Shown here one piece after another: positions 1-64,000 of a stretch of 64,000 nt of DNA (positions within the stretch are counted from its first letter, which is position 1; each line of letters starts with the position of its first letter). The notes beneath the pieces are model-generated. The model had not been told where the DNA came from, did no database searches, and saw nothing but the letters and a program-made list of their open reading frames with translations. The DNA lies in assembly GCA_963804645.1 (NCBI GenBank), contig CAWDRG010000009.1, positions 96,001-160,000 on the forward strand. The letters are read 5' to 3'. This DNA comes from an uncultured Bacillota bacterium (lineage in GTDB: Bacteria > Sysuimicrobiota > Sysuimicrobiia > Sysuimicrobiales > Segetimicrobiaceae). The position numbers were made by a program, and so were the translations under genes.

Positions 1-1058
1 AGCACCTGGGTGCGCCGGCCGGGCTGGCGATAGGACGCGGACATCCCGCTTACCGTCAGCAGCGCCTCCGACGCCGCGGCCGCTCGGGGCGTGCCGCGCG
101 CCGCCGCGCCGCTTGAAACAAACTCCCAGGCGCGCCAGCAGCGCGCCGTCTGATCGCCCTTGGTCACTTCGGGTGGAATCTGTTCCGCACACCGCGCAAC
201 GGCCGCGGGACACCGCGGCGCAAACGCGCACCCGCGCGGCCGGTGCCCGGGAGGGGGCGCGGCGCCGCTAATCCCCGTGAGCGCACGCGGCTCAGACAAC
301 CGCGGCACGGATGCAAGCAGCAATGAGGTGTAGGGGTGTCCGGGATTCCCAAACACACCTTCACGTCCGCCGACCTCGACCAAGCGGCCCGCGTACATGA
401 CGCCGACACGGTGGGCGAGATTGTTGACGACCGCAAGGTCGTGCGACACGTACACGAACGCGGCGCCGGTATCAGCTCCCAAATCTCGCAGCAGGGTGAG
501 AATGCGTGCCTGGGTGCTCGCGTCAAGGCCCGTGGTCGGCTCATCCAACACCACAATCAACGGGTGACAGCTGAGTGCCATCGCGATCGCGACCCGCTGT
601 TGTTGGCCGCCGCTCAGTTCGAACGGGTACCGTCGAAGAAACGCCGCGTCGTTTGGAAGATGCACCTGTGCAAGCAGGGGCGCAACCGCGGACCGCGGCT
701 TCCCATGCGCGCCGAGCACTTCCTCGATCTGCTGACCGATGCGATGGCGCGGATTGAGCCCGGCGGCCGCGTCCTGCGGTACGTACGCGATCCGCGCGCC
801 CCGCGTGTGTCGCAGGACCCGGGATGGCAGCATCAGGACATCCCGTCCGTCCACCTCCACGGTGCCAGCCGTAATTCGCGTCCCGCGACGGGCATGACCC
901 AGTAGCGCCAGCGCCGTACTGGTTTTGCCGGACCCCGACTCCCCGACGAGTCCGAACACCTCCCCGCGGTGAACGGCAAACGAAATCTCATCCACGATCT
1001 CGACGCCCCCAGCGGCTTCGATGCGCAACCCACGGACATCAAGGACTACGCCAGTCAT
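1..1058 (-). CDS. Dipeptide/oligopeptide ABC transporter ATP-binding protein (probably fused double ATPase), C-terminus runs off the window
   Basis: Not in ORF track. Manual translation from ATG 1058 gives MTGVVLDVRGLRIE...GLVGESGSGKT (Walker A) and RYPFELSGGQQQRVAIAMAL (signature); a probable second ATPase domain begins near nt 60 (EALLTVSGMSASY). Confidence 0.9.
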   Translation of the reverse strand, partial: MTGVVLDVRGLRIEAAGGVEIVDEISFAVHRGEVFGLVGESGSGKTSTALALLGHARRGTRITAGTVEVDGRDVLMLPSRVLRHTRGARIAYVPQDAAAGLNPRHRIGQQIEEVLGAHGKPRSAVAPLLAQVHLPNDAAFLRRYPFELSGGQQQRVAIAMALSCHPLIVVLDEPTTGLDASTQARILTLLRDLGADTGAAFVYVSHDLAVVNNLAHRVGVMYAGRLVEVGGREGVFGNPGHPYTSLLLASVPRLSEPRALTGISGAAPPPGHRPRGCAFAPRCPAAVARCAEQIPPEVTKGDQTARCWRAWEFVSSGAAARGTPRAAAASEALLTVSGMSASYRQPGRRTQV

Positions 1059-1059
1059 G

Positions 1060-1953
1060 TCATCCACGAGGGGTGGCGCTGGACCGTCCGATCCGTCGGG
1101 CGAAGGCGTCGGTCAGTAAGTTCACCCCGAAGGTCAGGACGGCGATCGTGACAGCGGGCACCACGATAATCCAGGGTTGAATCGTCAACCCGATCTGATT
1201 CTCACTGATCATGAGGCCCCAGTCCGCGGCGGGAGGCGCCTGGCCTAGCCCAAGGTAACTCAGGGAACTCACCAGCACGATCGACGCCGTCAGCCGAAAC
1301 CCAAAGTCTGCCATCAGCGGTGTCCACAGGTTTGGAAGAATCTCGCGAAACACCACTGACGCGGTGGTCTCACCTCGCGCCCGTGCGACCTCGACGAACT
1401 CGAGTGCCGCCACCTCCACGGTGATCGCCCGAAAGATTCGAATGACCCGAGGCAGCTCCACGGCCGCGATGCCGATCGCCACCATGCTCAGGCTCGGTCC
1501 GACCGCAGCAATCAGCACCAGCACAAAGACCAGCGCCGGGATCGCCAGCATGATATCCGAGAACGCCACCGCACCGATATCGAGTATCCCTCCCCGGACG
1601 CCCGCGAAGGCCCCGAGCGGTATCCCGACGAGATACGCCATCATCGTCGCCGCGAATGCCGTAAGCACCAGCGTACGCCCGCCCCAAAGGAACCGGCTCA
1701 GACCGTCTCGGCCCAGCATGTCCGTCCCAAGCAGGTGGGCGCGGGTCGGGGTTGAGAACGGACTATCGACGAGCGCGGTCGGAGAAAACGGAGCGACGAA
1801 CGGTCCCAGAAATGCGAGTGCCAACACCACACCGACGAGCACCGCACCGACGCGCCCCCCTCGGGTGCTGATCACGTCGCGCAGCAGCACGAGCGCGGCG
1901 GGCCGCGAGCGCGGCACCTCCGAGTCGCGTACGATCGAAACGAACGAACTCAT
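1060..1953 (-). CDS. Peptide ABC transporter permease, DppC/OppC type
   Basis: HLLGTDMLGRD, EFVEVARARG (EAA loop), SLSYLGLG..PP.ADWG motifs. Start taken at MSSFVS, ATGA-overlapping the upstream stop. Confidence 0.9.
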   Translation of the reverse strand: MSSFVSIVRDSEVPRSRPAALVLLRDVISTRGGRVGAVLVGVVLALAFLGPFVAPFSPTALVDSPFSTPTRAHLLGTDMLGRDGLSRFLWGGRTLVLTAFAATMMAYLVGIPLGAFAGVRGGILDIGAVAFSDIMLAIPALVFVLVLIAAVGPSLSMVAIGIAAVELPRVIRIFRAITVEVAALEFVEVARARGETTASVVFREILPNLWTPLMADFGFRLTASIVLVSSLSYLGLGQAPPAADWGLMISENQIGLTIQPWIIVVPAVTIAVLTFGVNLLTDAFARRIGRSSATPRG

Positions 1954-2906
1954 GCGCGGCGGCGCAATCGCGGATTGAGTAAGATGACCGTAATGTCGGC
2001 GAAGAAGCTGGTCGCGACGATGACGATGGTCGTCAGCATCGCTAACGCTTCCACCGTCGGCAGGTCCCTTGTCTGGACCGCAGTAATCAACGTCAGCCCG
2101 ACACCGCGGTATTCGAACACTGACTCGACGATCACCACGCCCCCGAGCAGCCACGGCACGTTATACGCGAGCACCTGAATCGCCGGCGCCACGACGTTCG
2201 GCAGCGCGTGCCGCAGCACGAGCCGCCACGCCGCGATCCCGTTCAGCCGCGCGGCCTCGATATACGGTAAGTCGAGCACCTCGATCATGGTCGCCCGAAT
2301 CATCCGCACGCTCTGCGCCAGTGCGGCCGCCAAGAGGGTGACCACAGGCAGCACGAGGATCGACGGCCGTGCGAAGATTGGGCGCGACGGATCGATCAGC
2401 GAGACCGCCGGAAGCCACTTCAACCACACGGCGAACACCACGGCGAGGATGGCGCCGATGACAAATTGAGGGGTCGCGATCAACGACAGCGTGATCGCGG
2501 CCGTACTCTGATCGACGATCCCGTCCGGCCGGAGCGCGGAGACCGCTCCCAAAATCGTCGCGAGCGGGACAAGCAGGGCCATGGTGACCCCGGCCAGCAC
2601 GACCGTGTTCCACAGCTTATCGCCGATGACGTGAGCCACCGGCACGCCGGTCGGAAGGGAATGGCCCAAATCCCCCCGGACAAACCCGACCAGCCAGTTC
2701 CCGTACCGCTCCAAGACGGGCCGGTCAAGACCAAACTGCTTTCGAAGCCCCTCGACCAGTTGGGGCGTGGCATCTCGCCCAAGCGCCGCCGTCGCCGCGT
2801 CGCCCGGAAGGGCGCTGACGCCCAAGTAGATCAGCGCAGACGCCGCCAGCAGCGTGAGCAACCCCGCGCCGAGGCGAAATACGATCTCGCGCAGCAGAGG
2901 ATTCAC
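1950..2906 (-). CDS. Peptide ABC transporter permease, DppB/OppB type
   Basis: LPGDAA..GLDRP..GDLGHS, YIEAARLNG, RHALPN, IVESVF motifs. Confidence 0.9.
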   Translation of the reverse strand: MNPLLREIVFRLGAGLLTLLAASALIYLGVSALPGDAATAALGRDATPQLVEGLRKQFGLDRPVLERYGNWLVGFVRGDLGHSLPTGVPVAHVIGDKLWNTVVLAGVTMALLVPLATILGAVSALRPDGIVDQSTAAITLSLIATPQFVIGAILAVVFAVWLKWLPAVSLIDPSRPIFARPSILVLPVVTLLAAALAQSVRMIRATMIEVLDLPYIEAARLNGIAAWRLVLRHALPNVVAPAIQVLAYNVPWLLGGVVIVESVFEYRGVGLTLITAVQTRDLPTVEALAMLTTIVIVATSFFADITVILLNPRLRRRA

Positions 2907-2939
2907 ACGCGGCTCCGCACCACGAGCGCGGCCGCCCTG

Positions 2940-4520
2940 CTACGAGAGATACACGTCCGTAAAATTATACGCTCCGAGCCAACGCGACACGCTCGGCGTG
3001 AGGCCATGGACCTTTGCCGCGTATCCGTCGAGGTTGTCTTGGAACCCCCAAATGATGTAGCCGCCCTCGTTCCAGAGCAACGTCTGAGCCGCCACCCACA
3101 GTTCACGACGCTTCTTGGGATCGATCGTCTTCCGCGCTTGGTCCGTCAGTTTATCAAAGTCCGCGTTGTGGAAGTGCGTCTCGTTGTATGGAGCCGTAGA
3201 ATTCAGCACCTGAGCAAACTGCGTTGTGAGCGGCCGCGCAGACCATCCGCCCTGCCCGAGCGCCACCTTGAGGTATTGGGCCGTATAGTATTGGTCTCCC
3301 GGAACCTTATTCAGCGTTATCGTCACGCCCGCATTCTTCGCCTGTTCGGCCAGGATGGTGGCGGAGTCCAACATGCCGGGCCCGGCGTCACCGGTGTAGA
3401 TCGAGACGCTCAAATTCTCCTTCCCGGCGGCCCGGAGCAGCGACTTCGCCTGGTCGGGATCGTATGCGTGCTGCGGGAGCTGCGACGCGTAATCCGGATC
3501 CGTCGGCCAGAACAGATCGTTTCCCACCACCCCGAACTCTCCGAGTACGGTCTTGACCATTTGATCACGGTTGATCATCAACCGAAACGCACGCCGCACC
3601 CGATTGTCGGTAAACGGTGGAAGATCGACCGCCATGTACATCGTCTCCGTGAACGCGCGCGGCGCGCGCAACAGTCGTATCGGCCCGTTCGCCGTCAGCG
3701 TTTTGGCAAGCGGCAGCGGGTACTGCGACATTACGTCGGTTACGTTGGTCTGCAAGGCATTGAGACGCGCCGTCTCATCGCTGAAGGAAATAATTTCCAA
3801 TGCGTCCAGGTAGGGTCCGTTGTGGGTTCGATACGCGCTGTTGCGGACAAACACGCTCCGCTCGCCTGCAGTAAAACTCTGAAACTTGAACGGCCCCGTC
3901 CCGTTCGGTTGATCGAAGGTCTTCGTCCCGTCCTTTACCATCCAGATCGTCCGGGCAGCCAGCGACGTCGTGAGGAGCGCGTTGGGCTGGTCGAGGCGGA
4001 TCTCAACCGTCGAGGGATCCAGCGCTCGAATATTGCTCGGGTTGATGTATGCGATCTCGGTGTAGCCGTTCGCGTTATTGGCCTTCGTCGCGATGTACTG
4101 CAGGCTGTACACCACGTCGTTGGCCGTAAATGGCGACCCGTCGTGCCACACGACCCCCGGCAAGATCTTGATCCGCCATACAGTCGCGCTTGGGTTCGGC
4201 GACGCTTCTGCAGCCAACTGGGGCACGACCCCGCCGTTCGCGTCGTACGCATACAGCCGTTCATACAAGACGTGCGTGCGCATGATGTCGATTTCGTTGA
4301 CGTTGCGCATCGGGCTCAGCGTCTCTGACGCTCCGCCGCCGCGCTGACCTATCCGGAGCGTGCCGCCGCGTGTCGGAGCCGCCTGCGCGAATGCCGCCGA
4401 CGGAGCCCGGACAACCCCTCCAGTCCACACCGCTCCCGCGGCAGCAGCCACACCTAACCGTAGAAGATCGCGGCGCGAGAGCCCTCTGAGATCATCTCGG
4501 CGCTTCCGTTGCCCGGTCAT
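2940..4520 (-). CDS. ABC transporter substrate-binding protein, family 5, Tat signal peptide
   Basis: SRRDLLR twin-arginine signal; GVVWHDGSPFTANDV and NGTGPFK motifs; GGAGGAGG RBS before ATG 4520. Confidence 0.9.
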   Translation of the reverse strand: MTGQRKRRDDLRGLSRRDLLRLGVAAAAGAVWTGGVVRAPSAAFAQAAPTRGGTLRIGQRGGGASETLSPMRNVNEIDIMRTHVLYERLYAYDANGGVVPQLAAEASPNPSATVWRIKILPGVVWHDGSPFTANDVVYSLQYIATKANNANGYTEIAYINPSNIRALDPSTVEIRLDQPNALLTTSLAARTIWMVKDGTKTFDQPNGTGPFKFQSFTAGERSVFVRNSAYRTHNGPYLDALEIISFSDETARLNALQTNVTDVMSQYPLPLAKTLTANGPIRLLRAPRAFTETMYMAVDLPPFTDNRVRRAFRLMINRDQMVKTVLGEFGVVGNDLFWPTDPDYASQLPQHAYDPDQAKSLLRAAGKENLSVSIYTGDAGPGMLDSATILAEQAKNAGVTITLNKVPGDQYYTAQYLKVALGQGGWSARPLTTQFAQVLNSTAPYNETHFHNADFDKLTDQARKTIDPKKRRELWVAAQTLLWNEGGYIIWGFQDNLDGYAAKVHGLTPSVSRWLGAYNFTDVYLS

Positions 4521-4956
4521 CAGACCTCCTCCTTTCGAGCACATTCGTCTCTCCGCGTTCGACGCCCACGTCTGATACCGTCCATGGCCGCATGATTCGC
4601 CTTACCATCCTCAGTCAGTCCGCAAAACGCTGGGTCCTATGTTCATGGATGGCACCCGTATTCCTCTTCTAATTCGTTAAATCGTGACGCCGCCGCGCTC
4701 GGGCCACGCCACAGACAACCGCGCATCCGTCCCACTCCCCCGCGCCGCGCACACCCCCGCGTGATTGACCGCGCCGACGCCCCGCAACGCCGATCACCAG
4801 TCCGTCCCAGCTCCAGCGCCACGGTGCGCCGCGCGAACTCGTCGCGGCCGTGATCGGAAGGGGTCTGCATCGCGCCGTGCAACAATTAAGTGGCTGAGCG
4901 CTGATCGTGCGAGACCTGTCAGTGTCTGTCGGCCGCGTTCCAGCGGGGAGGCGCGT

Positions 4957-6201
4957 ATGACGTTTGACCTGGTGATCAAAAATGGGACGGTCGTCGACCC
5001 GGCGGTCGGCTTGCACGCTCCGGCGGACGTCGCCATCGTGAGAGGCCGCATTGCCGCGATCGACCAGTCCATCCCCGGCAGCAGCGCGGCTGAGGTGTAT
5101 GATGCCGCCGGCTGCTATGTGACGCCCGGACTCGTTGACCTGCATACTCATGTCTTCCGCAAGGTCACGTTCTGGGGAGTCAACGCTGACGTGGTGGCGG
5201 CGCGCACCGGCGTGACGACCTGGGTGGACGCCGGATCGGCAGGGGCCTTCACCGTCGACGGGTTTCGCGAGTTTATCGTCCGTCCGGCGGCAACCCGCAT
5301 CCTGGCGTTTCTGAATATCTCATGTATTGGGCTCGTCGCCCACGATTATGAGCTTACGAATTTGGCCTTCTGCAATCCAGACCTGTTTGAGTTGATGCTC
5401 AACGCGAATCGCGACTTGGTCGTGGGGGGCAAGGTCCGCTTGGGCGCGTCAACCGTCGGAAGCAACGGCTTTGAACCGTTGAAACTGGCGCGTGACGTCC
5501 TCGATCGATGCGAACTGCCCGTGATGCTGCACATCGCCGAGCGCCCGCCACATCCGGAGGAGTTCGTCGATCTCCTCCGCGAGGGGGACGTCCTAACCCA
5601 TTGCTTCACCGGCTGGGACATGCGGCTGGTCGACGAACACGGCAGGATACAACCGTTCGCGCGGCAGTGGATCGACCGGGGCGTCCTGCTGGACGTCGGC
5701 CATGGGACCGGCAGCCTCACGTTTGCGACGGCGGAAGCCATGCTGGCCGCAGGAATCAAACCGCACTTCATCTCCTCCGACATCCACCAGAACAGCATGC
5801 GTGGGCCGATGTATGATCTCCCTACATGTCTCACAAAGTTCTTGGCACTCGGGCTGAGCCTGGATGACGTGATCGCCTGCGCGACCTATGCTCCCGCCAA
5901 GTTTCTCCACCTCGAGCGCGAGATCGGAACGTTGCGACAGGGTGCGCATGCCGACGTGGCAGTGTTTGAGCTCGTTTCTCAACCGGTGGACCTCTACGAT
6001 TCCGATTGGGAGGTGAAGCGGAGCGAGCGGAGTCTCAGTTGCCGCGCGGCGTTCGTCGGCGGACGGCTCCTCCCCCGTGTCGAGGATGACCCCGCGCCTC
6101 GGTATCTCGAATGGAAGCGCGGCGGCCGTGACGACGTGCTCTACGCAAAGCAGGCGGAAGCCGCCGCAGCTGTGCGGAGCACGGCCCGGCGCATGCGCTG
6201 A
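4957..6201 (+). CDS. Amidohydrolase/deacetylase family metallohydrolase (dihydroorotase-like fold)
   Basis: PGLVDLHTH metal motif, GVTTWVDAGS, MLHI, THC, DVGHG, SSDIH; GGGGAGG RBS before MTFDLVIKNG. Confidence 0.85.
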   Translation: MTFDLVIKNGTVVDPAVGLHAPADVAIVRGRIAAIDQSIPGSSAAEVYDAAGCYVTPGLVDLHTHVFRKVTFWGVNADVVAARTGVTTWVDAGSAGAFTVDGFREFIVRPAATRILAFLNISCIGLVAHDYELTNLAFCNPDLFELMLNANRDLVVGGKVRLGASTVGSNGFEPLKLARDVLDRCELPVMLHIAERPPHPEEFVDLLREGDVLTHCFTGWDMRLVDEHGRIQPFARQWIDRGVLLDVGHGTGSLTFATAEAMLAAGIKPHFISSDIHQNSMRGPMYDLPTCLTKFLALGLSLDDVIACATYAPAKFLHLEREIGTLRQGAHADVAVFELVSQPVDLYDSDWEVKRSERSLSCRAAFVGGRLLPRVEDDPAPRYLEWKRGGRDDVLYAKQAEAAAAVRSTARRMR

Positions 6202-6408
6202 GCACGCCGCGGAGAACGCCTGGACGGCGGGAAAATCCCGACCACCGAGGCTACCCGCCTCGCAAGACGCCGCGGCGTGATCAGCGCGGGACGGGAACAC
6301 CGACACGTCCCGGCCGGATGCGGGAGCGGTGGATTACGCGCGATCCGAGACGAGAACTGGCTGGCGAGGCCGTACTGAACGGCATGCAGCGACGAGGAGG
6401 ATGCGTCT

Positions 6409-8046
6409 ATGAGCGTAACGCACCGCTTTGCCCTGTGCGTTTCGGGAGCGATCGCGCTGGGCGCGTACGAGGCCGGCGTCGTGGCACAGTTGTACGAGGA
6501 CTTCCAGGAAGTCACCAAATCGACGGACGGTCAAGTGCGGCTCGTTATCGACGTGGTCGCCGGGTCGTCCGCGGGGGCCGTGACTGGCGTGTTCCTTGCG
6601 CAGGCGCTCGCCCAAAATCTCACCCCTACCGCGTTGCGTCAGGCGCTCTCAAACCTCTGGGTGAGGGATCTAGACGCTCTCTCGCTTCTGTCGCCGGCGT
6701 CGGACCCAGCGCAGGCCCTGTCCACGGCGACGAGCCTCGAGAATGCCGAAGCCGCCGCACCACCCAGTCCAACCGGTCTTAGCACCTACGATCCCGCACG
6801 CGTCTGCGCGCTGTGGATTTCGCTGACGAGCCCCGATGGGTTCCCATCTGCACTGACGTTTCCGCGCACGTGGAAGGACGAACCAACTTCCACGCCTGTC
6901 ACATTTTATCCGAAGTCGTATCGGGATTACTCGCCGTTTCTCTTCTGTGGATCTGCCATCAAGTACGCGAGCGAGCCGATCGAGCACGTGAATGACTCCT
7001 GGAATTGGAATCAGCTTCGGGACGCGACCTGGGACGAGGTCCGGGAGAGCGGAACGGCGTCGGGCGCCTTCCCCGTCGCCTTCCGCACGCGCACGATCGA
7101 GCGCGACCTGAAGCTGTACCCCGAAACGTGGGCCGTACTCACCGGATCCCCAACGAGCCCACCGCCGCGTGGACCGGCGGGGACACCCTTATCGTCCGAG
7201 GCTCCCCTGCACTACGTCGACGGCGGCATCTTCAACAACGAGCCGCTCGGCCGCGCGATCGACGCCGCGGCCTATCTCATGCACCTGGACGGCAGTCGCG
7301 GGAATGACCGCCGCACCTATTTGGTGATCGAGCCCGACCCCGCCCACCGTCCAAGTCTCGAGGAGATGCTCGCGACGGAGGAGCGCTCCGCAGACGCCAA
7401 CGGCTGGCCGCCCGCAACGGTCGTCGCGAAGTTGTTCGGCGCGTATTTCTCCGATACGATCTACCGCGACTTCATCGCGGCAAAGAAGATCAATGAGCAG
7501 CTCGACAAGCTCGACACGGCGGCGGCCGAGACGAAGATGAGCCCCGAGCAGGTCGCTGCGGTCAGCGCGGCCGTCGGCCTTTCCCATAAACAACAGGTCA
7601 CACTTGAGCGCATTCCCTGGGACGTCCCCCCCGCCGATCCGCCTCGTCTAAATGGAGCCTTTCTTGGACATTTCGGCGGATTCTTGCAGCAGGAGTTCCG
7701 CCAGTACGACTTTGAGGTCGGGCGGCGAGAGGCGCGCGACTGGCTGCTCAAGTGGCTCTCGCTGCACCAGACCGCCCTCGAGCTGACTGGCAGTCCGGAG
7801 GCGCTGGAGGCGCTGTTGCCGACGGAGGTGCCGAACCCGCCGCCGCTTCAGGCTTCGCCGAAGTGGGGCTCAGTCGCCCCCGCGCGGCGTCGGCGCATCA
7901 TCACACGAGGGGCGATGCGCGCGCTGGTGCTTCTCAACCGCTGGCTGCGCGGGTATCCGCTGATTGTCGGAGCCGCCGCCGGCGCCGCGGTGGTCGTCGG
8001 AGCCGCGGTGCGCTGGCGGCGGGGACGGACGACGCCAGAGCCATAG
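6409..8046 (+). CDS. Patatin-like phospholipase with C-terminal hydrophobic helix
   Basis: Gly-rich SGAIALGAYEAG, nucleophile GSSAG, ASGAFP, catalytic DGG (YVDGGIFNNEP); C-terminal LIVGAAAGAAVVVGAAV followed by basic residues; GAGGAGG RBS. Confidence 0.82.
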   Translation: MSVTHRFALCVSGAIALGAYEAGVVAQLYEDFQEVTKSTDGQVRLVIDVVAGSSAGAVTGVFLAQALAQNLTPTALRQALSNLWVRDLDALSLLSPASDPAQALSTATSLENAEAAAPPSPTGLSTYDPARVCALWISLTSPDGFPSALTFPRTWKDEPTSTPVTFYPKSYRDYSPFLFCGSAIKYASEPIEHVNDSWNWNQLRDATWDEVRESGTASGAFPVAFRTRTIERDLKLYPETWAVLTGSPTSPPPRGPAGTPLSSEAPLHYVDGGIFNNEPLGRAIDAAAYLMHLDGSRGNDRRTYLVIEPDPAHRPSLEEMLATEERSADANGWPPATVVAKLFGAYFSDTIYRDFIAAKKINEQLDKLDTAAAETKMSPEQVAAVSAAVGLSHKQQVTLERIPWDVPPADPPRLNGAFLGHFGGFLQQEFRQYDFEVGRREARDWLLKWLSLHQTALELTGSPEALEALLPTEVPNPPPLQASPKWGSVAPARRRRIITRGAMRALVLLNRWLRGYPLIVGAAAGAAVVVGAAVRWRRGRTTPEP

Positions 8047-8151
8047 ATGGTGGGCGGCGTCCACAAAACACGACCCGCCGCATAGGCGCGGATCCCGCAT
8101 CGAGGGGACGACCTGGAGTCGTACGACCCGACGCGAGGCACCCGGTCGCAG

Positions 8152-9705
8152 TTACCGGTACTTGTGGGCGACCACTTTGGGCTGCAGGAAATTGAGCAGG
8201 TAGTCCGGGCCGCCCGCCTTGCTGTCCGTGCCCGACATGTTGAACCCGCCGAACGGATGGGTGCCCACCATCGCGCCGGTGCATTTCCGGTTGAGATACA
8301 GGTTCCCGCACATGAACTCGCGCCGGGCCTTAGCCAGCTTGTCCGGATTGCGCGAGAACACCGACCCCGTCAACCCAAACACGGTCCCGTTGGCGATCCG
8401 CAGCGCCTCGTCGAAATCCTGCGCCGGAATCGCCGCGACGACGGGACCGAAGATCTCCTCCTGGGCGATCCGGTCGCCGGGCGCGGCGTCGAGGAACACC
8501 GTCGGCGTGATGTAGTAGCCGCCCTCGCGCGCCCGTCCGCCCCCCACGGCGAGGCGCGCTTCGCGTTTGCCGACATCGATGTACTCGAGGATCGTACCCT
8601 GGGCGGCGGCGTTGATCACGGGCCCCGCCGGGAAGTTCTCCGGTCCGGGACCCACCTCCAGCCGCTTCACGCGCTCCACGACCGCCTCGGATAAGCGCTC
8701 GTAGATCCCCGGGGTCGCGATCAGCCGTGAGCCGGCCGAACACTTCTGCCCCTGGTAGCCGTACCCGGACGCGACGACGGCCCCGAGTGCCTCGTCAAAG
8801 TCCGCCTCGTCGTCGACGATGATCGCGTTCTTGCCGCCCATCTCCGCGATAATCCGCTTCAACCACTTCTGGTCCGGCGGGGTCTTGGCGGCGAGGCCGA
8901 ACAGGTGGATCCCGACCTCCCGGGAGCCGGTGAACGCGATCATCCGGACCTTGGGGTGCGTCGCCAGGGCTTCGCCGACGACCCGGCCCGACCCGGGGAT
9001 CACGTTCAGCACCCCCGGCGGCAGGCCCGCGTCGGTGAGCGCGTCGAGCGTCTCGTAGGCTGTCGCCGCGGAATCGCTCGCGGGCTTCATGACCACGGTG
9101 TTGCCCGCCACGATCGCGCCAAGCGCCATCCCCGTGGGAATCGCGAGCGGAAAGTTCCACGGCGAGATCACCGCGACGACCCCGATCGGGATGTACGTGT
9201 ACTCGCTCATCTCCCCGTCGTACGGGGGCAGCGGCTTGCCCTGCGCGTATCGGAGGATCTCACGGGCGTTGTACTCGATGAAGTCGATCGCCTCCGCGAC
9301 GTCGCCGTCGGCCTCCGCCCAGTTCTTCCCGACCTCGTAGCACATCAGCGCCGCGGCCCGCAGCCGCCGCTTGCGGAGGAGGTGCGCGGCCCGCATGAAC
9401 AGCGCCGCCTTTTCCTCCGCCGGCACCCACCGCCACGACTCGTACGCCCGCCCGGCCGCGGCCACGGCGGCTTCCACGTGCTCGGGCCCGGCCTGGTGCA
9501 GCACCGCGACCACCTGATCGGACTGCGACGGGTTCATCGACCGGAATGTCTTCGCCGACCGCACCGCTTTGCCGTCGATCCACAGCGGATACTCGCGGCC
9601 CAATTCTGCCCCCACCGCGGCGATCGCCTCGCGCATCGCGCGGCGGGCCGGGTCGGCCGAGAAGTCGTAGAAGGACTCGTTTCGGAATGCGGCGGGCTTC
9701 ATCAT
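8152..9705 (-). CDS. pruA: L-glutamate gamma-semialdehyde (P5C) dehydrogenase
   Basis: FRNE, EAIDFIEY, ISPWNFPLAI, FTGS, EMGGKN, GQKCSAGSR, EEIFGPV, PFGGFNMSGT-KAGGPDYL; RocA/PruA type. Exact start uncertain (9702-9714). Confidence 0.9.
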   Translation of the reverse strand: MMKPAAFRNESFYDFSADPARRAMREAIAAVGAELGREYPLWIDGKAVRSAKTFRSMNPSQSDQVVAVLHQAGPEHVEAAVAAAGRAYESWRWVPAEEKAALFMRAAHLLRKRRLRAAALMCYEVGKNWAEADGDVAEAIDFIEYNAREILRYAQGKPLPPYDGEMSEYTYIPIGVVAVISPWNFPLAIPTGMALGAIVAGNTVVMKPASDSAATAYETLDALTDAGLPPGVLNVIPGSGRVVGEALATHPKVRMIAFTGSREVGIHLFGLAAKTPPDQKWLKRIIAEMGGKNAIIVDDEADFDEALGAVVASGYGYQGQKCSAGSRLIATPGIYERLSEAVVERVKRLEVGPGPENFPAGPVINAAAQGTILEYIDVGKREARLAVGGGRAREGGYYITPTVFLDAAPGDRIAQEEIFGPVVAAIPAQDFDEALRIANGTVFGLTGSVFSRNPDKLAKARREFMCGNLYLNRKCTGAMVGTHPFGGFNMSGTDSKAGGPDYLLNFLQPKVVAHKYR

Positions 9706-9795
9706 CGTCATCACTCCTTCGTACGTTCCGGCCGGTTGCGCAGGATCCGAGCGGCCTCACCGCGGAGCATGCCCGGCCGGCCCCGGCCGGATCGG

Positions 9796-10989
9796 TCAGA
9801 CGCGTGCGGCGAGCGGGGCCAGCGCCCGAGTGATTCGATTCAGGCCTTCCTCGATGCGCTCCATCGACGTGGCGTACGACAGCCGCAGAAACCCCGGGGC
9901 CTCGAACGCCTCGCCGGGCACGCACGCGACGTGCGCCTCATCCAGCAGATGCTCGGACAGCGCCAGCGCCGTCGCGGGGCCGCCGGGACGGGCGAGCACG
10001 CCCCGGACGTCGGGGAACACGTAGAACGCCCCGCGCGGCATGCCGCAGGCGACCCCAGGGATCTGGTTGAGCCGGCCGACGATGTACTTCCGCCGCGCGT
10101 CGTACTCCCGAACCATCGCCGAGAGATCAACGCGCGCGGTGAGCGCGTACAGGGCCGCCTTTTGGGCGATCGAGTTCGGGTTGCCGGACAGGTGCGCCTG
10201 GATGTCCGTGATCGCCGACGCGACCGCCTTCGGCGCCGCCGCGTACCCAATCCGCCAGCCGGTCATCGCGTACGTCTTCGACATCGAGTTGAGCAGGACG
10301 ATCCGGTCGCGCGCTTCGGGCCACGTCCCCGGGACCGAGATGTGCTGCGCCCCGTCGTAGACCATGCTCTCATAGATCTCGTCGCTCAGGAGGGTGAAGC
10401 TCTCGTGGCGCATCGCCAGCTCGACGAGGCCGGCGAGCGTCTCACGGGTGTAGACGGCGCCCGTGGGATTGTGCGGCGAGTCGACGATGATCGCCCGCGT
10501 ACGACGGCCGATCAACGGAGCGACCTGCGCGGCGGTGGGCTGCCAGTCGTGCGCGGCGTCGGTCGGGACCGGGACGGGCACCGCGCCCGCCAGCCGAACC
10601 TGCTCCATGTACGAGACCCACGCGGGGATGGGGACCAGCACCTCGTCCCCGGGGTCGCACAGCGCGCGCAGCGCAAAGTACAGCGCGGGCTTGCCGCCCG
10701 CGGTCACGACGACCTCCTCCGGCGCGTACGCCGCCCCGTAGTCGTCGCGCAGCCGCGTCGCGATCGCCTGCCGCAGTTCCGGAATGCCCGCCGGCCCCGT
10801 GTACTTCGTGAACCCTTCGCGGATCGCCGTGATCGCGGCGTCCTTCACGGGCTCCGGCGTGTCGAAATCGGGCTCCCCCGCGGCGAAGCTCAGCACGTCG
10901 ACGCCCTTGCGCCGCAACTGGCGCGCGCGATCGTCCATGCCGATCGTCATCGACGGCGTGATCTCACGGGCGGCCTTGGAAAGATGCAT
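9796..10989 (-). CDS. PLP-dependent aminotransferase class I (aspartate aminotransferase family)
   Basis: GEPDFDTP, SPHNPTG, SDEIY, SMSKTYAMTGWRIGY, GAFYVF, LRLSYA. Confidence 0.9.
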   Translation of the reverse strand: MHLSKAAREITPSMTIGMDDRARQLRRKGVDVLSFAAGEPDFDTPEPVKDAAITAIREGFTKYTGPAGIPELRQAIATRLRDDYGAAYAPEEVVVTAGGKPALYFALRALCDPGDEVLVPIPAWVSYMEQVRLAGAVPVPVPTDAAHDWQPTAAQVAPLIGRRTRAIIVDSPHNPTGAVYTRETLAGLVELAMRHESFTLLSDEIYESMVYDGAQHISVPGTWPEARDRIVLLNSMSKTYAMTGWRIGYAAAPKAVASAITDIQAHLSGNPNSIAQKAALYALTARVDLSAMVREYDARRKYIVGRLNQIPGVACGMPRGAFYVFPDVRGVLARPGGPATALALSEHLLDEAHVACVPGEAFEAPGFLRLSYATSMERIEEGLNRITRALAPLAARV

Positions 10990-11078
10990 GCGCACGCTCC
11001 TTTGGTCTTGCGCCTGTGCCGCAACAGTACCACCGCGCGGCCCCCCGTATATTCGCCGCGCGCGGGTCCTCCTCCCCG

Positions 11079-11852
11079 TCAGCGGCGGGCGGTGGACCGG
11101 CTGCGCTGGAGGGTCGGTCCTCCGGCCTCAGGGACCCCGCGGCCCTTGTCGCGCCACAGGATCACGTTGACGAGAATCAACACCGGGACCACGTACATCA
11201 TCTGCCCCATCACCCACATGAGCGCGCCGCCGAGCCGGAGGTCGTCGAGCGGCGACAGCCCCCACAAGCGCGCCACGTGGAGGTACGGCGTGTACCACGG
11301 GTGGCCGGCGAACGCGAGCGCGAACCCGAGGCCGAAATTCACGATGTCCGCCCCGAGCAGCATCGCGAGCCTGAGGCCGAACGACGCGCGCACCAGCGCG
11401 GGCGCCGGGGAGACGATGACCCCCCAAAAAATCAGCCCCGCCACGACGAACGAGACGTGCTCCGCGGCGTGGAGCCACGGCGACCGAAGCGTCGCGTCGT
11501 AGGCGGCCGGCAGATGCCACGCGAGCAGCGTCCCGTTGAACACCAGGAACGCCGGCACCGGCGCCCACACCGCGCGCAGCACGCGGCGCAGGGCCGGCCG
11601 CTGGAACACCCAGCCGAGCAGCGTCGGGGGGATCGAGAGCGCGATCAGCGGCGGCGCCACCAGCAGCAGCAGCATGTGCTGCAGCATGTGGAGCGTGAAC
11701 AGATACACCGCGCCGCGGTCGAGCGGCGACAGCAGGGCGAGCGTCAGGACGGCGTAGCCGCTCCAGAAGTACCACGCCTGCCCGTGCCGCGGTGGAAACC
11801 GCGCGGCGATCCACAGATAAACGAGCGCGCCGAGGACGAGCGCGCCCACCAC
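11079..11852 (-). CDS. ctaG: Cytochrome c oxidase assembly factor, Caa3-type CtaG
   Basis: SPLD, HMLQHMLL..APPL, WHLPAAYD, HAAEH, D..LGG.LMW motifs. True start probably lies upstream of 11852 (see findings). Confidence 0.82.
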   Translation of the reverse strand: MVGALVLGALVYLWIAARFPPRHGQAWYFWSGYAVLTLALLSPLDRGAVYLFTLHMLQHMLLLLVAPPLIALSIPPTLLGWVFQRPALRRVLRAVWAPVPAFLVFNGTLLAWHLPAAYDATLRSPWLHAAEHVSFVVAGLIFWGVIVSPAPALVRASFGLRLAMLLGADIVNFGLGFALAFAGHPWYTPYLHVARLWGLSPLDDLRLGGALMWVMGQMMYVVPVLILVNVILWRDKGRGVPEAGGPTLQRSRSTARR

Positions 11853-11906
11853 CAGCGGATCGGCGTTCCAGTCGGTCCAGCGGAGTGTGACGATGCGGCA
11901 CCGGGC

Positions 11907-12923
11907 CTAGCGGCCGGCCCAACCCCTCCCGCGAACCACCGCGCAGGTCAGCTTGAGCAGGGCCATCCGGATGTACATCCCGGCCTCGGTTTGTTCGAAG
12001 ATAATCACGCGGGGGTCGTTGTCCACCGACGTCGGAAGTTCCGAGTGGATCCCCTCGACGCGGGGCAGCGGATGCATCACGATGGCGTTCGCCGGCAGCT
12101 CGGACAGGATCTCGGGCGTCACCACAAAGGCGTTGCGAATTCGCTCGTACGTGGCGACGTCGTCACCGAAGCGCTCCTTCTGGATCCGCGTCACGTAGAG
12201 CACGTCGGCGCCGCGCACGCCCTCGCGGAGGTCGTCGGTCTGCGTGACGGGGATCTTGTGGCGGCGCAGGTAGTGCAGCAGGTCTTCCTTCATCTGCACG
12301 GCGCGAGGCGCCACCATGCGGATCGACGTCCCCGGATACTTCGCGAGCAGATAGCACAGCGACCGCGCAGTCCGGCCGAAGAGCAGGTCGCCCGCCACCG
12401 CGATCGTCACGCCCTCGAGCGAGCCGCGGTGCCGCCAGATGGTGTACGCGTCCAGCAGCGCCTGGGTCGGATGCTGCCCCGGCCCGTCACCCGCGTTGAA
12501 GACGGGCACGGGCCGGCCGCTGCGCGGATCGAGCGCGACCGCGGCGGCGCGCTCCGCGGCGCCTTCCTGATAGTGGCGGATCACGATCGCCGCCGGGCGG
12601 TACCGACAGACGACCCGGATCGTGTCCTCGATCGACTCGCCCTTCGCCGCCGACGAGAATTCTCGGGCCGCTTCAGACGACAGCACGCGCCCGCCGAGGT
12701 GGTACGTCGCGAACTCAAACGACAGACGGGTTCGGGTACTGGGCTCGTAGAACAGCGTGAGCACGATCTTGCCCTTGAGGAGGTTGCTGCCGCCCCCGTC
12801 GATGATCTCTTCCGCGAGGTGGGCTTCCCGGAACACACAGTCCAATGCTGGGGGATCAAACTGCTGGGCGCGCAACACGTGCGGCCAGCCGGCCCAGAGT
12901 TGAAGAGCGGTGGGGGCGGCCAT
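11907..12923 (-). CDS. pyrB: Aspartate carbamoyltransferase catalytic subunit
   Basis: FYEPSTRTRLSFE, KGES.EDT, NAGDG..HPTQALLD, TRIQKERF, MHPLPR. Confidence 0.93.
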   Translation of the reverse strand: MAAPTALQLWAGWPHVLRAQQFDPPALDCVFREAHLAEEIIDGGGSNLLKGKIVLTLFYEPSTRTRLSFEFATYHLGGRVLSSEAAREFSSAAKGESIEDTIRVVCRYRPAAIVIRHYQEGAAERAAAVALDPRSGRPVPVFNAGDGPGQHPTQALLDAYTIWRHRGSLEGVTIAVAGDLLFGRTARSLCYLLAKYPGTSIRMVAPRAVQMKEDLLHYLRRHKIPVTQTDDLREGVRGADVLYVTRIQKERFGDDVATYERIRNAFVVTPEILSELPANAIVMHPLPRVEGIHSELPTSVDNDPRVIIFEQTEAGMYIRMALLKLTCAVVRGRGWAGR

Positions 12924-13034
12924 ACAGGGAAGAGGGTTCGCGCCGGGACGGAATGCCCCCTCCCGGCGCGACCAAGGGGTCCCTGCGCCGGGGGAGAATT
13001 CTTAGGCCCAATCGGACGTCTCGAGGAGGGGACC

Positions 13035-13427
13035 ATGGTCCCGTCGGCGGGGACCTCAGCCTATCAAGATCTGCTCGTCCAGCACCTGGCGGCCTGGAGC
13101 CGACACGACACCGAAGCGATCTTGGAGACGATGACGCAGGACTGCGTCTTCGAGACGTCCGGCGGCCCCGATCCGTGGGGACGCCGCTATGAGGGACAGG
13201 CTGCGGTCCGTGAAGCGATCGAGGAGATCTTCAACATGCTGCCCGACGTACGGTACATGCACGCGCGGCACAGCGCGTTCGGAGAGCGCGGCGTGTCGGA
13301 GTGGACCATGGTCGCGACGCGTCCCGACGGCAGCCGCATCGAAGCCCGCGGGTGCGACCTGTTCGAGTTTCGAGATGGCAAGATCGCCCGGAAGGATTCC
13401 TACCGCAAGCGAAGACTCACGCGTTAA
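13035..13427 (+). CDS. SnoaL-like / NTF2 family protein
   Basis: C-terminal part of ORF 11016..13427 (AWSRHD...SEWT...RGCDLFEFRDGKIARKDSY); GAGGAGG RBS before ATG 13035. Confidence 0.82.
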   Translation: MVPSAGTSAYQDLLVQHLAAWSRHDTEAILETMTQDCVFETSGGPDPWGRRYEGQAAVREAIEEIFNMLPDVRYMHARHSAFGERGVSEWTMVATRPDGSRIEARGCDLFEFRDGKIARKDSYRKRRLTR

Positions 13428-13507
13428 CCCGCCCCGCACGGACGATGACGGACGACCCACGACGCATGCGCCGGCCATGAAGCCGCGCGGGGAGGTGGTC
13501 TCCGCTC

Positions 13508-14155
13508 ATGCCTAAGCTGAGAGTCCATGCATTTGGGGTTTCGGTTGATGGGTACGGTGCTGGGCCGAGCCAAAGCCTTGAGAATCCGCTCGGCGTTGGC
13601 GGCCTGGCGTTGCACGATTGGATGTTTCCGACTCGGACCTTTCAGCGCATGCATGGAACGGACGGCGGCACAACGGGACTTGACGATGATTTCGCCGCTC
13701 GAGGTTTCGAAAATATCGGGGCATGGATCATCGGTCGCAACATGTTTGGGCCGGTCCGAGGGTCCTGGTCCGACGAAAGCTGGAACGGGTGGTGGGGTGA
13801 AAATCCACCGTATCACACTCCAGTGTTCGTATTGACCCACTATTCGCGAGCCCCGATTTCGATGGCGGGCGAGACTACGTTCCATTTTGTTACCGAGGGC
13901 ATTCATGCCGCCGTGGAGCGCGCTACCGCTGCAGCAAACGGAAGAGATATTCGCGTTGGGGGAGGCGTCGCCACGGTCCAACAGTGTGTGCGGGCTGGGC
14001 TGATTGATTACCTCCATCTCGCTATTTCACCGATCCTGCTTGGGTCGGGCGAGCTGTTGTTCGCAAATATCGACATGCTCAAGCTTGGGTACCAATGCAC
14101 CGAGCACGTGTCCACGCCAAAAGCGACCCACGTGGTTCTAATCAAGCGTGCCTAA
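13508..14155 (+). CDS. Dihydrofolate reductase family (RibD C-terminal-like) protein
   Basis: SVDGYGAGP, IGRNMF, PVFVLTH, GGGVATVQQ, LIDYLHLAISPILLGSG. Confidence 0.85.
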   Translation: MPKLRVHAFGVSVDGYGAGPSQSLENPLGVGGLALHDWMFPTRTFQRMHGTDGGTTGLDDDFAARGFENIGAWIIGRNMFGPVRGSWSDESWNGWWGENPPYHTPVFVLTHYSRAPISMAGETTFHFVTEGIHAAVERATAAANGRDIRVGGGVATVQQCVRAGLIDYLHLAISPILLGSGELLFANIDMLKLGYQCTEHVSTPKATHVVLIKRA

Positions 14156-14291
14156 GGGAGCCGAACCGCGTATTCAGCTCCATCATGCTTAAGGCTCATC
14201 CGTCTCGGTGAACCCGGCGTCGGGCCTCGCTCCGGTACCACGCTTGCGAGGCAGTGACTACGCCGTGCTAATACAGCAGAGTCTGTTCACC

Positions 14292-14513
14292 CTAGACCAT
14301 CTTCGCGACCTCAACCGCGCGCAAACGTAGAACTTGCGGCGTCGGTACGGGCGCGGGCGCCGCAACGGGCTGCGGCACCAGTGTTGCATCGCGCAACTCC
14401 CGCGCACGCGTCTGCGCCCGATTCAGCGAGCGCAGGTTTTCATGCACGCCCTCGTGCTGCGCCCGGGCGAGCACTGCCTTCGTGAGCTCATAAGAGATCT
14501 TGCCGCTCAACAC
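14292..14513 (-). CDS. Small hypothetical protein
   Basis: 73-aa ORF in otherwise empty space with plausible composition; no recognised motif. Confidence 0.4.
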   Translation of the reverse strand: MLSGKISYELTKAVLARAQHEGVHENLRSLNRAQTRARELRDATLVPQPVAAPAPVPTPQVLRLRAVEVAKMV

Positions 14514-14737
14514 TCCCGCATCATCGCACGCCCCGTAACGACACGGTCACGCACGCGGCACGCCATCGCCGACACGGCGACGCTCTCCGGCGCGCGTGAA
14601 ACCGTAACAATCCCGTCACTCCTCGCGCAATTCGGAATGCTCACGCGCTATCCTCGGTTGTCTCTGGGTAGAACAGCAAGTGACAAACAGGCGCTGAGCG
14701 TCTGTGATCCACCGATGAAAGGAGGTGACCCCCCCCC

Positions 14738-14917
14738 GTGCGCAAGCTGCTCGCGATCGTGCTGATGGGCGGTGTCCTCATCGTGTGTGCGTCCGCGGCG
14801 TTCGCCAACGGCACCACAGGCGCCACGCAGTCGATCTCGGGACAGAACAGCGATCGGAATGGAACCTGGATCGACCCGCAGGGCATACCGCTGGCGCCCG
14901 CTACACCGCACCAGTAG
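14738..14917 (+). CDS. Small secreted protein, 59 aa (paralogue 1)
   Basis: Not in ORF track. AAAGGAGGTGA RBS, GTG start: MRKLLAIVLMGGVLIVCASAAFA-NGTTGATQSISGQNSDRNGTWIDPQGIPLAPATPHQ; Sec signal ending AFA. Confidence 0.75.
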   Translation: MRKLLAIVLMGGVLIVCASAAFANGTTGATQSISGQNSDRNGTWIDPQGIPLAPATPHQ

Positions 14918-14961
14918 CAGAGACCTCGCAGTGCCGAACAACACAAAAGGAGATGATGATC

Positions 14962-15144
14962 ATGCGTAAGCTTCTCGCAGTTGTACTGATGGGTGGGGCC
15001 CTGATCGTGAGCGCGTCGGCGGCGTTTGCCGACAACAGCATGAGCACCGACCAGTCGGCCGTCGGCCAGGGCGTGGATCAGAACGGCTACTACTGGGTGG
15101 ACCAGCAGGCCACGCCGCAGGCGCCCAACGTTCAAGCGCAGTAG
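14962..15144 (+). CDS. Small secreted protein, 60 aa (paralogue 2)
   Basis: AAAGGAG RBS; MRKLLAVVLMGGALIVSASAAFA-DNSMSTDQSAVGQGVDQNGYYWVDQQATPQAPNVQAQ; signal nearly identical to paralogue 1. Confidence 0.78.
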   Translation: MRKLLAVVLMGGALIVSASAAFADNSMSTDQSAVGQGVDQNGYYWVDQQATPQAPNVQAQ

Positions 15145-15158
15145 TCGACCTCTGAGAC

Positions 15159-15189
15159 CGGCCGCCCGGACCCAGGGTCCGGGCGGCCG
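15159..15189. terminator. GC-rich hairpin between convergent genes
   Basis: Perfect 14-bp stem CGGCCGCCCGGACC-cag-GGTCCGGGCGGCCG between the small-protein pair and ilvD; no U-tract. Confidence 0.55.
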
Positions 15190-15264
15190 CGTCCCCGGGG
15201 GAGAAACGGTCCGGCCGCGACAGGATCGTCGCGGCCGGGAGCACTCCGATCGGCTCGGCGGCCG

Positions 15265-16947
15265 CTATCCGCAGATGGCGCCTTGCGCCGACGACGACAC
15301 CAGCTTGGCGTACTTGGCCAGCGCACCGGTGCGGTAGCGAGGCTCGGGCGCCTTCCACTGACGCAGACGGGCTTTGACCTCTTCCGCCGGGACCTCCAGG
15401 TCGAGGCGGCGGCTCGGCAGATCAATGTGGATTGTGTCTCCGTCGCGCACCACGGCGATCGGTCCGCCGTGCGCCGCTTCCGGCGCGACGTGTCCGATCA
15501 CCAACCCGTGAGACCCTCCCGAGAACCGCCCGTCGGTGATCAACGCCACGTCTTCGCCGAGCCCGGCGCCGTAGAGCGCGCCGGTGACCGCGAGCATCTC
15601 CCGCATGCCGGGACCGCCCTTCGGTCCCTCGTTGCGAATGATGACCACGTCGCCCGGCGAGAGACGCTTGTTGACGACCGCGTCGAACGCGTCCTCTTCC
15701 CGCTCGAACACGCGCGCCGGCCCGCGGAGGCTCTGCCGCCGAAGCCCCGCGGTCTTGATGACCGCGCCGTCCGGCGCGAGCGTGCCGGACAGCACCGCCA
15801 GCGTCCCGCTCGGCGTAATCGGCTGATCAATCGGACGCACGATCGACTGGCCCTCGGGGCGCCGGACGTCCTTGAGATTCTCGGCCATTGTCTTTCCCGT
15901 CACCGTCATCACGCCGCCGTGGAGGTAGCCGCCGTCGAGCAGTTCGCGGAGCACCACCGGCACGCCGCCGATCCGATCGAGATCCACCATCAGGTAGCGC
16001 CCGCCCGGGTGCATGTCGGCGATATACGGCGTGCGCCGGCTGATGCGGTCGAAGTCGGCGAGCACCAGATCCACGCCGGCTTCGCGGGCAATCGCCAGGA
16101 GGTGCAGCACGCCGTTCGTCGACCCGCCCATCGCCACGAGCGCGGTGATCGCATTTTCGAACGCCTCGCGCGTGAGAATATCCCTCGGGCGGAGGCCGTC
16201 GCGCAGCAGCCGCATCGCCGCCTCGCCCGTGCGCCGGCAGACGTCCGGACGCTTCGGGTCCACCGACGGCACGGAGGAACTGCCCGGCAGCGCCATGCCC
16301 AGCGCCTCCACGCACGAAGCCATCGTGTTGGCGGTGTACAGACCGCCGCACGAGCCGGCGCCCGGACACGCCACGCATTCCAGGCGGTACAGCTGCTCGT
16401 CGGTCATCTTGCCGTTCGCGTGGGCCCCCACGGCTTCGAACACGTCCACGATCGTCACGTCGCGCCCCTCAAACTGCCCGGGGAGAATCGTCCCGCCGTA
16501 GAGGAAGATGCCCGGCACGTTCAGGCGCGCGAGCGCGAGCAGCATGCCGGGGAGGCTCTTGTCACAGCCGGCAATGGCCACGAGGCCGTCGAAGGCTTCC
16601 GCGATCACCATCAACTCGACTGAGTCGGCGATGACCTCGCGGCTGATCAGCGACGCCTTCATCCCTTCGTGCCCCATCGAGATCGCGTCGCTCACCGCGA
16701 TCGTGGTGAACTCGATCGGGGTACCGCCAGCGGCCCGCACGCCCTCCTTCACCAGACGCGCGTGCACGTCGAGGTTCAAATTGCACGGGGTGACCTCGTT
16801 CCAGGACGACGCGACGCCGACCAGCGGCTTCTTGAGATCGTCGTCGTGAAGACCGGTCGCCCGGAGCATCGCGCGATGCGGCGCGCGCTCGGGCCCATCC
16901 GTGACCGCGCGGGAGCGCGTCTTGCCGTCCACGCTGGTCTTTGCCAT
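15265..16947 (-). CDS. ilvD: Dihydroxy-acid dehydratase
   Basis: [55 protein letters not shown]; start MAKTS after GAGGAGG. Confidence 0.95.
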
Positions 16948-17050
16948 CCGAACCGCCTCCTCAGATCGATTTCCGCCCACGCATGCGCCGGGGCGCAAGC
17001 CATGGGCTCCTTGTGCTTCTCCGAGATGCGCCGCGTGCCCTGCCCGGTGC

Positions 17051-18121
17051 CTACCGCGACGTGTGCGCGGACCGGTGGGACGCCGCGCCGTTCTCGCCGG
17101 GGAACGTAAACAGGCGCGCGAGCCGGGCGCGCACGGCGCGCCCGGTCGCGAGGTCCCAGCTGTTGACGATCGCGATCCGGAAGCCGCCGGGCGGCATCGC
17201 GTGCTGTTCGAGCGGCTTGCAAACGTCGAACGTGATCTGGATGCTGGAGACCCCCGGAACCGCCCGCAGCGCCTGCACCGCGTCCGGGTCGATCCGGTAG
17301 CGCCGGCCGTGCGATCCGAAGAGGACAACGCTGTAGCCGGCGCGCGGCCGGTCGTTGAATCGCCAGCGTCCCCGCGCGTACAGGTCCACCACGCTCTCGA
17401 GCCACCCCGGGCCGTTGAGATCGACCCACTGTTCCGCCATCCGAAGATGGCACTCGATGATCACGCCGCCGATCGACTCGAAATTCACGATCCCGGTGTA
17501 TCCGTGCAGGTGCTCGCGAAGCCACCGGCCCCAGCGCGCCTCGAGCCGCGGCAGCCGGTGCGCGAGCACCTCCCAGTAGTCGAACATCCCCGCGGGCAGC
17601 CGGTGCCCCACCGTGTGACGCCACCAGCACGGCACGCCGCCGACGAGCGCCACGTCGGTACTCAGATGTCGGCCGGTCAAGAGCCTCATCCAAAGATGCC
17701 CCGGCTCGAACCGCGCCTCGAGTTCCCGGGCCGACCGGATCACGTACCCGCCGGCGCCCATGCCGTGCAGGTTGACGATCGGCTTGCTGAACACCGGGAA
17801 CCGCTTCGGCGCCACCCCGTGCGGGGCGTGCGTCACGCTCTGGCTCCAGCAGATGAAGAGCTTGTCGTACGCGCGGCGGTGCTGGGGATGGAGCCGCCAC
17901 CCCCAGGGGTCGTCGATCGGAATGCGGATCGAGCGCGGCACCCGAACACCCGCGAAGTACTGCCACCGCCAGATGTCGACGCCGGGAAAGGCGGTGCGAC
18001 CGGCGGGAGGAGGTTCGGCCTGGAGGTTATGCAGGCGGAGCCGCGCCGCGCGCGAGACGGCGGCCCCGCGACGGGGCGCCCCAGCGCGGGGCGGTAATGA
18101 CCCGAGCGGGTCCGCGGTCAC
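17051..18121 (-). CDS. Hypothetical protein with divergent ATP-grasp-like motifs
   Basis: DK...[15 protein letters not shown]...LTGRHLSTD...GIVNFE...IIECHLR in ATP-grasp order; start uncertain. Confidence 0.6.
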
Positions 18122-18216
18122 GCGCGCGGAACCGCCGCGGACCCGGCCGCGACGACGGGAACCCGGCCGCGAGCGCAGGCATCTCGTCCCGTCATCTGGC
18201 GTCTCCTCTGCGGCCG

Positions 18217-18492
18217 CTAGTCCAACGCGGCATAGCCGGGAATCGTGAGAAACTCCACGAACGTCTCTCCGAGCAGCACGTCCTCGAACAGCGCCCGCGC
18301 CTGATCGAGCGTGTCCGCGGCGCGGCCGCCGCGCTCACGCCGCAGCCGCACGATCTCTTCCTCGCACACGCGGCGCGCCAGATCGAGCGTCACGCGTCCG
18401 CAGCCCGCGAGCGGCGTCCCGTGACGGATCCACTGCCACACCTGGCTTCTCGAGATCTCCGCCGTCGCGGCGTCTTCCATCAGGTTGTGCGC
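18217..18492 (-). pseudogene. aceB: Malate synthase A C-terminal fragment
   Basis: AHNLMEDAATAEISRSQVWQWIRHG...FVEFLTIPGY matches the malate synthase A C-terminus; only about 90 aa present, abutting the upstream gene's stop. Confidence 0.85.
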
Positions 18493-19401
18493 CTAGGTGG
18501 CGTAGGCGTCGTAAACCGCGCGCCCCACGTGCCCGATGGCCGCCGCGCCCTCGAGGTCGCTTCCGAGATCCCGCGTAAAGACGGTCACGATGCACACGCT
18601 GCCGGGCGCGTAGAGCACCCCGGCGTCGTTGCTGACGCGCGACACCGACCCGGTCTTGTGCGCGATCTCCACGCCCGGCGGCAGCAGCAGCGGCAGGCGG
18701 TTGCGCACCTGCTGGCGCCGCATGATGTCGAGCATCCCGCGGCACACTGTGGGCGACAGCGGTCCGGCCGCGGCCGCGCCGCCGTCGAGGGTGGGACGGA
18801 CGATCGCTTCGAGCAGCGCCCCCATCTCGCGCGGCGTCGTCATGTTCGCGGCGGGGTCGTGGTACATGCGGGCGTTGAGGTCGATCTCGCGGCGCCGCAG
18901 CCGGCCGAGCGCCGTCTGCCGCGTCTCCGGCGTGTCCGGCGCGTCCCCGAGGCCCACGACATCGTACAGCAGCTCGCGGCAGCTCATCGACACCGTCGTA
19001 CGGGTCAGCCCGCACTGCCGCAGCCGCGCGTTGACCGCGTCCTTCGTGACGAGCCCGAGCAGCATGTCGGTGGCTGTGTTGTCGCTGACGATGATCATCA
19101 GCGTCGCGAAGTCCTTCAGCGTGAGCGACGTCCCGGCGGAGAGCTCCTTGAGCACCCCGGAGCCGGGCGACTTCATCGCGTCCGTCAGGACCACGCGGTC
19201 GTCGAGCGACCGCTGCTTCGCCTCGACCTGGCACAGCAGTTCGGCCAGGATCGGGATTTTGAACACGCTCGCCATCTGATACGGATCGTCCGCGTTGACG
19301 GCGATCGTGTCCCCGCTCTTGAGCGCGTGGACGTATACGCCCATCGTGCCGTCGAGTTCGTCGGCGATGTGGGTGATGCGGGTCTCGAGCTGGCTGGCCA
19401 T
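18493..19401 (-). CDS. Serine hydrolase, class A beta-lactamase fold, no signal peptide
   Basis: MASVFK (SxxK), SDN, HKTG motifs; GGAGG RBS before MASQLE. Confidence 0.85.
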   Translation of the reverse strand: MASQLETRITHIADELDGTMGVYVHALKSGDTIAVNADDPYQMASVFKIPILAELLCQVEAKQRSLDDRVVLTDAMKSPGSGVLKELSAGTSLTLKDFATLMIIVSDNTATDMLLGLVTKDAVNARLRQCGLTRTTVSMSCRELLYDVVGLGDAPDTPETRQTALGRLRRREIDLNARMYHDPAANMTTPREMGALLEAIVRPTLDGGAAAAGPLSPTVCRGMLDIMRRQQVRNRLPLLLPPGVEIAHKTGSVSRVSNDAGVLYAPGSVCIVTVFTRDLGSDLEGAAAIGHVGRAVYDAYAT

Positions 19402-19609
19402 GTTGCCTCCCGCCGGATGTGGCCTCTCGGGCGCCCCCGGACGCCCCCGCTCCTGCTTCTCGGGGGGAGCCGGCGGCACCTATCCGGGAAGGTCCGCCGG
19501 GCCAGGGGGATGCCCGCGGCCGGTCGAACCTCACGCGTACGACGCACGCGGCCCTCGACGACCGGGGGACCCGCGGCGCGGTGCGACGAGCGGAGGAGCG
19601 GTGACGCCC

Positions 19610-20518
19610 ATGGCGCACTGGACCGTGTTTCCGGAAGAGGCGCCGGCCAAGGCGGCCGCGGCGGTGGCGGAGCAGATCGAGCGCGACGGCGGGCACGTGC
19701 TCGCCATCTACCGGGAGCCGGTCGGGGACCACTGGCAGATCTTCTCCCTGCTGCCGATGGACCGGGTCGAGCCGACGCCCTACCAGCGGGATCTCTCGCC
19801 AACGCACGCGAAGCGGCTCGCCGGCGTCATCAAGAAGCTGGACCGGTTCGTCGACCCGATCGTCGTGATGTCGCCGGAGCCGGGCCGCTACTGGACGCCG
19901 AACGGCAACCACCGCCGCGAGGTCCTGCGCAAGATGAAGGTGGCGATGATCCCGGCCATCGTCGTCCCGGAGCACGAGGTCGCCTTCCAGATCCTCGCGC
20001 TCAACACCGAGAAAGCGCACAACCTCAAGGAGAAGTCGCTCGAAGTGATCCGCATGTACCGCGGCCTCGTCGAGTCCGAACCGTCGGAGGGCGAGGAGGA
20101 CTACGCGTTTCAGTTCGAGGCCCCGCACTTCATCACGCTCGGGCTGCTCTACGAGGCCAACAAGCGCTTCGCCGGGGGCGCATTCGCGCCGATCCTCAGG
20201 CGGGTCGACAAGTTTCTCGGCGGGACGTTTCGCAAGACGCTGCCCGAACGGGAGGAGCGCGCCGCGCTCGTCCGCGAGGCCGATGAGGCGCTCGGCGGTG
20301 TCGTCGAGAAGATCAAGAAGCGCGGCATCCGCCACCCGTACGTGAAGAACTATGTGCTGTCGAGAACGACGCCGCTGACGCGTCAGCGCAAGACGCTGCC
20401 CAGCTTCGACCAGACGTTCAAGAAGCTGCGCACGAACATCGAGGCGTTCGACATCGGCAAAGTCCGCTACGAGGACATCCAGCGGTCGGCGATCATGTCG
20501 ATCCCGGCGGGCGAGTAG
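19610..20518 (+). CDS. ParB/Sulfiredoxin N-terminal domain protein (orphan)
   Basis: PTPYQR, DPIVV, PNGNHRR, ALNTEK; GGAGGAG RBS; no parA nearby. Confidence 0.75.
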   Translation: MAHWTVFPEEAPAKAAAAVAEQIERDGGHVLAIYREPVGDHWQIFSLLPMDRVEPTPYQRDLSPTHAKRLAGVIKKLDRFVDPIVVMSPEPGRYWTPNGNHRREVLRKMKVAMIPAIVVPEHEVAFQILALNTEKAHNLKEKSLEVIRMYRGLVESEPSEGEEDYAFQFEAPHFITLGLLYEANKRFAGGAFAPILRRVDKFLGGTFRKTLPEREERAALVREADEALGGVVEKIKKRGIRHPYVKNYVLSRTTPLTRQRKTLPSFDQTFKKLRTNIEAFDIGKVRYEDIQRSAIMSIPAGE

Positions 20519-20552
20519 CGCGGCGAAGATCACAAGGGGGTCCGAACGACGT

Positions 20553-21689
20553 ATGACGGATGTGATCGTGATCGGGGGAGGACTGCTCGGCTTCTCGACC
20601 GCGTACCACTGCGTGCTGGCCGGCGCCCGCACCACGCTCGTCGATCGGCGGGACGCCGGGTGGGCGACCGGCGCCGGCGCCGGGATCATCTCCCCCGAAA
20701 CGGAGACGCGGGGGCTGCCTCACTGGTTTGAGTTTGCCGTCCAGGCCGGCGCCTACTACCCCCCGCTGCTCGAATCCCTCAAAGCCGACGGCGCCGTCGA
20801 CACCGGCTACGCCCGATGCGGGCTGGTGCTTGCGGCGACCGGGGAAGATGAGGTGGACGCCTTCGCGGCCGGCCGGGACCGCATCCTGGCCCGGCAGCGG
20901 TCGCGCGGCACGCCCGCCCCCAAGGATCTCCGGGAGATCACCCCCGACGAGGCACGGCGGTTCTTCCCGGCGTTTCGAACCGTCCTGGGCGCGGTGTATC
21001 ACCGACACGCGGCGCGCGTCGACGGCCGCCTCCTCGCGCAGGCGCTGCAGAACGCCGCGCAGCGGCGCGGCCTCGAGGTGCGGCGCGGCAGCGCGACGGC
21101 GCTCACGACCGATGGGGCCCGCGTCACCGGGGTGGTGATCGACGGGGAAGCCTGCCCCGCGGCGCGCGTCGTGATCGCCGGCGGGGCGTGGTCGAAAGCG
21201 TTCGGGGATCAGCTGCGCGTGCGGATCCCGGTCGAGCCCCAGCGGGGGCAGATCATCCACCTGAAAATGCGCGGCGTGAACGTCAGCGACTGGACAATTG
21301 TGAACGGATTCCGAGGCCACTATATCGTCCCCTGGCCGGACGGCCGCGTCGTGGTCGGCGCCAGCCGGGAGACGGGCTCAGGGTACGACCCGCGTCTGAC
21401 GGCGGGCGGCGTGCGGGAGGTCCTGACCGAAGCGCTTCGCGCGGCGCCGGGCCTGGTCGACGGGGAGATTCACGAGATGCGCGTGGGCCTGCGTCCCCTG
21501 GCCGTCGACGGCCTGCCGGTGCTGGGGGCCGTCCCCGCGGTGGCGGGCGTCTACCTCGCGACGGGGCACGGCCCGTCCGGCCTTCAGCTGGGACCATTCA
21601 GCGGCAAGGTCGTCGCGGACGTCGCGCTCGGCCGCGATCCCGGGGTCGATCTCGACCCGTTCCGGGTCACACGGTTCGACGGGACCTAA
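20553..21689 (+). CDS. FAD-dependent oxidoreductase, DAO/glycine oxidase family
   Basis: IGGGLLG, AGAGII, AGGAWS, PQRGQ, GLRP..DGLPVLG, ATGHGPSG. Confidence 0.88.
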   Translation: MTDVIVIGGGLLGFSTAYHCVLAGARTTLVDRRDAGWATGAGAGIISPETETRGLPHWFEFAVQAGAYYPPLLESLKADGAVDTGYARCGLVLAATGEDEVDAFAAGRDRILARQRSRGTPAPKDLREITPDEARRFFPAFRTVLGAVYHRHAARVDGRLLAQALQNAAQRRGLEVRRGSATALTTDGARVTGVVIDGEACPAARVVIAGGAWSKAFGDQLRVRIPVEPQRGQIIHLKMRGVNVSDWTIVNGFRGHYIVPWPDGRVVVGASRETGSGYDPRLTAGGVREVLTEALRAAPGLVDGEIHEMRVGLRPLAVDGLPVLGAVPAVAGVYLATGHGPSGLQLGPFSGKVVADVALGRDPGVDLDPFRVTRFDGT

Positions 21690-21707
21690 GCGCGGGCGGC
21701 CCGGCCG

Positions 21708-22601
21708 TCACAAGATCCGCTTCCCGAGCGCGGATGCGGCGAGCGCGGCGGCGAGCCGCCCGGTGCGGTTCTCCTGGTCGCGGATGGGATTGCACTCGAC
21801 GATTTCCATGGACACCAGCGCGCCCGACTGACTGATCAACTCCATCGCCAGGTGCGCCTCCCGAAAGTTGAGGCCCCCGTCGACGGGTGTGCCGACCCCG
21901 GGGGCCCGGAGCGGGTCCACCACGTCCATGTCGAGGCTGAGGTGCAGGGGACGGCTCCCGTCCCCGGTCGCCGCGCGCAGCGCGTGCCGGATCACCGCGG
22001 CGACCCCGAGCTCGTCGATCTCCTTCATCGTCAGCACGGTGACGTCGGAGTCCCGCAGCGCCAGGCGTTCGCCCGGATCCAGGTCGCGCGCGCCGACGAG
22101 CGCCGTCTGCGACTCCCGCACCTTGGGGTGCCGCCCGCCGAGGTTGACCAGCACCGGATCGCCCCGCCCGACGATTGCGGCCAGCGGCATGCCGTGGATG
22201 TTTCCGCTCGGGGATGTCTCGGGCGTGTTGAAGTCTCCGTGGGCGTCCATCCAGATCAGCCCAAGATCCGGATGCCGCCGTCCGACGGCGGCCAGCGTGC
22301 CGAGCGCCAGGCTGTGATCACCGCCGAGCACGAGCGGCACGTGCCCGCCGTCCATCAGGCTCCCCACGGCATCGGCGACCCGTTCGCAGACCGCGACGAT
22401 CTCCTCGAGATAGTGCAGCGCGGTCCCGCCCTGGATTTGGCCCGCGACCGGGACCGTCACGTTGCCGAACTCGGTAACGGTGTGCCCGATCGCGCCGAGC
22501 GCGTCGGCGAGGCCGGCGTAGCGAATGGCGCTCGGCCCCATGTCGGTCCCCCGCAGGCTCGCGCCGAGGTCGAGCGGGACCCCGAGGATGCCGATGCGCA
22601 C
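21708..22601 (-). CDS. rocF: Arginase
   Basis: [40 protein letters not shown]. Confidence 0.92.
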
Positions 22602-22620
22602 AGAGGCCGCCGAGAACCGC

Positions 22621-23067
22621 CTAGTCCGTGAGGGGGCGCTTTCCTGCGCGGTCGTACTTGATGATGTGCTCCCATTCCGACGCGTCGGAGCGCGCGACGA
22701 CCGCGACGACGGGCTCGGTGTCGCTGCGGTTGAACACCTCGTGGGGCACGCCCGGCTCGATGAAAATGAAGTCGCCCGCCTCGTTGTCGATCGAGAGCGC
22801 GCACCCCGGCCCGTACTCGTGCCGCACGTGTCCCTGGACGATGTAGAGCATGACCTCGAAGTCCACGTGGATGTGGGCGTAGGCGACGCCGCCCGGGGGA
22901 ATGGTCGCCACGTTCATCGAGAGCTGCTTCGCGCCCACGTTCTTGGCGGACAGCCCGGTCTTATACTGAATCCCGTTCCACCCACGATGGATCTTGCTCC
23001 CACGCACGGTCAAAATGCCCTGCCCGCCGTCCACATACTGCTTCAGATCCTCATCCACGGGCCCCAT
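22621..23067 (-). CDS. Cupin domain protein
   Basis: AHIHVDFE and GDFIFIEPGVPH cupin motifs; AAGGAG RBS before MGPVDE. Confidence 0.82.
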   Translation of the reverse strand: MGPVDEDLKQYVDGGQGILTVRGSKIHRGWNGIQYKTGLSAKNVGAKQLSMNVATIPPGGVAYAHIHVDFEVMLYIVQGHVRHEYGPGCALSIDNEAGDFIFIEPGVPHEVFNRSDTEPVVAVVARSDASEWEHIIKYDRAGKRPLTD

Positions 23068-23196
23068 GCGGATCTCCTTTCGCGGAGAGGCTGCCCCCGC
23101 GATAATTGACCCGCCCCCGATCAACTTCCTGCCCGCCGCGGCGGGCCGCGCGGCCACGCGGGGCCGCGCGGCCCCCCTCCTCCACGTGCGGCGCCG

Positions 23197-23481
23197 CTAC
23201 GGCGCCAGCGAGACCTCGCCCCAGGTCGTACCGGTGGCGTCCGAGTACAGCGCATCGAGTTTGACGTCGCGGAACTCGGGATCCGCGTTCAGACTGTCAA
23301 AGTGCGCGAACGAATCGATCTCGTAGATGAACAGCCGGTTCGGGCTGCCGGACGTCATCGACGCGTAGTACCGGAAGTTCCGCCCGCCGTGCCGTGCGAC
23401 GACGGCTTGGAGCTTGCGCAGCTCGCGCTTGACCTGCTCCTTGTCGTTCGGGTGGATCTGAAACGCGTGATGGACGATCAT
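23197..23481 (-). CDS. Small hypothetical protein, possible dimeric alpha-beta barrel (NIPSNAP-like)
   Basis: GGAGG RBS; coding-like 94 aa; YEIDSFAHFD..ADPEF pattern. Confidence 0.6.
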   Translation of the reverse strand: MIVHHAFQIHPNDKEQVKRELRKLQAVVARHGGRNFRYYASMTSGSPNRLFIYEIDSFAHFDSLNADPEFRDVKLDALYSDATGTTWGEVSLAP

Positions 23482-23502
23482 CGGGCATCCTCCGCTCCCA
23501 GT

Positions 23503-23736
23503 CTAGAGTTGCACGGTCTCCAGGACCTTGCCGAGTTCCTGCCGCAGCTGCGGGGTGTCCGCGTGCCCGTGGACTTTGATCGCGTGCGCGCAGGCCGCCT
23601 CCACCAGGTCGGCGCGCTGGTGCTCGGGCGCCATGATCACGAGCTGGCAGTTCTTCTCGCTCGGAAACTTGCCGCAGTTGACCGCGAGCCATGTACCGCT
23701 CTTGAGGTCGAGCGTCCCTAGCTGCATCGTGCTCAC
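23503..23736 (-). CDS. DUF1059-like small metal-binding protein
   Basis: NC..PSEKNC...LVEAACAHAIKVHGH.DTP.LR pattern. Confidence 0.72.
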   Translation of the reverse strand: MSTMQLGTLDLKSGTWLAVNCGKFPSEKNCQLVIMAPEHQRADLVEAACAHAIKVHGHADTPQLRQELGKVLETVQL

Positions 23737-24349
23737 CTCTCCATCAGACTAGTGGTCCAACGCGCGGGTCGCGCCGCGAGCGACGGAGTCGCCCGGGCCC
23801 ACGGCGTTGCCGTGTGCCGAATGCGTCGAGGCGACGTGGGGGGCGCGTGAGCCCACATTGGACCCGAGGATCGTCTCGCGGGTCCGAGCTCGCTCGACGA
23901 ACGCGCGCGGATGGCGAGCGCCGGCGGAACACGCCACCCGGTGCGCGCGGTCGACAATGTGCGTGACCGATGGAGCGGATTGCCGCGCAGCGCGCGGAAC
24001 GGTTGGAGCGGCTCGGCCGACGGCCACACCCTGACAAACTCGCCGCGAACCGATTCACCTCTGACGACCGCGGCCAGGCTGACGCCCCGGAAGGCGGGTG
24101 CCCCGGGAGCACCCGTGACCGTCCGATGGTGCGCGATCCCGGCCGGAACGCCGCTGCTCGCGGGCGCGACCAGTGCGCCGGACGTCACAAAGACCAGGCT
24201 CAGCACGATCCACATCATCGTCGCGCACACCCCGGTGTCCCGCGCCGATCAGTCGTAGTCACTCGACGTTCTCTGCAGTGTCCCGGAGTCCCTTGGCCCG
24301 AACGACGTCGCCGGCGAAGCACGCCACCGCGGCGGCCGCGGCCTGCGCG

Positions 24350-25195
24350 CTACGCGGGTCCGCGCCGCGCACTGCCCGCCCGGCCCAGATGGTGGACGAG
24401 ATAGTGCGCAAGGTCCGTCCGACCGCTTCCGCCCGCCCCCGTCGGCCGGTCGCCGGGGTGGTCCAACACCGTCACGGACGTGTCGCCGGAAAAGAACGCC
24501 CACGCGTCGGTCCCGGGCTCGAGCGTAGCGGGCTGCTGGACCGTCAATTCCAGCCGCAGCACCCGCCGCGTCTCTCCGGCCGGTCGAGGCAGTTCGACGA
24601 CCGTGTTCCCCACGATGTGGCACCCGGCCAGGATCGTCGCTGTCACCGCTCGGGGTGTGGCAGACGGCACGTTGAGGTTGACGAGGGGCGTCCGGTGGCC
24701 GGGCGCGGCATCCGCGGCGAGGGATCGCCCGGCCAGCAACTCGGCGACTCGCCGCGCGGTCCGCGCGGCGGTGTCCCACGCGGGACCGGCGGGGTCCCGA
24801 CGGCAGGACACCGCGATCCCCGGGATCCCCAGGGTCGTTGCGACCCGCGCGGCGCCGACCGTGCCGGACAAATAGGTGTCGCACCCAAGGTTCGGCCCGG
24901 GGTTGACGCCCGATACGACGAGATCGGGGCGCGGCACCAGGGTGCCGAACGCCGCGACAAGCACGCACGTCGCAGGCGTCCCGGCCAATTGGAACGCGGC
25001 TGCCGCCCCCATGCGCACGACTTCCGGGACGTCCTGCGCGTCGATGTCCCGGCGCACGCTCAGCGACGCGCTGGAGGCGCTGCGATCATCGCTCGGCGCG
25101 AGCACTATGACCTCGTGGGCGGTCGCGAAGGCCCGCACGAGGGCGTGCAACCCCTCGCTGCCGATCCCGTCGTCGTTGGTCACGAGCACGCGCAT
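24350..25195 (-). CDS. surE: 5'/3'-nucleotidase SurE family protein
   Basis: MRVLVTNDDG, GTPATCV, SGVNPGPNLG..LSGTVGAA; GAGGAGG RBS; C-terminal half divergent. Confidence 0.82.
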   Translation of the reverse strand: MRVLVTNDDGIGSEGLHALVRAFATAHEVIVLAPSDDRSASSASLSVRRDIDAQDVPEVVRMGAAAAFQLAGTPATCVLVAAFGTLVPRPDLVVSGVNPGPNLGCDTYLSGTVGAARVATTLGIPGIAVSCRRDPAGPAWDTAARTARRVAELLAGRSLAADAAPGHRTPLVNLNVPSATPRAVTATILAGCHIVGNTVVELPRPAGETRRVLRLELTVQQPATLEPGTDAWAFFSGDTSVTVLDHPGDRPTGAGGSGRTDLAHYLVHHLGRAGSARRGPA

Positions 25196-25249
25196 GTCGT
25201 CTGCCTCCTCTGGGCGGGGCGCACGCGCCCCGTCATTGGGTCCGGCCGG

Positions 25250-25560
25250 AGGCCACTTCCCGGCCGCGGCCGCGAACGTTTCGATGATCTGCCGCTGCCA
25301 GAAGAGATAGGCCGGCACCGCCGGCGCGCACACCAGGACGCTGGCGGCGGTCAGCGGACCCCACAACCCGGCGCCTTCTCCGAGAAACTGCGCAATGCCT
25401 GTCTGCATCGTGTGCATCGACGTCGCGGGCGCCGCCAGCAGCGGCCAGACACTCGGTCCAGGTGTTGCGCAGCACGAGGAGCCCGAGCGCGGTGATCGCC
25501 GGCCGCAGCCGCGGCAGCATCACGTGCGCCGGCCGCGGCGACATCCGCGAACCGCCGGGC
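25250..25560 (-). pseudogene. Degraded carbohydrate ABC transporter permease (MalG/UgpE-type C-terminus), frameshifted
   Basis: HVMLPRLRPAITALGLLVLRNTW in one frame, then TMQTGIAQF..WGPLTAASVLVCAPAVPAYLFWQRQIIE in another. Boundaries approximate. Confidence 0.68.
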
Positions 25561-25918
25561 AGTGCCATTATCTCGGCACATCCGGAATCGACGGTGCGGG
25601 GGTCTGCGAAGGACAGGCAAAGATTTCGGCAACAGTCGCGCATGGGACGCACGATCGAACAGCGGCCGGCTCGCGGAGGGTCCGGGAGCAGCCCGCCGAC
25701 GTTAGATCGACGTCGCCGGGCGGTATAACAGCACCAACGGCGCGGCGGTCGACCGACCGCGGTAAGGGTGCCTCACCGCTAAGCCCCGAAGGTCCGGACT
25801 CCCGACCCGCCGAACCCCGACCGCGACAGGTCGATGTCTGTCGTGGGAGCTGACGAATGGCTCGTCGGCCGAAGAAGCGGGCTGCGAAGAGACCGGCGGC
25901 TTGGCGGCGGGCAGAGGT

Positions 25919-25990
25919 ATGACCGCGCCCCGCCGTGTGGCAGCGATCCTTGCCGCCGATGTAGCAGGCTACTCGCGCCTCATGGGGTTG
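25919..25990 (+). pseudogene. Class III adenylate/guanylate cyclase N-terminal remnant
   Basis: MTAPRRVAAILAADVAGYSRLMG, after which similarity stops abruptly. Confidence 0.68.
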
Positions 25991-26112
25991 GAACGGACAA
26001 GACGTGAGAATTCAACGCGCCTTGGCTTAGACAAGCCTACAGCGTGGTGCCGCCCCCGCACCACGCAAGCTCCTCAGCCCAGCATGTCCGTGCCGCCTGA
26101 ACTGAGAGCCTT

Positions 26113-27306
26113 GTGCTGAAAACCACGTACGATATCGTCATCGTAGGAGGCGGTCTTGGCGGCTCGACCTTCGCCAAAGTCATGGCGGAAAGCGGCGCGC
26201 GCGTGCTGGTGCTCGAGCGAGAAACACGGTTCCGAGACCGCGTGCGTGGTGAAGCCGTACATCCCTGGGGCGTGATCGAGGCCACGCGATTGGGCATCGC
26301 TGATCTGCTTCAATCGACGTGCGCGCATACGATCCCTTGGTTCGAGCGATACCGCGGCGAGACGCGGGTCCTTCACCACGACTTAGTCGCGCAGTACGGC
26401 GCACCGGAGCTGAAGTTTTACCATCCGGCGATGCAGGAGGCTCTGCTTCAGGCAGCCGCAGACGCCGGCGCGTGCGTTCGACGCGGCGTCCACGTGCGAG
26501 ACGTTCGGGGTGGTGCACCGCCGGAGGTGACGGCGGCATGCGACGGCGGCGTTGAGACTTGGTGTCCCCGGCTCGTGGTCGCTGCCGACGGGCGAAACTC
26601 GCTGGCGCGCCGATGGGGAAAGTTTTCGGTGCGGCGCGACCCCAAGCTCTCGCTGATAGCGGGGCTGCTCTTTGATGGGATGCCGGCCCCGACCGATTGG
26701 GTGCGCATCTTCACCACGCAGCTGGACCGCGCCGTCCTGTGTTTCCCGCAGGGGAACGGTCGTGTGCGGCTCTACTACGTCCATCGCTATGATGTATCTC
26801 CGCTCCGGGGCGAGGCAGACGTGCCTCACTTTGTCGCAGCGGCGAGGAGCGCCGGGGCGCCAGCCCAGCTGTTCGCTGAGGCCAGGCCGGCCGGCCCGCT
26901 CGCGACCTTTGATACCGCCGATCGATGGGTGAACCACCCGTATGGCAACGGGGTTGTGCTCATCGGCGACGCTGCGGCCACGAACGATCCGACGAATGGT
27001 GACGGTATGTCGCTGACGCTGCGGGACGCGCGGGTGCTGCGGGATTGTCTGCGTCACGACGCTGACTGGGACACCGCGGCGCACGCGTACGCGGCGGAAC
27101 ACGACCGCTACTACGGCGTGCTCCACGCGGTGCAGGGCTGGTTTAGAGAGTTGTTTCGCGACCTGGGACCGGACGGTGAGGCGCGGCGGGCGCGTGTGTT
27201 GCCACTCCACCAACAGGATCCGTCCCGAATCCCGGACCACATTTTCGGCGGACCGGATCTGCCCTTCAACGAGACCATTCGGCGTCGTTTCTTCGGCGAG
27301 GAATAG
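26113..27306 (+). CDS. FAD-dependent monooxygenase (FAD_binding_3 / UbiH-like)
   Basis: VGGGLGG, RDRVRGE, AADGRNS, LIGDAA..DPTNGDGM. Confidence 0.85.
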   Translation: MLKTTYDIVIVGGGLGGSTFAKVMAESGARVLVLERETRFRDRVRGEAVHPWGVIEATRLGIADLLQSTCAHTIPWFERYRGETRVLHHDLVAQYGAPELKFYHPAMQEALLQAAADAGACVRRGVHVRDVRGGAPPEVTAACDGGVETWCPRLVVAADGRNSLARRWGKFSVRRDPKLSLIAGLLFDGMPAPTDWVRIFTTQLDRAVLCFPQGNGRVRLYYVHRYDVSPLRGEADVPHFVAAARSAGAPAQLFAEARPAGPLATFDTADRWVNHPYGNGVVLIGDAAATNDPTNGDGMSLTLRDARVLRDCLRHDADWDTAAHAYAAEHDRYYGVLHAVQGWFRELFRDLGPDGEARRARVLPLHQQDPSRIPDHIFGGPDLPFNETIRRRFFGEE

Positions 27307-27330
27307 TACAGGGTGGAAGCGGCGCACAAG

Positions 27331-27374
27331 CGTTTGCTGAAATGATACGTGCCGTTCGCTGAACGTTCGCTGAA
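27331..27374 (+). promoter_or_regulatory. Three phased 11-bp direct repeats CGTTYGCTGAA upstream of acyl-CoA synthetase
   Basis: Copies at 27331, 27353 and 27364 (spacing 22 and 11 bp). Confidence 0.45.
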
Positions 27375-27497
27375 CACTCACGTGGCAAACTGCCGGAGAT
27401 AATGGCATCCTACAACGCGGCAGGGGATCTCCCCCGCTGTTCGAAGACCTCTCCCAAACGCCGCGCACGCACCAGGTGCACGCGGGGGGAGACCATC

Positions 27498-29138
27498 ATG
27501 CGCGAGCTGTCCTATGCGCACGGCGCGCATCCAACGCCGCTCCTCGGTGAGACGATCGGCGACAACCTCAGGCGCACCGTGCGGGACGCCCCGGACAGTC
27601 CCGCGCTCGTGGTGCGCCATCAGGGCTACCGGGCGACTTACCGCGAGTTCTGGGGCCAGGTGACGCAGGCGGCGCGGGGGCTGCTCGCCCGCGGCGTGCA
27701 GAAGGGCGAGCGCGTCGGCATCTGGGCGCCGAACCGTTACGAGTGGGTCGTCACGCAGTACGCGACGGCCCGCATCGGCGCGATTCTGGTCAACATCAAC
27801 CCGGCCTACAAGACCACGGAGCTCGAATACGCGCTCACGCAGTCCGGGGTCAGCGTCCTTTTGCTCGCCCGGGGATTCCGCCAGTCAGATTATGTCGGCA
27901 TGGCCGAGGACGTGCGGCCGCGCTGCCCGGCCCTGCGGGAACGGATCGTCCTCGACGACGGCTGGCAGGCGCTGCTCGACGCCGGCGCGCGCGTCTCCGA
28001 ACGCGATCTCGCCGCCGCCGAAGCGGCGCTCCAGTTCGACGAGCCGATCAACGTGCAGTACACCTCGGGCACGACGGGGTTTCCGAAGGGCGCCACGCTC
28101 TCCCATCACAACATCCTGAACAACGGCTTCTTCATCGGGGAGGCGCTGCGCTACGGGACCCGCGACCGCGTGTGCATTCCCGTGCCGTTCTACCACTGCT
28201 TCGGCATGGTGCTCGGCAACCTGGCCTGCACCACGCACGGAGCGTGCATCGTCGTGCCGGGCGAGGCGTTCGACCCGCTCGCGGTGCTGGAGGCGGTCCA
28301 GGCGGAGCGGTGCACGTCGCTGTACGGCGTTCCCACGATGTTCATCGCCGAGCTCGATCATCCCCGGTTCTCGGAGTACGATCCCTCGAGCCTCCGCACC
28401 GGCATCATGGCCGGCTCCCCGTGTCCGGTCGAGATCATGAAGCGGGTCCAGTCGCAGATGGGCATGCGGGAGGTCACCATCTGCTACGGGATGACCGAGA
28501 CCTCGCCGGTCTCCACCCAGAGCGCGCTCGACGACCCGCTCGACAAGCGGGTGGCGACCGTGGGGCGGGTCCACCCCCACGTCGAGATCAAGATCATCGA
28601 CCCCGTCACGCGGGCCGTCGTGCCCCGCGGCGTGCCCGGCGAGCTGTGCACCCGCGGCTACGCGGTAATGCTCGGCTACTGGAACAACGACGCCGCGACC
28701 CGCGAGGCAATCGACGAGGCCCGATGGATGCACACCGGGGATCTTGCGACGATGGACGCGGACGGATACGTCAATATCGTGGGCCGCCTCAAAGACATGA
28801 TCATCCGGGGCGGGGAAAACATTTACCCCCGCGAGGTCGAGGAGTTCCTGTACACGCACCCCGCCGTCGCCGACGTCCAGGTGATCGGCGTGCCGAGCCG
28901 CCAGTACGGCGAGGAGGTGATGGCCTGGATCAAGGTGCGCGACGGAGCCCAGGTGACCGAGGACGAACTGCTGCAGTTCTGCCGGGGCAAGATCGCGACG
29001 GTCAAGATCCCGCGGTACTGGAAGTTCACCGACGCCTTCCCGCTGACGGTCACGGGGAAGGTGCAGAAGTTCCGGATGCGCGAGGTCGCGATCGTCGAGC
29101 TCGGCCTCCAGGAAGCCGCCGCGATCCGAACGGCCTGA
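27498..29138 (+). CDS. AMP-binding acyl-CoA synthetase
   Basis: [40 protein letters not shown]. Confidence 0.92.
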
Positions 29139-29151
29139 GTGCCGGCCCCCG

Positions 29152-29364
29152 TCAGTCCTCCGGCGCCGAGAACGGCGGCCCGTCCGGGATCTGCCCCCGC
29201 GTCACGGACGTCCTGGCGAGGTCCGCGAAGATGGCCGCGAGCACGACCAGTCCCACCAGCAGTCCCCGCGTGTGCCGCAGGGTCTCCCGCACCGGCGCGG
29301 CCGCGCTCCCCGCGACCTCGGCGCGCGCGGTGCCTTGAGATGCCAGCGCTGAACGGTGTAGCAT
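29152..29364 (-). CDS. Small hypothetical single-pass membrane protein
   Basis: GGAGGGAG RBS; hydrophobic GLLVGLVVLAAIF; directly downstream of the flagellar cluster. Confidence 0.45.
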   Translation of the reverse strand: MLHRSALASQGTARAEVAGSAAAPVRETLRHTRGLLVGLVVLAAIFADLARTSVTRGQIPDGPPFSAPED

Positions 29365-29418
29365 GGTCTCCCTCCCGGATTCGGGCCCACGGGCGGCGGC
29401 GCCCCCCGGCGCGCCCCT

Positions 29419-29850
29419 TCAGTCGGCCACGAACTGCTCGAAATACACGCGCACGACCTGCGCCGGCGCGAGAATTTCGCTGAAGCGGCTCTCCAGCGTA
29501 GTGCTGAGCGTCTGGATCCCCTCGTCCGTCCGCATCGAGGTAAACCGCTGCCCTTCGATCGCCTTGTTCAACGCGTCCAGCAGGGCCGCTTTCTTGTCAT
29601 CGACCATCTTGCTCATCACGTCCGAGGTCGCGCTGCCCTGCATCACCACGGCGACCTGGATCTCCAGGTACTGGAACCCGTCATCGCCGCTGAGGTTGAT
29701 CGTCGCGGCGGGCAGCGCCGCGGTCACGGTATTGGATACCACCTTCGGCTGCGCCGCGTGGGCCGCCGGCTGCTTCATGTGGGTGTACGCAAATCCGCCG
29801 CCGCCCGCAAGCAGGAGGACCGGCACGATGATCATCAGCAATCGCTTCAT
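29419..29850 (-). CDS. fliL: Flagellar basal-body-associated protein FliL (distal copy)
   Basis: N-terminal TM with GGGG; INL..QYLEIQV...VYFEQFV. Confidence 0.8.
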   Translation of the reverse strand: MKRLLMIIVPVLLLAGGGGFAYTHMKQPAAHAAQPKVVSNTVTAALPAATINLSGDDGFQYLEIQVAVVMQGSATSDVMSKMVDDKKAALLDALNKAIEGQRFTSMRTDEGIQTLSTTLESRFSEILAPAQVVRVYFEQFVAD

Positions 29851-29881
29851 TCACTCGAGCTCCCCTGTCGTGCAACCCGAC

Positions 29882-31924
29882 CTACGCCTGCGCCGCCACC
29901 GGCTGGGACGTCGGGCGGAACGCGTCGGTCAGACTGATCGACGCGATCTTTGTCCGGGCCTTCCCGAGCAGCGTGGCCGATGGGTAGACCATGAGCCCCG
30001 CGTCCAGGAACGTCAGCGCATCGTCGAGCCGCCGCAGCTTGAGCGCCACGGAGGCGGCCTCCAGATACACGCTCAACGCGCCGCGCGTGCGCGTGGCGAC
30101 GAACGCCTGGTAGAGCGTCAGCGCATCGTCGTAGTTCTGCGCCAGCCGATGCAGATCGGCGGCGATGGCGCACCCCTCCGCGTCGAGTCCTCGCAGCGCG
30201 AACGCCCGGCCGAGAAACTGCCCCGCCACCGTGTACTGCCGCTCCAGATACGCGAGCTTGCCCATGAGGCACAGCGCCTCGCCGTCCGTCAGGCCCGACA
30301 GCCGCAGCAGCAGCGACAGCGAGGAGGCCAGCGCGGTGGCGCCGCACGCGAGCGCCGACCGGATCACGTTGCGGATGATCGGAATCGCGATCGCCCGGTC
30401 CGTATCGGGGATCTCCACCAGCCGGGATGTCTCCTCACACACGGCGAGCATCGCGTCGAACGTGCGGAACACGGCTTCGAGTCCGTGCGGCTGGACCAAC
30501 TGCGCCTCGACGAGCATCGTCCGCGCGCGCGCGACGTCGCCCATGACCAGCGCCGTCTGAATCCGCCGGAGCAGGGCGGGCAGCAGCGCGGCGTTGTTGC
30601 GCGGCACCTCGCCCAGCACCCGGTACGCGTCCTCGAGCCGCCCGAGGCGGAAGAGGCACTCGCCGCGGAACAGCGTCACGAACCCGTCGTCAGTATCCTC
30701 GGGTGAGAGAACCTCGAGCGCCGCGTCGTACGCGCCGGCCTTCGCGAACGCACGCGCGACGCGGCGCGCCGCGACCCTCCCGGTGCGGGCGATCGGCCGG
30801 ACCCGTTCGAGGGCCTTGGCGGTGCCTTCCGACCTGCACGACCGGCGCACGAGGTGCTCAAGGACGTTCGGATCGTGCGGCACCGCGTCGGCCGCCGTCT
30901 GCAGGGCCAGCACGGCGTCCTCCCCGCGTTCCATCTTTGCGATCGCGATCCACACCAAGGGCAGCGTGCTGCCCGCGCCGCGCAGGACGAGATAGTTGTC
31001 GGACGGCGCGTCGCCGAGCGCGAGCGCGCGCCGCATCGCGGCTTCGACGCCGTCCCAATCGAACAAATCTGCGCACACGAGCCCCTCAAAGTAGTGGAGA
31101 TCGGTGTAATCGGGAAACTTCACCTGGTACTGGCGCAGCAGCTCCAGGGTCGCCTGATCCTTCCGCTGGTCGCGTAGCGCCAGCGTGAGGTTGCGGACGA
31201 TGACGGAGAGGTAGCGCGGCGCCTTCGCGCCGAGGAGCTTCAGCGACCTGCGAAACGCGCGCTCGGCCTCGACGGGGTGGCGGTCGCGCAGGTGTTCCGT
31301 ACCGAGGTTGAACCAGTGGTACGGATCGTTGGGATGTTTCTTGAGCGCCCCTTCGAGCATCGTGATGTTGCGCGCGATCTTGCCCCGCCGGGCGACCACG
31401 GGCACGAGATAGCCGTAGTGCAGGAGGGTGATCGAGCTGGTGCGCACCTCAGCGCCGGCGCTGGTGAGCGCCGGCAGGATCTGTTCGTGGATGTCGCCGG
31501 CGAAGCGATACGCGGGCCGGCGCCGAAACAGCCGCGGGTACAGGTTCTCGACGCTCAGCTGCTCATCCGGCGAGTCGCCCAGATAGCTGACGATGCGCAC
31601 CCAGTACGCCTCCGCCAAAGGGTCCGCGACCGCCGCGCGCACCGCGGTCGCGGACGTATCGTCGAGTTCCTCATCGGCGTCGAGCACGAAGATCCAGTCG
31701 CCCGTCGCCTGGTCGAGCGCGGCGTTGCGCGCGGCGGCGAAATCCCCGCGCCACGTGATGCGGGTGACCCGGGCGCCCTCGGCGCGCGCGATCTCGACGG
31801 TCTCATCCGTGCTGCCGGTGTCCACGACGACGATCTCGTCGACCACCCCGCGGACGCTGCGAAGGCAGCCGGCCAGGCTGGCCGCCTCGTTCTTGACGAT
31901 CATGCAGACGGAGAGCTTAGGCAT
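29882..31924 (-). CDS. GT2 glycosyltransferase with TPR repeats (probable flagellin glycosyltransferase)
   Basis: LSVCMIVKNE, VDTGSTD, DFAAARN, LDADE, IHEQ, HYGY, followed by TPR-like helices; ATG 31924 overlaps the fliS end. Confidence 0.88.
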   Translation of the reverse strand: MPKLSVCMIVKNEAASLAGCLRSVRGVVDEIVVVDTGSTDETVEIARAEGARVTRITWRGDFAAARNAALDQATGDWIFVLDADEELDDTSATAVRAAVADPLAEAYWVRIVSYLGDSPDEQLSVENLYPRLFRRRPAYRFAGDIHEQILPALTSAGAEVRTSSITLLHYGYLVPVVARRGKIARNITMLEGALKKHPNDPYHWFNLGTEHLRDRHPVEAERAFRRSLKLLGAKAPRYLSVIVRNLTLALRDQRKDQATLELLRQYQVKFPDYTDLHYFEGLVCADLFDWDGVEAAMRRALALGDAPSDNYLVLRGAGSTLPLVWIAIAKMERGEDAVLALQTAADAVPHDPNVLEHLVRRSCRSEGTAKALERVRPIARTGRVAARRVARAFAKAGAYDAALEVLSPEDTDDGFVTLFRGECLFRLGRLEDAYRVLGEVPRNNAALLPALLRRIQTALVMGDVARARTMLVEAQLVQPHGLEAVFRTFDAMLAVCEETSRLVEIPDTDRAIAIPIIRNVIRSALACGATALASSLSLLLRLSGLTDGEALCLMGKLAYLERQYTVAGQFLGRAFALRGLDAEGCAIAADLHRLAQNYDDALTLYQAFVATRTRGALSVYLEAASVALKLRRLDDALTFLDAGLMVYPSATLLGKARTKIASISLTDAFRPTSQPVAAQA

Positions 31925-32318
31925 TGGAGGACTCCCGCGCGGCCTCGGCCGCGTGTGCAAATGCGCTGCGAAGGTTGGCGAGCACCGTCCGGACCTTCGC
32001 GTAGGTCGCGCTATCCGACTGATGCCCCTCCGCCAGCCGGGCGAGACACCACTGATAGAGCGTGAGCAGACGCCCCGCGAGCACGGGGTCCGGGCCGGGA
32101 TCGATCGCGCTGATCAACAAGAGCAGCACCTGCGTGACCCTCCGCTCCGCTTTGCGCACGGTGTCGAGATCGGCGGCCGCCACGGCGGCGGCCGCCCGGT
32201 CGCACTCGTGCAGCGCGGTATCGTAGGCCAGCAAGAGCACGTCCGTGTTCGACGCGGTGAGAACGTTCGCGGCCTGGTATGCGCGAGCCGCTTCGACCCG
32301 GCTGTCAACTGTCGCCAT
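31917..32318 (-). CDS. fliS: Flagellin export chaperone FliS
   Basis: AYQ..VLTAS..LLLAYD...L.TLYQW..L; located after fliD. Confidence 0.8.
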   Translation of the reverse strand: MATVDSRVEAARAYQAANVLTASNTDVLLLAYDTALHECDRAAAAVAAADLDTVRKAERRVTQVLLLLISAIDPGPDPVLAGRLLTLYQWCLARLAEGHQSDSATYAKVRTVLANLRSAFAHAAEAARESSNA

Positions 32319-32324
32319 CGCCGG

Positions 32325-33782
32325 CTAGCCTCCCGTCGAGCCCGAGCTCGACCCGCTGTGGCTGTTCGCGGCAGACGCCGCGCTGCTCGAGCCCGAACCG
32401 CTCGTCCCGCCGCCGTTCAGCAGGGCCGTCTCGCCCGCGAGCAGGGTCAGCAAGCCCTGGTTCTGGCTCACGGTCTGCTCCATCGCGGTGAACAGCTGCT
32501 GCTCGATCAGCGCCTCCTGCTGCAACTGCGCCTGCATCGTGTTGATCGTGGTGGTCAGATTCTGGATCTGGCTCTGGTTGGCGGTGATCTGCTCGGGAAC
32601 CGCGCCGGTGTTCGTCTGATCCAGACTCGACAGCGCGGTGCCGGTCGCCTTCGCCACGCCTTGGATCAGCGTCTGCACGCCCTGGGGATTCTGCTGCAGC
32701 GCCGACTGCAGGACCGAGTTGTTCACCGCAAGCGTGCCGTTGCTGGTCATGCTGATGCCGATCATGGCGAGGCTGTTGACCGCCGCCGGGGCCCCGGCGA
32801 CCGGGCTCATCACGGTCTGGGCGAGCGTGCCGCCGACGAGATTCAACAGCGGGTTGCCGAACAGCGGGCCGCCCGGCGTCTGGGTAGTGGTGTCGTAGGT
32901 GTTCTGCGTGTTGATGTCTTTCGCGAGCTGGTTGTAGGCGTCGACGAAGTTCTGGACGCTCGTGGTCTCGCTGCCCGTGTTGGGCGACACGGTCACTGTG
33001 CTCGTGCCCGGCGAGAGGAGCGACAGCGAGAGCCCCGGCAGGAGCGAGGTCACCGTATTCGAGGCGGACGTGACGTTGAGCGCGCCGGCCCCGCTGCCGA
33101 GCGTCAACTGCGCGTCCTGCGCGGCCTGCACGGTATCGAAGGGGCCGAGCGCGGTCCCGCCTCCGGACAGATTGTCGGTCACCGTAAACCCGTTCGTGGT
33201 ACCGGTCTGGTTCCCCGTCAGCAGGAGCTGATACGTCCCGATCCCGGTCTCGGCGACCTGGGCCGTCACGCCGATGCCGGCTCCGTTGATCGCCGCGGCG
33301 ATCCCGTTGAGGCTGTTCTGACCCGAGCCGATCGTGATCGACGTCGGCGAGCCGGTGCCCACCTGAATCGAGAGGGTGCCGGTTCCGAAGTCGAGCGCGG
33401 TCGGATCGCTGACGCTACCGGTGCTGACCGACTCCTGGCCCTGGGCGAGGCTCGAGACGGTCAGCTGATAGCTGCCGGCCGGAGCGCCGGACGACGCCGT
33501 CGCGGTCAGGGCGCCCGAGTTGCTCGACTGCACCCCCATGGCCTGGAACGTGAGGGGATCCTGCAGGGTCGTCACCTGGCTGCCGATCCCCTGCAGGTCG
33601 GTCAGGATCGTCTGCCACGCCGTGTTGGCGTCGGTGTAGGTGCCGACCTGGGACTGATACTCGTTGATCACGGCGGTCTGCGGCGCCTGCTCCGCCTGGA
33701 TGATCGACGTCGAGTTGATCCCGCTCGCGATGCCCGTGAACGAGACCGGAGCGCTGCTGCTGGAGCCGATGCTCAGCGACAT
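32325..33782 (-). CDS. fliD: Flagellar filament cap FliD
   Basis: FTGIASGINS, VSSLAQ, AQDA.L, SASNTV, VQNFVDAYN, QQLFTAME; located after flagellin. Confidence 0.88.
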   Translation of the reverse strand: MSLSIGSSSSAPVSFTGIASGINSTSIIQAEQAPQTAVINEYQSQVGTYTDANTAWQTILTDLQGIGSQVTTLQDPLTFQAMGVQSSNSGALTATASSGAPAGSYQLTVSSLAQGQESVSTGSVSDPTALDFGTGTLSIQVGTGSPTSITIGSGQNSLNGIAAAINGAGIGVTAQVAETGIGTYQLLLTGNQTGTTNGFTVTDNLSGGGTALGPFDTVQAAQDAQLTLGSGAGALNVTSASNTVTSLLPGLSLSLLSPGTSTVTVSPNTGSETTSVQNFVDAYNQLAKDINTQNTYDTTTQTPGGPLFGNPLLNLVGGTLAQTVMSPVAGAPAAVNSLAMIGISMTSNGTLAVNNSVLQSALQQNPQGVQTLIQGVAKATGTALSSLDQTNTGAVPEQITANQSQIQNLTTTINTMQAQLQQEALIEQQLFTAMEQTVSQNQGLLTLLAGETALLNGGGTSGSGSSSAASAANSHSGSSSGSTGG

Positions 33783-33802
33783 GGTATCGAGTCCCTCCCG
33801 AG

Positions 33803-33837
33803 GGGGTGGGCGGGGGCGTGTAACCCCCACCCACCCC
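33803..33837 (-). terminator. Hairpin between fliC and fliD (attenuator or mRNA-stabilising)
   Basis: 14-bp stem with one G-U pair on the minus-strand transcript, 7-nt loop, no U-tract. Confidence 0.5.
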
Positions 33838-33854
33838 GCGGTACCTGCCCGGCC

Positions 33855-35288
33855 TTAGCCGGTGATGATGTGGAGCAGCAGCGTCGGTTCGGCGTTCGCC
33901 TGCTGGAGCATGGCCACGCCAGCCTGGAACTGCACCTGCGCCTGCGTAAACTGCATCATCTCTTGCGGAATGTTCGCGTCCGCGATGACGCCGTTCGCGC
34001 TCTGCAGGTTCTGGGACGTGACCTGCAGGTTGCTGATCGTCGCCTGGACGCGGTTCTGCACGGCGCCGATCAGGGCTTCCTGGTTCGTGACGCTGGTCAG
34101 CGCGTTGTCGAGCGACGTGATCGAAGTCTGTGCGTTGCCAGCATCGAGCACGTTCGGTCCGCCGGCCTGAAGCGAGAAGTTGCCGATCGCGGTACCGGAC
34201 GCCATGGTCACGCCGTCAGACCCGGCCTGAAGCACCAGGTCGTTAATGCTCGCGGTCGTCGCGTCGACAAACGTGATCGCACCGTTCGCCGAGGCGCTCG
34301 GGTTCGTCGCGGTCGCGACCACGGTCGCGCCGTTCATGACGTTCAGGGCCACGGTGACGGTCAGGGTGCCGAGGGTCGACGTGCCCGAGGCGGGCGCGTT
34401 CGGAACCGCGACCTTGGCGCTGAGCTGAAGATCCTGCTGGCTCGTGTTGGTCAGGTCGTTGAAGCTGATGACCGTGTTGATCACGTCGCCAGCCACCTGG
34501 ACCGTCGACTTCGCGACGGTGACGCCCGTCACGGAGTTCACGACGTACGCGAAGCTGTCGGAGTTCAGGACGACCGTATAGGCACCGCCGGCCAGGGCGC
34601 TGCCCGCGGCGATCGTCGGCGTCTGGATGTCGGCGCCGGCCGCGGCGGACGTCGTCGCGGCAAACGTGAGCGAGTATGTCTGTCCGGCCACCAGCGCGGA
34701 GCCGGTGGGGGCGTTGCCGCCGACGAAGTCGGTCGCCGCGCAGGAACCGCTGGCGATCGAGGCCTGCTGGGTCTGCAGTCCGAGCGAGTTCGCGTCCATC
34801 GCGCCGATCGAGAAGCCGATCGTCTGGTTCGCGTTCGCGCCGACCTGCAGGTTGACGTTCTGGAGCGTGCCGTCGAGCAGGTTCTTGCTGTTGAACTGCG
34901 TCTGCTGCGCGATGCTGGTCAGCTGGTTCGCGAGCTGGTTCACTTCATCCTGGATCGTGGACCGGTCCGTCGGAGTCAAGGTGCCGTTCGCGGCCTGGAC
35001 GGCCAGGGTGCGCATCTGTTGCACGATCGACTGGCTCTGGCTCAGCGCGCCGTCGGCCGTCTGCAGGAGCGAAATGCCGGTCTGCGCGTTCGCCACGGCC
35101 TGGTTCAACCCTGAGACCTGGTTCTGCATCTTGGCACTGATCGCCAAGCCGGCTGGGTTGTCTGCTGCGCTGTTGATCTGCAGGCCCGAGGACAGGCGCT
35201 GCATCGCGGTGCTCATCGACATCTGGGCGTTGCCCAGATAGTACAGGTCCTGGACTGCCCCTGCGTTGGAGTTGATGCTCAGGCTCAT
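33855..35288 (-). CDS. fliC: Flagellin
   Basis: QRLSSGLQINSAADNPAGLAIS, LQTADGAL, LAVQAANGT, TQFN.KNLLDG, QVGAN, GAVQNR, QAGVAMLQQAN. Confidence 0.95.
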   Translation of the reverse strand: MSLSINSNAGAVQDLYYLGNAQMSMSTAMQRLSSGLQINSAADNPAGLAISAKMQNQVSGLNQAVANAQTGISLLQTADGALSQSQSIVQQMRTLAVQAANGTLTPTDRSTIQDEVNQLANQLTSIAQQTQFNSKNLLDGTLQNVNLQVGANANQTIGFSIGAMDANSLGLQTQQASIASGSCAATDFVGGNAPTGSALVAGQTYSLTFAATTSAAAGADIQTPTIAAGSALAGGAYTVVLNSDSFAYVVNSVTGVTVAKSTVQVAGDVINTVISFNDLTNTSQQDLQLSAKVAVPNAPASGTSTLGTLTVTVALNVMNGATVVATATNPSASANGAITFVDATTASINDLVLQAGSDGVTMASGTAIGNFSLQAGGPNVLDAGNAQTSITSLDNALTSVTNQEALIGAVQNRVQATISNLQVTSQNLQSANGVIADANIPQEMMQFTQAQVQFQAGVAMLQQANAEPTLLLHIITG

Positions 35289-35396
35289 GAGAGGTCTCCT
35301 TCAATCAAATTGCCCGGGTGAACCGTGTCGTTGCGAAGAGTTCGTTGGCAGCCCCACCCCCTGTTGAATACAAGTCTCGACATCGGCGTATTCTCC

Positions 35397-36590
35397 TTAT
35401 CCGAGCGACGCGGCAGTCTTCGCGTCTTGGAGCGCGGTCTGCGCGGCCGCAATCGCCGCGTTGTAGGCCGTGGTCGCGGTCTGGAACTCAGCGTAAATCT
35501 CGGCCTGCTGGCTGGCCCCCGAGATCTGGCTCACCTCCGCCTGGATGGCCGAGTCTTGGCTTTGGAGCCGGGTGTTCGTGCTTTGCGCGACCGCCTGCTG
35601 GCTGCCCATGTACGCGTCGATGCTGCTGACGGTGGTCTGGGCCGTTTGAAGCTCGGTCAGGCGGTTGGCCAAGTCCGCGACGTTGTTCGTCTGGAGATCG
35701 GTCAGCGCGCCCTGCAGGGCGTCGAACAGATTGTTGGGTTTGGTCTCGTTGACGATCCCGCCCATCGCATTGACGATCCCGAGCGACTGCAGCACGCCGG
35801 CGCCGCCGTCTACCAGGACGAGCGGATTCGTCGACACACTGCTGATCTGAAGCTCCTGCTGCCCCCCGGCCACCGGCACAGTAGTCGCGGAGACGCCGGC
35901 GTTGGCCCCGTTGATCGCCGTGGCGATCTGCGCCAGCGTCATGCCCGCGGTGACGGTCACGGTCTGACCGTCGACTGTGAAGGTGCCGTTCAGCCCCAGG
36001 ACCCCCGCCGACTGGGGACTGCCGGTCGCCATGTCGGTCTGGGCTAGGAAGATCGCCGTTCCGGGCTCTCCAACGGTGATCTCGGTCCCGGGGCTCAGCG
36101 ACACCGTCGAGGTGTTCTGATTCCCGTTGTAGGTGATGGACGTCGCGGTCTGCGTAAACGGGGTGGCGGATGACGTGCCGTTGAACAGGTAGCGGCCCAC
36201 GCCGCTCTCGGTGTTGGACAGCGAGACCATGTTCCCGAGGATCCCCTGCAGCTGGCTGGCGAGCGCGGTCAGGTCGCTCGCGGTCAGCGTGCCGTTCTGG
36301 GCCTCCACGAGCAGCGTCTGCGCCTGTCCGAGGCCCTGCGTGACGGTCTGCAGCACGGTGTCGGTCTGCGAGAGCGTGGCGGTCTGCACCGCGGCCGTCT
36401 GCTGCCCCTGCTGGTTGAGGCCGATCTGCTCCTGGTCCTGCAGCATCAGCGCCATCGCCGCGGGATTGTCGGACGGCTGCTGGACGAGACTCCCGCTCGC
36501 CGCGTCAACGCTCAATTGCGAGAGGTTGCTCTGATCGTTGTTGAGGATGTTCGAGAGCGCGAGGCTCAGGCCGTAGTTGGTGACTCGCAT
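35397..36590 (-). CDS. flgL: Flagellar hook-associated protein 3 FlgL
   Basis: MRVT, PSDNPAA, GRYLFNGT, YNGN; located after flgK. Confidence 0.87.
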   Translation of the reverse strand: MRVTNYGLSLALSNILNNDQSNLSQLSVDAASGSLVQQPSDNPAAMALMLQDQEQIGLNQQGQQTAAVQTATLSQTDTVLQTVTQGLGQAQTLLVEAQNGTLTASDLTALASQLQGILGNMVSLSNTESGVGRYLFNGTSSATPFTQTATSITYNGNQNTSTVSLSPGTEITVGEPGTAIFLAQTDMATGSPQSAGVLGLNGTFTVDGQTVTVTAGMTLAQIATAINGANAGVSATTVPVAGGQQELQISSVSTNPLVLVDGGAGVLQSLGIVNAMGGIVNETKPNNLFDALQGALTDLQTNNVADLANRLTELQTAQTTVSSIDAYMGSQQAVAQSTNTRLQSQDSAIQAEVSQISGASQQAEIYAEFQTATTAYNAAIAAAQTALQDAKTAASLG

Positions 36591-36600
36591 CGGTCCGCTC

Positions 36601-37953
36601 CTACACGCCCACGGCCGTCAGCAGGCCGTTCAGCATCGCCTGGACCGCCTGCAGGACCGCCGAGGCGGCTTGGGACTGCGATTCATCGAGCAGCAGGGCG
36701 GTCTGCTCGTCGGACGTCGACACGCCGGAGACGGACTGATCGAGCTGCTCGAACGACGTCACCTGGTTGTTGGCGGTCGTCTGGCCCTGGTTGGCGGTCG
36801 CCAGCATCGTGCCGACCTGCACGACGAGCGCGTTGTACTGCTGCGTCAGCGTGCTGCCGCTCATCCCGGCCGCGGTGGCCAGGTTCGCAATGAGCTGCGC
36901 GTTGGCGCCGTCGTTCGGCGAGCCCGACGCGGACGCGGCGATCTCGTTGGTGTTGGCGGCGATCGCGGGATTGATCGCGATGTCGCCGGCTCCCGTGCCC
37001 TGGAAGAACGCGACCCCCGTCACCGGAGGCGTGTCCAGCGTGTACCCGGCCTGGCTCTGCGTGTTGACGGCCTGAATCAATCCGGCCGCCACCGCGTTCA
37101 ACTGCCCCTGCACGGTCGGAATCTGGCTGGTCACCGCTTGGATCTCGGCCCCGAGCTGGCCGCCCGTGAGGTTCACCGCCTGGCCGTTGGCCGCCCACGT
37201 GACGCTCACGCTCGTCGGCGTCGTCGCGGCCTGGAGCGCGTAGACAGTCTGGCCGACCACGAGCGGCTGTCCGTTGACCACGACGGTCGGCTGCCCGGTC
37301 GGGAGCGCCGTTGGCGCCGCGCCCACCAGCGCGGCGAGCTGGCTGACCAGCTGATCGCGCTGATCCTGCAGCGAGTTCACGTTCTGCCCGCCGGCGATGC
37401 CGCTTGTGATCTGGCCGTTCAGGCTCGCCACCTGTTGGGCAAGGGAGTTGACTTGGTCGATCTGCTGGCCGATGGCCGGGACCAAGGACTGCTGGAGGGC
37501 GGTCAGGCCGTCGGCCACGGTGTTGAACTGCGTCGTGAGCTGCGTGGTCGCGCTGACGAGCGCATCGCGGGCCCCCGGGTCCGACGGCGAGTTCGCGACC
37601 TGCTGCCAGGCGTTCCAAAACCCGGTCAACTGGGTACTGAGCCCGTTGCTCGGCTCTCCGAACAGCGCCTGGACCTGGGACAGGATCTGGCTGGACTCGG
37701 ACGCTCCGCTCTGCTGGCCCTGCGCGCTCAGTAACGAGGAGCGGATGGTCGGAGTCACCAACCGCTCGATATTGTTAATCGCGACGCCCGAGTCATTGGG
37801 GGACGTGGTGAGGTCCACCTGCTCTCGCGCGTACAGGGGCGTCGCGGCGTTCGCGATATTCTGGGTGCTGACCGCGGCCTCGGCCGACGCGGCGTCGAGC
37901 GCGGTCCGCGCGGCGCTCAGGGCGCCGGTAAGCGTGAGGGGGAGGGTAGACAT
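36601..37953 (-). CDS. flgK: Flagellar hook-associated protein 1 FlgK
   Basis: NIANAATPLYARE, FWNAWQ..PSD..AR, LQDQRD, SVSGVS.DE. Confidence 0.9.
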   Translation of the reverse strand: MSTLPLTLTGALSAARTALDAASAEAAVSTQNIANAATPLYAREQVDLTTSPNDSGVAINNIERLVTPTIRSSLLSAQGQQSGASESSQILSQVQALFGEPSNGLSTQLTGFWNAWQQVANSPSDPGARDALVSATTQLTTQFNTVADGLTALQQSLVPAIGQQIDQVNSLAQQVASLNGQITSGIAGGQNVNSLQDQRDQLVSQLAALVGAAPTALPTGQPTVVVNGQPLVVGQTVYALQAATTPTSVSVTWAANGQAVNLTGGQLGAEIQAVTSQIPTVQGQLNAVAAGLIQAVNTQSQAGYTLDTPPVTGVAFFQGTGAGDIAINPAIAANTNEIAASASGSPNDGANAQLIANLATAAGMSGSTLTQQYNALVVQVGTMLATANQGQTTANNQVTSFEQLDQSVSGVSTSDEQTALLLDESQSQAASAVLQAVQAMLNGLLTAVGV

Positions 37954-37958
37954 CGGCG

Positions 37959-38294
37959 TCAGACGACCCGGTTGACCAGCAGTCCGCCGGCGGGGCCCGA
38001 ATCACCGAGGTACTGGACCAGCCGCTCGCGCGCCGCCTTCAGCGCTCGCAGCAGGGCGAGATTCGTGCTGATGACGGCGAGGGTCTCTTGGATCACGCTG
38101 CGCGCCTTGGTGTCGGTGACGCCGGCGCTCCGCAGCGAGGTCACCAGCTCGGCGAGCTGCTGGGTCGTGGTCTCGACGCTCTCGCGCTCGAGCCGCACGA
38201 TCCCGGCCTGCTGCTGCTGGGCGAGCATCGCGATTCTGAGGATCATGCCTTCGAGGTCGGCGGGTGCGCTCTCGCGCTCGATGGTCGCGCTCAT
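37959..38294 (-). CDS. flgN: FlgN-like export chaperone
   Basis: Helical 111 aa between flgM and flgK with N..LL and terminal LLVNRVV; call is mainly positional. Confidence 0.6.
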   Translation of the reverse strand: MSATIERESAPADLEGMILRIAMLAQQQQAGIVRLERESVETTTQQLAELVTSLRSAGVTDTKARSVIQETLAVISTNLALLRALKAARERLVQYLGDSGPAGGLLVNRVV

Positions 38295-38593
38295 GACTGC
38301 CCACCCGTGAACGCGGCGATGATCGCCGCGGCGATCGCCTTCGGGTCGGGCTGGTACTGGCCCGACCCGACCGCGGCCGAGAGCTCCGCGATCTTGTCCG
38401 GGGATGCCGCCTGCGGTGCGACACCGCCGTGCCCGTGGATGCCCTGGACATCAACGGTAACCGCGGCCGGCGGGACGGTCTCCCCACCTGCGGTCGGCGG
38501 AACGGCCTGCGCCGCGGCCTGGTCGGCCGGCGTCGTGATCGGGGCTGTCAGTCCAGGAACGCCGCCTGGTTGAAGCGGGCTGATCCGGTCCAT
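38291..38593 (-). CDS. flgM: Anti-sigma28 factor FlgM
   Basis: C-terminal DKIAELSAAVGSGQYQPDPKAIAAAII, typical of FlgM. Confidence 0.8.
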   Translation of the reverse strand: MDRISPLQPGGVPGLTAPITTPADQAAAQAVPPTAGGETVPPAAVTVDVQGIHGHGGVAPQAASPDKIAELSAAVGSGQYQPDPKAIAAAIIAAFTGGQS

Positions 38594-38780
38594 AACCACC
38601 TCTCCTGTCTGCGCCGCCGGCCGGTGCTGTGGGACCGTGCCGGTACTGTTGTCCTCTGTTTCTGAAGACGGCGGCGGCCGGAGGTTGTCTCACGGAAAAT
38701 CGACTCACAGTGAAAGATTTTGGGCCCTGGGCCAGGACAGCCGGCCGGCATCCCTGGGAGTCCAAACCAGGCAAAAGGCG

Positions 38781-38811
38781 AGAGGGAGCGGGCATGACCC
38801 CCGCTCCCTCT
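38781..38811 (-). terminator. Intrinsic terminator after flgJ
   Basis: 12-bp stem AGAGGGAGCGGG / CCCGCTCCCTCT with 7-nt loop, followed on the minus strand by CGCCTTTT. Confidence 0.62.
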
Positions 38812-38836
38812 TACAACACAGCCCGCCTGGGCCGAT

Positions 38837-39163
38837 TTATGGGGTGTGTGGACCCGAAAGTTTGTTCGGGTTCGAGCCCTGCCCGTGATGCGTGAGCGAG
38901 TCCAGCACCATCTTGGCGAGACCGTTGTCCCCCCGCGATACCGCGTCCGCGAACCCCTGCTCCACGAGCCCTCCATAAATGTCCGCGCCGCCGGACGAGT
39001 CTCCCATCAGCGTGTCCGTCGGAAGGGCGGTATGGAGCACTTCCTGCCACAGCATGGAGGCAAAGTCCTCACTCGCCTTCACGAGCTTCGCGTCCGGTGC
39101 TGCGGGGGCCGAGGCCGCTGCGGGGACGGCGGGCCCCAAGCCGGCCGGCTCGACGGCGGCCAT
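38837..39163 (-). CDS. flgJ: FlgJ rod-capping protein (rod-binding domain only)
   Basis: KLVKASEDFASML...ADIYGGLVEQGFA...GLAKMVLDSL; follows flgI; no muramidase domain. Confidence 0.78.
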   Translation of the reverse strand: MAAVEPAGLGPAVPAAASAPAAPDAKLVKASEDFASMLWQEVLHTALPTDTLMGDSSGGADIYGGLVEQGFADAVSRGDNGLAKMVLDSLTHHGQGSNPNKLSGPHTP

Positions 39164-40287
39164 CAGATCACCTCCACGTCGGCCTGCAGGGCGCCGGCCC
39201 GCTGCAGCGACTCGATGATCGTGATGAGGTCGCGAGGCGGCACCCCCAGCGAGTTGAGCGCGGCGACAAGGTCGCTCAGCGTCGCCGCCCCGCCCACCAG
39301 CAGCATGGGTTTATTGCCCTGCTGCACCGAGATCTGCGCGTTCGGCACCGTCTGGGTCGTCCCGTTGCTGAAGGGCCCGGGCTGGCTGACCTGCGTCGTG
39401 TTCGTAATGATGACCTTGATCGAGCCGTTGGCGATCGCCGCGGGCATGAGATGGACGTCCCCCCCGGCCACGATCGTGCCGGTGCGCTCGTTGATGACGA
39501 CCTTGGCCGACACGTGCGGGGCGACGCGCAGTCCCAGCACCTGGCCGATCCACGCGTCGGGGGCCTCGGCCTGTGCCATCGGGGGCGTCACGATGATCGT
39601 CGTCGCGTCCTGGGCGACGGCCTGGCCGAGCCCCATTTGATTGATCGTCTGGGCGATGACGGCCGCGGTCTGGTAATCCGGGTTTCTCAGCGCGAACCGG
39701 ACGTCGCCGTGCTCGTCAACCGCGAGCGCGTCGTCAATCGGCGCGACCACGAGCCCGCCGGACGGCATCATGCCCACGGTCGGATGGTTGACCTGCACGC
39801 TCGACCCGGACTGCTGCGCGTTGAAGCCGCCGATGCTGAGCGCCCCCTGCGCCATCGCGTGCACCTGCCCGTCGAGACCCTGCAGCGGCGTTTGGAGCAG
39901 CACCCCGCCCTGCAGCGACGTGGCGTTGCCCATCGAGCTCACGGTCACCGCGAACCGCTGGCCGTCGGGCGCGAATGCCGGCAGCGACGACGTCACGACG
40001 ACCGCCGCCACGTTGCCGATGTTCATCTGTGACCCGCCCGGCACGTGGATGCCGAACCGCGCGAGCATGTTGGTCACCGTCTGCACGGTGTACGTTGCCT
40101 GGCTGCTGTCGCCCGTCCCGGCCAGACCGACCACGAGCCCGTAGCCCGCCAGGGGATGATCGTGCACGCCCGAGACCGTCGCCAGGCTGCCGACCTCCAC
40201 CCCGCTCTGGACCTGCGCCCATCCCGCGCCGGCGCCGAGCACCGCGACGAGCAGTCCCACTGCGCACCCTACCAGATGACGCCGCAT
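39163..40287 (-). CDS. flgI: Flagellar P-ring protein FlgI
   Basis: GYGLVVGLAGTGD, NVAAVVVT, SLQGGVLLQTPL, AKVVINERTGTIV, AGALQA; Sec signal. Confidence 0.93.
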   Translation of the reverse strand: MRRHLVGCAVGLLVAVLGAGAGWAQVQSGVEVGSLATVSGVHDHPLAGYGLVVGLAGTGDSSQATYTVQTVTNMLARFGIHVPGGSQMNIGNVAAVVVTSSLPAFAPDGQRFAVTVSSMGNATSLQGGVLLQTPLQGLDGQVHAMAQGALSIGGFNAQQSGSSVQVNHPTVGMMPSGGLVVAPIDDALAVDEHGDVRFALRNPDYQTAAVIAQTINQMGLGQAVAQDATTIIVTPPMAQAEAPDAWIGQVLGLRVAPHVSAKVVINERTGTIVAGGDVHLMPAAIANGSIKVIITNTTQVSQPGPFSNGTTQTVPNAQISVQQGNKPMLLVGGAATLSDLVAALNSLGVPPRDLITIIESLQRAGALQADVEVI

Positions 40288-40363
40288 GATCGATCCTCCT
40301 CGTCCCATTTCACGTGCTCCGCCCGAGCGCGCCGCGGCCTGCGCCGAAGCGCGGCGGGATCGC

Positions 40364-40942
40364 TCACAGCGCCGGGATCAGCTTCAAGATGATGCCGACG
40401 CCGAACGCGATCGCCAGCGCATCCCAGATGGTGAATCGCTGGACGGTCGTGAGGTGGCCGGTCATCGTCGCCACCACGTCCGCCAGCCGCGAGCCCTGGA
40501 CCGAATCGTCGGACCCGAGGTCCTGCGCGCGCAGCACCCCGGTAATCGTGATCGTCTGCAGGTTCCCGTCGAGCCTGAACTGGCGCGAGCCCTGCACCGT
40601 CATCAGTCCGCCGGGCGCGATGCCCGTGACGCGCATCGCGAAGTCGCCCGTCAGGGCGTTCTGCCAGGTCGTCGCCGAGCCCTGAGTGGTCTGCAGCCCC
40701 TGCGACACAAAGATGCTGACCAACGGCGAGTTCGTCGTCGTGGTCGACGTCCCGTTCACCGTCGCCTGAACCGACGACGAGGTCAGGTGCACCAGCACGA
40801 TGTCGCCGACCGCGCTGGCGATGGGGTCGACAAACAAACTCCCCGCCGGCGGCGCGTCGGGATTCGCGCCCCAGGCGGGCGCCCCGCCGAGCAGCACGCA
40901 CAGCACGAGTGCGATCCACCCATATCCCCGCAACATCCTCAT
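40364..40942 (-). CDS. flgH: Flagellar L-ring protein FlgH (atypical)
   Basis: SLFVD...VGDIVLV and RVTGIAPGGLMTVQGSRQFRLDG...ITGVLRAQD..SRLAD; lies between flgA and flgI. Confidence 0.78.
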   Translation of the reverse strand: MRMLRGYGWIALVLCVLLGGAPAWGANPDAPPAGSLFVDPIASAVGDIVLVHLTSSSVQATVNGTSTTTTNSPLVSIFVSQGLQTTQGSATTWQNALTGDFAMRVTGIAPGGLMTVQGSRQFRLDGNLQTITITGVLRAQDLGSDDSVQGSRLADVVATMTGHLTTVQRFTIWDALAIAFGVGIILKLIPAL

Positions 40943-40964
40943 CCCTCCGATCGCTCCCGCCGCC

Positions 40965-41951
40965 TCAGGGCAGCGAGAGTTCCACAGTATCGGTGCCGGT
41001 GACCCGACCGGTCACGGTCACCCCGGTCGACAGGATCTTGACGGGCACCATCTGCCCGACCACGGCGTCGTCCTGCGCCTGCCCCTCGGCGCTGATCCAC
41101 AGCGTGCCGCGCTGCACCACGACCGTGACCATCGCGCCGCGCTGCACGGCGGGCATCGGCGCGACCATCTGACGGGTCAGGACCGTTCCCGCGGGGATCG
41201 ACTGCGTGGTCCACATCTCCGCGACCGCCGCGGGATCGTGAAACGAGCTCACGTTGGGCGTGGTGGTCGTATGCACTTCCAGACGCACCGCCGACGGACC
41301 GATCGCCGTGTGGTACGGCAGCGCGTCGACCGTGACGAGCACCGACGCGCGCAGCCCGATCTCGATCGGGATCATCGCCGTCCGCAAGAGCGTGCCGTCC
41401 TCCATCACGCGGATCCCCACCGTGACGATGCCGAGTCCGACCGATGGGGGCAGGATCGGAGCCAGCGTCCACGGCCTCGCCGGCACCACCACGGCGTCCG
41501 GCTGCGTCATCGGGGTCACCACGTAGGCGGCGTCGGCCCCCGGCGGCGGCAGCGCGTCTTCCACCGCCTTGGTCGCCGCCGCGACCAGCCGGTCCGCGGG
41601 GATCGTTTCGGCGGGCGTCGTGACGACGCACGCGTCCGCCCCGGCCCACGCGACATCGCGGATGCCCATGCCGGTGAGCACGGCCGCGATCTGCCCGCGC
41701 GTCAGCACCTCCTGCCTGCCCGCGAGCGGCGCGGTGGCGAGCCCCATCGCGCCGAGCCCGTCGGGCACGGTCCCCGTGAACTGCACGCAGTCCGACAGCC
41801 GCACCACGGACCTGACCGCGGCGACCCGCGCCACCACGGTCGCCGTCAGCCCCTCGGTCCCGCCCGCCGGAACTCCGCTCAGGGCGGCGACCGCGACGAC
41901 CGTCGCGAGGCCGCCCGCGATCCCGCGCGCCCACCCGCGATGGGTACCCAT
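40965..41951 (-). CDS. flgA: P-ring assembly chaperone FlgA
   Basis: Signal peptide; C-terminal SAF-like VQRGAMVTV..ISAEGQA.DDAVVGQMVPVK..TG. Confidence 0.85.
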   Translation of the reverse strand: MGTHRGWARGIAGGLATVVAVAALSGVPAGGTEGLTATVVARVAAVRSVVRLSDCVQFTGTVPDGLGAMGLATAPLAGRQEVLTRGQIAAVLTGMGIRDVAWAGADACVVTTPAETIPADRLVAAATKAVEDALPPPGADAAYVVTPMTQPDAVVVPARPWTLAPILPPSVGLGIVTVGIRVMEDGTLLRTAMIPIEIGLRASVLVTVDALPYHTAIGPSAVRLEVHTTTTPNVSSFHDPAAVAEMWTTQSIPAGTVLTRQMVAPMPAVQRGAMVTVVVQRGTLWISAEGQAQDDAVVGQMVPVKILSTGVTVTGRVTGTDTVELSLP

Positions 41952-41953
41952 GG

Positions 41954-42739
41954 CTATCCGTTCATCTGGTTGGCCATCTGCAGCATCTGGTCGCCGGTGG
42001 ACACGACCTTGGCCATCGCCTCGTACGCGCGCTCCGCGTCGATCAGCGAGACCATCTCGTTGGTTAGGCTGACATTGGACCCCTCGACGTAGCCCTGCGA
42101 CAGGGTGCCGAGACCCTGCTGTCCCGGGGTGGCGACCAGCGGGGCGCCGCTCGCCTGCGTCGCCGTGAACAGGTTCTGCCCCTGCGCGGCGAGCCCGGCC
42201 GGGTTCTGGAATTCCGCGAGCTGCAGCTGCCCGACCGTCTGCGGGGCCGTCTGCCCCGACACGGTCACCGAGACGGTGCCGTCGGCCCCGATCGCGATCG
42301 ACGTGGCGTTCTGCGGGATCGTGATCGCCGGCTGGACGAGGTACCCGTCCGCGGTCAGCAGCTGGCCCGTGCCGCTGAGCTGGAACGAACCGTCGCGCGT
42401 GTAGCCGACGGTCCCGTCGGGCAGCGTGACCTGGAAGAACCCGGCCCCGGAGATCGCCAGGTTCGTCTGGCTGCCGGTCTGCTGCAGGCTGCCCTGGGTA
42501 AACACCCGGCTCGTGGCCGCGAGCTTCGTCCCGAGTCCGACCTCCACGCCGGTCGGCACGACGCTTCCGCCCGGCGCCGTCGTCCCCGGCGCGCTCTGGG
42601 TCTGGTACACGAGGTCCTGGAACGTCGCGTTCGCCGCCTTGAACCCCGGCGTGTTCATGTTGGCGAGGTTGTTCGCGATGACGTCGAGCCGGGTCTGTTC
42701 CCCCGTCATGCCGGTGCTTGCCGTCAGCAGTGCCTGCAT
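41954..42739 (-). CDS. flgG: Distal rod protein FlgG
   Basis: ANNLANMNTPGFK, FQDLVYQ, YTRDGSF, NPAGL..GQNLF, EGSNV. Confidence 0.92.
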   Translation of the reverse strand: MQALLTASTGMTGEQTRLDVIANNLANMNTPGFKAANATFQDLVYQTQSAPGTTAPGGSVVPTGVEVGLGTKLAATSRVFTQGSLQQTGSQTNLAISGAGFFQVTLPDGTVGYTRDGSFQLSGTGQLLTADGYLVQPAITIPQNATSIAIGADGTVSVTVSGQTAPQTVGQLQLAEFQNPAGLAAQGQNLFTATQASGAPLVATPGQQGLGTLSQGYVEGSNVSLTNEMVSLIDAERAYEAMAKVVSTGDQMLQMANQMNG

Positions 42740-42758
42740 CGTCTCTCTCCTCCTCGTC

Positions 42759-43517
42759 CTAAGAGACCAGGCCGACGTTCGAGGTGGCCAGGTTCTTGGT
42801 TTGGTCGTCCAACTGCAGCCCTTGCGTCAACTCTTGGTACACCCGCAGCACGGTGATGAGCCGCACCATCTGCTCGACCGACGACACGTTGGACATCTCG
42901 AGCGATCCCTGAATGACGGTCGGGGGCGTGGCCGGCGGCACGATCGGCGCCGTGCTCTGGTACAGCGACCCGCCGAGCGGCACGAGGGCGAGCGGCGCCG
43001 GCGGCGCCGCGAACTGGAACTGTCCCACCGGCACGTTGTCGGCGCTGACGGTCCCGTCGGACGCCACCTTGATCACCTTCGTGTTCTGCGGGATGAGAAT
43101 CGGCCCGTTCGCGCCCATCACCGGATCGCCGTTCGACGTGACGATCTGGCCGGTCGTATCGACGCGGAACGAGCCGCTGCGCGTGAGCGCGGCCCCCGTG
43201 GGGCCGGTCGCGACGATGAAATACCCCTGACCCTGCAGCGCGAGGTCGAGCGGGTTGCCCGTCGGCTGGAGCGTCCCGGGCTGCTGGCTCACGGACACCA
43301 CGAGCCCCGCCGGCATCCCCTCCACCGTGCCGAGGGATGCCACCCCGTCGTCCGACGAGCGAAGCATCTCAGTCGGCTGCCCGCCCATCACCGTCATCAT
43401 CATGGACTGAAACCCCGGCGTGTTGACGTTCGACAGGTTGTTGGCCACGACGTCGATCATCTGCTCCAGCATGTTGATCGAGCCCCCGGTCGCCCCCGCA
43501 GCCGTCGTTCCGCTCAT
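42759..43517 (-). CDS. flgF: Rod protein FlgF/FlhO
   Basis: ANNLSNVNTPGF, TGNPLDLAL.G.GYF, TRSGSF, QGSLEMSNV. Confidence 0.85.
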   Translation of the reverse strand: MSGTTAAGATGGSINMLEQMIDVVANNLSNVNTPGFQSMMMTVMGGQPTEMLRSSDDGVASLGTVEGMPAGLVVSVSQQPGTLQPTGNPLDLALQGQGYFIVATGPTGAALTRSGSFRVDTTGQIVTSNGDPVMGANGPILIPQNTKVIKVASDGTVSADNVPVGQFQFAAPPAPLALVPLGGSLYQSTAPIVPPATPPTVIQGSLEMSNVSSVEQMVRLITVLRVYQELTQGLQLDDQTKNLATSNVGLVS

Positions 43518-44179
43518 GCGTCCCCTCCTTCTCCCGCGCCGCCCAGCGCTTCCGCGAGCGTGCGCAGAATGCGCTGGTGCCGGCGTCCGATCGTCGGCTT
43601 CGTGCTGCCCACCACGTGCGCGATCTCCTCGTAGGTCAGTTCCTGCGTCCAATAGAGCCCGAGCAGCTGCTGGTCTTCCAACGGCAGCTTGCCGATCGCC
43701 TCGGCGAGCTTGCCGGCCATCACCGACTGGACCGCCGCGGCCTCGGTCGGCGCGGGATCGATGTCGATCTGCTGGCGCAGCCGGTCCCAGAGCGCCACCT
43801 CCTCCACGCACGAGGTGGCCGACCCCTCGTCTCCACCCGCCTCGGCGTGCTCCGCGTCGCCGTCCGACGCGTCCGAGGCGGCGTCCTGGCGCGGCGCCGG
43901 CTGGCGCGGACCCGCGCGCCGCAGCTGCTGGCGCACGTAGTCGAGCACGCGCCAGCGGATCCGGCGGATCGCAAACGGCTCCAGCGGCCCGTTCTGCGAC
44001 GGATCGTACGCCCGAATCGCCTCGAGCAGCGCCACCGCCGCCTCTTGATCGAGGTCGTCGTAGGTCAGCACCCCGTCCGCGTAGGAGAAGTACCGCCGGA
44101 CGACGCGCTTCGCCATCGGCAGGTACTTGGCGACCAGCGCCGATTCATCGATCCGCACGTACTCGCCGACGCCGGGCAT
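43514..44179 (-). CDS. fliA: Flagellar sigma factor, FliA/WhiG-like, divergent
   Basis: C-terminal part of ORF 43514..46111. Region 2: DDLDQEA..ALLEAIRAYDPS..FAIRRIR..LDYVR; region 4: LP..QQLLGLYW.QELTYEEIA. Confidence 0.8.
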   Translation of the reverse strand: MPGVGEYVRIDESALVAKYLPMAKRVVRRYFSYADGVLTYDDLDQEAAVALLEAIRAYDPSQNGPLEPFAIRRIRWRVLDYVRQQLRRAGPRQPAPRQDAASDASDGDAEHAEAGGDEGSATSCVEEVALWDRLRQQIDIDPAPTEAAAVQSVMAGKLAEAIGKLPLEDQQLLGLYWTQELTYEEIAHVVGSTKPTIGRRHQRILRTLAEALGGAGEGGDA

Positions 44180-46332
44180 CAGGGCACCGAGATCATCCCG
44201 AAGGAATTGAGCGCGACGTCCGCCGCGAGCTCCTCGTACGCCATGATCGGCAGCCCGGGCACCCGCGCGGACACCAGCTTCCGCAGCGTGCTGCGGATCG
44301 ACCCCGGCACCAGGAGCACCGGGGAGACGCCCTTCGCCGCCGCGCTCGCGCGCGCGGCGACCAGCTGATCGCTCAGCACCGTGACCTCCTTCAGCCCGAG
44401 CCCCAGCAGCGGCTTGTGCTGGTCCTGCGCCTGCCGGAACCGGTCCTGCACCGCCGGGTCGAGCATCAGCACCGGCAGCTTCCGGTCCGCGCCCAGGTAC
44501 GACTGCCACAGCGCCGGCCCAAGCTGGCGCCGAGCCATCTCGACGAGATCGGCCGGGTCCTTCTGGTTGGCGTTGACCCCATCGGCCACCGCCTCGATGA
44601 TGCGGACGAGCGACCGCACCGGGATCTGCTCGGCCAGCAGGCCCTGGAGCACGCGCTGAAGCGTGCCGAGCGACACGATCTTCGGCACGACCTCGTCGAG
44701 CAGCACGGCGTGCTGACCGCGGAGCCGCTCCACCATGTCGCGGGTCGTCTGGCGCGTCATCAGATCCGGGGCGTGCCGGCGCAGCAGCTCGACCATGTGG
44801 GTGGCGATGACCACCGTCGGGGGCACCAGCAGGTACCCCGCCCGCTCGACGTCGTCCTTGATCGCCTGATCGACCCACACCGCGGGCCCGCCGAACGTGG
44901 GATCCTTCGCCTGCAGGCCCTCGATGGCCGGCGGGTTGGGGACCGTCGGAATGGCCATGATCCGGTTGGGGTAGACCTCGCCCCGGCCGACCTCGGCCCC
45001 CCACAGCGTCACCGCGTAGGTGCGCGCGCCGAGCGTCGCGACGTCCCGGATCCTGATCGTCGGGACCAGCACGGCGAGCTGCTGCGTCACCTGACGGCGC
45101 GCCAGCACCATGCGGTCCGCCAGGTCCCCCTGCGTCACGAGCGTCGCCAGCGACGGCGCCAGCAGCAGTTCGATCGGCTCGACCACGAGCAGCGATTCCA
45201 TCGCCTGCGGCGATCCGAGGTCCGCGGGCGCGGGGGCCGCGGCCGGCGCGGCTTTCGGCTGACGCCGCCGCGCGTTGCCCGCCACGATCAGCCCGACGGC
45301 GAACAGGAGAAAGACCACCTTCGGCATGCCCGGGATGAGGGCGATCACGCCGACCATGGCCCCGGCGAGCGATAGCGCCTGCGGCCGCGCGGTGATCTGC
45401 GCCACCGCCTCGGCGCCCAGCTCCTCGCGGGACGCCGCGCGCGTCACCAACAGTCCGCTCGCCATGCCCATCAGCAGCGCGGGGACCTGGACCGCGAGCC
45501 CGGCGCCCACCGTGAGCACCGTGAGGGCCTGCGCCGCGTCCTGAATCGGCTGGCCGCGCATGAACGCCGCGATCGCGATGCCGCCGACGAGATCGATCAG
45601 CACGATCACCGCGCTCGCGACCGCGTCGCCGCGCACGAACTTCCCCGCGCCGTCCATCGCGCCGTAGAAGTCCGCCTGCTGCTCGATCGCGCGGCGGCGG
45701 GTGCGCGCGACGTCCTCCGTGATCACCCCGGCGTTGAGATCGGCGTCGATCGCCATCTGCTTGCCGGGCATCGCGTCGAGCGTGAACCGGGCCGCGACCT
45801 CGGCGATCCGGCTCGCGCCGCTGCTGATCACGACGAACTGGACGATCATCACGATCAGGAACAGCACGAACCCGACGATGGCGTTGCCGCCCATCACGAC
45901 GTTCCCGAACGCGGCGATGAGGCTGCCGGCGCTGCCCTGGAGCAGGATGAGCCGCGTCAGCCCGATGTTGACGGCGAGGCGGAACACCGAGCTCATGAGC
46001 AGGACGGACGGGAACACCGAGAACTGCAGCGGGTCCGTCGTGTACGCGGCCACGAACATCACGAGCACCGACACCGCGATGTTCGCCGCCACCAGCAGGT
46101 CGATGATCCACGGGGCCAGCGGCGCCAGGATCAGCAGCGTGACCAGCAGGGCCGCGCCGCCGACGAGGACGTCGCCGAGCCGGCGCCCCGCCGTCTTGGC
46201 CGGAGTGGCGCCCGGCGCGGCGGCCGGACGCGCGGTACGGGCGGGGCGCACCTCTCGCGTCCGCGGCGCCTGCCGTCCCGGCGATCCGCCCACGCCGCTC
46301 ACGCCGGCCGACTCCGGCACGACGCTAGCCAC
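44179..46332 (-). CDS. flhA: Flagellar export gate protein FlhA
   Basis: RIAEVAARFTLDAMPGKQMAIDADL, FYGAMDGAGKFVRGD; start approximate. Confidence 0.95.
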   Translation of the reverse strand: MASVVPESAGVSGVGGSPGRQAPRTREVRPARTARPAAAPGATPAKTAGRRLGDVLVGGAALLVTLLILAPLAPWIIDLLVAANIAVSVLVMFVAAYTTDPLQFSVFPSVLLMSSVFRLAVNIGLTRLILLQGSAGSLIAAFGNVVMGGNAIVGFVLFLIVMIVQFVVISSGASRIAEVAARFTLDAMPGKQMAIDADLNAGVITEDVARTRRRAIEQQADFYGAMDGAGKFVRGDAVASAVIVLIDLVGGIAIAAFMRGQPIQDAAQALTVLTVGAGLAVQVPALLMGMASGLLVTRAASREELGAEAVAQITARPQALSLAGAMVGVIALIPGMPKVVFLLFAVGLIVAGNARRRQPKAAPAAAPAPADLGSPQAMESLLVVEPIELLLAPSLATLVTQGDLADRMVLARRQVTQQLAVLVPTIRIRDVATLGARTYAVTLWGAEVGRGEVYPNRIMAIPTVPNPPAIEGLQAKDPTFGGPAVWVDQAIKDDVERAGYLLVPPTVVIATHMVELLRRHAPDLMTRQTTRDMVERLRGQHAVLLDEVVPKIVSLGTLQRVLQGLLAEQIPVRSLVRIIEAVADGVNANQKDPADLVEMARRQLGPALWQSYLGADRKLPVLMLDPAVQDRFRQAQDQHKPLLGLGLKEVTVLSDQLVAARASAAAKGVSPVLLVPGSIRSTLRKLVSARVPGLPIMAYEELAADVALNSFGMISVP

Positions 46333-47386
46333 GGGCCGCCTCCGCCCGCGCCGTGCGATAGATCCAGCCCAGGACCTCGGCGACGGCGCGGTACAGCCGC
46401 GGCGGGATGAACTGTCCGACCTCGACGCTGGCATACAGCGCCCGGGCGAGCGGGGGTTCGGGGTGGATCGGCACGCCGGCGCGCCACGCCACCGCGCGGA
46501 TGCGCGCGGCGACGTGCCCCTGGCCCTTCGCGACGACCTGCGGCGCGGCGAGGCCCGCCTCGTAGCGCAGGGCGACCGCCACTTCGGTCGGGTTGGTGAT
46601 CACGACGGCCGCCGTCGGCACCGCGTGCATCATGCGCGCACGCGCGATCGCGCGCGCCCGGGCGCGGCGCCGGGACTTCCAGTACGGGTCGCCTTCGGTC
46701 TCTTTGAGATCCTCGCGGACCTCCTGGCGCGTCATCCGCAGCTCACGCTCGACCCGGAACCGCTGCCACGCGTAGTCCGCCGCCATGATGATCGCGCCGA
46801 CGGCGAACAGCCGCGCGAGGAGCGGCCCCGCGACCGCGCGCAGCACCTGCCAGACGCCGTCCGGCGACGCCAGCTCGCCGGCCGTGGCCCGGTTGAGGAT
46901 GTCCCGCAGGCCGGCCTTCAGCAGCAGCCCGACGACCACGCTGATCGCGGCCATCCGCAGCACCTCGACCGCGATCCGCGCGGACACGAGGCGCTTGAAC
47001 CCCGCGAGCGGATTCATCCGCGAGAGCTGCGGCTGCAGGACCGCGGGGGCGGCGCGCCCGCCGGTCTGAGCCAACCCCAGCGCGAGCGCCCCGGCGCACG
47101 CGCCGGCCGTCACCACGGCCACCGGGATCGCCGCGGTCCACAACGCGGTCCGCACCCACCCCATCGCCCACGGGATGCCGGGATCCGCGGGCACCGGAAG
47201 AGACGGCTGCGTGATCGCCCGCTCGAGCCAGCCCCATACCCAGCCACCTCCGAGCGCGAGCATGCCGAGCGCCCCGCCGACGGCTCCCACGGCCGTGGCC
47301 ATCCCGGTCCGTGCGATCTTGCCCTCCGTCTGCGCGCGCTGCCGCCGCCGCGGGGTGGGGGCCTCGGTGCGATCGCCGAGCGACAT
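46325..47386 (-). CDS. flhB: Flagellar export switch protein FlhB
   Basis: RTEAPTPRR, RMNPLAG, MTRQEVRED.KETEGDP, ITNPTE, PPLARALY. Confidence 0.93.
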   Translation of the reverse strand: MSLGDRTEAPTPRRRQRAQTEGKIARTGMATAVGAVGGALGMLALGGGWVWGWLERAITQPSLPVPADPGIPWAMGWVRTALWTAAIPVAVVTAGACAGALALGLAQTGGRAAPAVLQPQLSRMNPLAGFKRLVSARIAVEVLRMAAISVVVGLLLKAGLRDILNRATAGELASPDGVWQVLRAVAGPLLARLFAVGAIIMAADYAWQRFRVERELRMTRQEVREDLKETEGDPYWKSRRRARARAIARARMMHAVPTAAVVITNPTEVAVALRYEAGLAAPQVVAKGQGHVAARIRAVAWRAGVPIHPEPPLARALYASVEVGQFIPPRLYRAVAEVLGWIYRTARAEAARG

Positions 47387-47456
47387 CAGCGGCTCACCGC
47401 CGCCGAGGATCCCGCCTCGCCGCGCCGAGCGGTGCCGGCCGCACGCCGCACGCGCG

Positions 47457-48224
47457 TCACGGGACCACCAGCTGCCGGGCGGACCCGATGATCTCACCCA
47501 GGCCGCCGAGCAGCCGGCCTTCGAGCGCGAGGGTCACGGCCACGGTGATCGTGACCGCGATCAGCGCGGTGCCGAGCTCCGCGGGCAGCGCCGCCATGTA
47601 CAGCGCGTTCTGCGCGGTCAGCCGGCCCGCCACGGCCAGGGTCAGGTTGACGACGAAGAGGGAGAGCAGCACGGGGGCCGCGAGCGTGAGGGCCACCCCG
47701 ACCAGCCGACCCACCATCGCCACCACGGCGAGGCCGGGCCGGGCCGGCAGGCTGCCCGTCAGCGGGATCGTGGCAAAGCTGTCGCCGAGGGCGTGGATCC
47801 ACTGTTCCAGCCCGCCGCCGCCGAAGAACAGGAGCGCCAACATTAAAGGATAGATCTGCCCGAGGCTCGTCGCGGACGGCCCGCCGCCGGCTCCTAGAAT
47901 GCCCGCGGGGTTCAGGCCCACGGCGAGTTCAGCGATCGACCCGGCCATCTCGGCCGCGCTCCACAGCAGGCTGATCGCGAATCCGAACACGAGCCCGAGC
48001 GCGAGGTTCCACGCGATCCCGCCGACCAACCCGCCGGTCGTGGTCGGCACCGCGAGCCCCCGATGCAGCAGGTCCGGCGTCAGCGCGAATCCGATCGCGG
48101 CGGCCAGGGCGGCGCGAAACTGGATCGGCAGCACCTCGGCGCCGATCCACCCCGGCGCCGCGAAGATCCCCATCGCGCGGGATGCGGCCAGGACGAACAT
48201 CGTCAGTTCGGTCATCGGGGCCAT
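47457..48224 (-). CDS. fliR: FliR
   Basis: Hydrophobic 255 aa between fliQ and flhB; AEMAG, LAAP..LF. Confidence 0.85.
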   Translation of the reverse strand: MAPMTELTMFVLAASRAMGIFAAPGWIGAEVLPIQFRAALAAAIGFALTPDLLHRGLAVPTTTGGLVGGIAWNLALGLVFGFAISLLWSAAEMAGSIAELAVGLNPAGILGAGGGPSATSLGQIYPLMLALLFFGGGGLEQWIHALGDSFATIPLTGSLPARPGLAVVAMVGRLVGVALTLAAPVLLSLFVVNLTLAVAGRLTAQNALYMAALPAELGTALIAVTITVAVTLALEGRLLGGLGEIIGSARQLVVP

Positions 48225-48228
48225 CGGG

Positions 48229-48501
48229 TCACCGCACCGCCACGGTCCCCAGCATGTCGAGAATGCCGGACGCGAAATGCACCATCGTCGCGAGCATCCA
48301 GCCGCCGAAGATCACGACCGCCGCGGCGACCGCCAAGAGGCGCGGCAGGTACGTCACGGTCGGATCCTGCAGCTGCATCGCGGCCTGCAAAATGCTCGTC
48401 GTGAGCCCCACCGTCAGCATCATGCCGAGCAGCGGCGCGAGCACCTCCGCCACCACCACGAGCATCCGCACGAACAGCGTCAACACCGCCCCGTCGGTCA
48501 T
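48229..48501 (-). CDS. fliQ: FliQ
   Basis: VGL.TSILQAAMQLQDPTVTYLPRL. Confidence 0.9.
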   Translation of the reverse strand: MTDGAVLTLFVRMLVVVAEVLAPLLGMMLTVGLTTSILQAAMQLQDPTVTYLPRLLAVAAAVVIFGGWMLATMVHFASGILDMLGTVAVR

Positions 48502-48516
48502 GCGCGTCTCCTCTCC

Positions 48517-49194
48517 TCAGTGCACGCTGGCCACGAGGCCGCCGACCACGCGGTCCCACCCGTTGGTCAGGACGAACAGCAGCAGCTTGACCGGCAGCGA
48601 AATCACGGTGGGCGGCAGCATGAACATGCCGAGCGACAATAACGTGCTGCTGACCACCAGGTCGATGACAACGAACGGCAGGAATACCAGCGTCCCCAAC
48701 ACAAAGGCGGTGCTCAACTCGCTGGTCACGAACGCCGGAACCAGCACGTACGTCGGAACGTCCGCCTGCGTCGCCGGCCTCGACAGATGGGCCATCTGCT
48801 GGAACAGCGCCACGTCGCGGTCGTGCGTCTGCCGGAACATGAACGCCCGGATCGGGGGCTGCACCAGATCCAGCGTCTTTTGAATCGTGATCTTGCCGGC
48901 CATGTACGGCTGGAGGGCCGTCTGGTCGATCTCGCGGAACGTGGGCGCCATCGTAAACATCGTCAGCACCAGCGCGAGGCCGGTCACGACCATGTTGGGC
49001 GGCACCGTCGGCGCGCCGATCGCGTTCCGCAGCAGCGACAGCACGACGACGATCCGGACGAACGACGTGAACATGATCAGGATCGCCGGCGCGAAGCTCA
49101 GCAGCGTCAGCAGCAGCATCAGCTCGACGATCGGGGCGCCGCCTCCGGCGCCGGGGGAGCCGAGCTGGAGCGAAATCGGCGGCATCGACGGCAT
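48517..49194 (-). CDS. fliP: FliP
   Basis: TSFVRIVVVLS.LRNAIG, PPN, PAFVTSEL..AF, PFVVIDLVVS, SLPVKLLLFV. Confidence 0.93.
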   Translation of the reverse strand: MPSMPPISLQLGSPGAGGGAPIVELMLLLTLLSFAPAILIMFTSFVRIVVVLSLLRNAIGAPTVPPNMVVTGLALVLTMFTMAPTFREIDQTALQPYMAGKITIQKTLDLVQPPIRAFMFRQTHDRDVALFQQMAHLSRPATQADVPTYVLVPAFVTSELSTAFVLGTLVFLPFVVIDLVVSSTLLSLGMFMLPPTVISLPVKLLLFVLTNGWDRVVGGLVASVH

Positions 49195-49406
49195 CAGCGG
49201 TGATCCTCCTCAACGGGTCGGGGCAGCGCCCCGAGCGACGCGATCGTCTGCGGCGCGATGCCGACGACCAGCCGCTGGCCTTCGATGTCCACCACAAAGA
49301 CGGCGTGGCCCGCCCCCAGGGCGGCCCGCCCGACCACGCGGACCGGCACCGCCGCCGCGGGATTGCGGATCAGGGCCCGCCGCCACCACTCACGCACTCC
49401 CATCAT
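49194..49406 (-). CDS. fliO: FliO-like protein (short)
   Basis: VRVVGRAALGAGHAVFVVDIEGQRLVVGIAPQTI; located between fliN and fliP. Confidence 0.7.
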   Translation of the reverse strand: MMGVREWWRRALIRNPAAAVPVRVVGRAALGAGHAVFVVDIEGQRLVVGIAPQTIASLGALPRPVEEDHR

Positions 49407-49792
49407 GCCGAGGCTTCGGTCGCGCCCGCCACGGCGCCGAACGGCTGGTCCGCGCCGTCGGCTCGTTCCGCGTCGCCGTGCGGCACCTGGGGCGTCAAGA
49501 TCTCGGTGATCCGCACCCCGAACGTGTCGGTGATGACCACGACCTCGCCGAGCGCGAAGCGGTGCCCGTTCACCAGCACGTCGACGGGCTCTCCGACCAG
49601 GCGGTCGAGCTCCACGATCGAGCCCGAGCGGAGCTCCAGGATGTCGCGAATCGGGATGCGCGTCCCGCCCACTTCCACGCTGATGCGCATCTCGACGTCG
49701 CGCAGCGCATCCATCGCGACGGTGGCGCCTCCCGCCAACCCGTCCGCCGTGAGCTGCGCGGGCGCAAGCGACTTGACCGGTGTCTTCTTCAT
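49403..49792 (-). CDS. fliN: Motor switch protein FliN
   Basis: DVEMRISVEVG..GSIVELDRLVGEPVDVLVNG..GEVVV..FGVRITEI. Confidence 0.92.
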   Translation of the reverse strand: MKKTPVKSLAPAQLTADGLAGGATVAMDALRDVEMRISVEVGGTRIPIRDILELRSGSIVELDRLVGEPVDVLVNGHRFALGEVVVITDTFGVRITEILTPQVPHGDAERADGADQPFGAVAGATEASA

Positions 49793-50712
49793 ACGGGTTC
49801 CTCCTGGAAGTGCGGAGATTCGCCGGCCACGATCTGCACGGCCATGCGGGTGCCGACCGCCCCCAACTGCCCGACCGCGAGTTGACGTCCCTCGATCGAC
49901 AGCGGCAGCGGGCGCGAGCACGGATGCCCAAGCGGAATCACATCCCCGACCGACAGGGTGGCCAGCTCGGCGAACCCGAGCGGCAGCCCCTCGATCGTCA
50001 CCGACAGCGGCAGCGTCGCTTCCACGAGCGCCCGCCGCACCAGCTCCCGGCCGCGGTGCGTTGCCACCTGCTGCCGCGAGGAGGCCGCCCACGTCGCGGA
50101 GCGCAGCCGCGCCAGGTGCGGCTGCAGGCCCGTGTGCAGCAGCAGCACGTCGATCGCCATGGGCTTGTCCCCCACCCCCTCGAGCGCGAGGTGGACGGTC
50201 ACGACGGTTTCCTGCGCCGACGCCAGCTGGACGAACTCGAGACTCCCCTCGAGCCGGTCCAAGCTGACCTCGAGCTCGGCCACGGGATGCCAGGCGCTCC
50301 GCAGGTGGTCGGGCCACAGCGCAAACACGCGCTCCAGCACCAGCTGCTCCGTCTCGCCCATCGGCCGCTCCGGCCCGACCATCTCCCCGCGCCCGCCCAG
50401 CATCAGGTCGGCGAGGACGGCGCCCGACGCCGCGGGGAGCACCGCGACGACCCACCCGCCCAGCTCGGCGACGTGCAGCACCGCGGCGCACACGAACGGC
50501 GGCATCTTCTGGAGAATCTCCTCGTACGCCGACTGGTCGATCCCGGACACCGACAGCCGCACCGAGGTCCGCAGCAGGCCGCCGATCTCGGGGGCCACGA
50601 ACCGGCCGAAGGCGTTGAACATCCCGGCGAGCATCGTCAGCTGTTCCTTGCCGAGCCGGTCTGGGCGCCGGAAGTCGTACGCACGGATCTGCGTGGCGGT
50701 GGTCTCCTTCAT
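49789..50712 (-). CDS. fliM: Motor switch protein FliM (N-terminally truncated)
   Basis: YDFRRPDR.KEQL, DLMLGG.G, ETEQ, SpoA domain L.VGDVIPL. Confidence 0.85.
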   Translation of the reverse strand: MKETTATQIRAYDFRRPDRLGKEQLTMLAGMFNAFGRFVAPEIGGLLRTSVRLSVSGIDQSAYEEILQKMPPFVCAAVLHVAELGGWVVAVLPAASGAVLADLMLGGRGEMVGPERPMGETEQLVLERVFALWPDHLRSAWHPVAELEVSLDRLEGSLEFVQLASAQETVVTVHLALEGVGDKPMAIDVLLLHTGLQPHLARLRSATWAASSRQQVATHRGRELVRRALVEATLPLSVTIEGLPLGFAELATLSVGDVIPLGHPCSRPLPLSIEGRQLAVGQLGAVGTRMAVQIVAGESPHFQEEPV

Positions 50713-50714
50713 CG

Positions 50715-51143
50715 CTAGTCTCTCGCGAACTCCGAGAAGTAGACGCGGTCGAGGCTCGCCGGCGCGAGAATCTCGCCGAACCGCGCCTGGAGCCGTCCCG
50801 TCACCGTCCGAAATCCCGCGGCCGTCCGCATGCTGTCGTACCGCTGGCCCTCGAACGTCCAGATCAACCCGTCGAGCAGCGCCGGCGTGCGGTCCGCCAC
50901 CATCTTGGCGAGCGCGTCCTTCCCCATCGGGCCCCGCATGACCAGGCTCACCTGGACCTTGAGGTACCGCACCCCGTCCGCGCCGTCGAGGTTGACGATC
51001 ACGGCCGGCAGCGGCACGACCGAGTACACCTTCGGCGTCGGGCGCGGCGACGCGGCCGGCCCGTGCGGGCGCAGCAGCAGCGCGGTGCCGGCCCCGAGGA
51101 CCACCGCGGCCAGTCCGAGCGCCACGCGCCGCCGGAGCGTCAC
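50715..51143 (-). CDS. fliL: FliL (canonical position after motB)
   Basis: TM, then IVNLDGADGVRYLKVQV...VYFSEF; C-terminal part of ORF 50715..51929. Confidence 0.82.
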   Translation of the reverse strand: MTLRRRVALGLAAVVLGAGTALLLRPHGPAASPRPTPKVYSVVPLPAVIVNLDGADGVRYLKVQVSLVMRGPMGKDALAKMVADRTPALLDGLIWTFEGQRYDSMRTAAGFRTVTGRLQARFGEILAPASLDRVYFSEFARD

Positions 51144-51895
51144 GGCGCCACCTGCTGCACGATGTGGGTGATCACGATCTCCACCCGGCGGTTGGCCGCC
51201 TGCCCGTCGGGCGTCAGGTTGGTGGCGAGCGGGTTGTTCGCGCCGTTGCCGCCCGCCGTGAGGATCGACGCGTCCACGCCGTCGGCGACGAGCGCGTGCA
51301 GCACGGCGAGTGACCGCGCCGACGACAGCTCCCAGTTGCTCGGGAAGAGCGGCGTCACGATCGGGCGCGAGTCGGTGTATCCCTCGACGCGCACCTTGTA
51401 GCCGCGCAACGTCACGAGAAACGCGGCGACCTTCCCGAGCACCGGCGCGGCCGCGGGCTTCAACTGCGCGGTTCCGGTGTCGAACAGCACGTCGGTCTGC
51501 AGCCGGATCGCCACGCCCGTATTCGCCTGGACCACGCGCATGTTCAGCTGGAGGCCGGCGTTCCGGATCGCGTGCACGAGCGAGGCCGTGGCCGGGGCCA
51601 TCGTCGGGGCCGCATGCAGCGCCGCGCCGTACCCCTGAAACGGCCGCGGGCCCGGCCCGATCGGCCCGGCTCCCCGCGGCTGCATGTCGAACGGCAGCGA
51701 TACCGCCCCGCCGTTCGGCTCGGCCATCGCCGACCGGATGCTCGCCGCCACCTGTCCGAACATCGGCTTGTGGGTGCTCGCGATGCTGAACAGCAGAATG
51801 AACAGCGCCAGCAGCAGCGTGATCATGTCCGCGTAGGTCAAGAGCCAGCGCTCGTTGTTCTCGTGCTCGGGTTCCGCCTTGCGCCGGCGGCTCAT
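51140..51895 (-). CDS. motB: Stator protein MotB
   Basis: RWLLTYADMITLLLALF; OmpA domain EGYTD, NWELSSAR, NRRVEI. Confidence 0.93.
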   Translation of the reverse strand: MSRRRKAEPEHENNERWLLTYADMITLLLALFILLFSIASTHKPMFGQVAASIRSAMAEPNGGAVSLPFDMQPRGAGPIGPGPRPFQGYGAALHAAPTMAPATASLVHAIRNAGLQLNMRVVQANTGVAIRLQTDVLFDTGTAQLKPAAAPVLGKVAAFLVTLRGYKVRVEGYTDSRPIVTPLFPSNWELSSARSLAVLHALVADGVDASILTAGGNGANNPLATNLTPDGQAANRRVEIVITHIVQQVAP

Positions 51896-52731
51896 GAGGT
51901 CTGCGCTCCCGGCTGGCCGAGCGTCTCAACGGGCGGTTCGGCCGGCGGCGCTTCCGCTGCGGTACGGGTGGATCCGTACGCCGCGCGCTGCTGGGGCGGG
52001 AGCATGGCGACGAGGTGGTCGCGGAGCACGCTCGGGCTCTCGCCCCGGGCGATCCCGAGCGCGCCTTCCATCGCCAGCTCCTTGCTCACGGACTCGTGGT
52101 TGTGCTGGGCGCGCAGCTTGTTGGCCACCGGCAGCAGAAACAGGTTCGCCATCGACACGCCGTAGAGGGTCGCCATAAACGCCGATGCGATCGCCGGTCC
52201 GATCGAGCTCGGGTCCGCGAGGTTCTGCAGCATGTGGATCAATCCGACCACCGTCCCGATGATGCCGAGGGTCGGCGCAAAGCCCGCCGCGGTCGTGAAG
52301 AACCGCTCGCCGGTTTTGTGCCGCTCCTCCAGGTGGGCGCAGTCGTTCTCGAGCGCTTCACGGATCTTGGCCTCCTCGGTGCCGTCGATCACGAGCGTGA
52401 GCGCGCGCCGCACGAACGGGTCCGACTCCTCGTTGAGGGTCCGGTCCAGCTGCAGGATGCCCTGCTTGCGCGCCACCGTCGCGAAGTCCACCATCCGGTT
52501 CAACAGTGTGATGTTATCGTCGCCGGGCTTCGTCGTCTGCTTCAGCAGCGACACGAACTGCTTGACCTGCTCCATGCGCGCGCTCGCGAGCGTCGCGCCC
52601 GCCGTCCCGCCGATCACCAGGATGATCGCGGGGATGTTGAAGAACGTCGAGGGGCTCATGCCGTCGACCAGCATCGCGCCCACGAGCGCGCCCCAGGCGA
52701 GCCCGACCCCGATGAGCGTGCTGAGTTCCAT
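51892..52731 (-). CDS. motA: Stator protein MotA
   Basis: IGGT, ARKQGIL, APTLGIIGTVVGLI, ATLYGV..ANL..P.ANKL. Confidence 0.93.
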   Translation of the reverse strand: MELSTLIGVGLAWGALVGAMLVDGMSPSTFFNIPAIILVIGGTAGATLASARMEQVKQFVSLLKQTTKPGDDNITLLNRMVDFATVARKQGILQLDRTLNEESDPFVRRALTLVIDGTEEAKIREALENDCAHLEERHKTGERFFTTAAGFAPTLGIIGTVVGLIHMLQNLADPSSIGPAIASAFMATLYGVSMANLFLLPVANKLRAQHNHESVSKELAMEGALGIARGESPSVLRDHLVAMLPPQQRAAYGSTRTAAEAPPAEPPVETLGQPGAQTS

Positions 52732-52735
52732 CCGG

Positions 52736-52942
52736 CTAGCCCTCGCCCGCCGGCACCGGCCCCGCGGCCAGGCGCCGTTTGTACGCGATCACCCGCGACA
52801 CCACCTCGTCCCGCGAGGTGCGGACGACGTAGTGCCGGCCGTTCGTGAGCACGATCATGGTGTCGGGGTTCTCGTCGATGCGCTCGATGAGATCCGCGTT
52901 GAGCATGAATTCCTTGCCGCTCAGGTGTTCAAGAATGATCAC
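52736..52942 (-). CDS. flbD: Flagellar FlbD family protein
   Basis: MIIL..L.GKEF.LNADLIERI..PDT.I.LTNG. Confidence 0.88.
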   Translation of the reverse strand: MIILEHLSGKEFMLNADLIERIDENPDTMIVLTNGRHYVVRTSRDEVVSRVIAYKRRLAAGPVPAGEG

Positions 52943-53016
52943 GAGCCCCGATCACCTCCTCCGGAGACGCGCGCCGGGGGGCCGCGGGCCCCCCGGCGCA
53001 CCGCGTAACGGCCGCG

Positions 53017-54546
53017 CTACGGCACCATCTGGATCGCGGCCTGCTGCATCGCCGTGATCGCGGTGATCGTGCGCGCGTCGGCCTGATAGCTCGACTGCGC
53101 TTGAATGACCTGCGTCAGCGCGTCGCTCATGTCCACGTTGCTCTCTTCGAGCGCGCCGCCAGCCAGGGTGCCGGCGCTGCCCGTGCCGGGCGCGGTGATC
53201 GCGGCGACACCGCTGTCAGGCGTCTCGGCCAGCTGGTTCTGCCCGACGCTGCTGAGGCCCTGAGGGTTGATGAAGGTCGCGAGCGCGATCTGCGCGATCG
53301 CCTGCTGCACGCCGTTGCTGTAACTCCCGGTCAGCACGCCGCTCGGACCGATCTGGAAGCTCTGCAGCGTGCCCGGCGACGAGCCGTTCTGCGTGCCGAG
53401 GGCGATCGTGGAGGCCGACCCGAACTGGGTGACGGTGCTCAGGTTCAAATTCGCGGCGACCGCCGCCGCGCCGTCGGTCGGGGTGATCGTGAGCGGCCCG
53501 CCGGTCTGCCCCGTGAGCTGGCCCGACGAGTTGAAGGTCATCGTCCCGCTGCCGGCCGACGTCACCGTGAGGGTGCCGAGCGCCTGCACGTTGCCATTCG
53601 CGGCCGGGATCCCGCCGGCGCCGGCGGTCGCCGTCATCGCGACCGTGGCCGTGGTGATTCCGCCAACCACGTTGTCGAACGTCACCGGCTGGCCGGCGCC
53701 CGTGCCGCCCGCGCCCGTGGCCACCGCCACCACCGTCGCGCCGCTCAGCACCTGGACGTTGCCGGTCGCCGTCTCCTGGATCGTATATGTCACGCCGCCG
53801 CCGAGCGTGCTGTCGGCGGGGATCGTCGGGTTGGCGGCAAACGGTGCGCCGCCTCCGAAGGCGCCCGCGGGGGTCGCGACGCTGCCTCCGCTCGGGACCG
53901 TCGCCGACCACGTCCACTGCCCCGACGCGAGCGGCGTGAACGAGAACGACACGGTCAGCGGATTCCCGAGCGAGTCGTAGACCGTGGCGAGCAGCGGCTG
54001 CGAGGCGGTCGCCCCGGCCTGCAGATTGCCCAACAGGCTCACCGTGGAGGTCGCGACCGGATCGATCTGCTGCGCGCTCGAAAGGTTGATCGGCGCGATG
54101 ACCCCCTGCGGGGTCACGACGCCGTTCACGCCCGTCCACCCCTCGATGAGCCCGCCGGTCGAGGCTTGCACCAGGTTGTTGCCCGCGTCGACCGACAGTT
54201 GGCCGTCGCGGGAGTACACCTGGTTGTCGCCCTGCTGCAGCACGAGGAAGCCGCCGCCCTGGATCGCCACGTCGGTCTGGACGCCGGTCTGCTGCACCGA
54301 CCCCTGACCCTCGTCCGCGAGAATCGCCCCGCGCTGCACGCCCAAGCCGATCTGGATCGGCGCGGTGCCGCCGGTCGTCGCGCTCGGCGCGGACGCCCCC
54401 GCGATGTTCTCGCTCAGCAGGTCCTCAAACGAGACCGTCTGCGCTTTGAACCCCGTCGTGTTCAGGTTGGCGAGGTTGTTGCTGATCACGTTCATCCACT
54501 GCGTCGCCGAATCCAATCCGCTGACGATCGTGTCCATGCCGGCCAT
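53017..54546 (-). CDS. flgE: Flagellar hook protein FlgE
   Basis: SNNLANLNTTGFK, DVAIQGGGF, YSRDG, VYDSLG, NPQGL, LEESNVD. Confidence 0.92.
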   Translation of the reverse strand: MAGMDTIVSGLDSATQWMNVISNNLANLNTTGFKAQTVSFEDLLSENIAGASAPSATTGGTAPIQIGLGVQRGAILADEGQGSVQQTGVQTDVAIQGGGFLVLQQGDNQVYSRDGQLSVDAGNNLVQASTGGLIEGWTGVNGVVTPQGVIAPINLSSAQQIDPVATSTVSLLGNLQAGATASQPLLATVYDSLGNPLTVSFSFTPLASGQWTWSATVPSGGSVATPAGAFGGGAPFAANPTIPADSTLGGGVTYTIQETATGNVQVLSGATVVAVATGAGGTGAGQPVTFDNVVGGITTATVAMTATAGAGGIPAANGNVQALGTLTVTSAGSGTMTFNSSGQLTGQTGGPLTITPTDGAAAVAANLNLSTVTQFGSASTIALGTQNGSSPGTLQSFQIGPSGVLTGSYSNGVQQAIAQIALATFINPQGLSSVGQNQLAETPDSGVAAITAPGTGSAGTLAGGALEESNVDMSDALTQVIQAQSSYQADARTITAITAMQQAAIQMVP

Positions 54547-54580
54547 AGGTCGTCTCCTCCTGAAGGACAAGATGCGGGCG

Positions 54581-55006
54581 CTACGGCACGCTGACGAGAT
54601 TCCCGAACGGGATTTTCTCGTTGTTGATCGTGAGCATCGGGCCGCTCGTGCCGACCGCCGCGCCCGTGACGCTGCCCTGCACGGTGTCGCCGCTCGTGGG
54701 ATCCTGATACGTCACCGACTGCCCCACCAGCTGGAGCGCGGTCTGGAACTGCGTCGTCTGGCTCGCCTGCGCGGTCTCCTCGACGTCGGTCATCTGGGCG
54801 AGCTGCGTGACCATCGTCGTCGGATCGGTGGCGTTCGTCGGATCCTGGTGGCTGAGCTCCTCCAACAGCACCTGCAGAAACATCTGGCTGACCGGCGTGG
54901 TCGCGCCGCTGCCGTTGAGGCTCGCGGCGCCGCTCGGGCCGCTGGTCGATCCGGCCGCCGGCGTCGTCGCGGGCGTGGTGACTTGGTTAAGCACCGGACT
55001 GCTCAT
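54581..55006 (-). CDS. flgD: Hook capping protein FlgD
   Basis: FLQVLLEELSHQDPTN..D...QLAQ...LVGQSV. Confidence 0.88.
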   Translation of the reverse strand: MSSPVLNQVTTPATTPAAGSTSGPSGAASLNGSGATTPVSQMFLQVLLEELSHQDPTNATDPTTMVTQLAQMTDVEETAQASQTTQFQTALQLVGQSVTYQDPTSGDTVQGSVTGAAVGTSGPMLTINNEKIPFGNLVSVP

Positions 55007-56567
55007 GTGTGTCCTCCTCTGAGTCTGGCATCGTCGTGTGGAAGCTCTGGGCCGATCGCGGAGGCCGGTGCGACCCGCCCTGCGGGTGCCCGTTTGACGA
55101 ACGGTCGGACGACGCGGGCCGCACGGCGAGATCCGACAACTGCACCTCGTGCGACGCGAGGGCGGAGCGCAGGGCCCCGGCATGGTCCCGAAGCGTCTGC
55201 GCCATCCCCGGCGTCTGCGTCACGACGCGCGCCGACACCGCGTCCGCCCGGTCGGTGAGGGTGACCGTGACCGGTTGGTCACCGCCGGACCGAATCGTCA
55301 CGTGGGAGACCGAGCCGCCGGTCGGTGCGCCGGCGGCCGGTCCATCCGTCACGCGCCCCTGCGCCCCGGCACCTGCGGCCGACGCGGCGCTCCCGGACGA
55401 TGCGGGCCCGGACGCCGCACCGCCCTGCGGGGCCTGGTTCATGCCCTGCCCGATCCCCTGATACCCGCCGCCGCCGGCCTGCGCCTGTCCGCCGTTCCCG
55501 GCGGTCACGCCGCCGAGATCCACCGCCAGCGCCGCATCGGCACCCCGCCGGCCCCCGTCCCGTCCAGAGCCCGCGGAGCCGGCGGCGCTGTCGATCCTCG
55601 CCTGCACCACCGCCGCCACCCCGTCGGCGTTGATCCCGTTCGACCCCGCGGCCTGACCGGCGACCGGCTTGACGGCCTGCCCGCCGCGGACGAATGCGCC
55701 ATCGGGATCCCCGCCGCGACCGGGGGCTATCCCGCGGGGCGGCGACACGTCGACGCGGTCAGATGCGGGCGCGCCGGCCTTCGCCCCGCCCGTGGAGGCG
55801 GGCGCAGCGGAACTGGCCCCGCTCGGTGCGGCGGGCGCCGGGGCCTTGGCCCCGCCCGTGGAGACGGGCGACGATCCCTGGCCCGCGCGGGTCCCGGCGC
55901 TCCCTCCCGTTCCCGAGGCGGCGCTGCCCGCGGCGCCGGCAGCGCCGCGGTGCGTCGGGTCGGTTCCGGTCGACCCGCCGGCCGTGCCGCTCGCAAGCTG
56001 GCGGGCAATGTCGTCACGCGCGCGCATGATGTTCGAGACGTACGATTGGGTCTCGGGATAGGGAGGCACGCCGCCCCACGACGAGACGGCGCCGCTGCCG
56101 GCGTTGTAGGCCGCGAGCCCGAGCGGGACGGAGCCGAACTCGGTGAGCTTCTGCCGCAGGTAGTCCAACCCGCCGGCGAGGTTCTGCGTAGGATCGAGCG
56201 GCTTTGAGACGCCGAGCTCTTGGACCGTACCCGGCATCAACTGCATCAGCCCCAGCGCCCCGGACGGCGACACGGCGCTGGGATTTCCGCCGGATTCCTG
56301 CAGGACGACCGCGAGCGCGAGCGCCGGGTCGACGCCCTCGCGGCGCGCCTGGCTGATGATCAGCTCGCGCTCGCTCTGCGGCAGCTTGCTGAGCTCGGCC
56401 GCGGCGCTCGACCCCGTGCCGCTGGCGCCTCCCGAGACCTGGTTCAGGACGCTCGCGAACGTGGACGTGCCCCCGCCCGAGTCCCCCGAGGCGTCCCCGG
56501 AGATCCCGAAGCGGGATTGGATCGTGCCGATGCGCGCGAGCACGGCGCTGAGGCTGGCCGGCATCAC
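54987..56567 (-). CDS. Lytic transglycosylase (SLT) fused to FliK-like hook-length control domain
   Basis: N-terminal SLT motifs QESGGNP.AVS..GALGLMQLMP, AAYNAG, PPYPETQSYV; long G/A/S/P linker; C-terminal VTVTL....VSARV......LRDHAGALRSALASHEVQL resembling the FliK T3S4 domain; occupies the fliK position between fliJ and flgD. Confidence 0.8.
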   Translation of the reverse strand: MMPASLSAVLARIGTIQSRFGISGDASGDSGGGTSTFASVLNQVSGGASGTGSSAAAELSKLPQSERELIISQARREGVDPALALAVVLQESGGNPSAVSPSGALGLMQLMPGTVQELGVSKPLDPTQNLAGGLDYLRQKLTEFGSVPLGLAAYNAGSGAVSSWGGVPPYPETQSYVSNIMRARDDIARQLASGTAGGSTGTDPTHRGAAGAAGSAASGTGGSAGTRAGQGSSPVSTGGAKAPAPAAPSGASSAAPASTGGAKAGAPASDRVDVSPPRGIAPGRGGDPDGAFVRGGQAVKPVAGQAAGSNGINADGVAAVVQARIDSAAGSAGSGRDGGRRGADAALAVDLGGVTAGNGGQAQAGGGGYQGIGQGMNQAPQGGAASGPASSGSAASAAGAGAQGRVTDGPAAGAPTGGSVSHVTIRSGGDQPVTVTLTDRADAVSARVVTQTPGMAQTLRDHAGALRSALASHEVQLSDLAVRPASSDRSSNGHPQGGSHRPPRSAQSFHTTMPDSEEDTHEQSGA

Positions 56568-57010
56568 GCGATGGTCCTCCGCGCGCGCTCCGCCACCATC
56601 TCGTCCGTGGCCCGCTCCTGCTCCCGCGCGGCCTCGAGGCGGTGGGTGGCGAGCGCGCGGTCCTTGAGGCGCTCGACGATCTCCGTCTCCTGGCGGCGCG
56701 CCTCGACGACTCCCCGCGCCTCGGCGACGGTCGCCGCGGCCTGGGCCAGCAGGGTGGACTCGCTCTCCAGCGCCGCGTGCATGCCGCGCAGGATGGTGTC
56801 CGCGGTCAGCACCTCGGTCGCCGTCGGACTCTCGAGCAGGCGGTCGCGGACGTCGTCCACCGCGTCCTGGATCTCCGACTCGACCGCCGCCACCCGTTCC
56901 TCGGCCTCGCGCTGCCGCACGACCGACGCGTGCAGCTCGGCCTGGGCCGCGAGCATGCGATGGTGGCGCACTTCGAGCAACCGCTCCAGAGGAAACCGAA
57001 ACTTCTTCAT
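56564..57010 (-). CDS. fliJ: Flagellar export protein FliJ
   Basis: MKKFRFPLERLLEVR...ERLK...EQERATDE. Confidence 0.85.
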   Translation of the reverse strand: MKKFRFPLERLLEVRHHRMLAAQAELHASVVRQREAEERVAAVESEIQDAVDDVRDRLLESPTATEVLTADTILRGMHAALESESTLLAQAAATVAEARGVVEARRQETEIVERLKDRALATHRLEAAREQERATDEMVAERARRTIA

Positions 57011-58326
57011 CCCTGCAACACCGTCCTCAGCTGGTTCACGATGCCCTCGGCTTGCCCGACCTCGTTCTGATCCTGCCGCAGAAACGTCTCCAGCCCGGCC
57101 GCCACGTGGCGCGCCCGGTCGATCCGCGGATTCGAGCCGGGCGTGTAGGCGCCGATGTTGATCAGATCCTCCGCCTCGCGCAGCGCCGCAAGATGCCCGC
57201 GGACCTCCTGCGCCAATCCGAGATGGTCCGTGCCCACCACGGCCGGCATCACCCGGCTCAGGGACTGGACGATGTCGATCGGAGGAAACCAGCCGCGCTG
57301 GGACAGCGCCCGCGACAGCACGATGTGGCCGTCGAGAATGCTGCGCGTCGCGTCGGCGATCGGATCCATCATGTCGTCCCCGTCGACCAGCACCGTGTAC
57401 AGCGCCGTGATGCACCCGCGCGCGGCCGTCCCGGCCCGCTCCAGCATCCGCGGCAGCTGCGCGAACGCCGAGGGCGTGTACCCGCGGGTCGCCGGGGGCT
57501 CGCCGGCCGCCAGCCCGATCTCCCGCTGGGCCATCATCCACCGGGTCACGGAGTCCATCAGCAGCAGCACGTCCTGTCCCTGGTCCCGAAACCACTCGGC
57601 GATCGCGGTCGCGACGAGCGGCGCCGTCGCGCGTACCATCGGCGGCTCATCGCTCGTGGCCACGACCACCACGCCGCGCGCGAGCCCCTGCGCGGAGATG
57701 ATCTCGAGGAACTCGTTCACCTCGCGGCCGCGCTCGCCGATGAGCGCCGTGACCACCACGTCCGCCTGGGCCGACCGCGCGAGCATCCCGAGGAGCGTGC
57801 TCTTGCCCACGCCGCTCCCGCTCATGATGCCGATGCGCTGGCCCCGCCCCAGCGTGAGGCAGCCGTCGATCGCGCGCACACCGGTCCACAGCGGCGTCGT
57901 GATCCGGGGACGGTCGAGCGGGTTCGGGGGCGATCGCCGGATCGGGGCCCAGTCGCGCCCGACCACCGGCGGCTTCCCGTCCAGCGGGTGTCCGAGCCCG
58001 TTCACCACGCGGCCGAGCACGTCGTCGCCCACCCGGATCGCCAGCGCCCGTCCGAACGGTACGACCTCGGCGCCGGCGCCCATGCCGCTGAGATGGCCGA
58101 GCGCCATCAGTAGGACGCGGCCCTGGCGGAACCCGACGACCTCCGCCTCGATCGCGGGCTCGGTCGGAGACGACTGCACGAGGCACAGATCGCCGACGGC
58201 GACGCCCTCGGGCCCGCGCGCCTCAAGGATCAGCCCCACGATGTCCGTGACCGTGCCGATGACCCGCACGAGCGACGCGTCGGAGACGCGCTGCGGAATC
58301 TCCGCGAGCAGCGGATCAAGATGCAT
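57007..58326 (-). CDS. fliI: Flagellar export ATPase FliI
   Basis: GSGVGKS, ALIGERGREV, MDSVTR, GEPP.TRGY, ERAG, DGHIVLSR. Confidence 0.95.
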   Translation of the reverse strand: MHLDPLLAEIPQRVSDASLVRVIGTVTDIVGLILEARGPEGVAVGDLCLVQSSPTEPAIEAEVVGFRQGRVLLMALGHLSGMGAGAEVVPFGRALAIRVGDDVLGRVVNGLGHPLDGKPPVVGRDWAPIRRSPPNPLDRPRITTPLWTGVRAIDGCLTLGRGQRIGIMSGSGVGKSTLLGMLARSAQADVVVTALIGERGREVNEFLEIISAQGLARGVVVVATSDEPPMVRATAPLVATAIAEWFRDQGQDVLLLMDSVTRWMMAQREIGLAAGEPPATRGYTPSAFAQLPRMLERAGTAARGCITALYTVLVDGDDMMDPIADATRSILDGHIVLSRALSQRGWFPPIDIVQSLSRVMPAVVGTDHLGLAQEVRGHLAALREAEDLINIGAYTPGSNPRIDRARHVAAGLETFLRQDQNEVGQAEGIVNQLRTVLQG

Positions 58327-58999
58327 CGCCGTTCCTCACCAGCGCGGTATGAATCGCCGCGAGCTTGGCGTCGAGACGAGCGTCGACGAGGCCCCGCGAG
58401 GTCTCGACCACGCACCCGCCGCGGACGACGGTGCGGTCCGACCGAACCGTCACGTGCATGCCGGAGTCCCGCTCGAGCGCCTCGCGCACCGGCGCGAGCA
58501 GCGCCGCGTCGTCCGGGTGCAGCCGGAGCACAACCCGGTCGTCCTCCCGGATCGCCTCCAGCGCCGTGCGGACGATGGCCTCGAGGCGCGCCGGATCCGC
58601 GACGATCGCGCCCTGAGCCACGACCCCGGCGATGTGCACGATCGCGTCGACGACGCGGCCGCTGACGCTCGTGAGCAGCTGGTCGCGCGCCTCGGCGATC
58701 TGCGCGACCAGCCCCTGCGCCCGCTCGATCGAGTCGCGCAGCTGCTCGAGGCCCTGGGCCTTCCCCTCGCGCGCGCCCTGCGTGCGCGCCTGCTCGCGCA
58801 GCGCCTCCGCCTCGCGGCGCGCCTCCGCCAGCATCGTCTCCGCCTGCGCGCGCGCGGCGATCAGGATCTGCTCGGGCGTCATCCCGTCGACGATGGCGAC
58901 GTCGGCGATCGGCGGCCGGACGGGCGCGGGCACGACCTGCCCCGTCACGACGGCCCCGCGCACGAGGCGGGACGCGGTTCCGGACAGCACCTTAGACAA
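58316..58999 (-). CDS. fliH: FliH
   Basis: AxxxG repeats, RLHPDD, GGCVVET..G.VDA. Confidence 0.87.
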   Translation of the reverse strand: MSKVLSGTASRLVRGAVVTGQVVPAPVRPPIADVAIVDGMTPEQILIAARAQAETMLAEARREAEALREQARTQGAREGKAQGLEQLRDSIERAQGLVAQIAEARDQLLTSVSGRVVDAIVHIAGVVAQGAIVADPARLEAIVRTALEAIREDDRVVLRLHPDDAALLAPVREALERDSGMHVTVRSDRTVVRGGCVVETSRGLVDARLDAKLAAIHTALVRNGDAS

Positions 59000-59996
59000 C
59001 GAGCTCCTCCTCGCCCCGGACCACGGTGATCTCGCCCGACTCCTCGAGCGCGCGGACGACCGCCACGATCGATCGCCGCGCGTTCTCCACGTCGCGGACG
59101 CGCGTCGCGCCCATCAGCTCCATCTCTTCCTTCACGACCTCCTGGGCGCGCTGGCTCAGGTTCCGCAGCATCTTCTCGCGCACGTCGTCCTGCGCGCCCT
59201 TCAGCGCCGTGGCCACGACCTTGTGCTCCACGTCCCGCAGCACACGCTGCAGCGTCGCGTCGCTCAGCATCAGCAGGTCGTCGAAGACGAACAGCAGCGC
59301 CTTGACCTCGTCCACCAGCGCGGGGTCCCGCTTCTCCAGCTCACCGAGGATGGCGCGCTCGGAGTCGCGGTCGACGCGGGTGATGATGTCGACCAGGGCC
59401 TTCACCCCCCCGGTCGGCTCCGCCGTCAGGGGCATCACGACGACGATCTTCTTCTCGAGCGAGTGCTCGACGCGGCGCAGCAACTCGGGGCTCACCGGCT
59501 GCGCCCGCGCGATCCGGTGGGCGAGATCCGCCTTGACCCCCGCCGACATGGCCTGCAGCGCGCGTCCGGCGACGTCGCTCGGGAGGTAGGACAGCGCCAG
59601 CGCCGCGGCCTGCGGATGCTCGTCCTGCAGCACCGCGGCGATCTGCTCGGGCCGCGCCCGCCGCATCCGGTCGAACATCGCGCTCTGCTTCGGCATCAGC
59701 TGCGCCAGCATGTCCTCGGCGCGCTGCGGCCCAACGGCGCCCTGCAGCAGCTCCCGGTAGTACGACATCCCGCCGCTCCCGCCGAACACCGTGGACCGCC
59801 CGAACTCCTTCAGCACCGCCTCGCGCTCCCCGTTGGGCGCGTTGCCGACGGCCATCATCTCTGCGAGGAGCGGCGCGACATCGTCCTCGTTGAGGTACTT
59901 GAGCACCTGCGCCGCCACGTCGCTCGGCAGCATCAACATGAAGATCGCCGCCTTCCGCCTGCCGGTCAGTCCGTTCGCCGTTGCCGCCGCGCTCAT
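58992..59996 (-). CDS. fliG: Motor switch protein FliG
   Basis: RKAAI, EHPQ, GGVKA, FVFDD, ALKGA, NLSQRA, VENARR. Confidence 0.93.
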   Translation of the reverse strand: MSAAATANGLTGRRKAAIFMLMLPSDVAAQVLKYLNEDDVAPLLAEMMAVGNAPNGEREAVLKEFGRSTVFGGSGGMSYYRELLQGAVGPQRAEDMLAQLMPKQSAMFDRMRRARPEQIAAVLQDEHPQAAALALSYLPSDVAGRALQAMSAGVKADLAHRIARAQPVSPELLRRVEHSLEKKIVVVMPLTAEPTGGVKALVDIITRVDRDSERAILGELEKRDPALVDEVKALLFVFDDLLMLSDATLQRVLRDVEHKVVATALKGAQDDVREKMLRNLSQRAQEVVKEEMELMGATRVRDVENARRSIVAVVRALEESGEITVVRGEEELVV

Positions 59997-61582
59997 CAGT
60001 TCACACCCTCCTGGCCGCCGTTGCCCCACCATGCGCGCACGACATCGGCGCTAACCGCGGGGTTCCGCCGCGCCCACTCGGCGACTTGCTGCGCGAGCGC
60101 GCTGTCGGTCTCCGCGGGCGCCGGGGCGTTCTCGGGCATCACCGGGATCGACACCACGGGTGCCGGGGCCGGCGCGGGCGCGCGCCGGCGGCCGCGCATG
60201 AGGAAGAACGCGAGCGCGCCGATCACGGCGAGGGCGACGCCCCCGCCCGCCGCGAGCATCACCATCGACGGCCCGCTCTTGGCGCCCGCCGCGCCCGTGG
60301 CCGCCGTGAATCCCGCCGCCGCGGTCGACGGGGCGAAGGGAACGCGCGTCACCATGACGCTGTCACCCCGCTTTGGGTTGAGATAGCTGCTCGAGATCGC
60401 CCGCTGGATGTTGTTCGCGGTGGTCAGGCCCACCGAGTTGTCGACGAACACGGTGATCGCGAGCCGATCGATCTGGCCGCCGGGATCGCTGGTCTCGACG
60501 CGCCGCTCACCCTCGTGGTAGTTGGTCGTCTGCAGCGTGCGCTGATACGCGCTCGCCGATCCGGCGGAGGCGGCACCCGCGGCCGGCCCGTAGGTCGGCG
60601 GCTTGGCCGGCGCGCCCGCGCCGGCGGGGCCCGTCCGGCCGGCGGTCGCGGTGCCCGTGGCGCCGACGTTCGGCGCCACGCCGCCCGGTCCGCCGGAGTA
60701 GGTCTCCTGGGTCGACTGCTGGCTGACCGGCACCCCTTGGGTGGGCAGGTCCTCGACCGTCCGCACCTGCGCCGCGCGGATGTCGGCCCGGACCTCGATC
60801 ACGGCCTTGCCGGGGCCGGCGACCGCGTTGACGAGCTCCGCCACCTGGTCGTGGACGCGCTGCTCCGTCGCCTGCTCGACGGTATCCATCTCGGATCCGG
60901 ACACAAACCCGTCGGCCTGCCCCGACCCGGCTGCGAGCAGCCGTCCGTGGTCGTCGGCGACGGAGACGCGATCCGGCGTCAGTCCCTCCACCGCTGAGGC
61001 CACGAGATGCGTGATCGCCCGGACTTCAGAGCTGGACAGCTCCCCGCCCGGCTGCAGCGATACCATCACCGCCGCGTGCGCGGGCCGGTCGTTGCTCGAG
61101 TAGGTGCTGGTCTCCGGCAGCGCCAGCATCACCTGCGCGGAGCGCACCTCGCCGAGGGCTTCCACCGCCTGGGTGAGCTGGCCCTCGAGCGCGCGCATGT
61201 AGTCCACGTGCTCCACGGTGTCGCTCGCGCCGAGCGGCAGGTGGTCGAACAGGCCGAAGCCGACGATCCCGGTCGGCAGCCCTTCGCCGGCCAGCTGGAT
61301 CCGGGTCGCGGCCAGCCGGTCCGGCGCCACGAGAATGCTCGTGCCATCGTCGCTCGGCCGGAACGGGATGTGGTGTGCCTCGAGCGCGGTGATCACCTGG
61401 CTCGCGCCGTCGGGCGTGAGGTTGCTGTAGAGCACGCTCCACTGCGACTGCCGTCCGACCACCGCGAGCGCGGCAAGCACGACGGCCACGGCGACGGTGA
61501 TCGCCAGGCCAAAGCGCCGCTGCGTGGGGGGCACGTTCGCCCACGTCGCGCTCACCGACTGCATCATCTGGTCGACGGACAC
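59996..61582 (-). CDS. fliF: MS-ring protein FliF
   Basis: LYSNL, GFGLFD, RALEGQL, LVASAVEGL..V.V.D..G.LL; two TM segments. Confidence 0.92.
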   Translation of the reverse strand: MSVDQMMQSVSATWANVPPTQRRFGLAITVAVAVVLAALAVVGRQSQWSVLYSNLTPDGASQVITALEAHHIPFRPSDDGTSILVAPDRLAATRIQLAGEGLPTGIVGFGLFDHLPLGASDTVEHVDYMRALEGQLTQAVEALGEVRSAQVMLALPETSTYSSNDRPAHAAVMVSLQPGGELSSSEVRAITHLVASAVEGLTPDRVSVADDHGRLLAAGSGQADGFVSGSEMDTVEQATEQRVHDQVAELVNAVAGPGKAVIEVRADIRAAQVRTVEDLPTQGVPVSQQSTQETYSGGPGGVAPNVGATGTATAGRTGPAGAGAPAKPPTYGPAAGAASAGSASAYQRTLQTTNYHEGERRVETSDPGGQIDRLAITVFVDNSVGLTTANNIQRAISSSYLNPKRGDSVMVTRVPFAPSTAAAGFTAATGAAGAKSGPSMVMLAAGGGVALAVIGALAFFLMRGRRRAPAPAPAPVVSIPVMPENAPAPAETDSALAQQVAEWARRNPAVSADVVRAWWGNGGQEGVN

Positions 61583-61585
61583 GGG

Positions 61586-61882
61586 CTAGACGGCCTCCGA
61601 CATCAGCGACTGATAGGCGCTCACGACCCGGTCGCGGACCTGGGCGAGCAGGCCCACGGCCAGCGTCGCCTCCTGCAGCGTCAGCATGGTCTTGGCGATG
61701 TCGCCGGTGCCGTTGGCGAGCTGGGTCACCTGGGACTCCGCCTGCGTCTCGAGTCCCTCGGCCTGCCCGACGACGCCGCCGAGCATCCCGGCAAAGCCCG
61801 ACTCCGCCGGCCCGCTCGGGCGGGCGGTCTGCAGGTCGGTGGTCGCAACGGGCGCCAGCGTGGGCCCGGAGATCGGCATCAT
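61586..61882 (-). CDS. fliE: FliE
   Basis: F..ML...QVRDRVVSAYQSLM. Confidence 0.88.
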   Translation of the reverse strand: MMPISGPTLAPVATTDLQTARPSGPAESGFAGMLGGVVGQAEGLETQAESQVTQLANGTGDIAKTMLTLQEATLAVGLLAQVRDRVVSAYQSLMSEAV

Positions 61883-62340
61883 GCTTTCCCGATCCCGATC
61901 GCGGCGGTCGCCATGCTCTTGGCGTCCTCGATCGCGGTGACGTTCGCGCGATAGTGCTGCGCGGCGCCCATCAGGTCCACCATCTCGCTGATCGAGGACA
62001 CGTTCGGCTGCTGCACGTAGCCCTGCGAGTCCGCGAGGGGATTGCCCGGGTCGTACGTCTTGCCGCCTTGGGTCGTGTCCGTCCTCACGCCCACGACCTC
62101 GACGCCGGCGCCGGAGGAATCGCCCTGCAGCAGCGGTTCGTCGACCGCCCCCGTAGGGGCCGCGGCCCACACGTCCGACGAGCGCTCCGCGACGATCGCC
62201 TCCTGCCGCTGAAACGGGCCGCCGCCCGGGGAGTTGGTCGTGTCGACGTTCGCGAGGTTGTTGGCGATCAGGGACATGCGAAACCGCTCGGCCGTCATGC
62301 CCGACGCGCTCACCGACATGCTCTGAAACAGCGGATCCAT
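61879..62340 (-). CDS. flgC: Rod protein FlgC
   Basis: SASGMTAER, ANNLAN, YDPGNPLAD..GYV..PNV, EMVDLM.A..Y.AN. Confidence 0.93.
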   Translation of the reverse strand: MDPLFQSMSVSASGMTAERFRMSLIANNLANVDTTNSPGGGPFQRQEAIVAERSSDVWAAAPTGAVDEPLLQGDSSGAGVEVVGVRTDTTQGGKTYDPGNPLADSQGYVQQPNVSSISEMVDLMGAAQHYRANVTAIEDAKSMATAAIGIGKA

Positions 62341-62355
62341 GGCGTGCCTCCTCCG

Positions 62356-62757
62356 CTATCCCATCAGTCCGGTTTTGGCGAGCGTGATCTCGCCGCCCGC
62401 CGCGGTGGAAATGGCCTGGTACGACAGCGCGTTCGCCGCGATCTCCGCCATGGTGGCGTCGGGGTCGACCCCGCTGCCTTCGGATCCCGCCAGCACCGGC
62501 GCGGTGACGATCGTGTCGACGTCAGAGTCCGACGTGGCCGCCGTGGAAATCGGCGCGGCGCTCGCATCGGGCGGGCGGAGGGACAGAGTCTGGTCGAGCG
62601 TGTCGGCGAAAGACGTCGTATCGACGTCGCGCGCGACGAACCCCGGCGAGTGCGCGTTCGCCAGGTCGTTGGCGAGGACTTGCTGCCGGAACGCGTGCAG
62701 TGACAGCGCCCGTGCCACTTCGGTTAAGCCTGGGATCATCATCGCACCGTCAACCAT
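62356..62757 (-). CDS. flgB: Rod protein FlgB
   Basis: RQQVLANDLANAHSPGF.ARDV...VD.D..MA....NALSYQ; first gene of the rod operon; start uncertain. Confidence 0.85.
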   Translation of the reverse strand: MVDGAMMIPGLTEVARALSLHAFRQQVLANDLANAHSPGFVARDVDTTSFADTLDQTLSLRPPDASAAPISTAATSDSDVDTIVTAPVLAGSEGSGVDPDATMAEIAANALSYQAISTAAGGEITLAKTGLMG

Positions 62758-62813
62758 AGCGAGCCCGCCCGTGCGAGACAATCTGCAAACGCCTATTCAC
62801 TTGCGTACTGCCC

Positions 62814-64000
62814 TTAGTCCGCGGCGGGACCCTCGACGCGTGCGGTGCGCTGCGCGGACGCCAGTGCCGGCGCGCTTCCAATGTGCTGCACGTCCGGGAC
62901 GTCCGGCACAGCCTGCAGCGGGGCCGCGGGTGCGGTGCCGTTGCGGGTGGGCGGGGTGGAACCGGGCAGCATCGCGACGAGCGCGAACACCGCGCGCGCC
63001 TGCTCGAGGACGCTGCTGGCGTCGGTGATTTGTCCGGAGGACGTGTGCAGGTCCGCGAGGACCACGAGGCTCTGGGCCTCGGTCAGCGCGTCGCCGGCCT
63101 CGTGCGCCACCGCGCGGGCGTATCCGATCTGGGCGAACGCTTCGTCGATCCGCCCCTGCCGGCGCGCCGCCTGCCCCAGGTGCAGGCGCGTGACCGCCTC
63201 CTGCCGCTTGGTCGCCAAGGCCTCGCGCAGCATCAGCGCGTGCTGATTGGCATTGACCGCGCCTGCCAGGTTCCCGTGGCTCTCGGCGGTGATCGCCTGC
63301 GCTTCCCACAGTTCCGCCGCCTGCTGGGGCGCGAGCGAGGCCATCGCCTCCTCGAGCTGCGCCTCGAGGCCGTCGCTGCCGTCGCCCTGCGCCAGCGCGA
63401 CGCAGATCAGCTCGGCCACGCAGCGCGCGCGCAGGCCCGGCCAGGAGTCACCCATGCTGGCCAGCGTCGTGATCAGCGTCTGCTGGGCCCGGGGATGATC
63501 GCCCTTCGCGTGCAGCGCCACGGCCAGCGCGTAGCGACTCTGGGCCACCGCCTGCGCGTGCCCGAACCGCGCCGCCTCCGTCTGCGCCGCGGTCAGCTCG
63601 GTCTCATACTGCGGGGTCCACCGGCGCTGCACGCGCGCCGACGCGAACTCAAGACGGGCGAGCGCGGTGCGGGACGCATCCGAGGCGGTCACCGCGAGGG
63701 CCTCGGCGGTCTCAAACAGGCGCTGCGCGGTCTCCAGGTCGCCCGCGGCGCGCCGGATCCTCGCGCGCAGCAGCACGCAGTCGATCTCGGCCTCGTCCGG
63801 GCCGCCCTGCTCCAGGAAAAATCGGATGGGCTTCCCGACGCGGCGCGCGATGTGCGACAGCACCCGACGGGTGGGGTTCACGCGGCCGGACTCGATCCGG
63901 TGGATGGTGACCGGATCGACCTCGCCGCCCGCGAGCTGTGCTTGCGTCAGCCCAGCCTCCAAACGCGACTGTCGAACCTTGTCCGCGAGCGAGGCTGTTG
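62814..64000 (-). CDS. XRE-family HTH regulator with TPR repeats (RRNPP-like architecture), start lies beyond the window
   Basis: Frame stays open to the window end (SLADKVRQSRLEAGLTQAQLAG..IHRIESGRVNP..L.HIA), followed by TPR-like helices. Confidence 0.8.
   Translation of the reverse strand, partial: TASLADKVRQSRLEAGLTQAQLAGGEVDPVTIHRIESGRVNPTRRVLSHIARRVGKPIRFFLEQGGPDEAEIDCVLLRARIRRAAGDLETAQRLFETAEALAVTASDASRTALARLEFASARVQRRWTPQYETELTAAQTEAARFGHAQAVAQSRYALAVALHAKGDHPRAQQTLITTLASMGDSWPGLRARCVAELICVALAQGDGSDGLEAQLEEAMASLAPQQAAELWEAQAITAESHGNLAGAVNANQHALMLREALATKRQEAVTRLHLGQAARRQGRIDEAFAQIGYARAVAHEAGDALTEAQSLVVLADLHTSSGQITDASSVLEQARAVFALVAMLPGSTPPTRNGTAPAAPLQAVPDVPDVQHIGSAPALASAQRTARVEGPAAD

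Follow-up and report, generated by a model that had tools for sequence, protein, structure and literature searches.

A lytic transglycosylase fused in frame to a FliK-like ruler at the fliK position of a flagellar gene cluster

Why would a gene in the position of fliK, the gene for the flagellar ruler protein, begin with a lytic transglycosylase? The question is raised by a locus in the window, the 64,000-nucleotide stretch of DNA analysed here, which comes from an uncultured peat bacterium. An earlier note on this DNA had described one uninterrupted 526-amino-acid open reading frame (ORF) at the canonical fliK position. We found this ORF exactly at 54987–56567; the coordinates stood as given, and to them we added the minus strand, which had been left unstated. 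The position was borne out as well, with fliJ on one side and flgD–flgE on the other.

54987..56567, minus strand: the whole slt–fliK fused gene (ORF and translation, two Pfam domains)
56564..57010, minus strand: fliJ, 148 amino acids (Pfam FliJ, 29.4 bits)
54581..55006, minus strand: flgD, 141 amino acids (Pfam FlgD, 44.9 bits)

The fused gene can start either with a GTG at 56567, giving 526 residues, or with an ATG at 56564 (codon 2), giving 525, which is the length of the gene caller's product (P0002), and it ends with a TAA stop at 54989–54987. Its ATG is overlapped by the TGA stop of fliJ, whose own ATG overlaps the stop of fliI, and the ATG of flgD sits within the final 20 bases of the fused gene, behind the ribosome-binding site GAGGAGGA. 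Contigs from RNA libraries cover parts of the gene (55592–55767 and 56010–56143 in run X8; 56054–56325 in run X9), a partial coverage that cannot prove transcription.

Pfam placed SLT (PF01464) and Flg_hook (PF02120) in one chain, and an AlphaFold2 (AF2) model showed two confident domains with a disordered linker between them; two checks that the earlier note had proposed thus returned the architecture that it had read from the letters. The enzyme half is made up of the following parts.

56511..56558, minus strand: N-terminal amphipathic helix, residues 4–19, SLSAVLARIGTIQSRF (helix in the AF2 model)
56430..56459, minus strand: second short helix, residues 37–46, with an F-x-x-V-L motif (FASVLNQV) (AF2 model)
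55989..56387, minus strand: SLT (GH23-type) lytic transglycosylase domain, residues 61–193 (Pfam, AF2, Foldseek)

The SLT match scored 93.4 bits over residues 69–166, and the domain was modelled with a pLDDT of about 94–98. The fold is goose-lysozyme-like: Foldseek put Slt70 first (1qte, E = 2.5e-7), with MltD, Slt, MltF and MltE next. The motifs on which the domain had been called intact-looking (ES, GLMQ and AYNAG) are present as E91-S92, G106-L-M-Q109 and A153-Y-N-A-G157, and every one of them is invariant in 12 fused sequences. When 40 fused sequences were compared, E91, S92, G106, Q109, Y154, N155, A156 and G157 were all invariant, the codon of the catalytic Glu91 (conserved in 40 of 40) lying at 56295–56297. 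Judged by these motifs, the SLT half looks catalytically intact and would be expected to cleave peptidoglycan, leaving 1,6-anhydroMurNAc ends. NCBIfam gave only domain-level SLT matches to the fused protein, the best of which, to the Borrelia BB0259-type flagellar transglycosylase, reached 55.5 bits against a cut-off of 234.

Ahead of the enzyme, the first 60 residues form two short helices in the AF2 model. Of the first helix, R12 is shared by all of the 12 fused sequences and by no fewer than 90% of the 40; in the second, F37 is invariant in the 12. Similar N termini were seen in the separate SLT proteins of relatives and of other phyla, and the helix at residues 4–19 is a conserved motif of signal-less SLTs in flagellar loci and presumably the export-signal region. 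We found no hydrophobic stretch of the Sec-signal or membrane type (the highest Kyte–Doolittle mean over 19 residues was 0.9), in agreement with the earlier statement that no Sec signal is apparent. Residues 1–70 matched no Pfam family at E ≤ 10, hence no Rod-binding domain (PF10135), and there was no Rod-binding match on the whole protein either.

The remainder of the protein has the layout of a FliK.

55323..55988, minus strand: disordered linker rich in Gly, Ala, Ser and Pro, residues 194–415 (pLDDT below 50)
55095..55322, minus strand: FliK C-terminal T3S4 (substrate-specificity switch) domain, residues 416–491 (Pfam, AF2, fold matches)
54990..55094, minus strand: disordered C-terminal tail, residues 492–526 (pLDDT about 42–51)

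A low-complexity linker of more than 200 residues had been predicted, and we found about 220, with 72% G/A/S/P/T over residues 196–415 and a pLDDT below 50 over residues 199–414 of the model. This linker is presumably the tape of the ruler. Across 42 fused proteins its length has a median of 222 residues (range 142–467), and its sequence diverges fast while its length is kept; in the same proteins the C-terminal tail has a median length of 35 residues. Between the window protein and P0006, the linker is 58% identical and the SLT and C-terminal domains are each 90% identical. The C-terminal domain is also 67% identical to that of P0011. Both domains are under selection.

The assignment of the C-terminal domain draws on sequence and on fold. 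Flg_hook matched residues 432–488 of the whole protein with 30.8 bits, a narrow margin over the cut-off of 29.8; the final 137 residues alone reached 33.6 bits against the same cut-off, and distant fused relatives up to 58.9 bits. The model of this domain has three strands, two helices and one further strand, with a pLDDT of 85–90. With the C-terminal 140-residue model as query, Foldseek ranked PscP first (5cuk, E = 0.045) and FliK second (2rrl, E = 0.054). VIA-align against 48,161 chains returned 5cuk with Z = 6.8 (69 residues, 3.5 Å) and 2rrl with Z = 6.7 (73 residues, 3.8 Å), the third match having Z = 5.2. These fold matches, made with a predicted structure, have modest absolute scores. 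Run against PDB chains, a profile built from the sequence of the C-terminal domain found no FliK and only an unrelated response regulator (E = 0.15), so fold searches were needed to see the match to T3S4. With Flg_hook above its cut-off and PscP and FliK as the top folds, the earlier reading of a FliK-like C-terminal domain was upheld.

A search for the same architecture in related genomes, also proposed in the earlier note, was carried out with a purpose-built FliK-C profile and found 42 distinct fused proteins among 270 sequences. Twelve other fused proteins were present among the 120 matches listed. When 48 long matches, drawn from 150 representatives, were scanned, 27 carried SLT together with Flg_hook, and 17 of those 27 exceeded the Pfam cut-off. 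Seen in 42 distinct proteins and in many uncultured bacteria, the fusion is no artefact of assembly but one real in-frame gene. NCBI names the fused proteins only 'transglycosylase SLT domain-containing protein', a name that mentions the SLT domain alone, so that genomes with the fused gene look as though they had no fliK. We found no description of an SLT–FliK fusion in the literature. The fusion is thus real, recurrent and undescribed; its parts, and the flagellar secretion of such enzymes, are already known.

We then placed the fused gene in the flagellar gene set of its genome (22 contigs, 96.8% complete). The nearest named relatives of its FliI (bacterium HR32 at 63% identity, then Brevibacillus, Selenomonadaceae and 'Firmicutes bacterium') lie too far away for a taxonomic placement. 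The absence of a separate fliK, noted earlier for the cluster, held genome-wide: of five PF02120 matches at E ≤ 1 only the fused gene was above the cut-off, and the next best scored 15.4 bits. A small second SLT match, on contig C5, was rejected as a flagellar candidate, being the end of an Slt70-like housekeeping gene with a signal peptide. Four further genes of the window bear on what the fused protein might do.

38837..39163, minus strand: FlgJ-like ORF of 108 amino acids immediately after flgI (weak Pfam Rod-binding match)
39163–40308, minus strand: flgI, P-ring (378.6 bits)
40364–40942, minus strand: flgH, L-ring (73.4 bits)
46325..47497, minus strand: flhB, the export-gate component acted on by T3S4 (Pfam Bac_export_2, 308 bits; start codon uncertain)

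The 108-residue ORF is probably a single-domain FlgJ that consists of the rod-binding part and has no hydrolase domain. Rod-binding matched weakly in three of three orthologues, with a best E of 0.0027, below the cut-off; the whole-genome search gave no Rod-binding match at E ≤ 1, and NCBIfam gave no match for this ORF. The rod-cap scaffold is probably still present, because the short FlgJ-like ORF follows flgI. The presence of flgH and flgI indicates that the genome is diderm. The cleavage-site motif of FlhB reads NPTE, and the usual motif is NPTH.

Considering these features together, we favour a model, with a probability of roughly 0.6, in which a CwlQ-like, signal-less transglycosylase has been joined to the FliK ruler, the product being exported by the flagellar type III apparatus as a substrate of the rod/hook class. 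The protein would enter the channel N terminus first, guided by the conserved N-terminal helices. Emerging into the diderm periplasm at the growing rod's tip, the SLT head would then refold and cut glycan strands locally, and would supply the hydrolase activity that is absent from the short FlgJ-like protein. The disordered linker of about 220 residues, probably together with the unfolded head, would serve as the measuring tape, and the C-terminal T3S4 domain would flip FlhB to late substrates. We infer the export route, the enzyme activity, the rod-stage timing, the ruler function and the control of length from the architecture and gene context set out above.

The origin of the fusion can be read from relatives. 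In four genomes of the same order (G028, G030, G033 and G036) the genes run fliI–fliJ–slt–fliK–flgD–flgE, with slt (163–188 amino acids) and fliK (504–642 amino acids) as separate genes. Because these relatives keep the two genes adjacent and in the same order, the origin is an in-frame fusion of neighbouring slt and fliK. We also considered an insertion of SLT into FliK, given the F-x-x-V-L motif ahead of the SLT domain, and rejected it, as relatives have a similar motif in their separate SLTs. More widely, a search of genome contigs matched at least 600 stretches, of which 80 named loci were kept, the matches being dominated by generic SLT motifs. A separate fliK lies just downstream of slt in 10 of these 80 loci (Armatimonadia, Actinomycetota, Anaerolineae and Synergistaceae), and the fused form was found in none of the 80 among the matches listed, all of which match the SLT part only. 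A Nocardioides locus has a signal-less ORF of 326 amino acids, of the P60–SLT kind and with a similar N-terminal helix motif, directly upstream of a separate fliK; in the fused protein no second hydrolase domain (NlpC/P60) accompanies the SLT domain.

An origin of this kind could also be neutral, if two co-exported proteins were joined by loss of the slt stop and their halves went on working separately, with no coupling. In three of the four relatives slt stops and fliK starts within the same GTGA, where one small indel could be enough to fuse the genes; the relatives get by with separate ones. The SLT-domain tree mixes fused with separate forms, short separate ones lying within fused clades: the fused state takes 15 changes, and well-supported branches compel at least 5 of these. 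As reconstructed on this tree, the fused state recurs in several separate SLT lineages, and such an interleaved pattern is equally compatible with an adaptive and with a nearly neutral fusion. However, some of the short 'separate' entries may be contig-end fragments or frameshifted calls that inflate the number of changes. The clade of the window protein, moreover, contains 16 fused proteins and no separate form inside, despite a wide divergence (34–36% overall identity to the window protein for its most distant aligned members, such as P0016). The N-terminal region of the relatives' separate FliKs is absent from the fused protein, yet the distance from the N terminus to T3S4 is kept, at 416 residues here and 396, 400, 453 and 528 in four separate FliKs. 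Because that region was lost and the overall distance kept, the change looks like integration rather than simple joining. We consider a neutral fusion unlikely.

The model of an exported ruler with an enzyme at its front has a more far-reaching form, which we regard as rather doubtful. The SLT head would here be integral to the measuring device, with the tape anchored at the wall and the switch firing only after the wall has been breached. The head would refold outside the channel and then hold the peptidoglycan, or first have to cut it, and the N terminus of the tape would lie at the wall, not at the hook cap. Counting the head as tape would explain why the 416-residue distance matches the 396–528 residues of separate FliKs. 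If this were true, the repeated fusions and the adjacency of slt and fliK in several phyla would mark CwlQ-type enzymes in general as partners of FliK at the rod/hook stage.

One gene might instead yield two proteins, with internal initiation or proteolysis in the linker freeing the SLT enzyme and a shorter FliK. The linker is long, disordered and protease-accessible in the AF2 model. Two close relatives, P0007 and P0010 (the latter from genome G004), are frameshifted within it. In G004 a deletion of one nucleotide leaves a 383-residue SLT ORF and a possible 248-residue FliK ORF, and no further decay is seen. Yet all seven other indels between the G004 gene and that of the window are multiples of three, which points to a single reading frame under selection. 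We saw no conserved internal Met in the aligned close relatives; M183, for instance, is Leu in several of them, including P0004, P0005 and P0006. Moreover, a FliK that started at the linker would be without the conserved N-terminal export region. We find two separate products improbable.

It is very improbable that the C-terminal domain is a degenerate remnant of FliK, in which case the protein would be essentially a secreted transglycosylase and hook length would be set in some other way. The borderline Flg_hook score and the NPTE motif of FlhB would suit such a remnant, but its conservation equals that of the SLT domain, its modelled T3S4 topology is confident, distant fused proteins reach up to 58.9 bits on Flg_hook and the genome has no other fliK. 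Least credible of all is that two genes were run together because a frameshift or stop was lost in assembly or gene calling: frame errors seem to be present elsewhere in the same assembly and two relatives are split in the linker, but the text past the shift in those relatives is Arg-rich, wrong-frame sequence, and the fused frame is uninterrupted in proteins of many independent assemblies at 26–87% identity. The earlier note had named a frameshift or stop separating two genes as what would undo its reading, and public peat-metagenome contigs from two different studies tile the ORF with no indel listed within its bounds; this check used assembled contigs only, and in one run (X3) some linker bins had no coverage.

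How the rod passes through peptidoglycan is unsettled wherever FlgJ is without a hydrolase domain. The available part of a preprint on CwlQ of Bacillus subtilis states that this passage is understood in no Gram-positive (bioRxiv 10.1101/2021.01.13.426625), and in Salmonella the hydrolase activity of FlgJ is helpful and not required, as far as the accessible text of a 2026 report goes (PMC13584718). The fusion of a ruler to an enzyme, arising repeatedly from a conserved slt–fliK pair, offers a 'Rosetta stone' argument here: it suggests that enzymes of this class go out together with the rod/hook substrates and work when and where FliK does, and that a CwlQ-type enzyme, placed at the ruler's front, leaves the cell through the flagellar export channel. 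On this model a type III ruler can tolerate a folded enzyme of about 130 residues at its leading end, which matters for understanding how a ruler is anchored and how it is drawn through the channel. If the fusion were neutral, it would still be useful for annotation.

Among known systems, the fused protein resembles FliK in its operon position (fliJ–x–flgD–flgE), in being the sole copy in its genome, and in having a T3S4 domain, by Pfam and by fold, with a long disordered region before it and a disordered tail after it. Salmonella FliK is described, in the part of the source available, as an N-terminal domain (residues 1–207), a flexible linker and a C-terminal T3S4 domain (PMC6972891). The usual FliK N-terminal domain is missing from the fused protein, whose N-terminal part is instead a folded SLT with intact motifs and conserved helices of its own.

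The enzyme half is closest to CwlQ. According to the available text of the CwlQ preprint, secretion of CwlQ depends on FliF and requires residues 2–35, and B. subtilis does not need the enzyme to assemble its flagella (bioRxiv 10.1101/2021.01.13.426625), so that even the closest enzyme to have been studied has no established part in penetration by the rod. In both proteins the SLT domain, with its catalytic Glu, comes after an N-terminal region whose fold is unknown; Sec and Tat signals are absent from both, and both belong to the flagellar gene set. In CwlQ-like proteins of Bacillaceae an F-x-x-L-L motif lies at about the same distance from the N terminus as the F-x-x-V-L of the fused protein; hhalign of the N-terminal regions weakly aligned only 16 columns around this motif and nothing else, with E = 0.061 and a probability of 0.9%, a match that does not demonstrate homology between the two regions. 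CwlQ differs in being a stand-alone protein of 244 amino acids, encoded away from fliK under a SigD promoter, and fused to no flagellar structural or regulatory protein.

The remaining comparison is with rod-associated hydrolases. The carrier in the fused protein is a ruler and not a rod cap, there is no Rod-binding domain, and the enzyme belongs to the GH23 SLTs, not to the GH73 glucosaminidases. Salmonella FlgJ is a rod cap fused to a glucosaminidase (GH73), and in Rhodobacter sphaeroides a single-domain FlgJ works with SltF, which is Sec-exported, whereas a Sec signal is absent from the fused protein. In the genome of the window, too, the short FlgJ-like ORF lacks a hydrolase domain, and the likeness to both systems is one of principle: a type III substrate brings with it, or recruits, a peptidoglycan hydrolase, which would open the wall where the rod grows.

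The lytic transglycosylase–FliK gene is a real, recurrent fusion of two known flagellar parts. The open reading frame described in the earlier note was borne out at its exact coordinates and lies on the minus strand, which that note had not given. Read from GTG it encodes 526 amino acids; read from the ATG at codon 2 it encodes 525, the form called as P0002. Pfam found both domains in one chain: SLT (PF01464) at residues 69–166 with 93.4 bits, and Flg_hook (PF02120), the FliK C-terminal T3S4 domain, at residues 432–488 with 30.8 bits (cut-off 29.8), or 33.6 bits when the last 137 residues were scanned alone. The E-S, GLMQ and AYNAG motifs previously read as catalytic are found in the SLT domain and are invariant across 12 fused relatives, and the motif core residues are invariant across 40. 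The claimed absence of a Sec signal also held, as the N terminus contains no hydrophobic stretch (maximum 19-residue hydropathy 0.9).

Flagellar and adjoining features in the window
62814–63962, minus strand, HTH_3–TPR protein, adjoining the fliE end of the flagellar cluster on its upstream side
upstream neighbours of the fused gene, minus strand, fliE, fliF, fliG, fliH, fliI, fliJ
54987–56567, minus strand, fused gene (slt-fliK)
downstream neighbours, minus strand, flgD, flgE, flbD, motA, motB, fliL, fliM, fliN/fliO-region ORF, fliP, fliQ, fliR
farther downstream, minus strand, flhB, flhA, flgF, flgG, flgA, flgH, flgI, flgK, flgL, flagellin gene, fliD
46325–47497, minus strand, FlhB
38837–39163, minus strand, 108-aa ORF directly after flgI
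29882–31960, minus strand, 692-aa GT2 glycosyltransferase with TPR repeats, adjoining fliD and the flagellin gene

The gene occupies the canonical fliK position, between fliJ upstream and flgD downstream. Packing is tight: its ATG overlaps the fliJ stop and is preceded by a GGAGGA site, and flgD starts within its last 20 bases. At the edges of the cluster, the GT2–TPR protein may be a flagellin glycosylation enzyme and the HTH_3–TPR protein may be a regulator.

An AlphaFold2 model built on 40 fused sequences showed an SLT domain, a disordered linker and a folded C-terminal domain, and the linker does exceed 200 residues, as first estimated.

Predicted structure of the fused protein
residues 4–19 and 37–46, two short N-terminal helices, pLDDT about 36–61 (10-residue block means)
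residues about 55–195, SLT domain, pLDDT 94–98
residues 199–414, disordered linker, pLDDT below 50
residues 419–488, three strands, two helices and a strand, pLDDT 85–90

Foldseek found Slt70, MltD, Slt, MltF and MltE as matches for the SLT part. When the last 140 residues were modelled separately, the two solved T3S4 domains, PscP (5cuk) and FliK-C (2rrl), ranked first and second in both Foldseek (E = 0.045 and 0.054) and VIA-align (Z = 6.8 and 6.7, the next match among 48,161 chains reaching 5.2). These scores are modest in absolute terms; it is the ranking, concordant with Pfam, that points to a T3S4 fold in the model.

We found the same fused frame in independent assemblies. Both domains were present in 12 other proteins at 26–87% identity among the 120 matches listed. 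From a search of 1.84 billion proteins, the best 150 cluster representatives were taken and the 48 that were long and not already known were scanned; SLT and Flg_hook co-occurred at E ≤ 0.01 in 27, with 17 above the Pfam cut-off. Our own FliK-C profile, built from the alignment and run on 270 collected sequences, recognized 42 distinct fused proteins, and a further search added one. Two close relatives, P0007 and P0010, seemingly contain SLT only, their linker text turning into an Arg-rich wrong frame. DNA alignment of the genome encoding P0010 (G004) revealed one 1-nt deletion near codon 256, the remaining seven indels all being multiples of three. The ORF is tiled or covered in part by peat-metagenome contigs of two studies, and the only indels listed fall outside it, in fliJ. 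Contigs from two peat RNA libraries match window 55592–55767 and 56010–56325, portions of the linker and SLT region, without differences; this is at most a hint of expression in situ, with DNA carry-over as a possible alternative. Elsewhere in the genome (G000:C5:294500-299500, about 2321–4977, minus strand), a housekeeping transglycosylase of the Slt70 type, which carries a signal peptide, is seemingly split over two frames, the longer ORF having an Arg-rich tail, and is probably an assembly frameshift error or a pseudogene.

Lengths of 42 fused proteins
total, median 542 aa, range 484–807
linker, median 222 aa, range 142–467
tail, median 35 aa, range 13–83

Comparison of fused proteins showed that the linker diverges quickly whereas the two folded domains are conserved. 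In comparison with P0006, identity is 58% over the linker and 90% over each of the SLT and C-terminal domains; with P0011 the corresponding values are 25%, 73% and 67%.

The earlier note saw no separate fliK in the cluster, and none was found in the genome: across the 22 contigs of this 96.8% complete genome, the fused gene alone exceeds the Flg_hook cut-off, the second-best match scoring 15.4 bits. Genes for FlgI (378.6 bits) and FlgH (73.4 bits) are present and mark the cell as diderm. The Rod-binding (FlgJ N-terminal) domain gave no match at E ≤ 1 in the whole-genome search. The 108-aa ORF after flgI and its orthologues in G004 (88% identity) and G006 (56–57%) all match it weakly, below cut-off (best E = 0.0027), and this ORF probably encodes a FlgJ of the single-domain type that lacks a hydrolase. 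The usual FlhB autocleavage motif is NPTH; here it is NPTE, with Asn-Pro kept. The fused gene and FlgJ-like ORF were found in three of the seven genomes of the genus (G000, G004 and G006, but not G001, G002, G003 or G005), and few genomes of the family showed either with these queries; G034, flagged as unpublished, is counted in these related-genome tallies and nowhere else. The patchy spread of the flagellar genes searched suggests that the entire flagellar region has been lost or transferred.

Of the 41 related genomes, only those three, all of one genus, had a match to the FliK portion of the query. Four genomes from other families of the order (G028, G030, G033 and G036) have the arrangement fliI-fliJ-slt-fliK-flgD-flgE with separate slt (163–188 aa) and fliK (504–642 aa from the first start codon), the slt stop and fliK start overlapping as GTGA in three. 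Pfam recognized the FliK domain in two of these FliKs (54.6 and 20.7 bits) and our profile in all four (E = 1e-13 to 1e-17). The N-terminal helix is alike in the separate SLTs (for example MSPNLLLVLSRVRAIERW and MIPGMLTTLARIRWIEAQL) and the fused protein (MPASLSAVLARIGTIQSRF). With inferred start codons, the T3S4 domain begins at residues 396, 400, 453 and 528 in the separate FliKs and at 416 in the window protein; the SLT head thus seems to have taken the place of a FliK N-terminal stretch of like length. Among the 80 named loci listed by generic SLT similarity, none was fused; in ten, slt is followed immediately by a separate fliK (one Armatimonadia, five Actinomycetota, three Anaerolineae and one Synergistaceae).

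In a FastTree of the SLT domain (266 rows; the duplicates P0002 and G006 and the frameshifted P0007 and P0010 were excluded), the window protein belonged to a clade with 16 members, all of them fused (support 94). The fused state, shown by 42 rows, requires 15 changes against a shuffled mean of 39.7; the 15 is an upper-end figure because columns are few for so many rows and some short rows may be fragments. Well-supported branches force at least five changes. On this tree, it is still likely that fusion or fission took place more than once.

SLTs that lack a signal and start with a similar helix also adjoin rod genes in Gastranaerophilales and are present in Leptospira. In Gastranaerophilales and related MAGs (L027, L035, L039 and L101), such genes, about 183–201 aa long and encoding a helix of this type, lie directly upstream of flgF/flgG-type rod genes, the usual FlgJ neighbourhood. 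Other natural fusions join Rod-binding and SLT domains (P0020, P0120, P0387 and P0389; 276–327 aa), and some relatives carry the precomputed Pfam family PF27553.

The SLT–FliK fusion is apparently undescribed: we found no description in the titles and abstract openings of the non-subscription literature covered. In the parts consulted of a survey of actinobacterial flagella, CwlQ and FliK are separate queries and the words 'fusion' and 'transglycosylase' are absent (PMC10746217). The closest studied enzyme to the head, and the precedent for its export, is Bacillus subtilis CwlQ. This protein is 244 aa long, consists of an SLT domain behind an N-terminal region of unknown function, and has no Sec or Tat signal; its secretion depends on FliF and requires residues 2–35 (bioRxiv 10.1101/2021.01.13.426625). 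Homology between its N-terminal region and that of the fused protein could not be demonstrated. The same source reports that CwlQ is required for swarming but dispensable for flagellar assembly, which limits the idea of a role in rod penetration. Architecture, conservation and context are what the data show; as to function, we infer that the fused protein would be a rod/hook-class type III substrate, such that one export event would both send out the ruler and deliver a CwlQ-like head to the wall.
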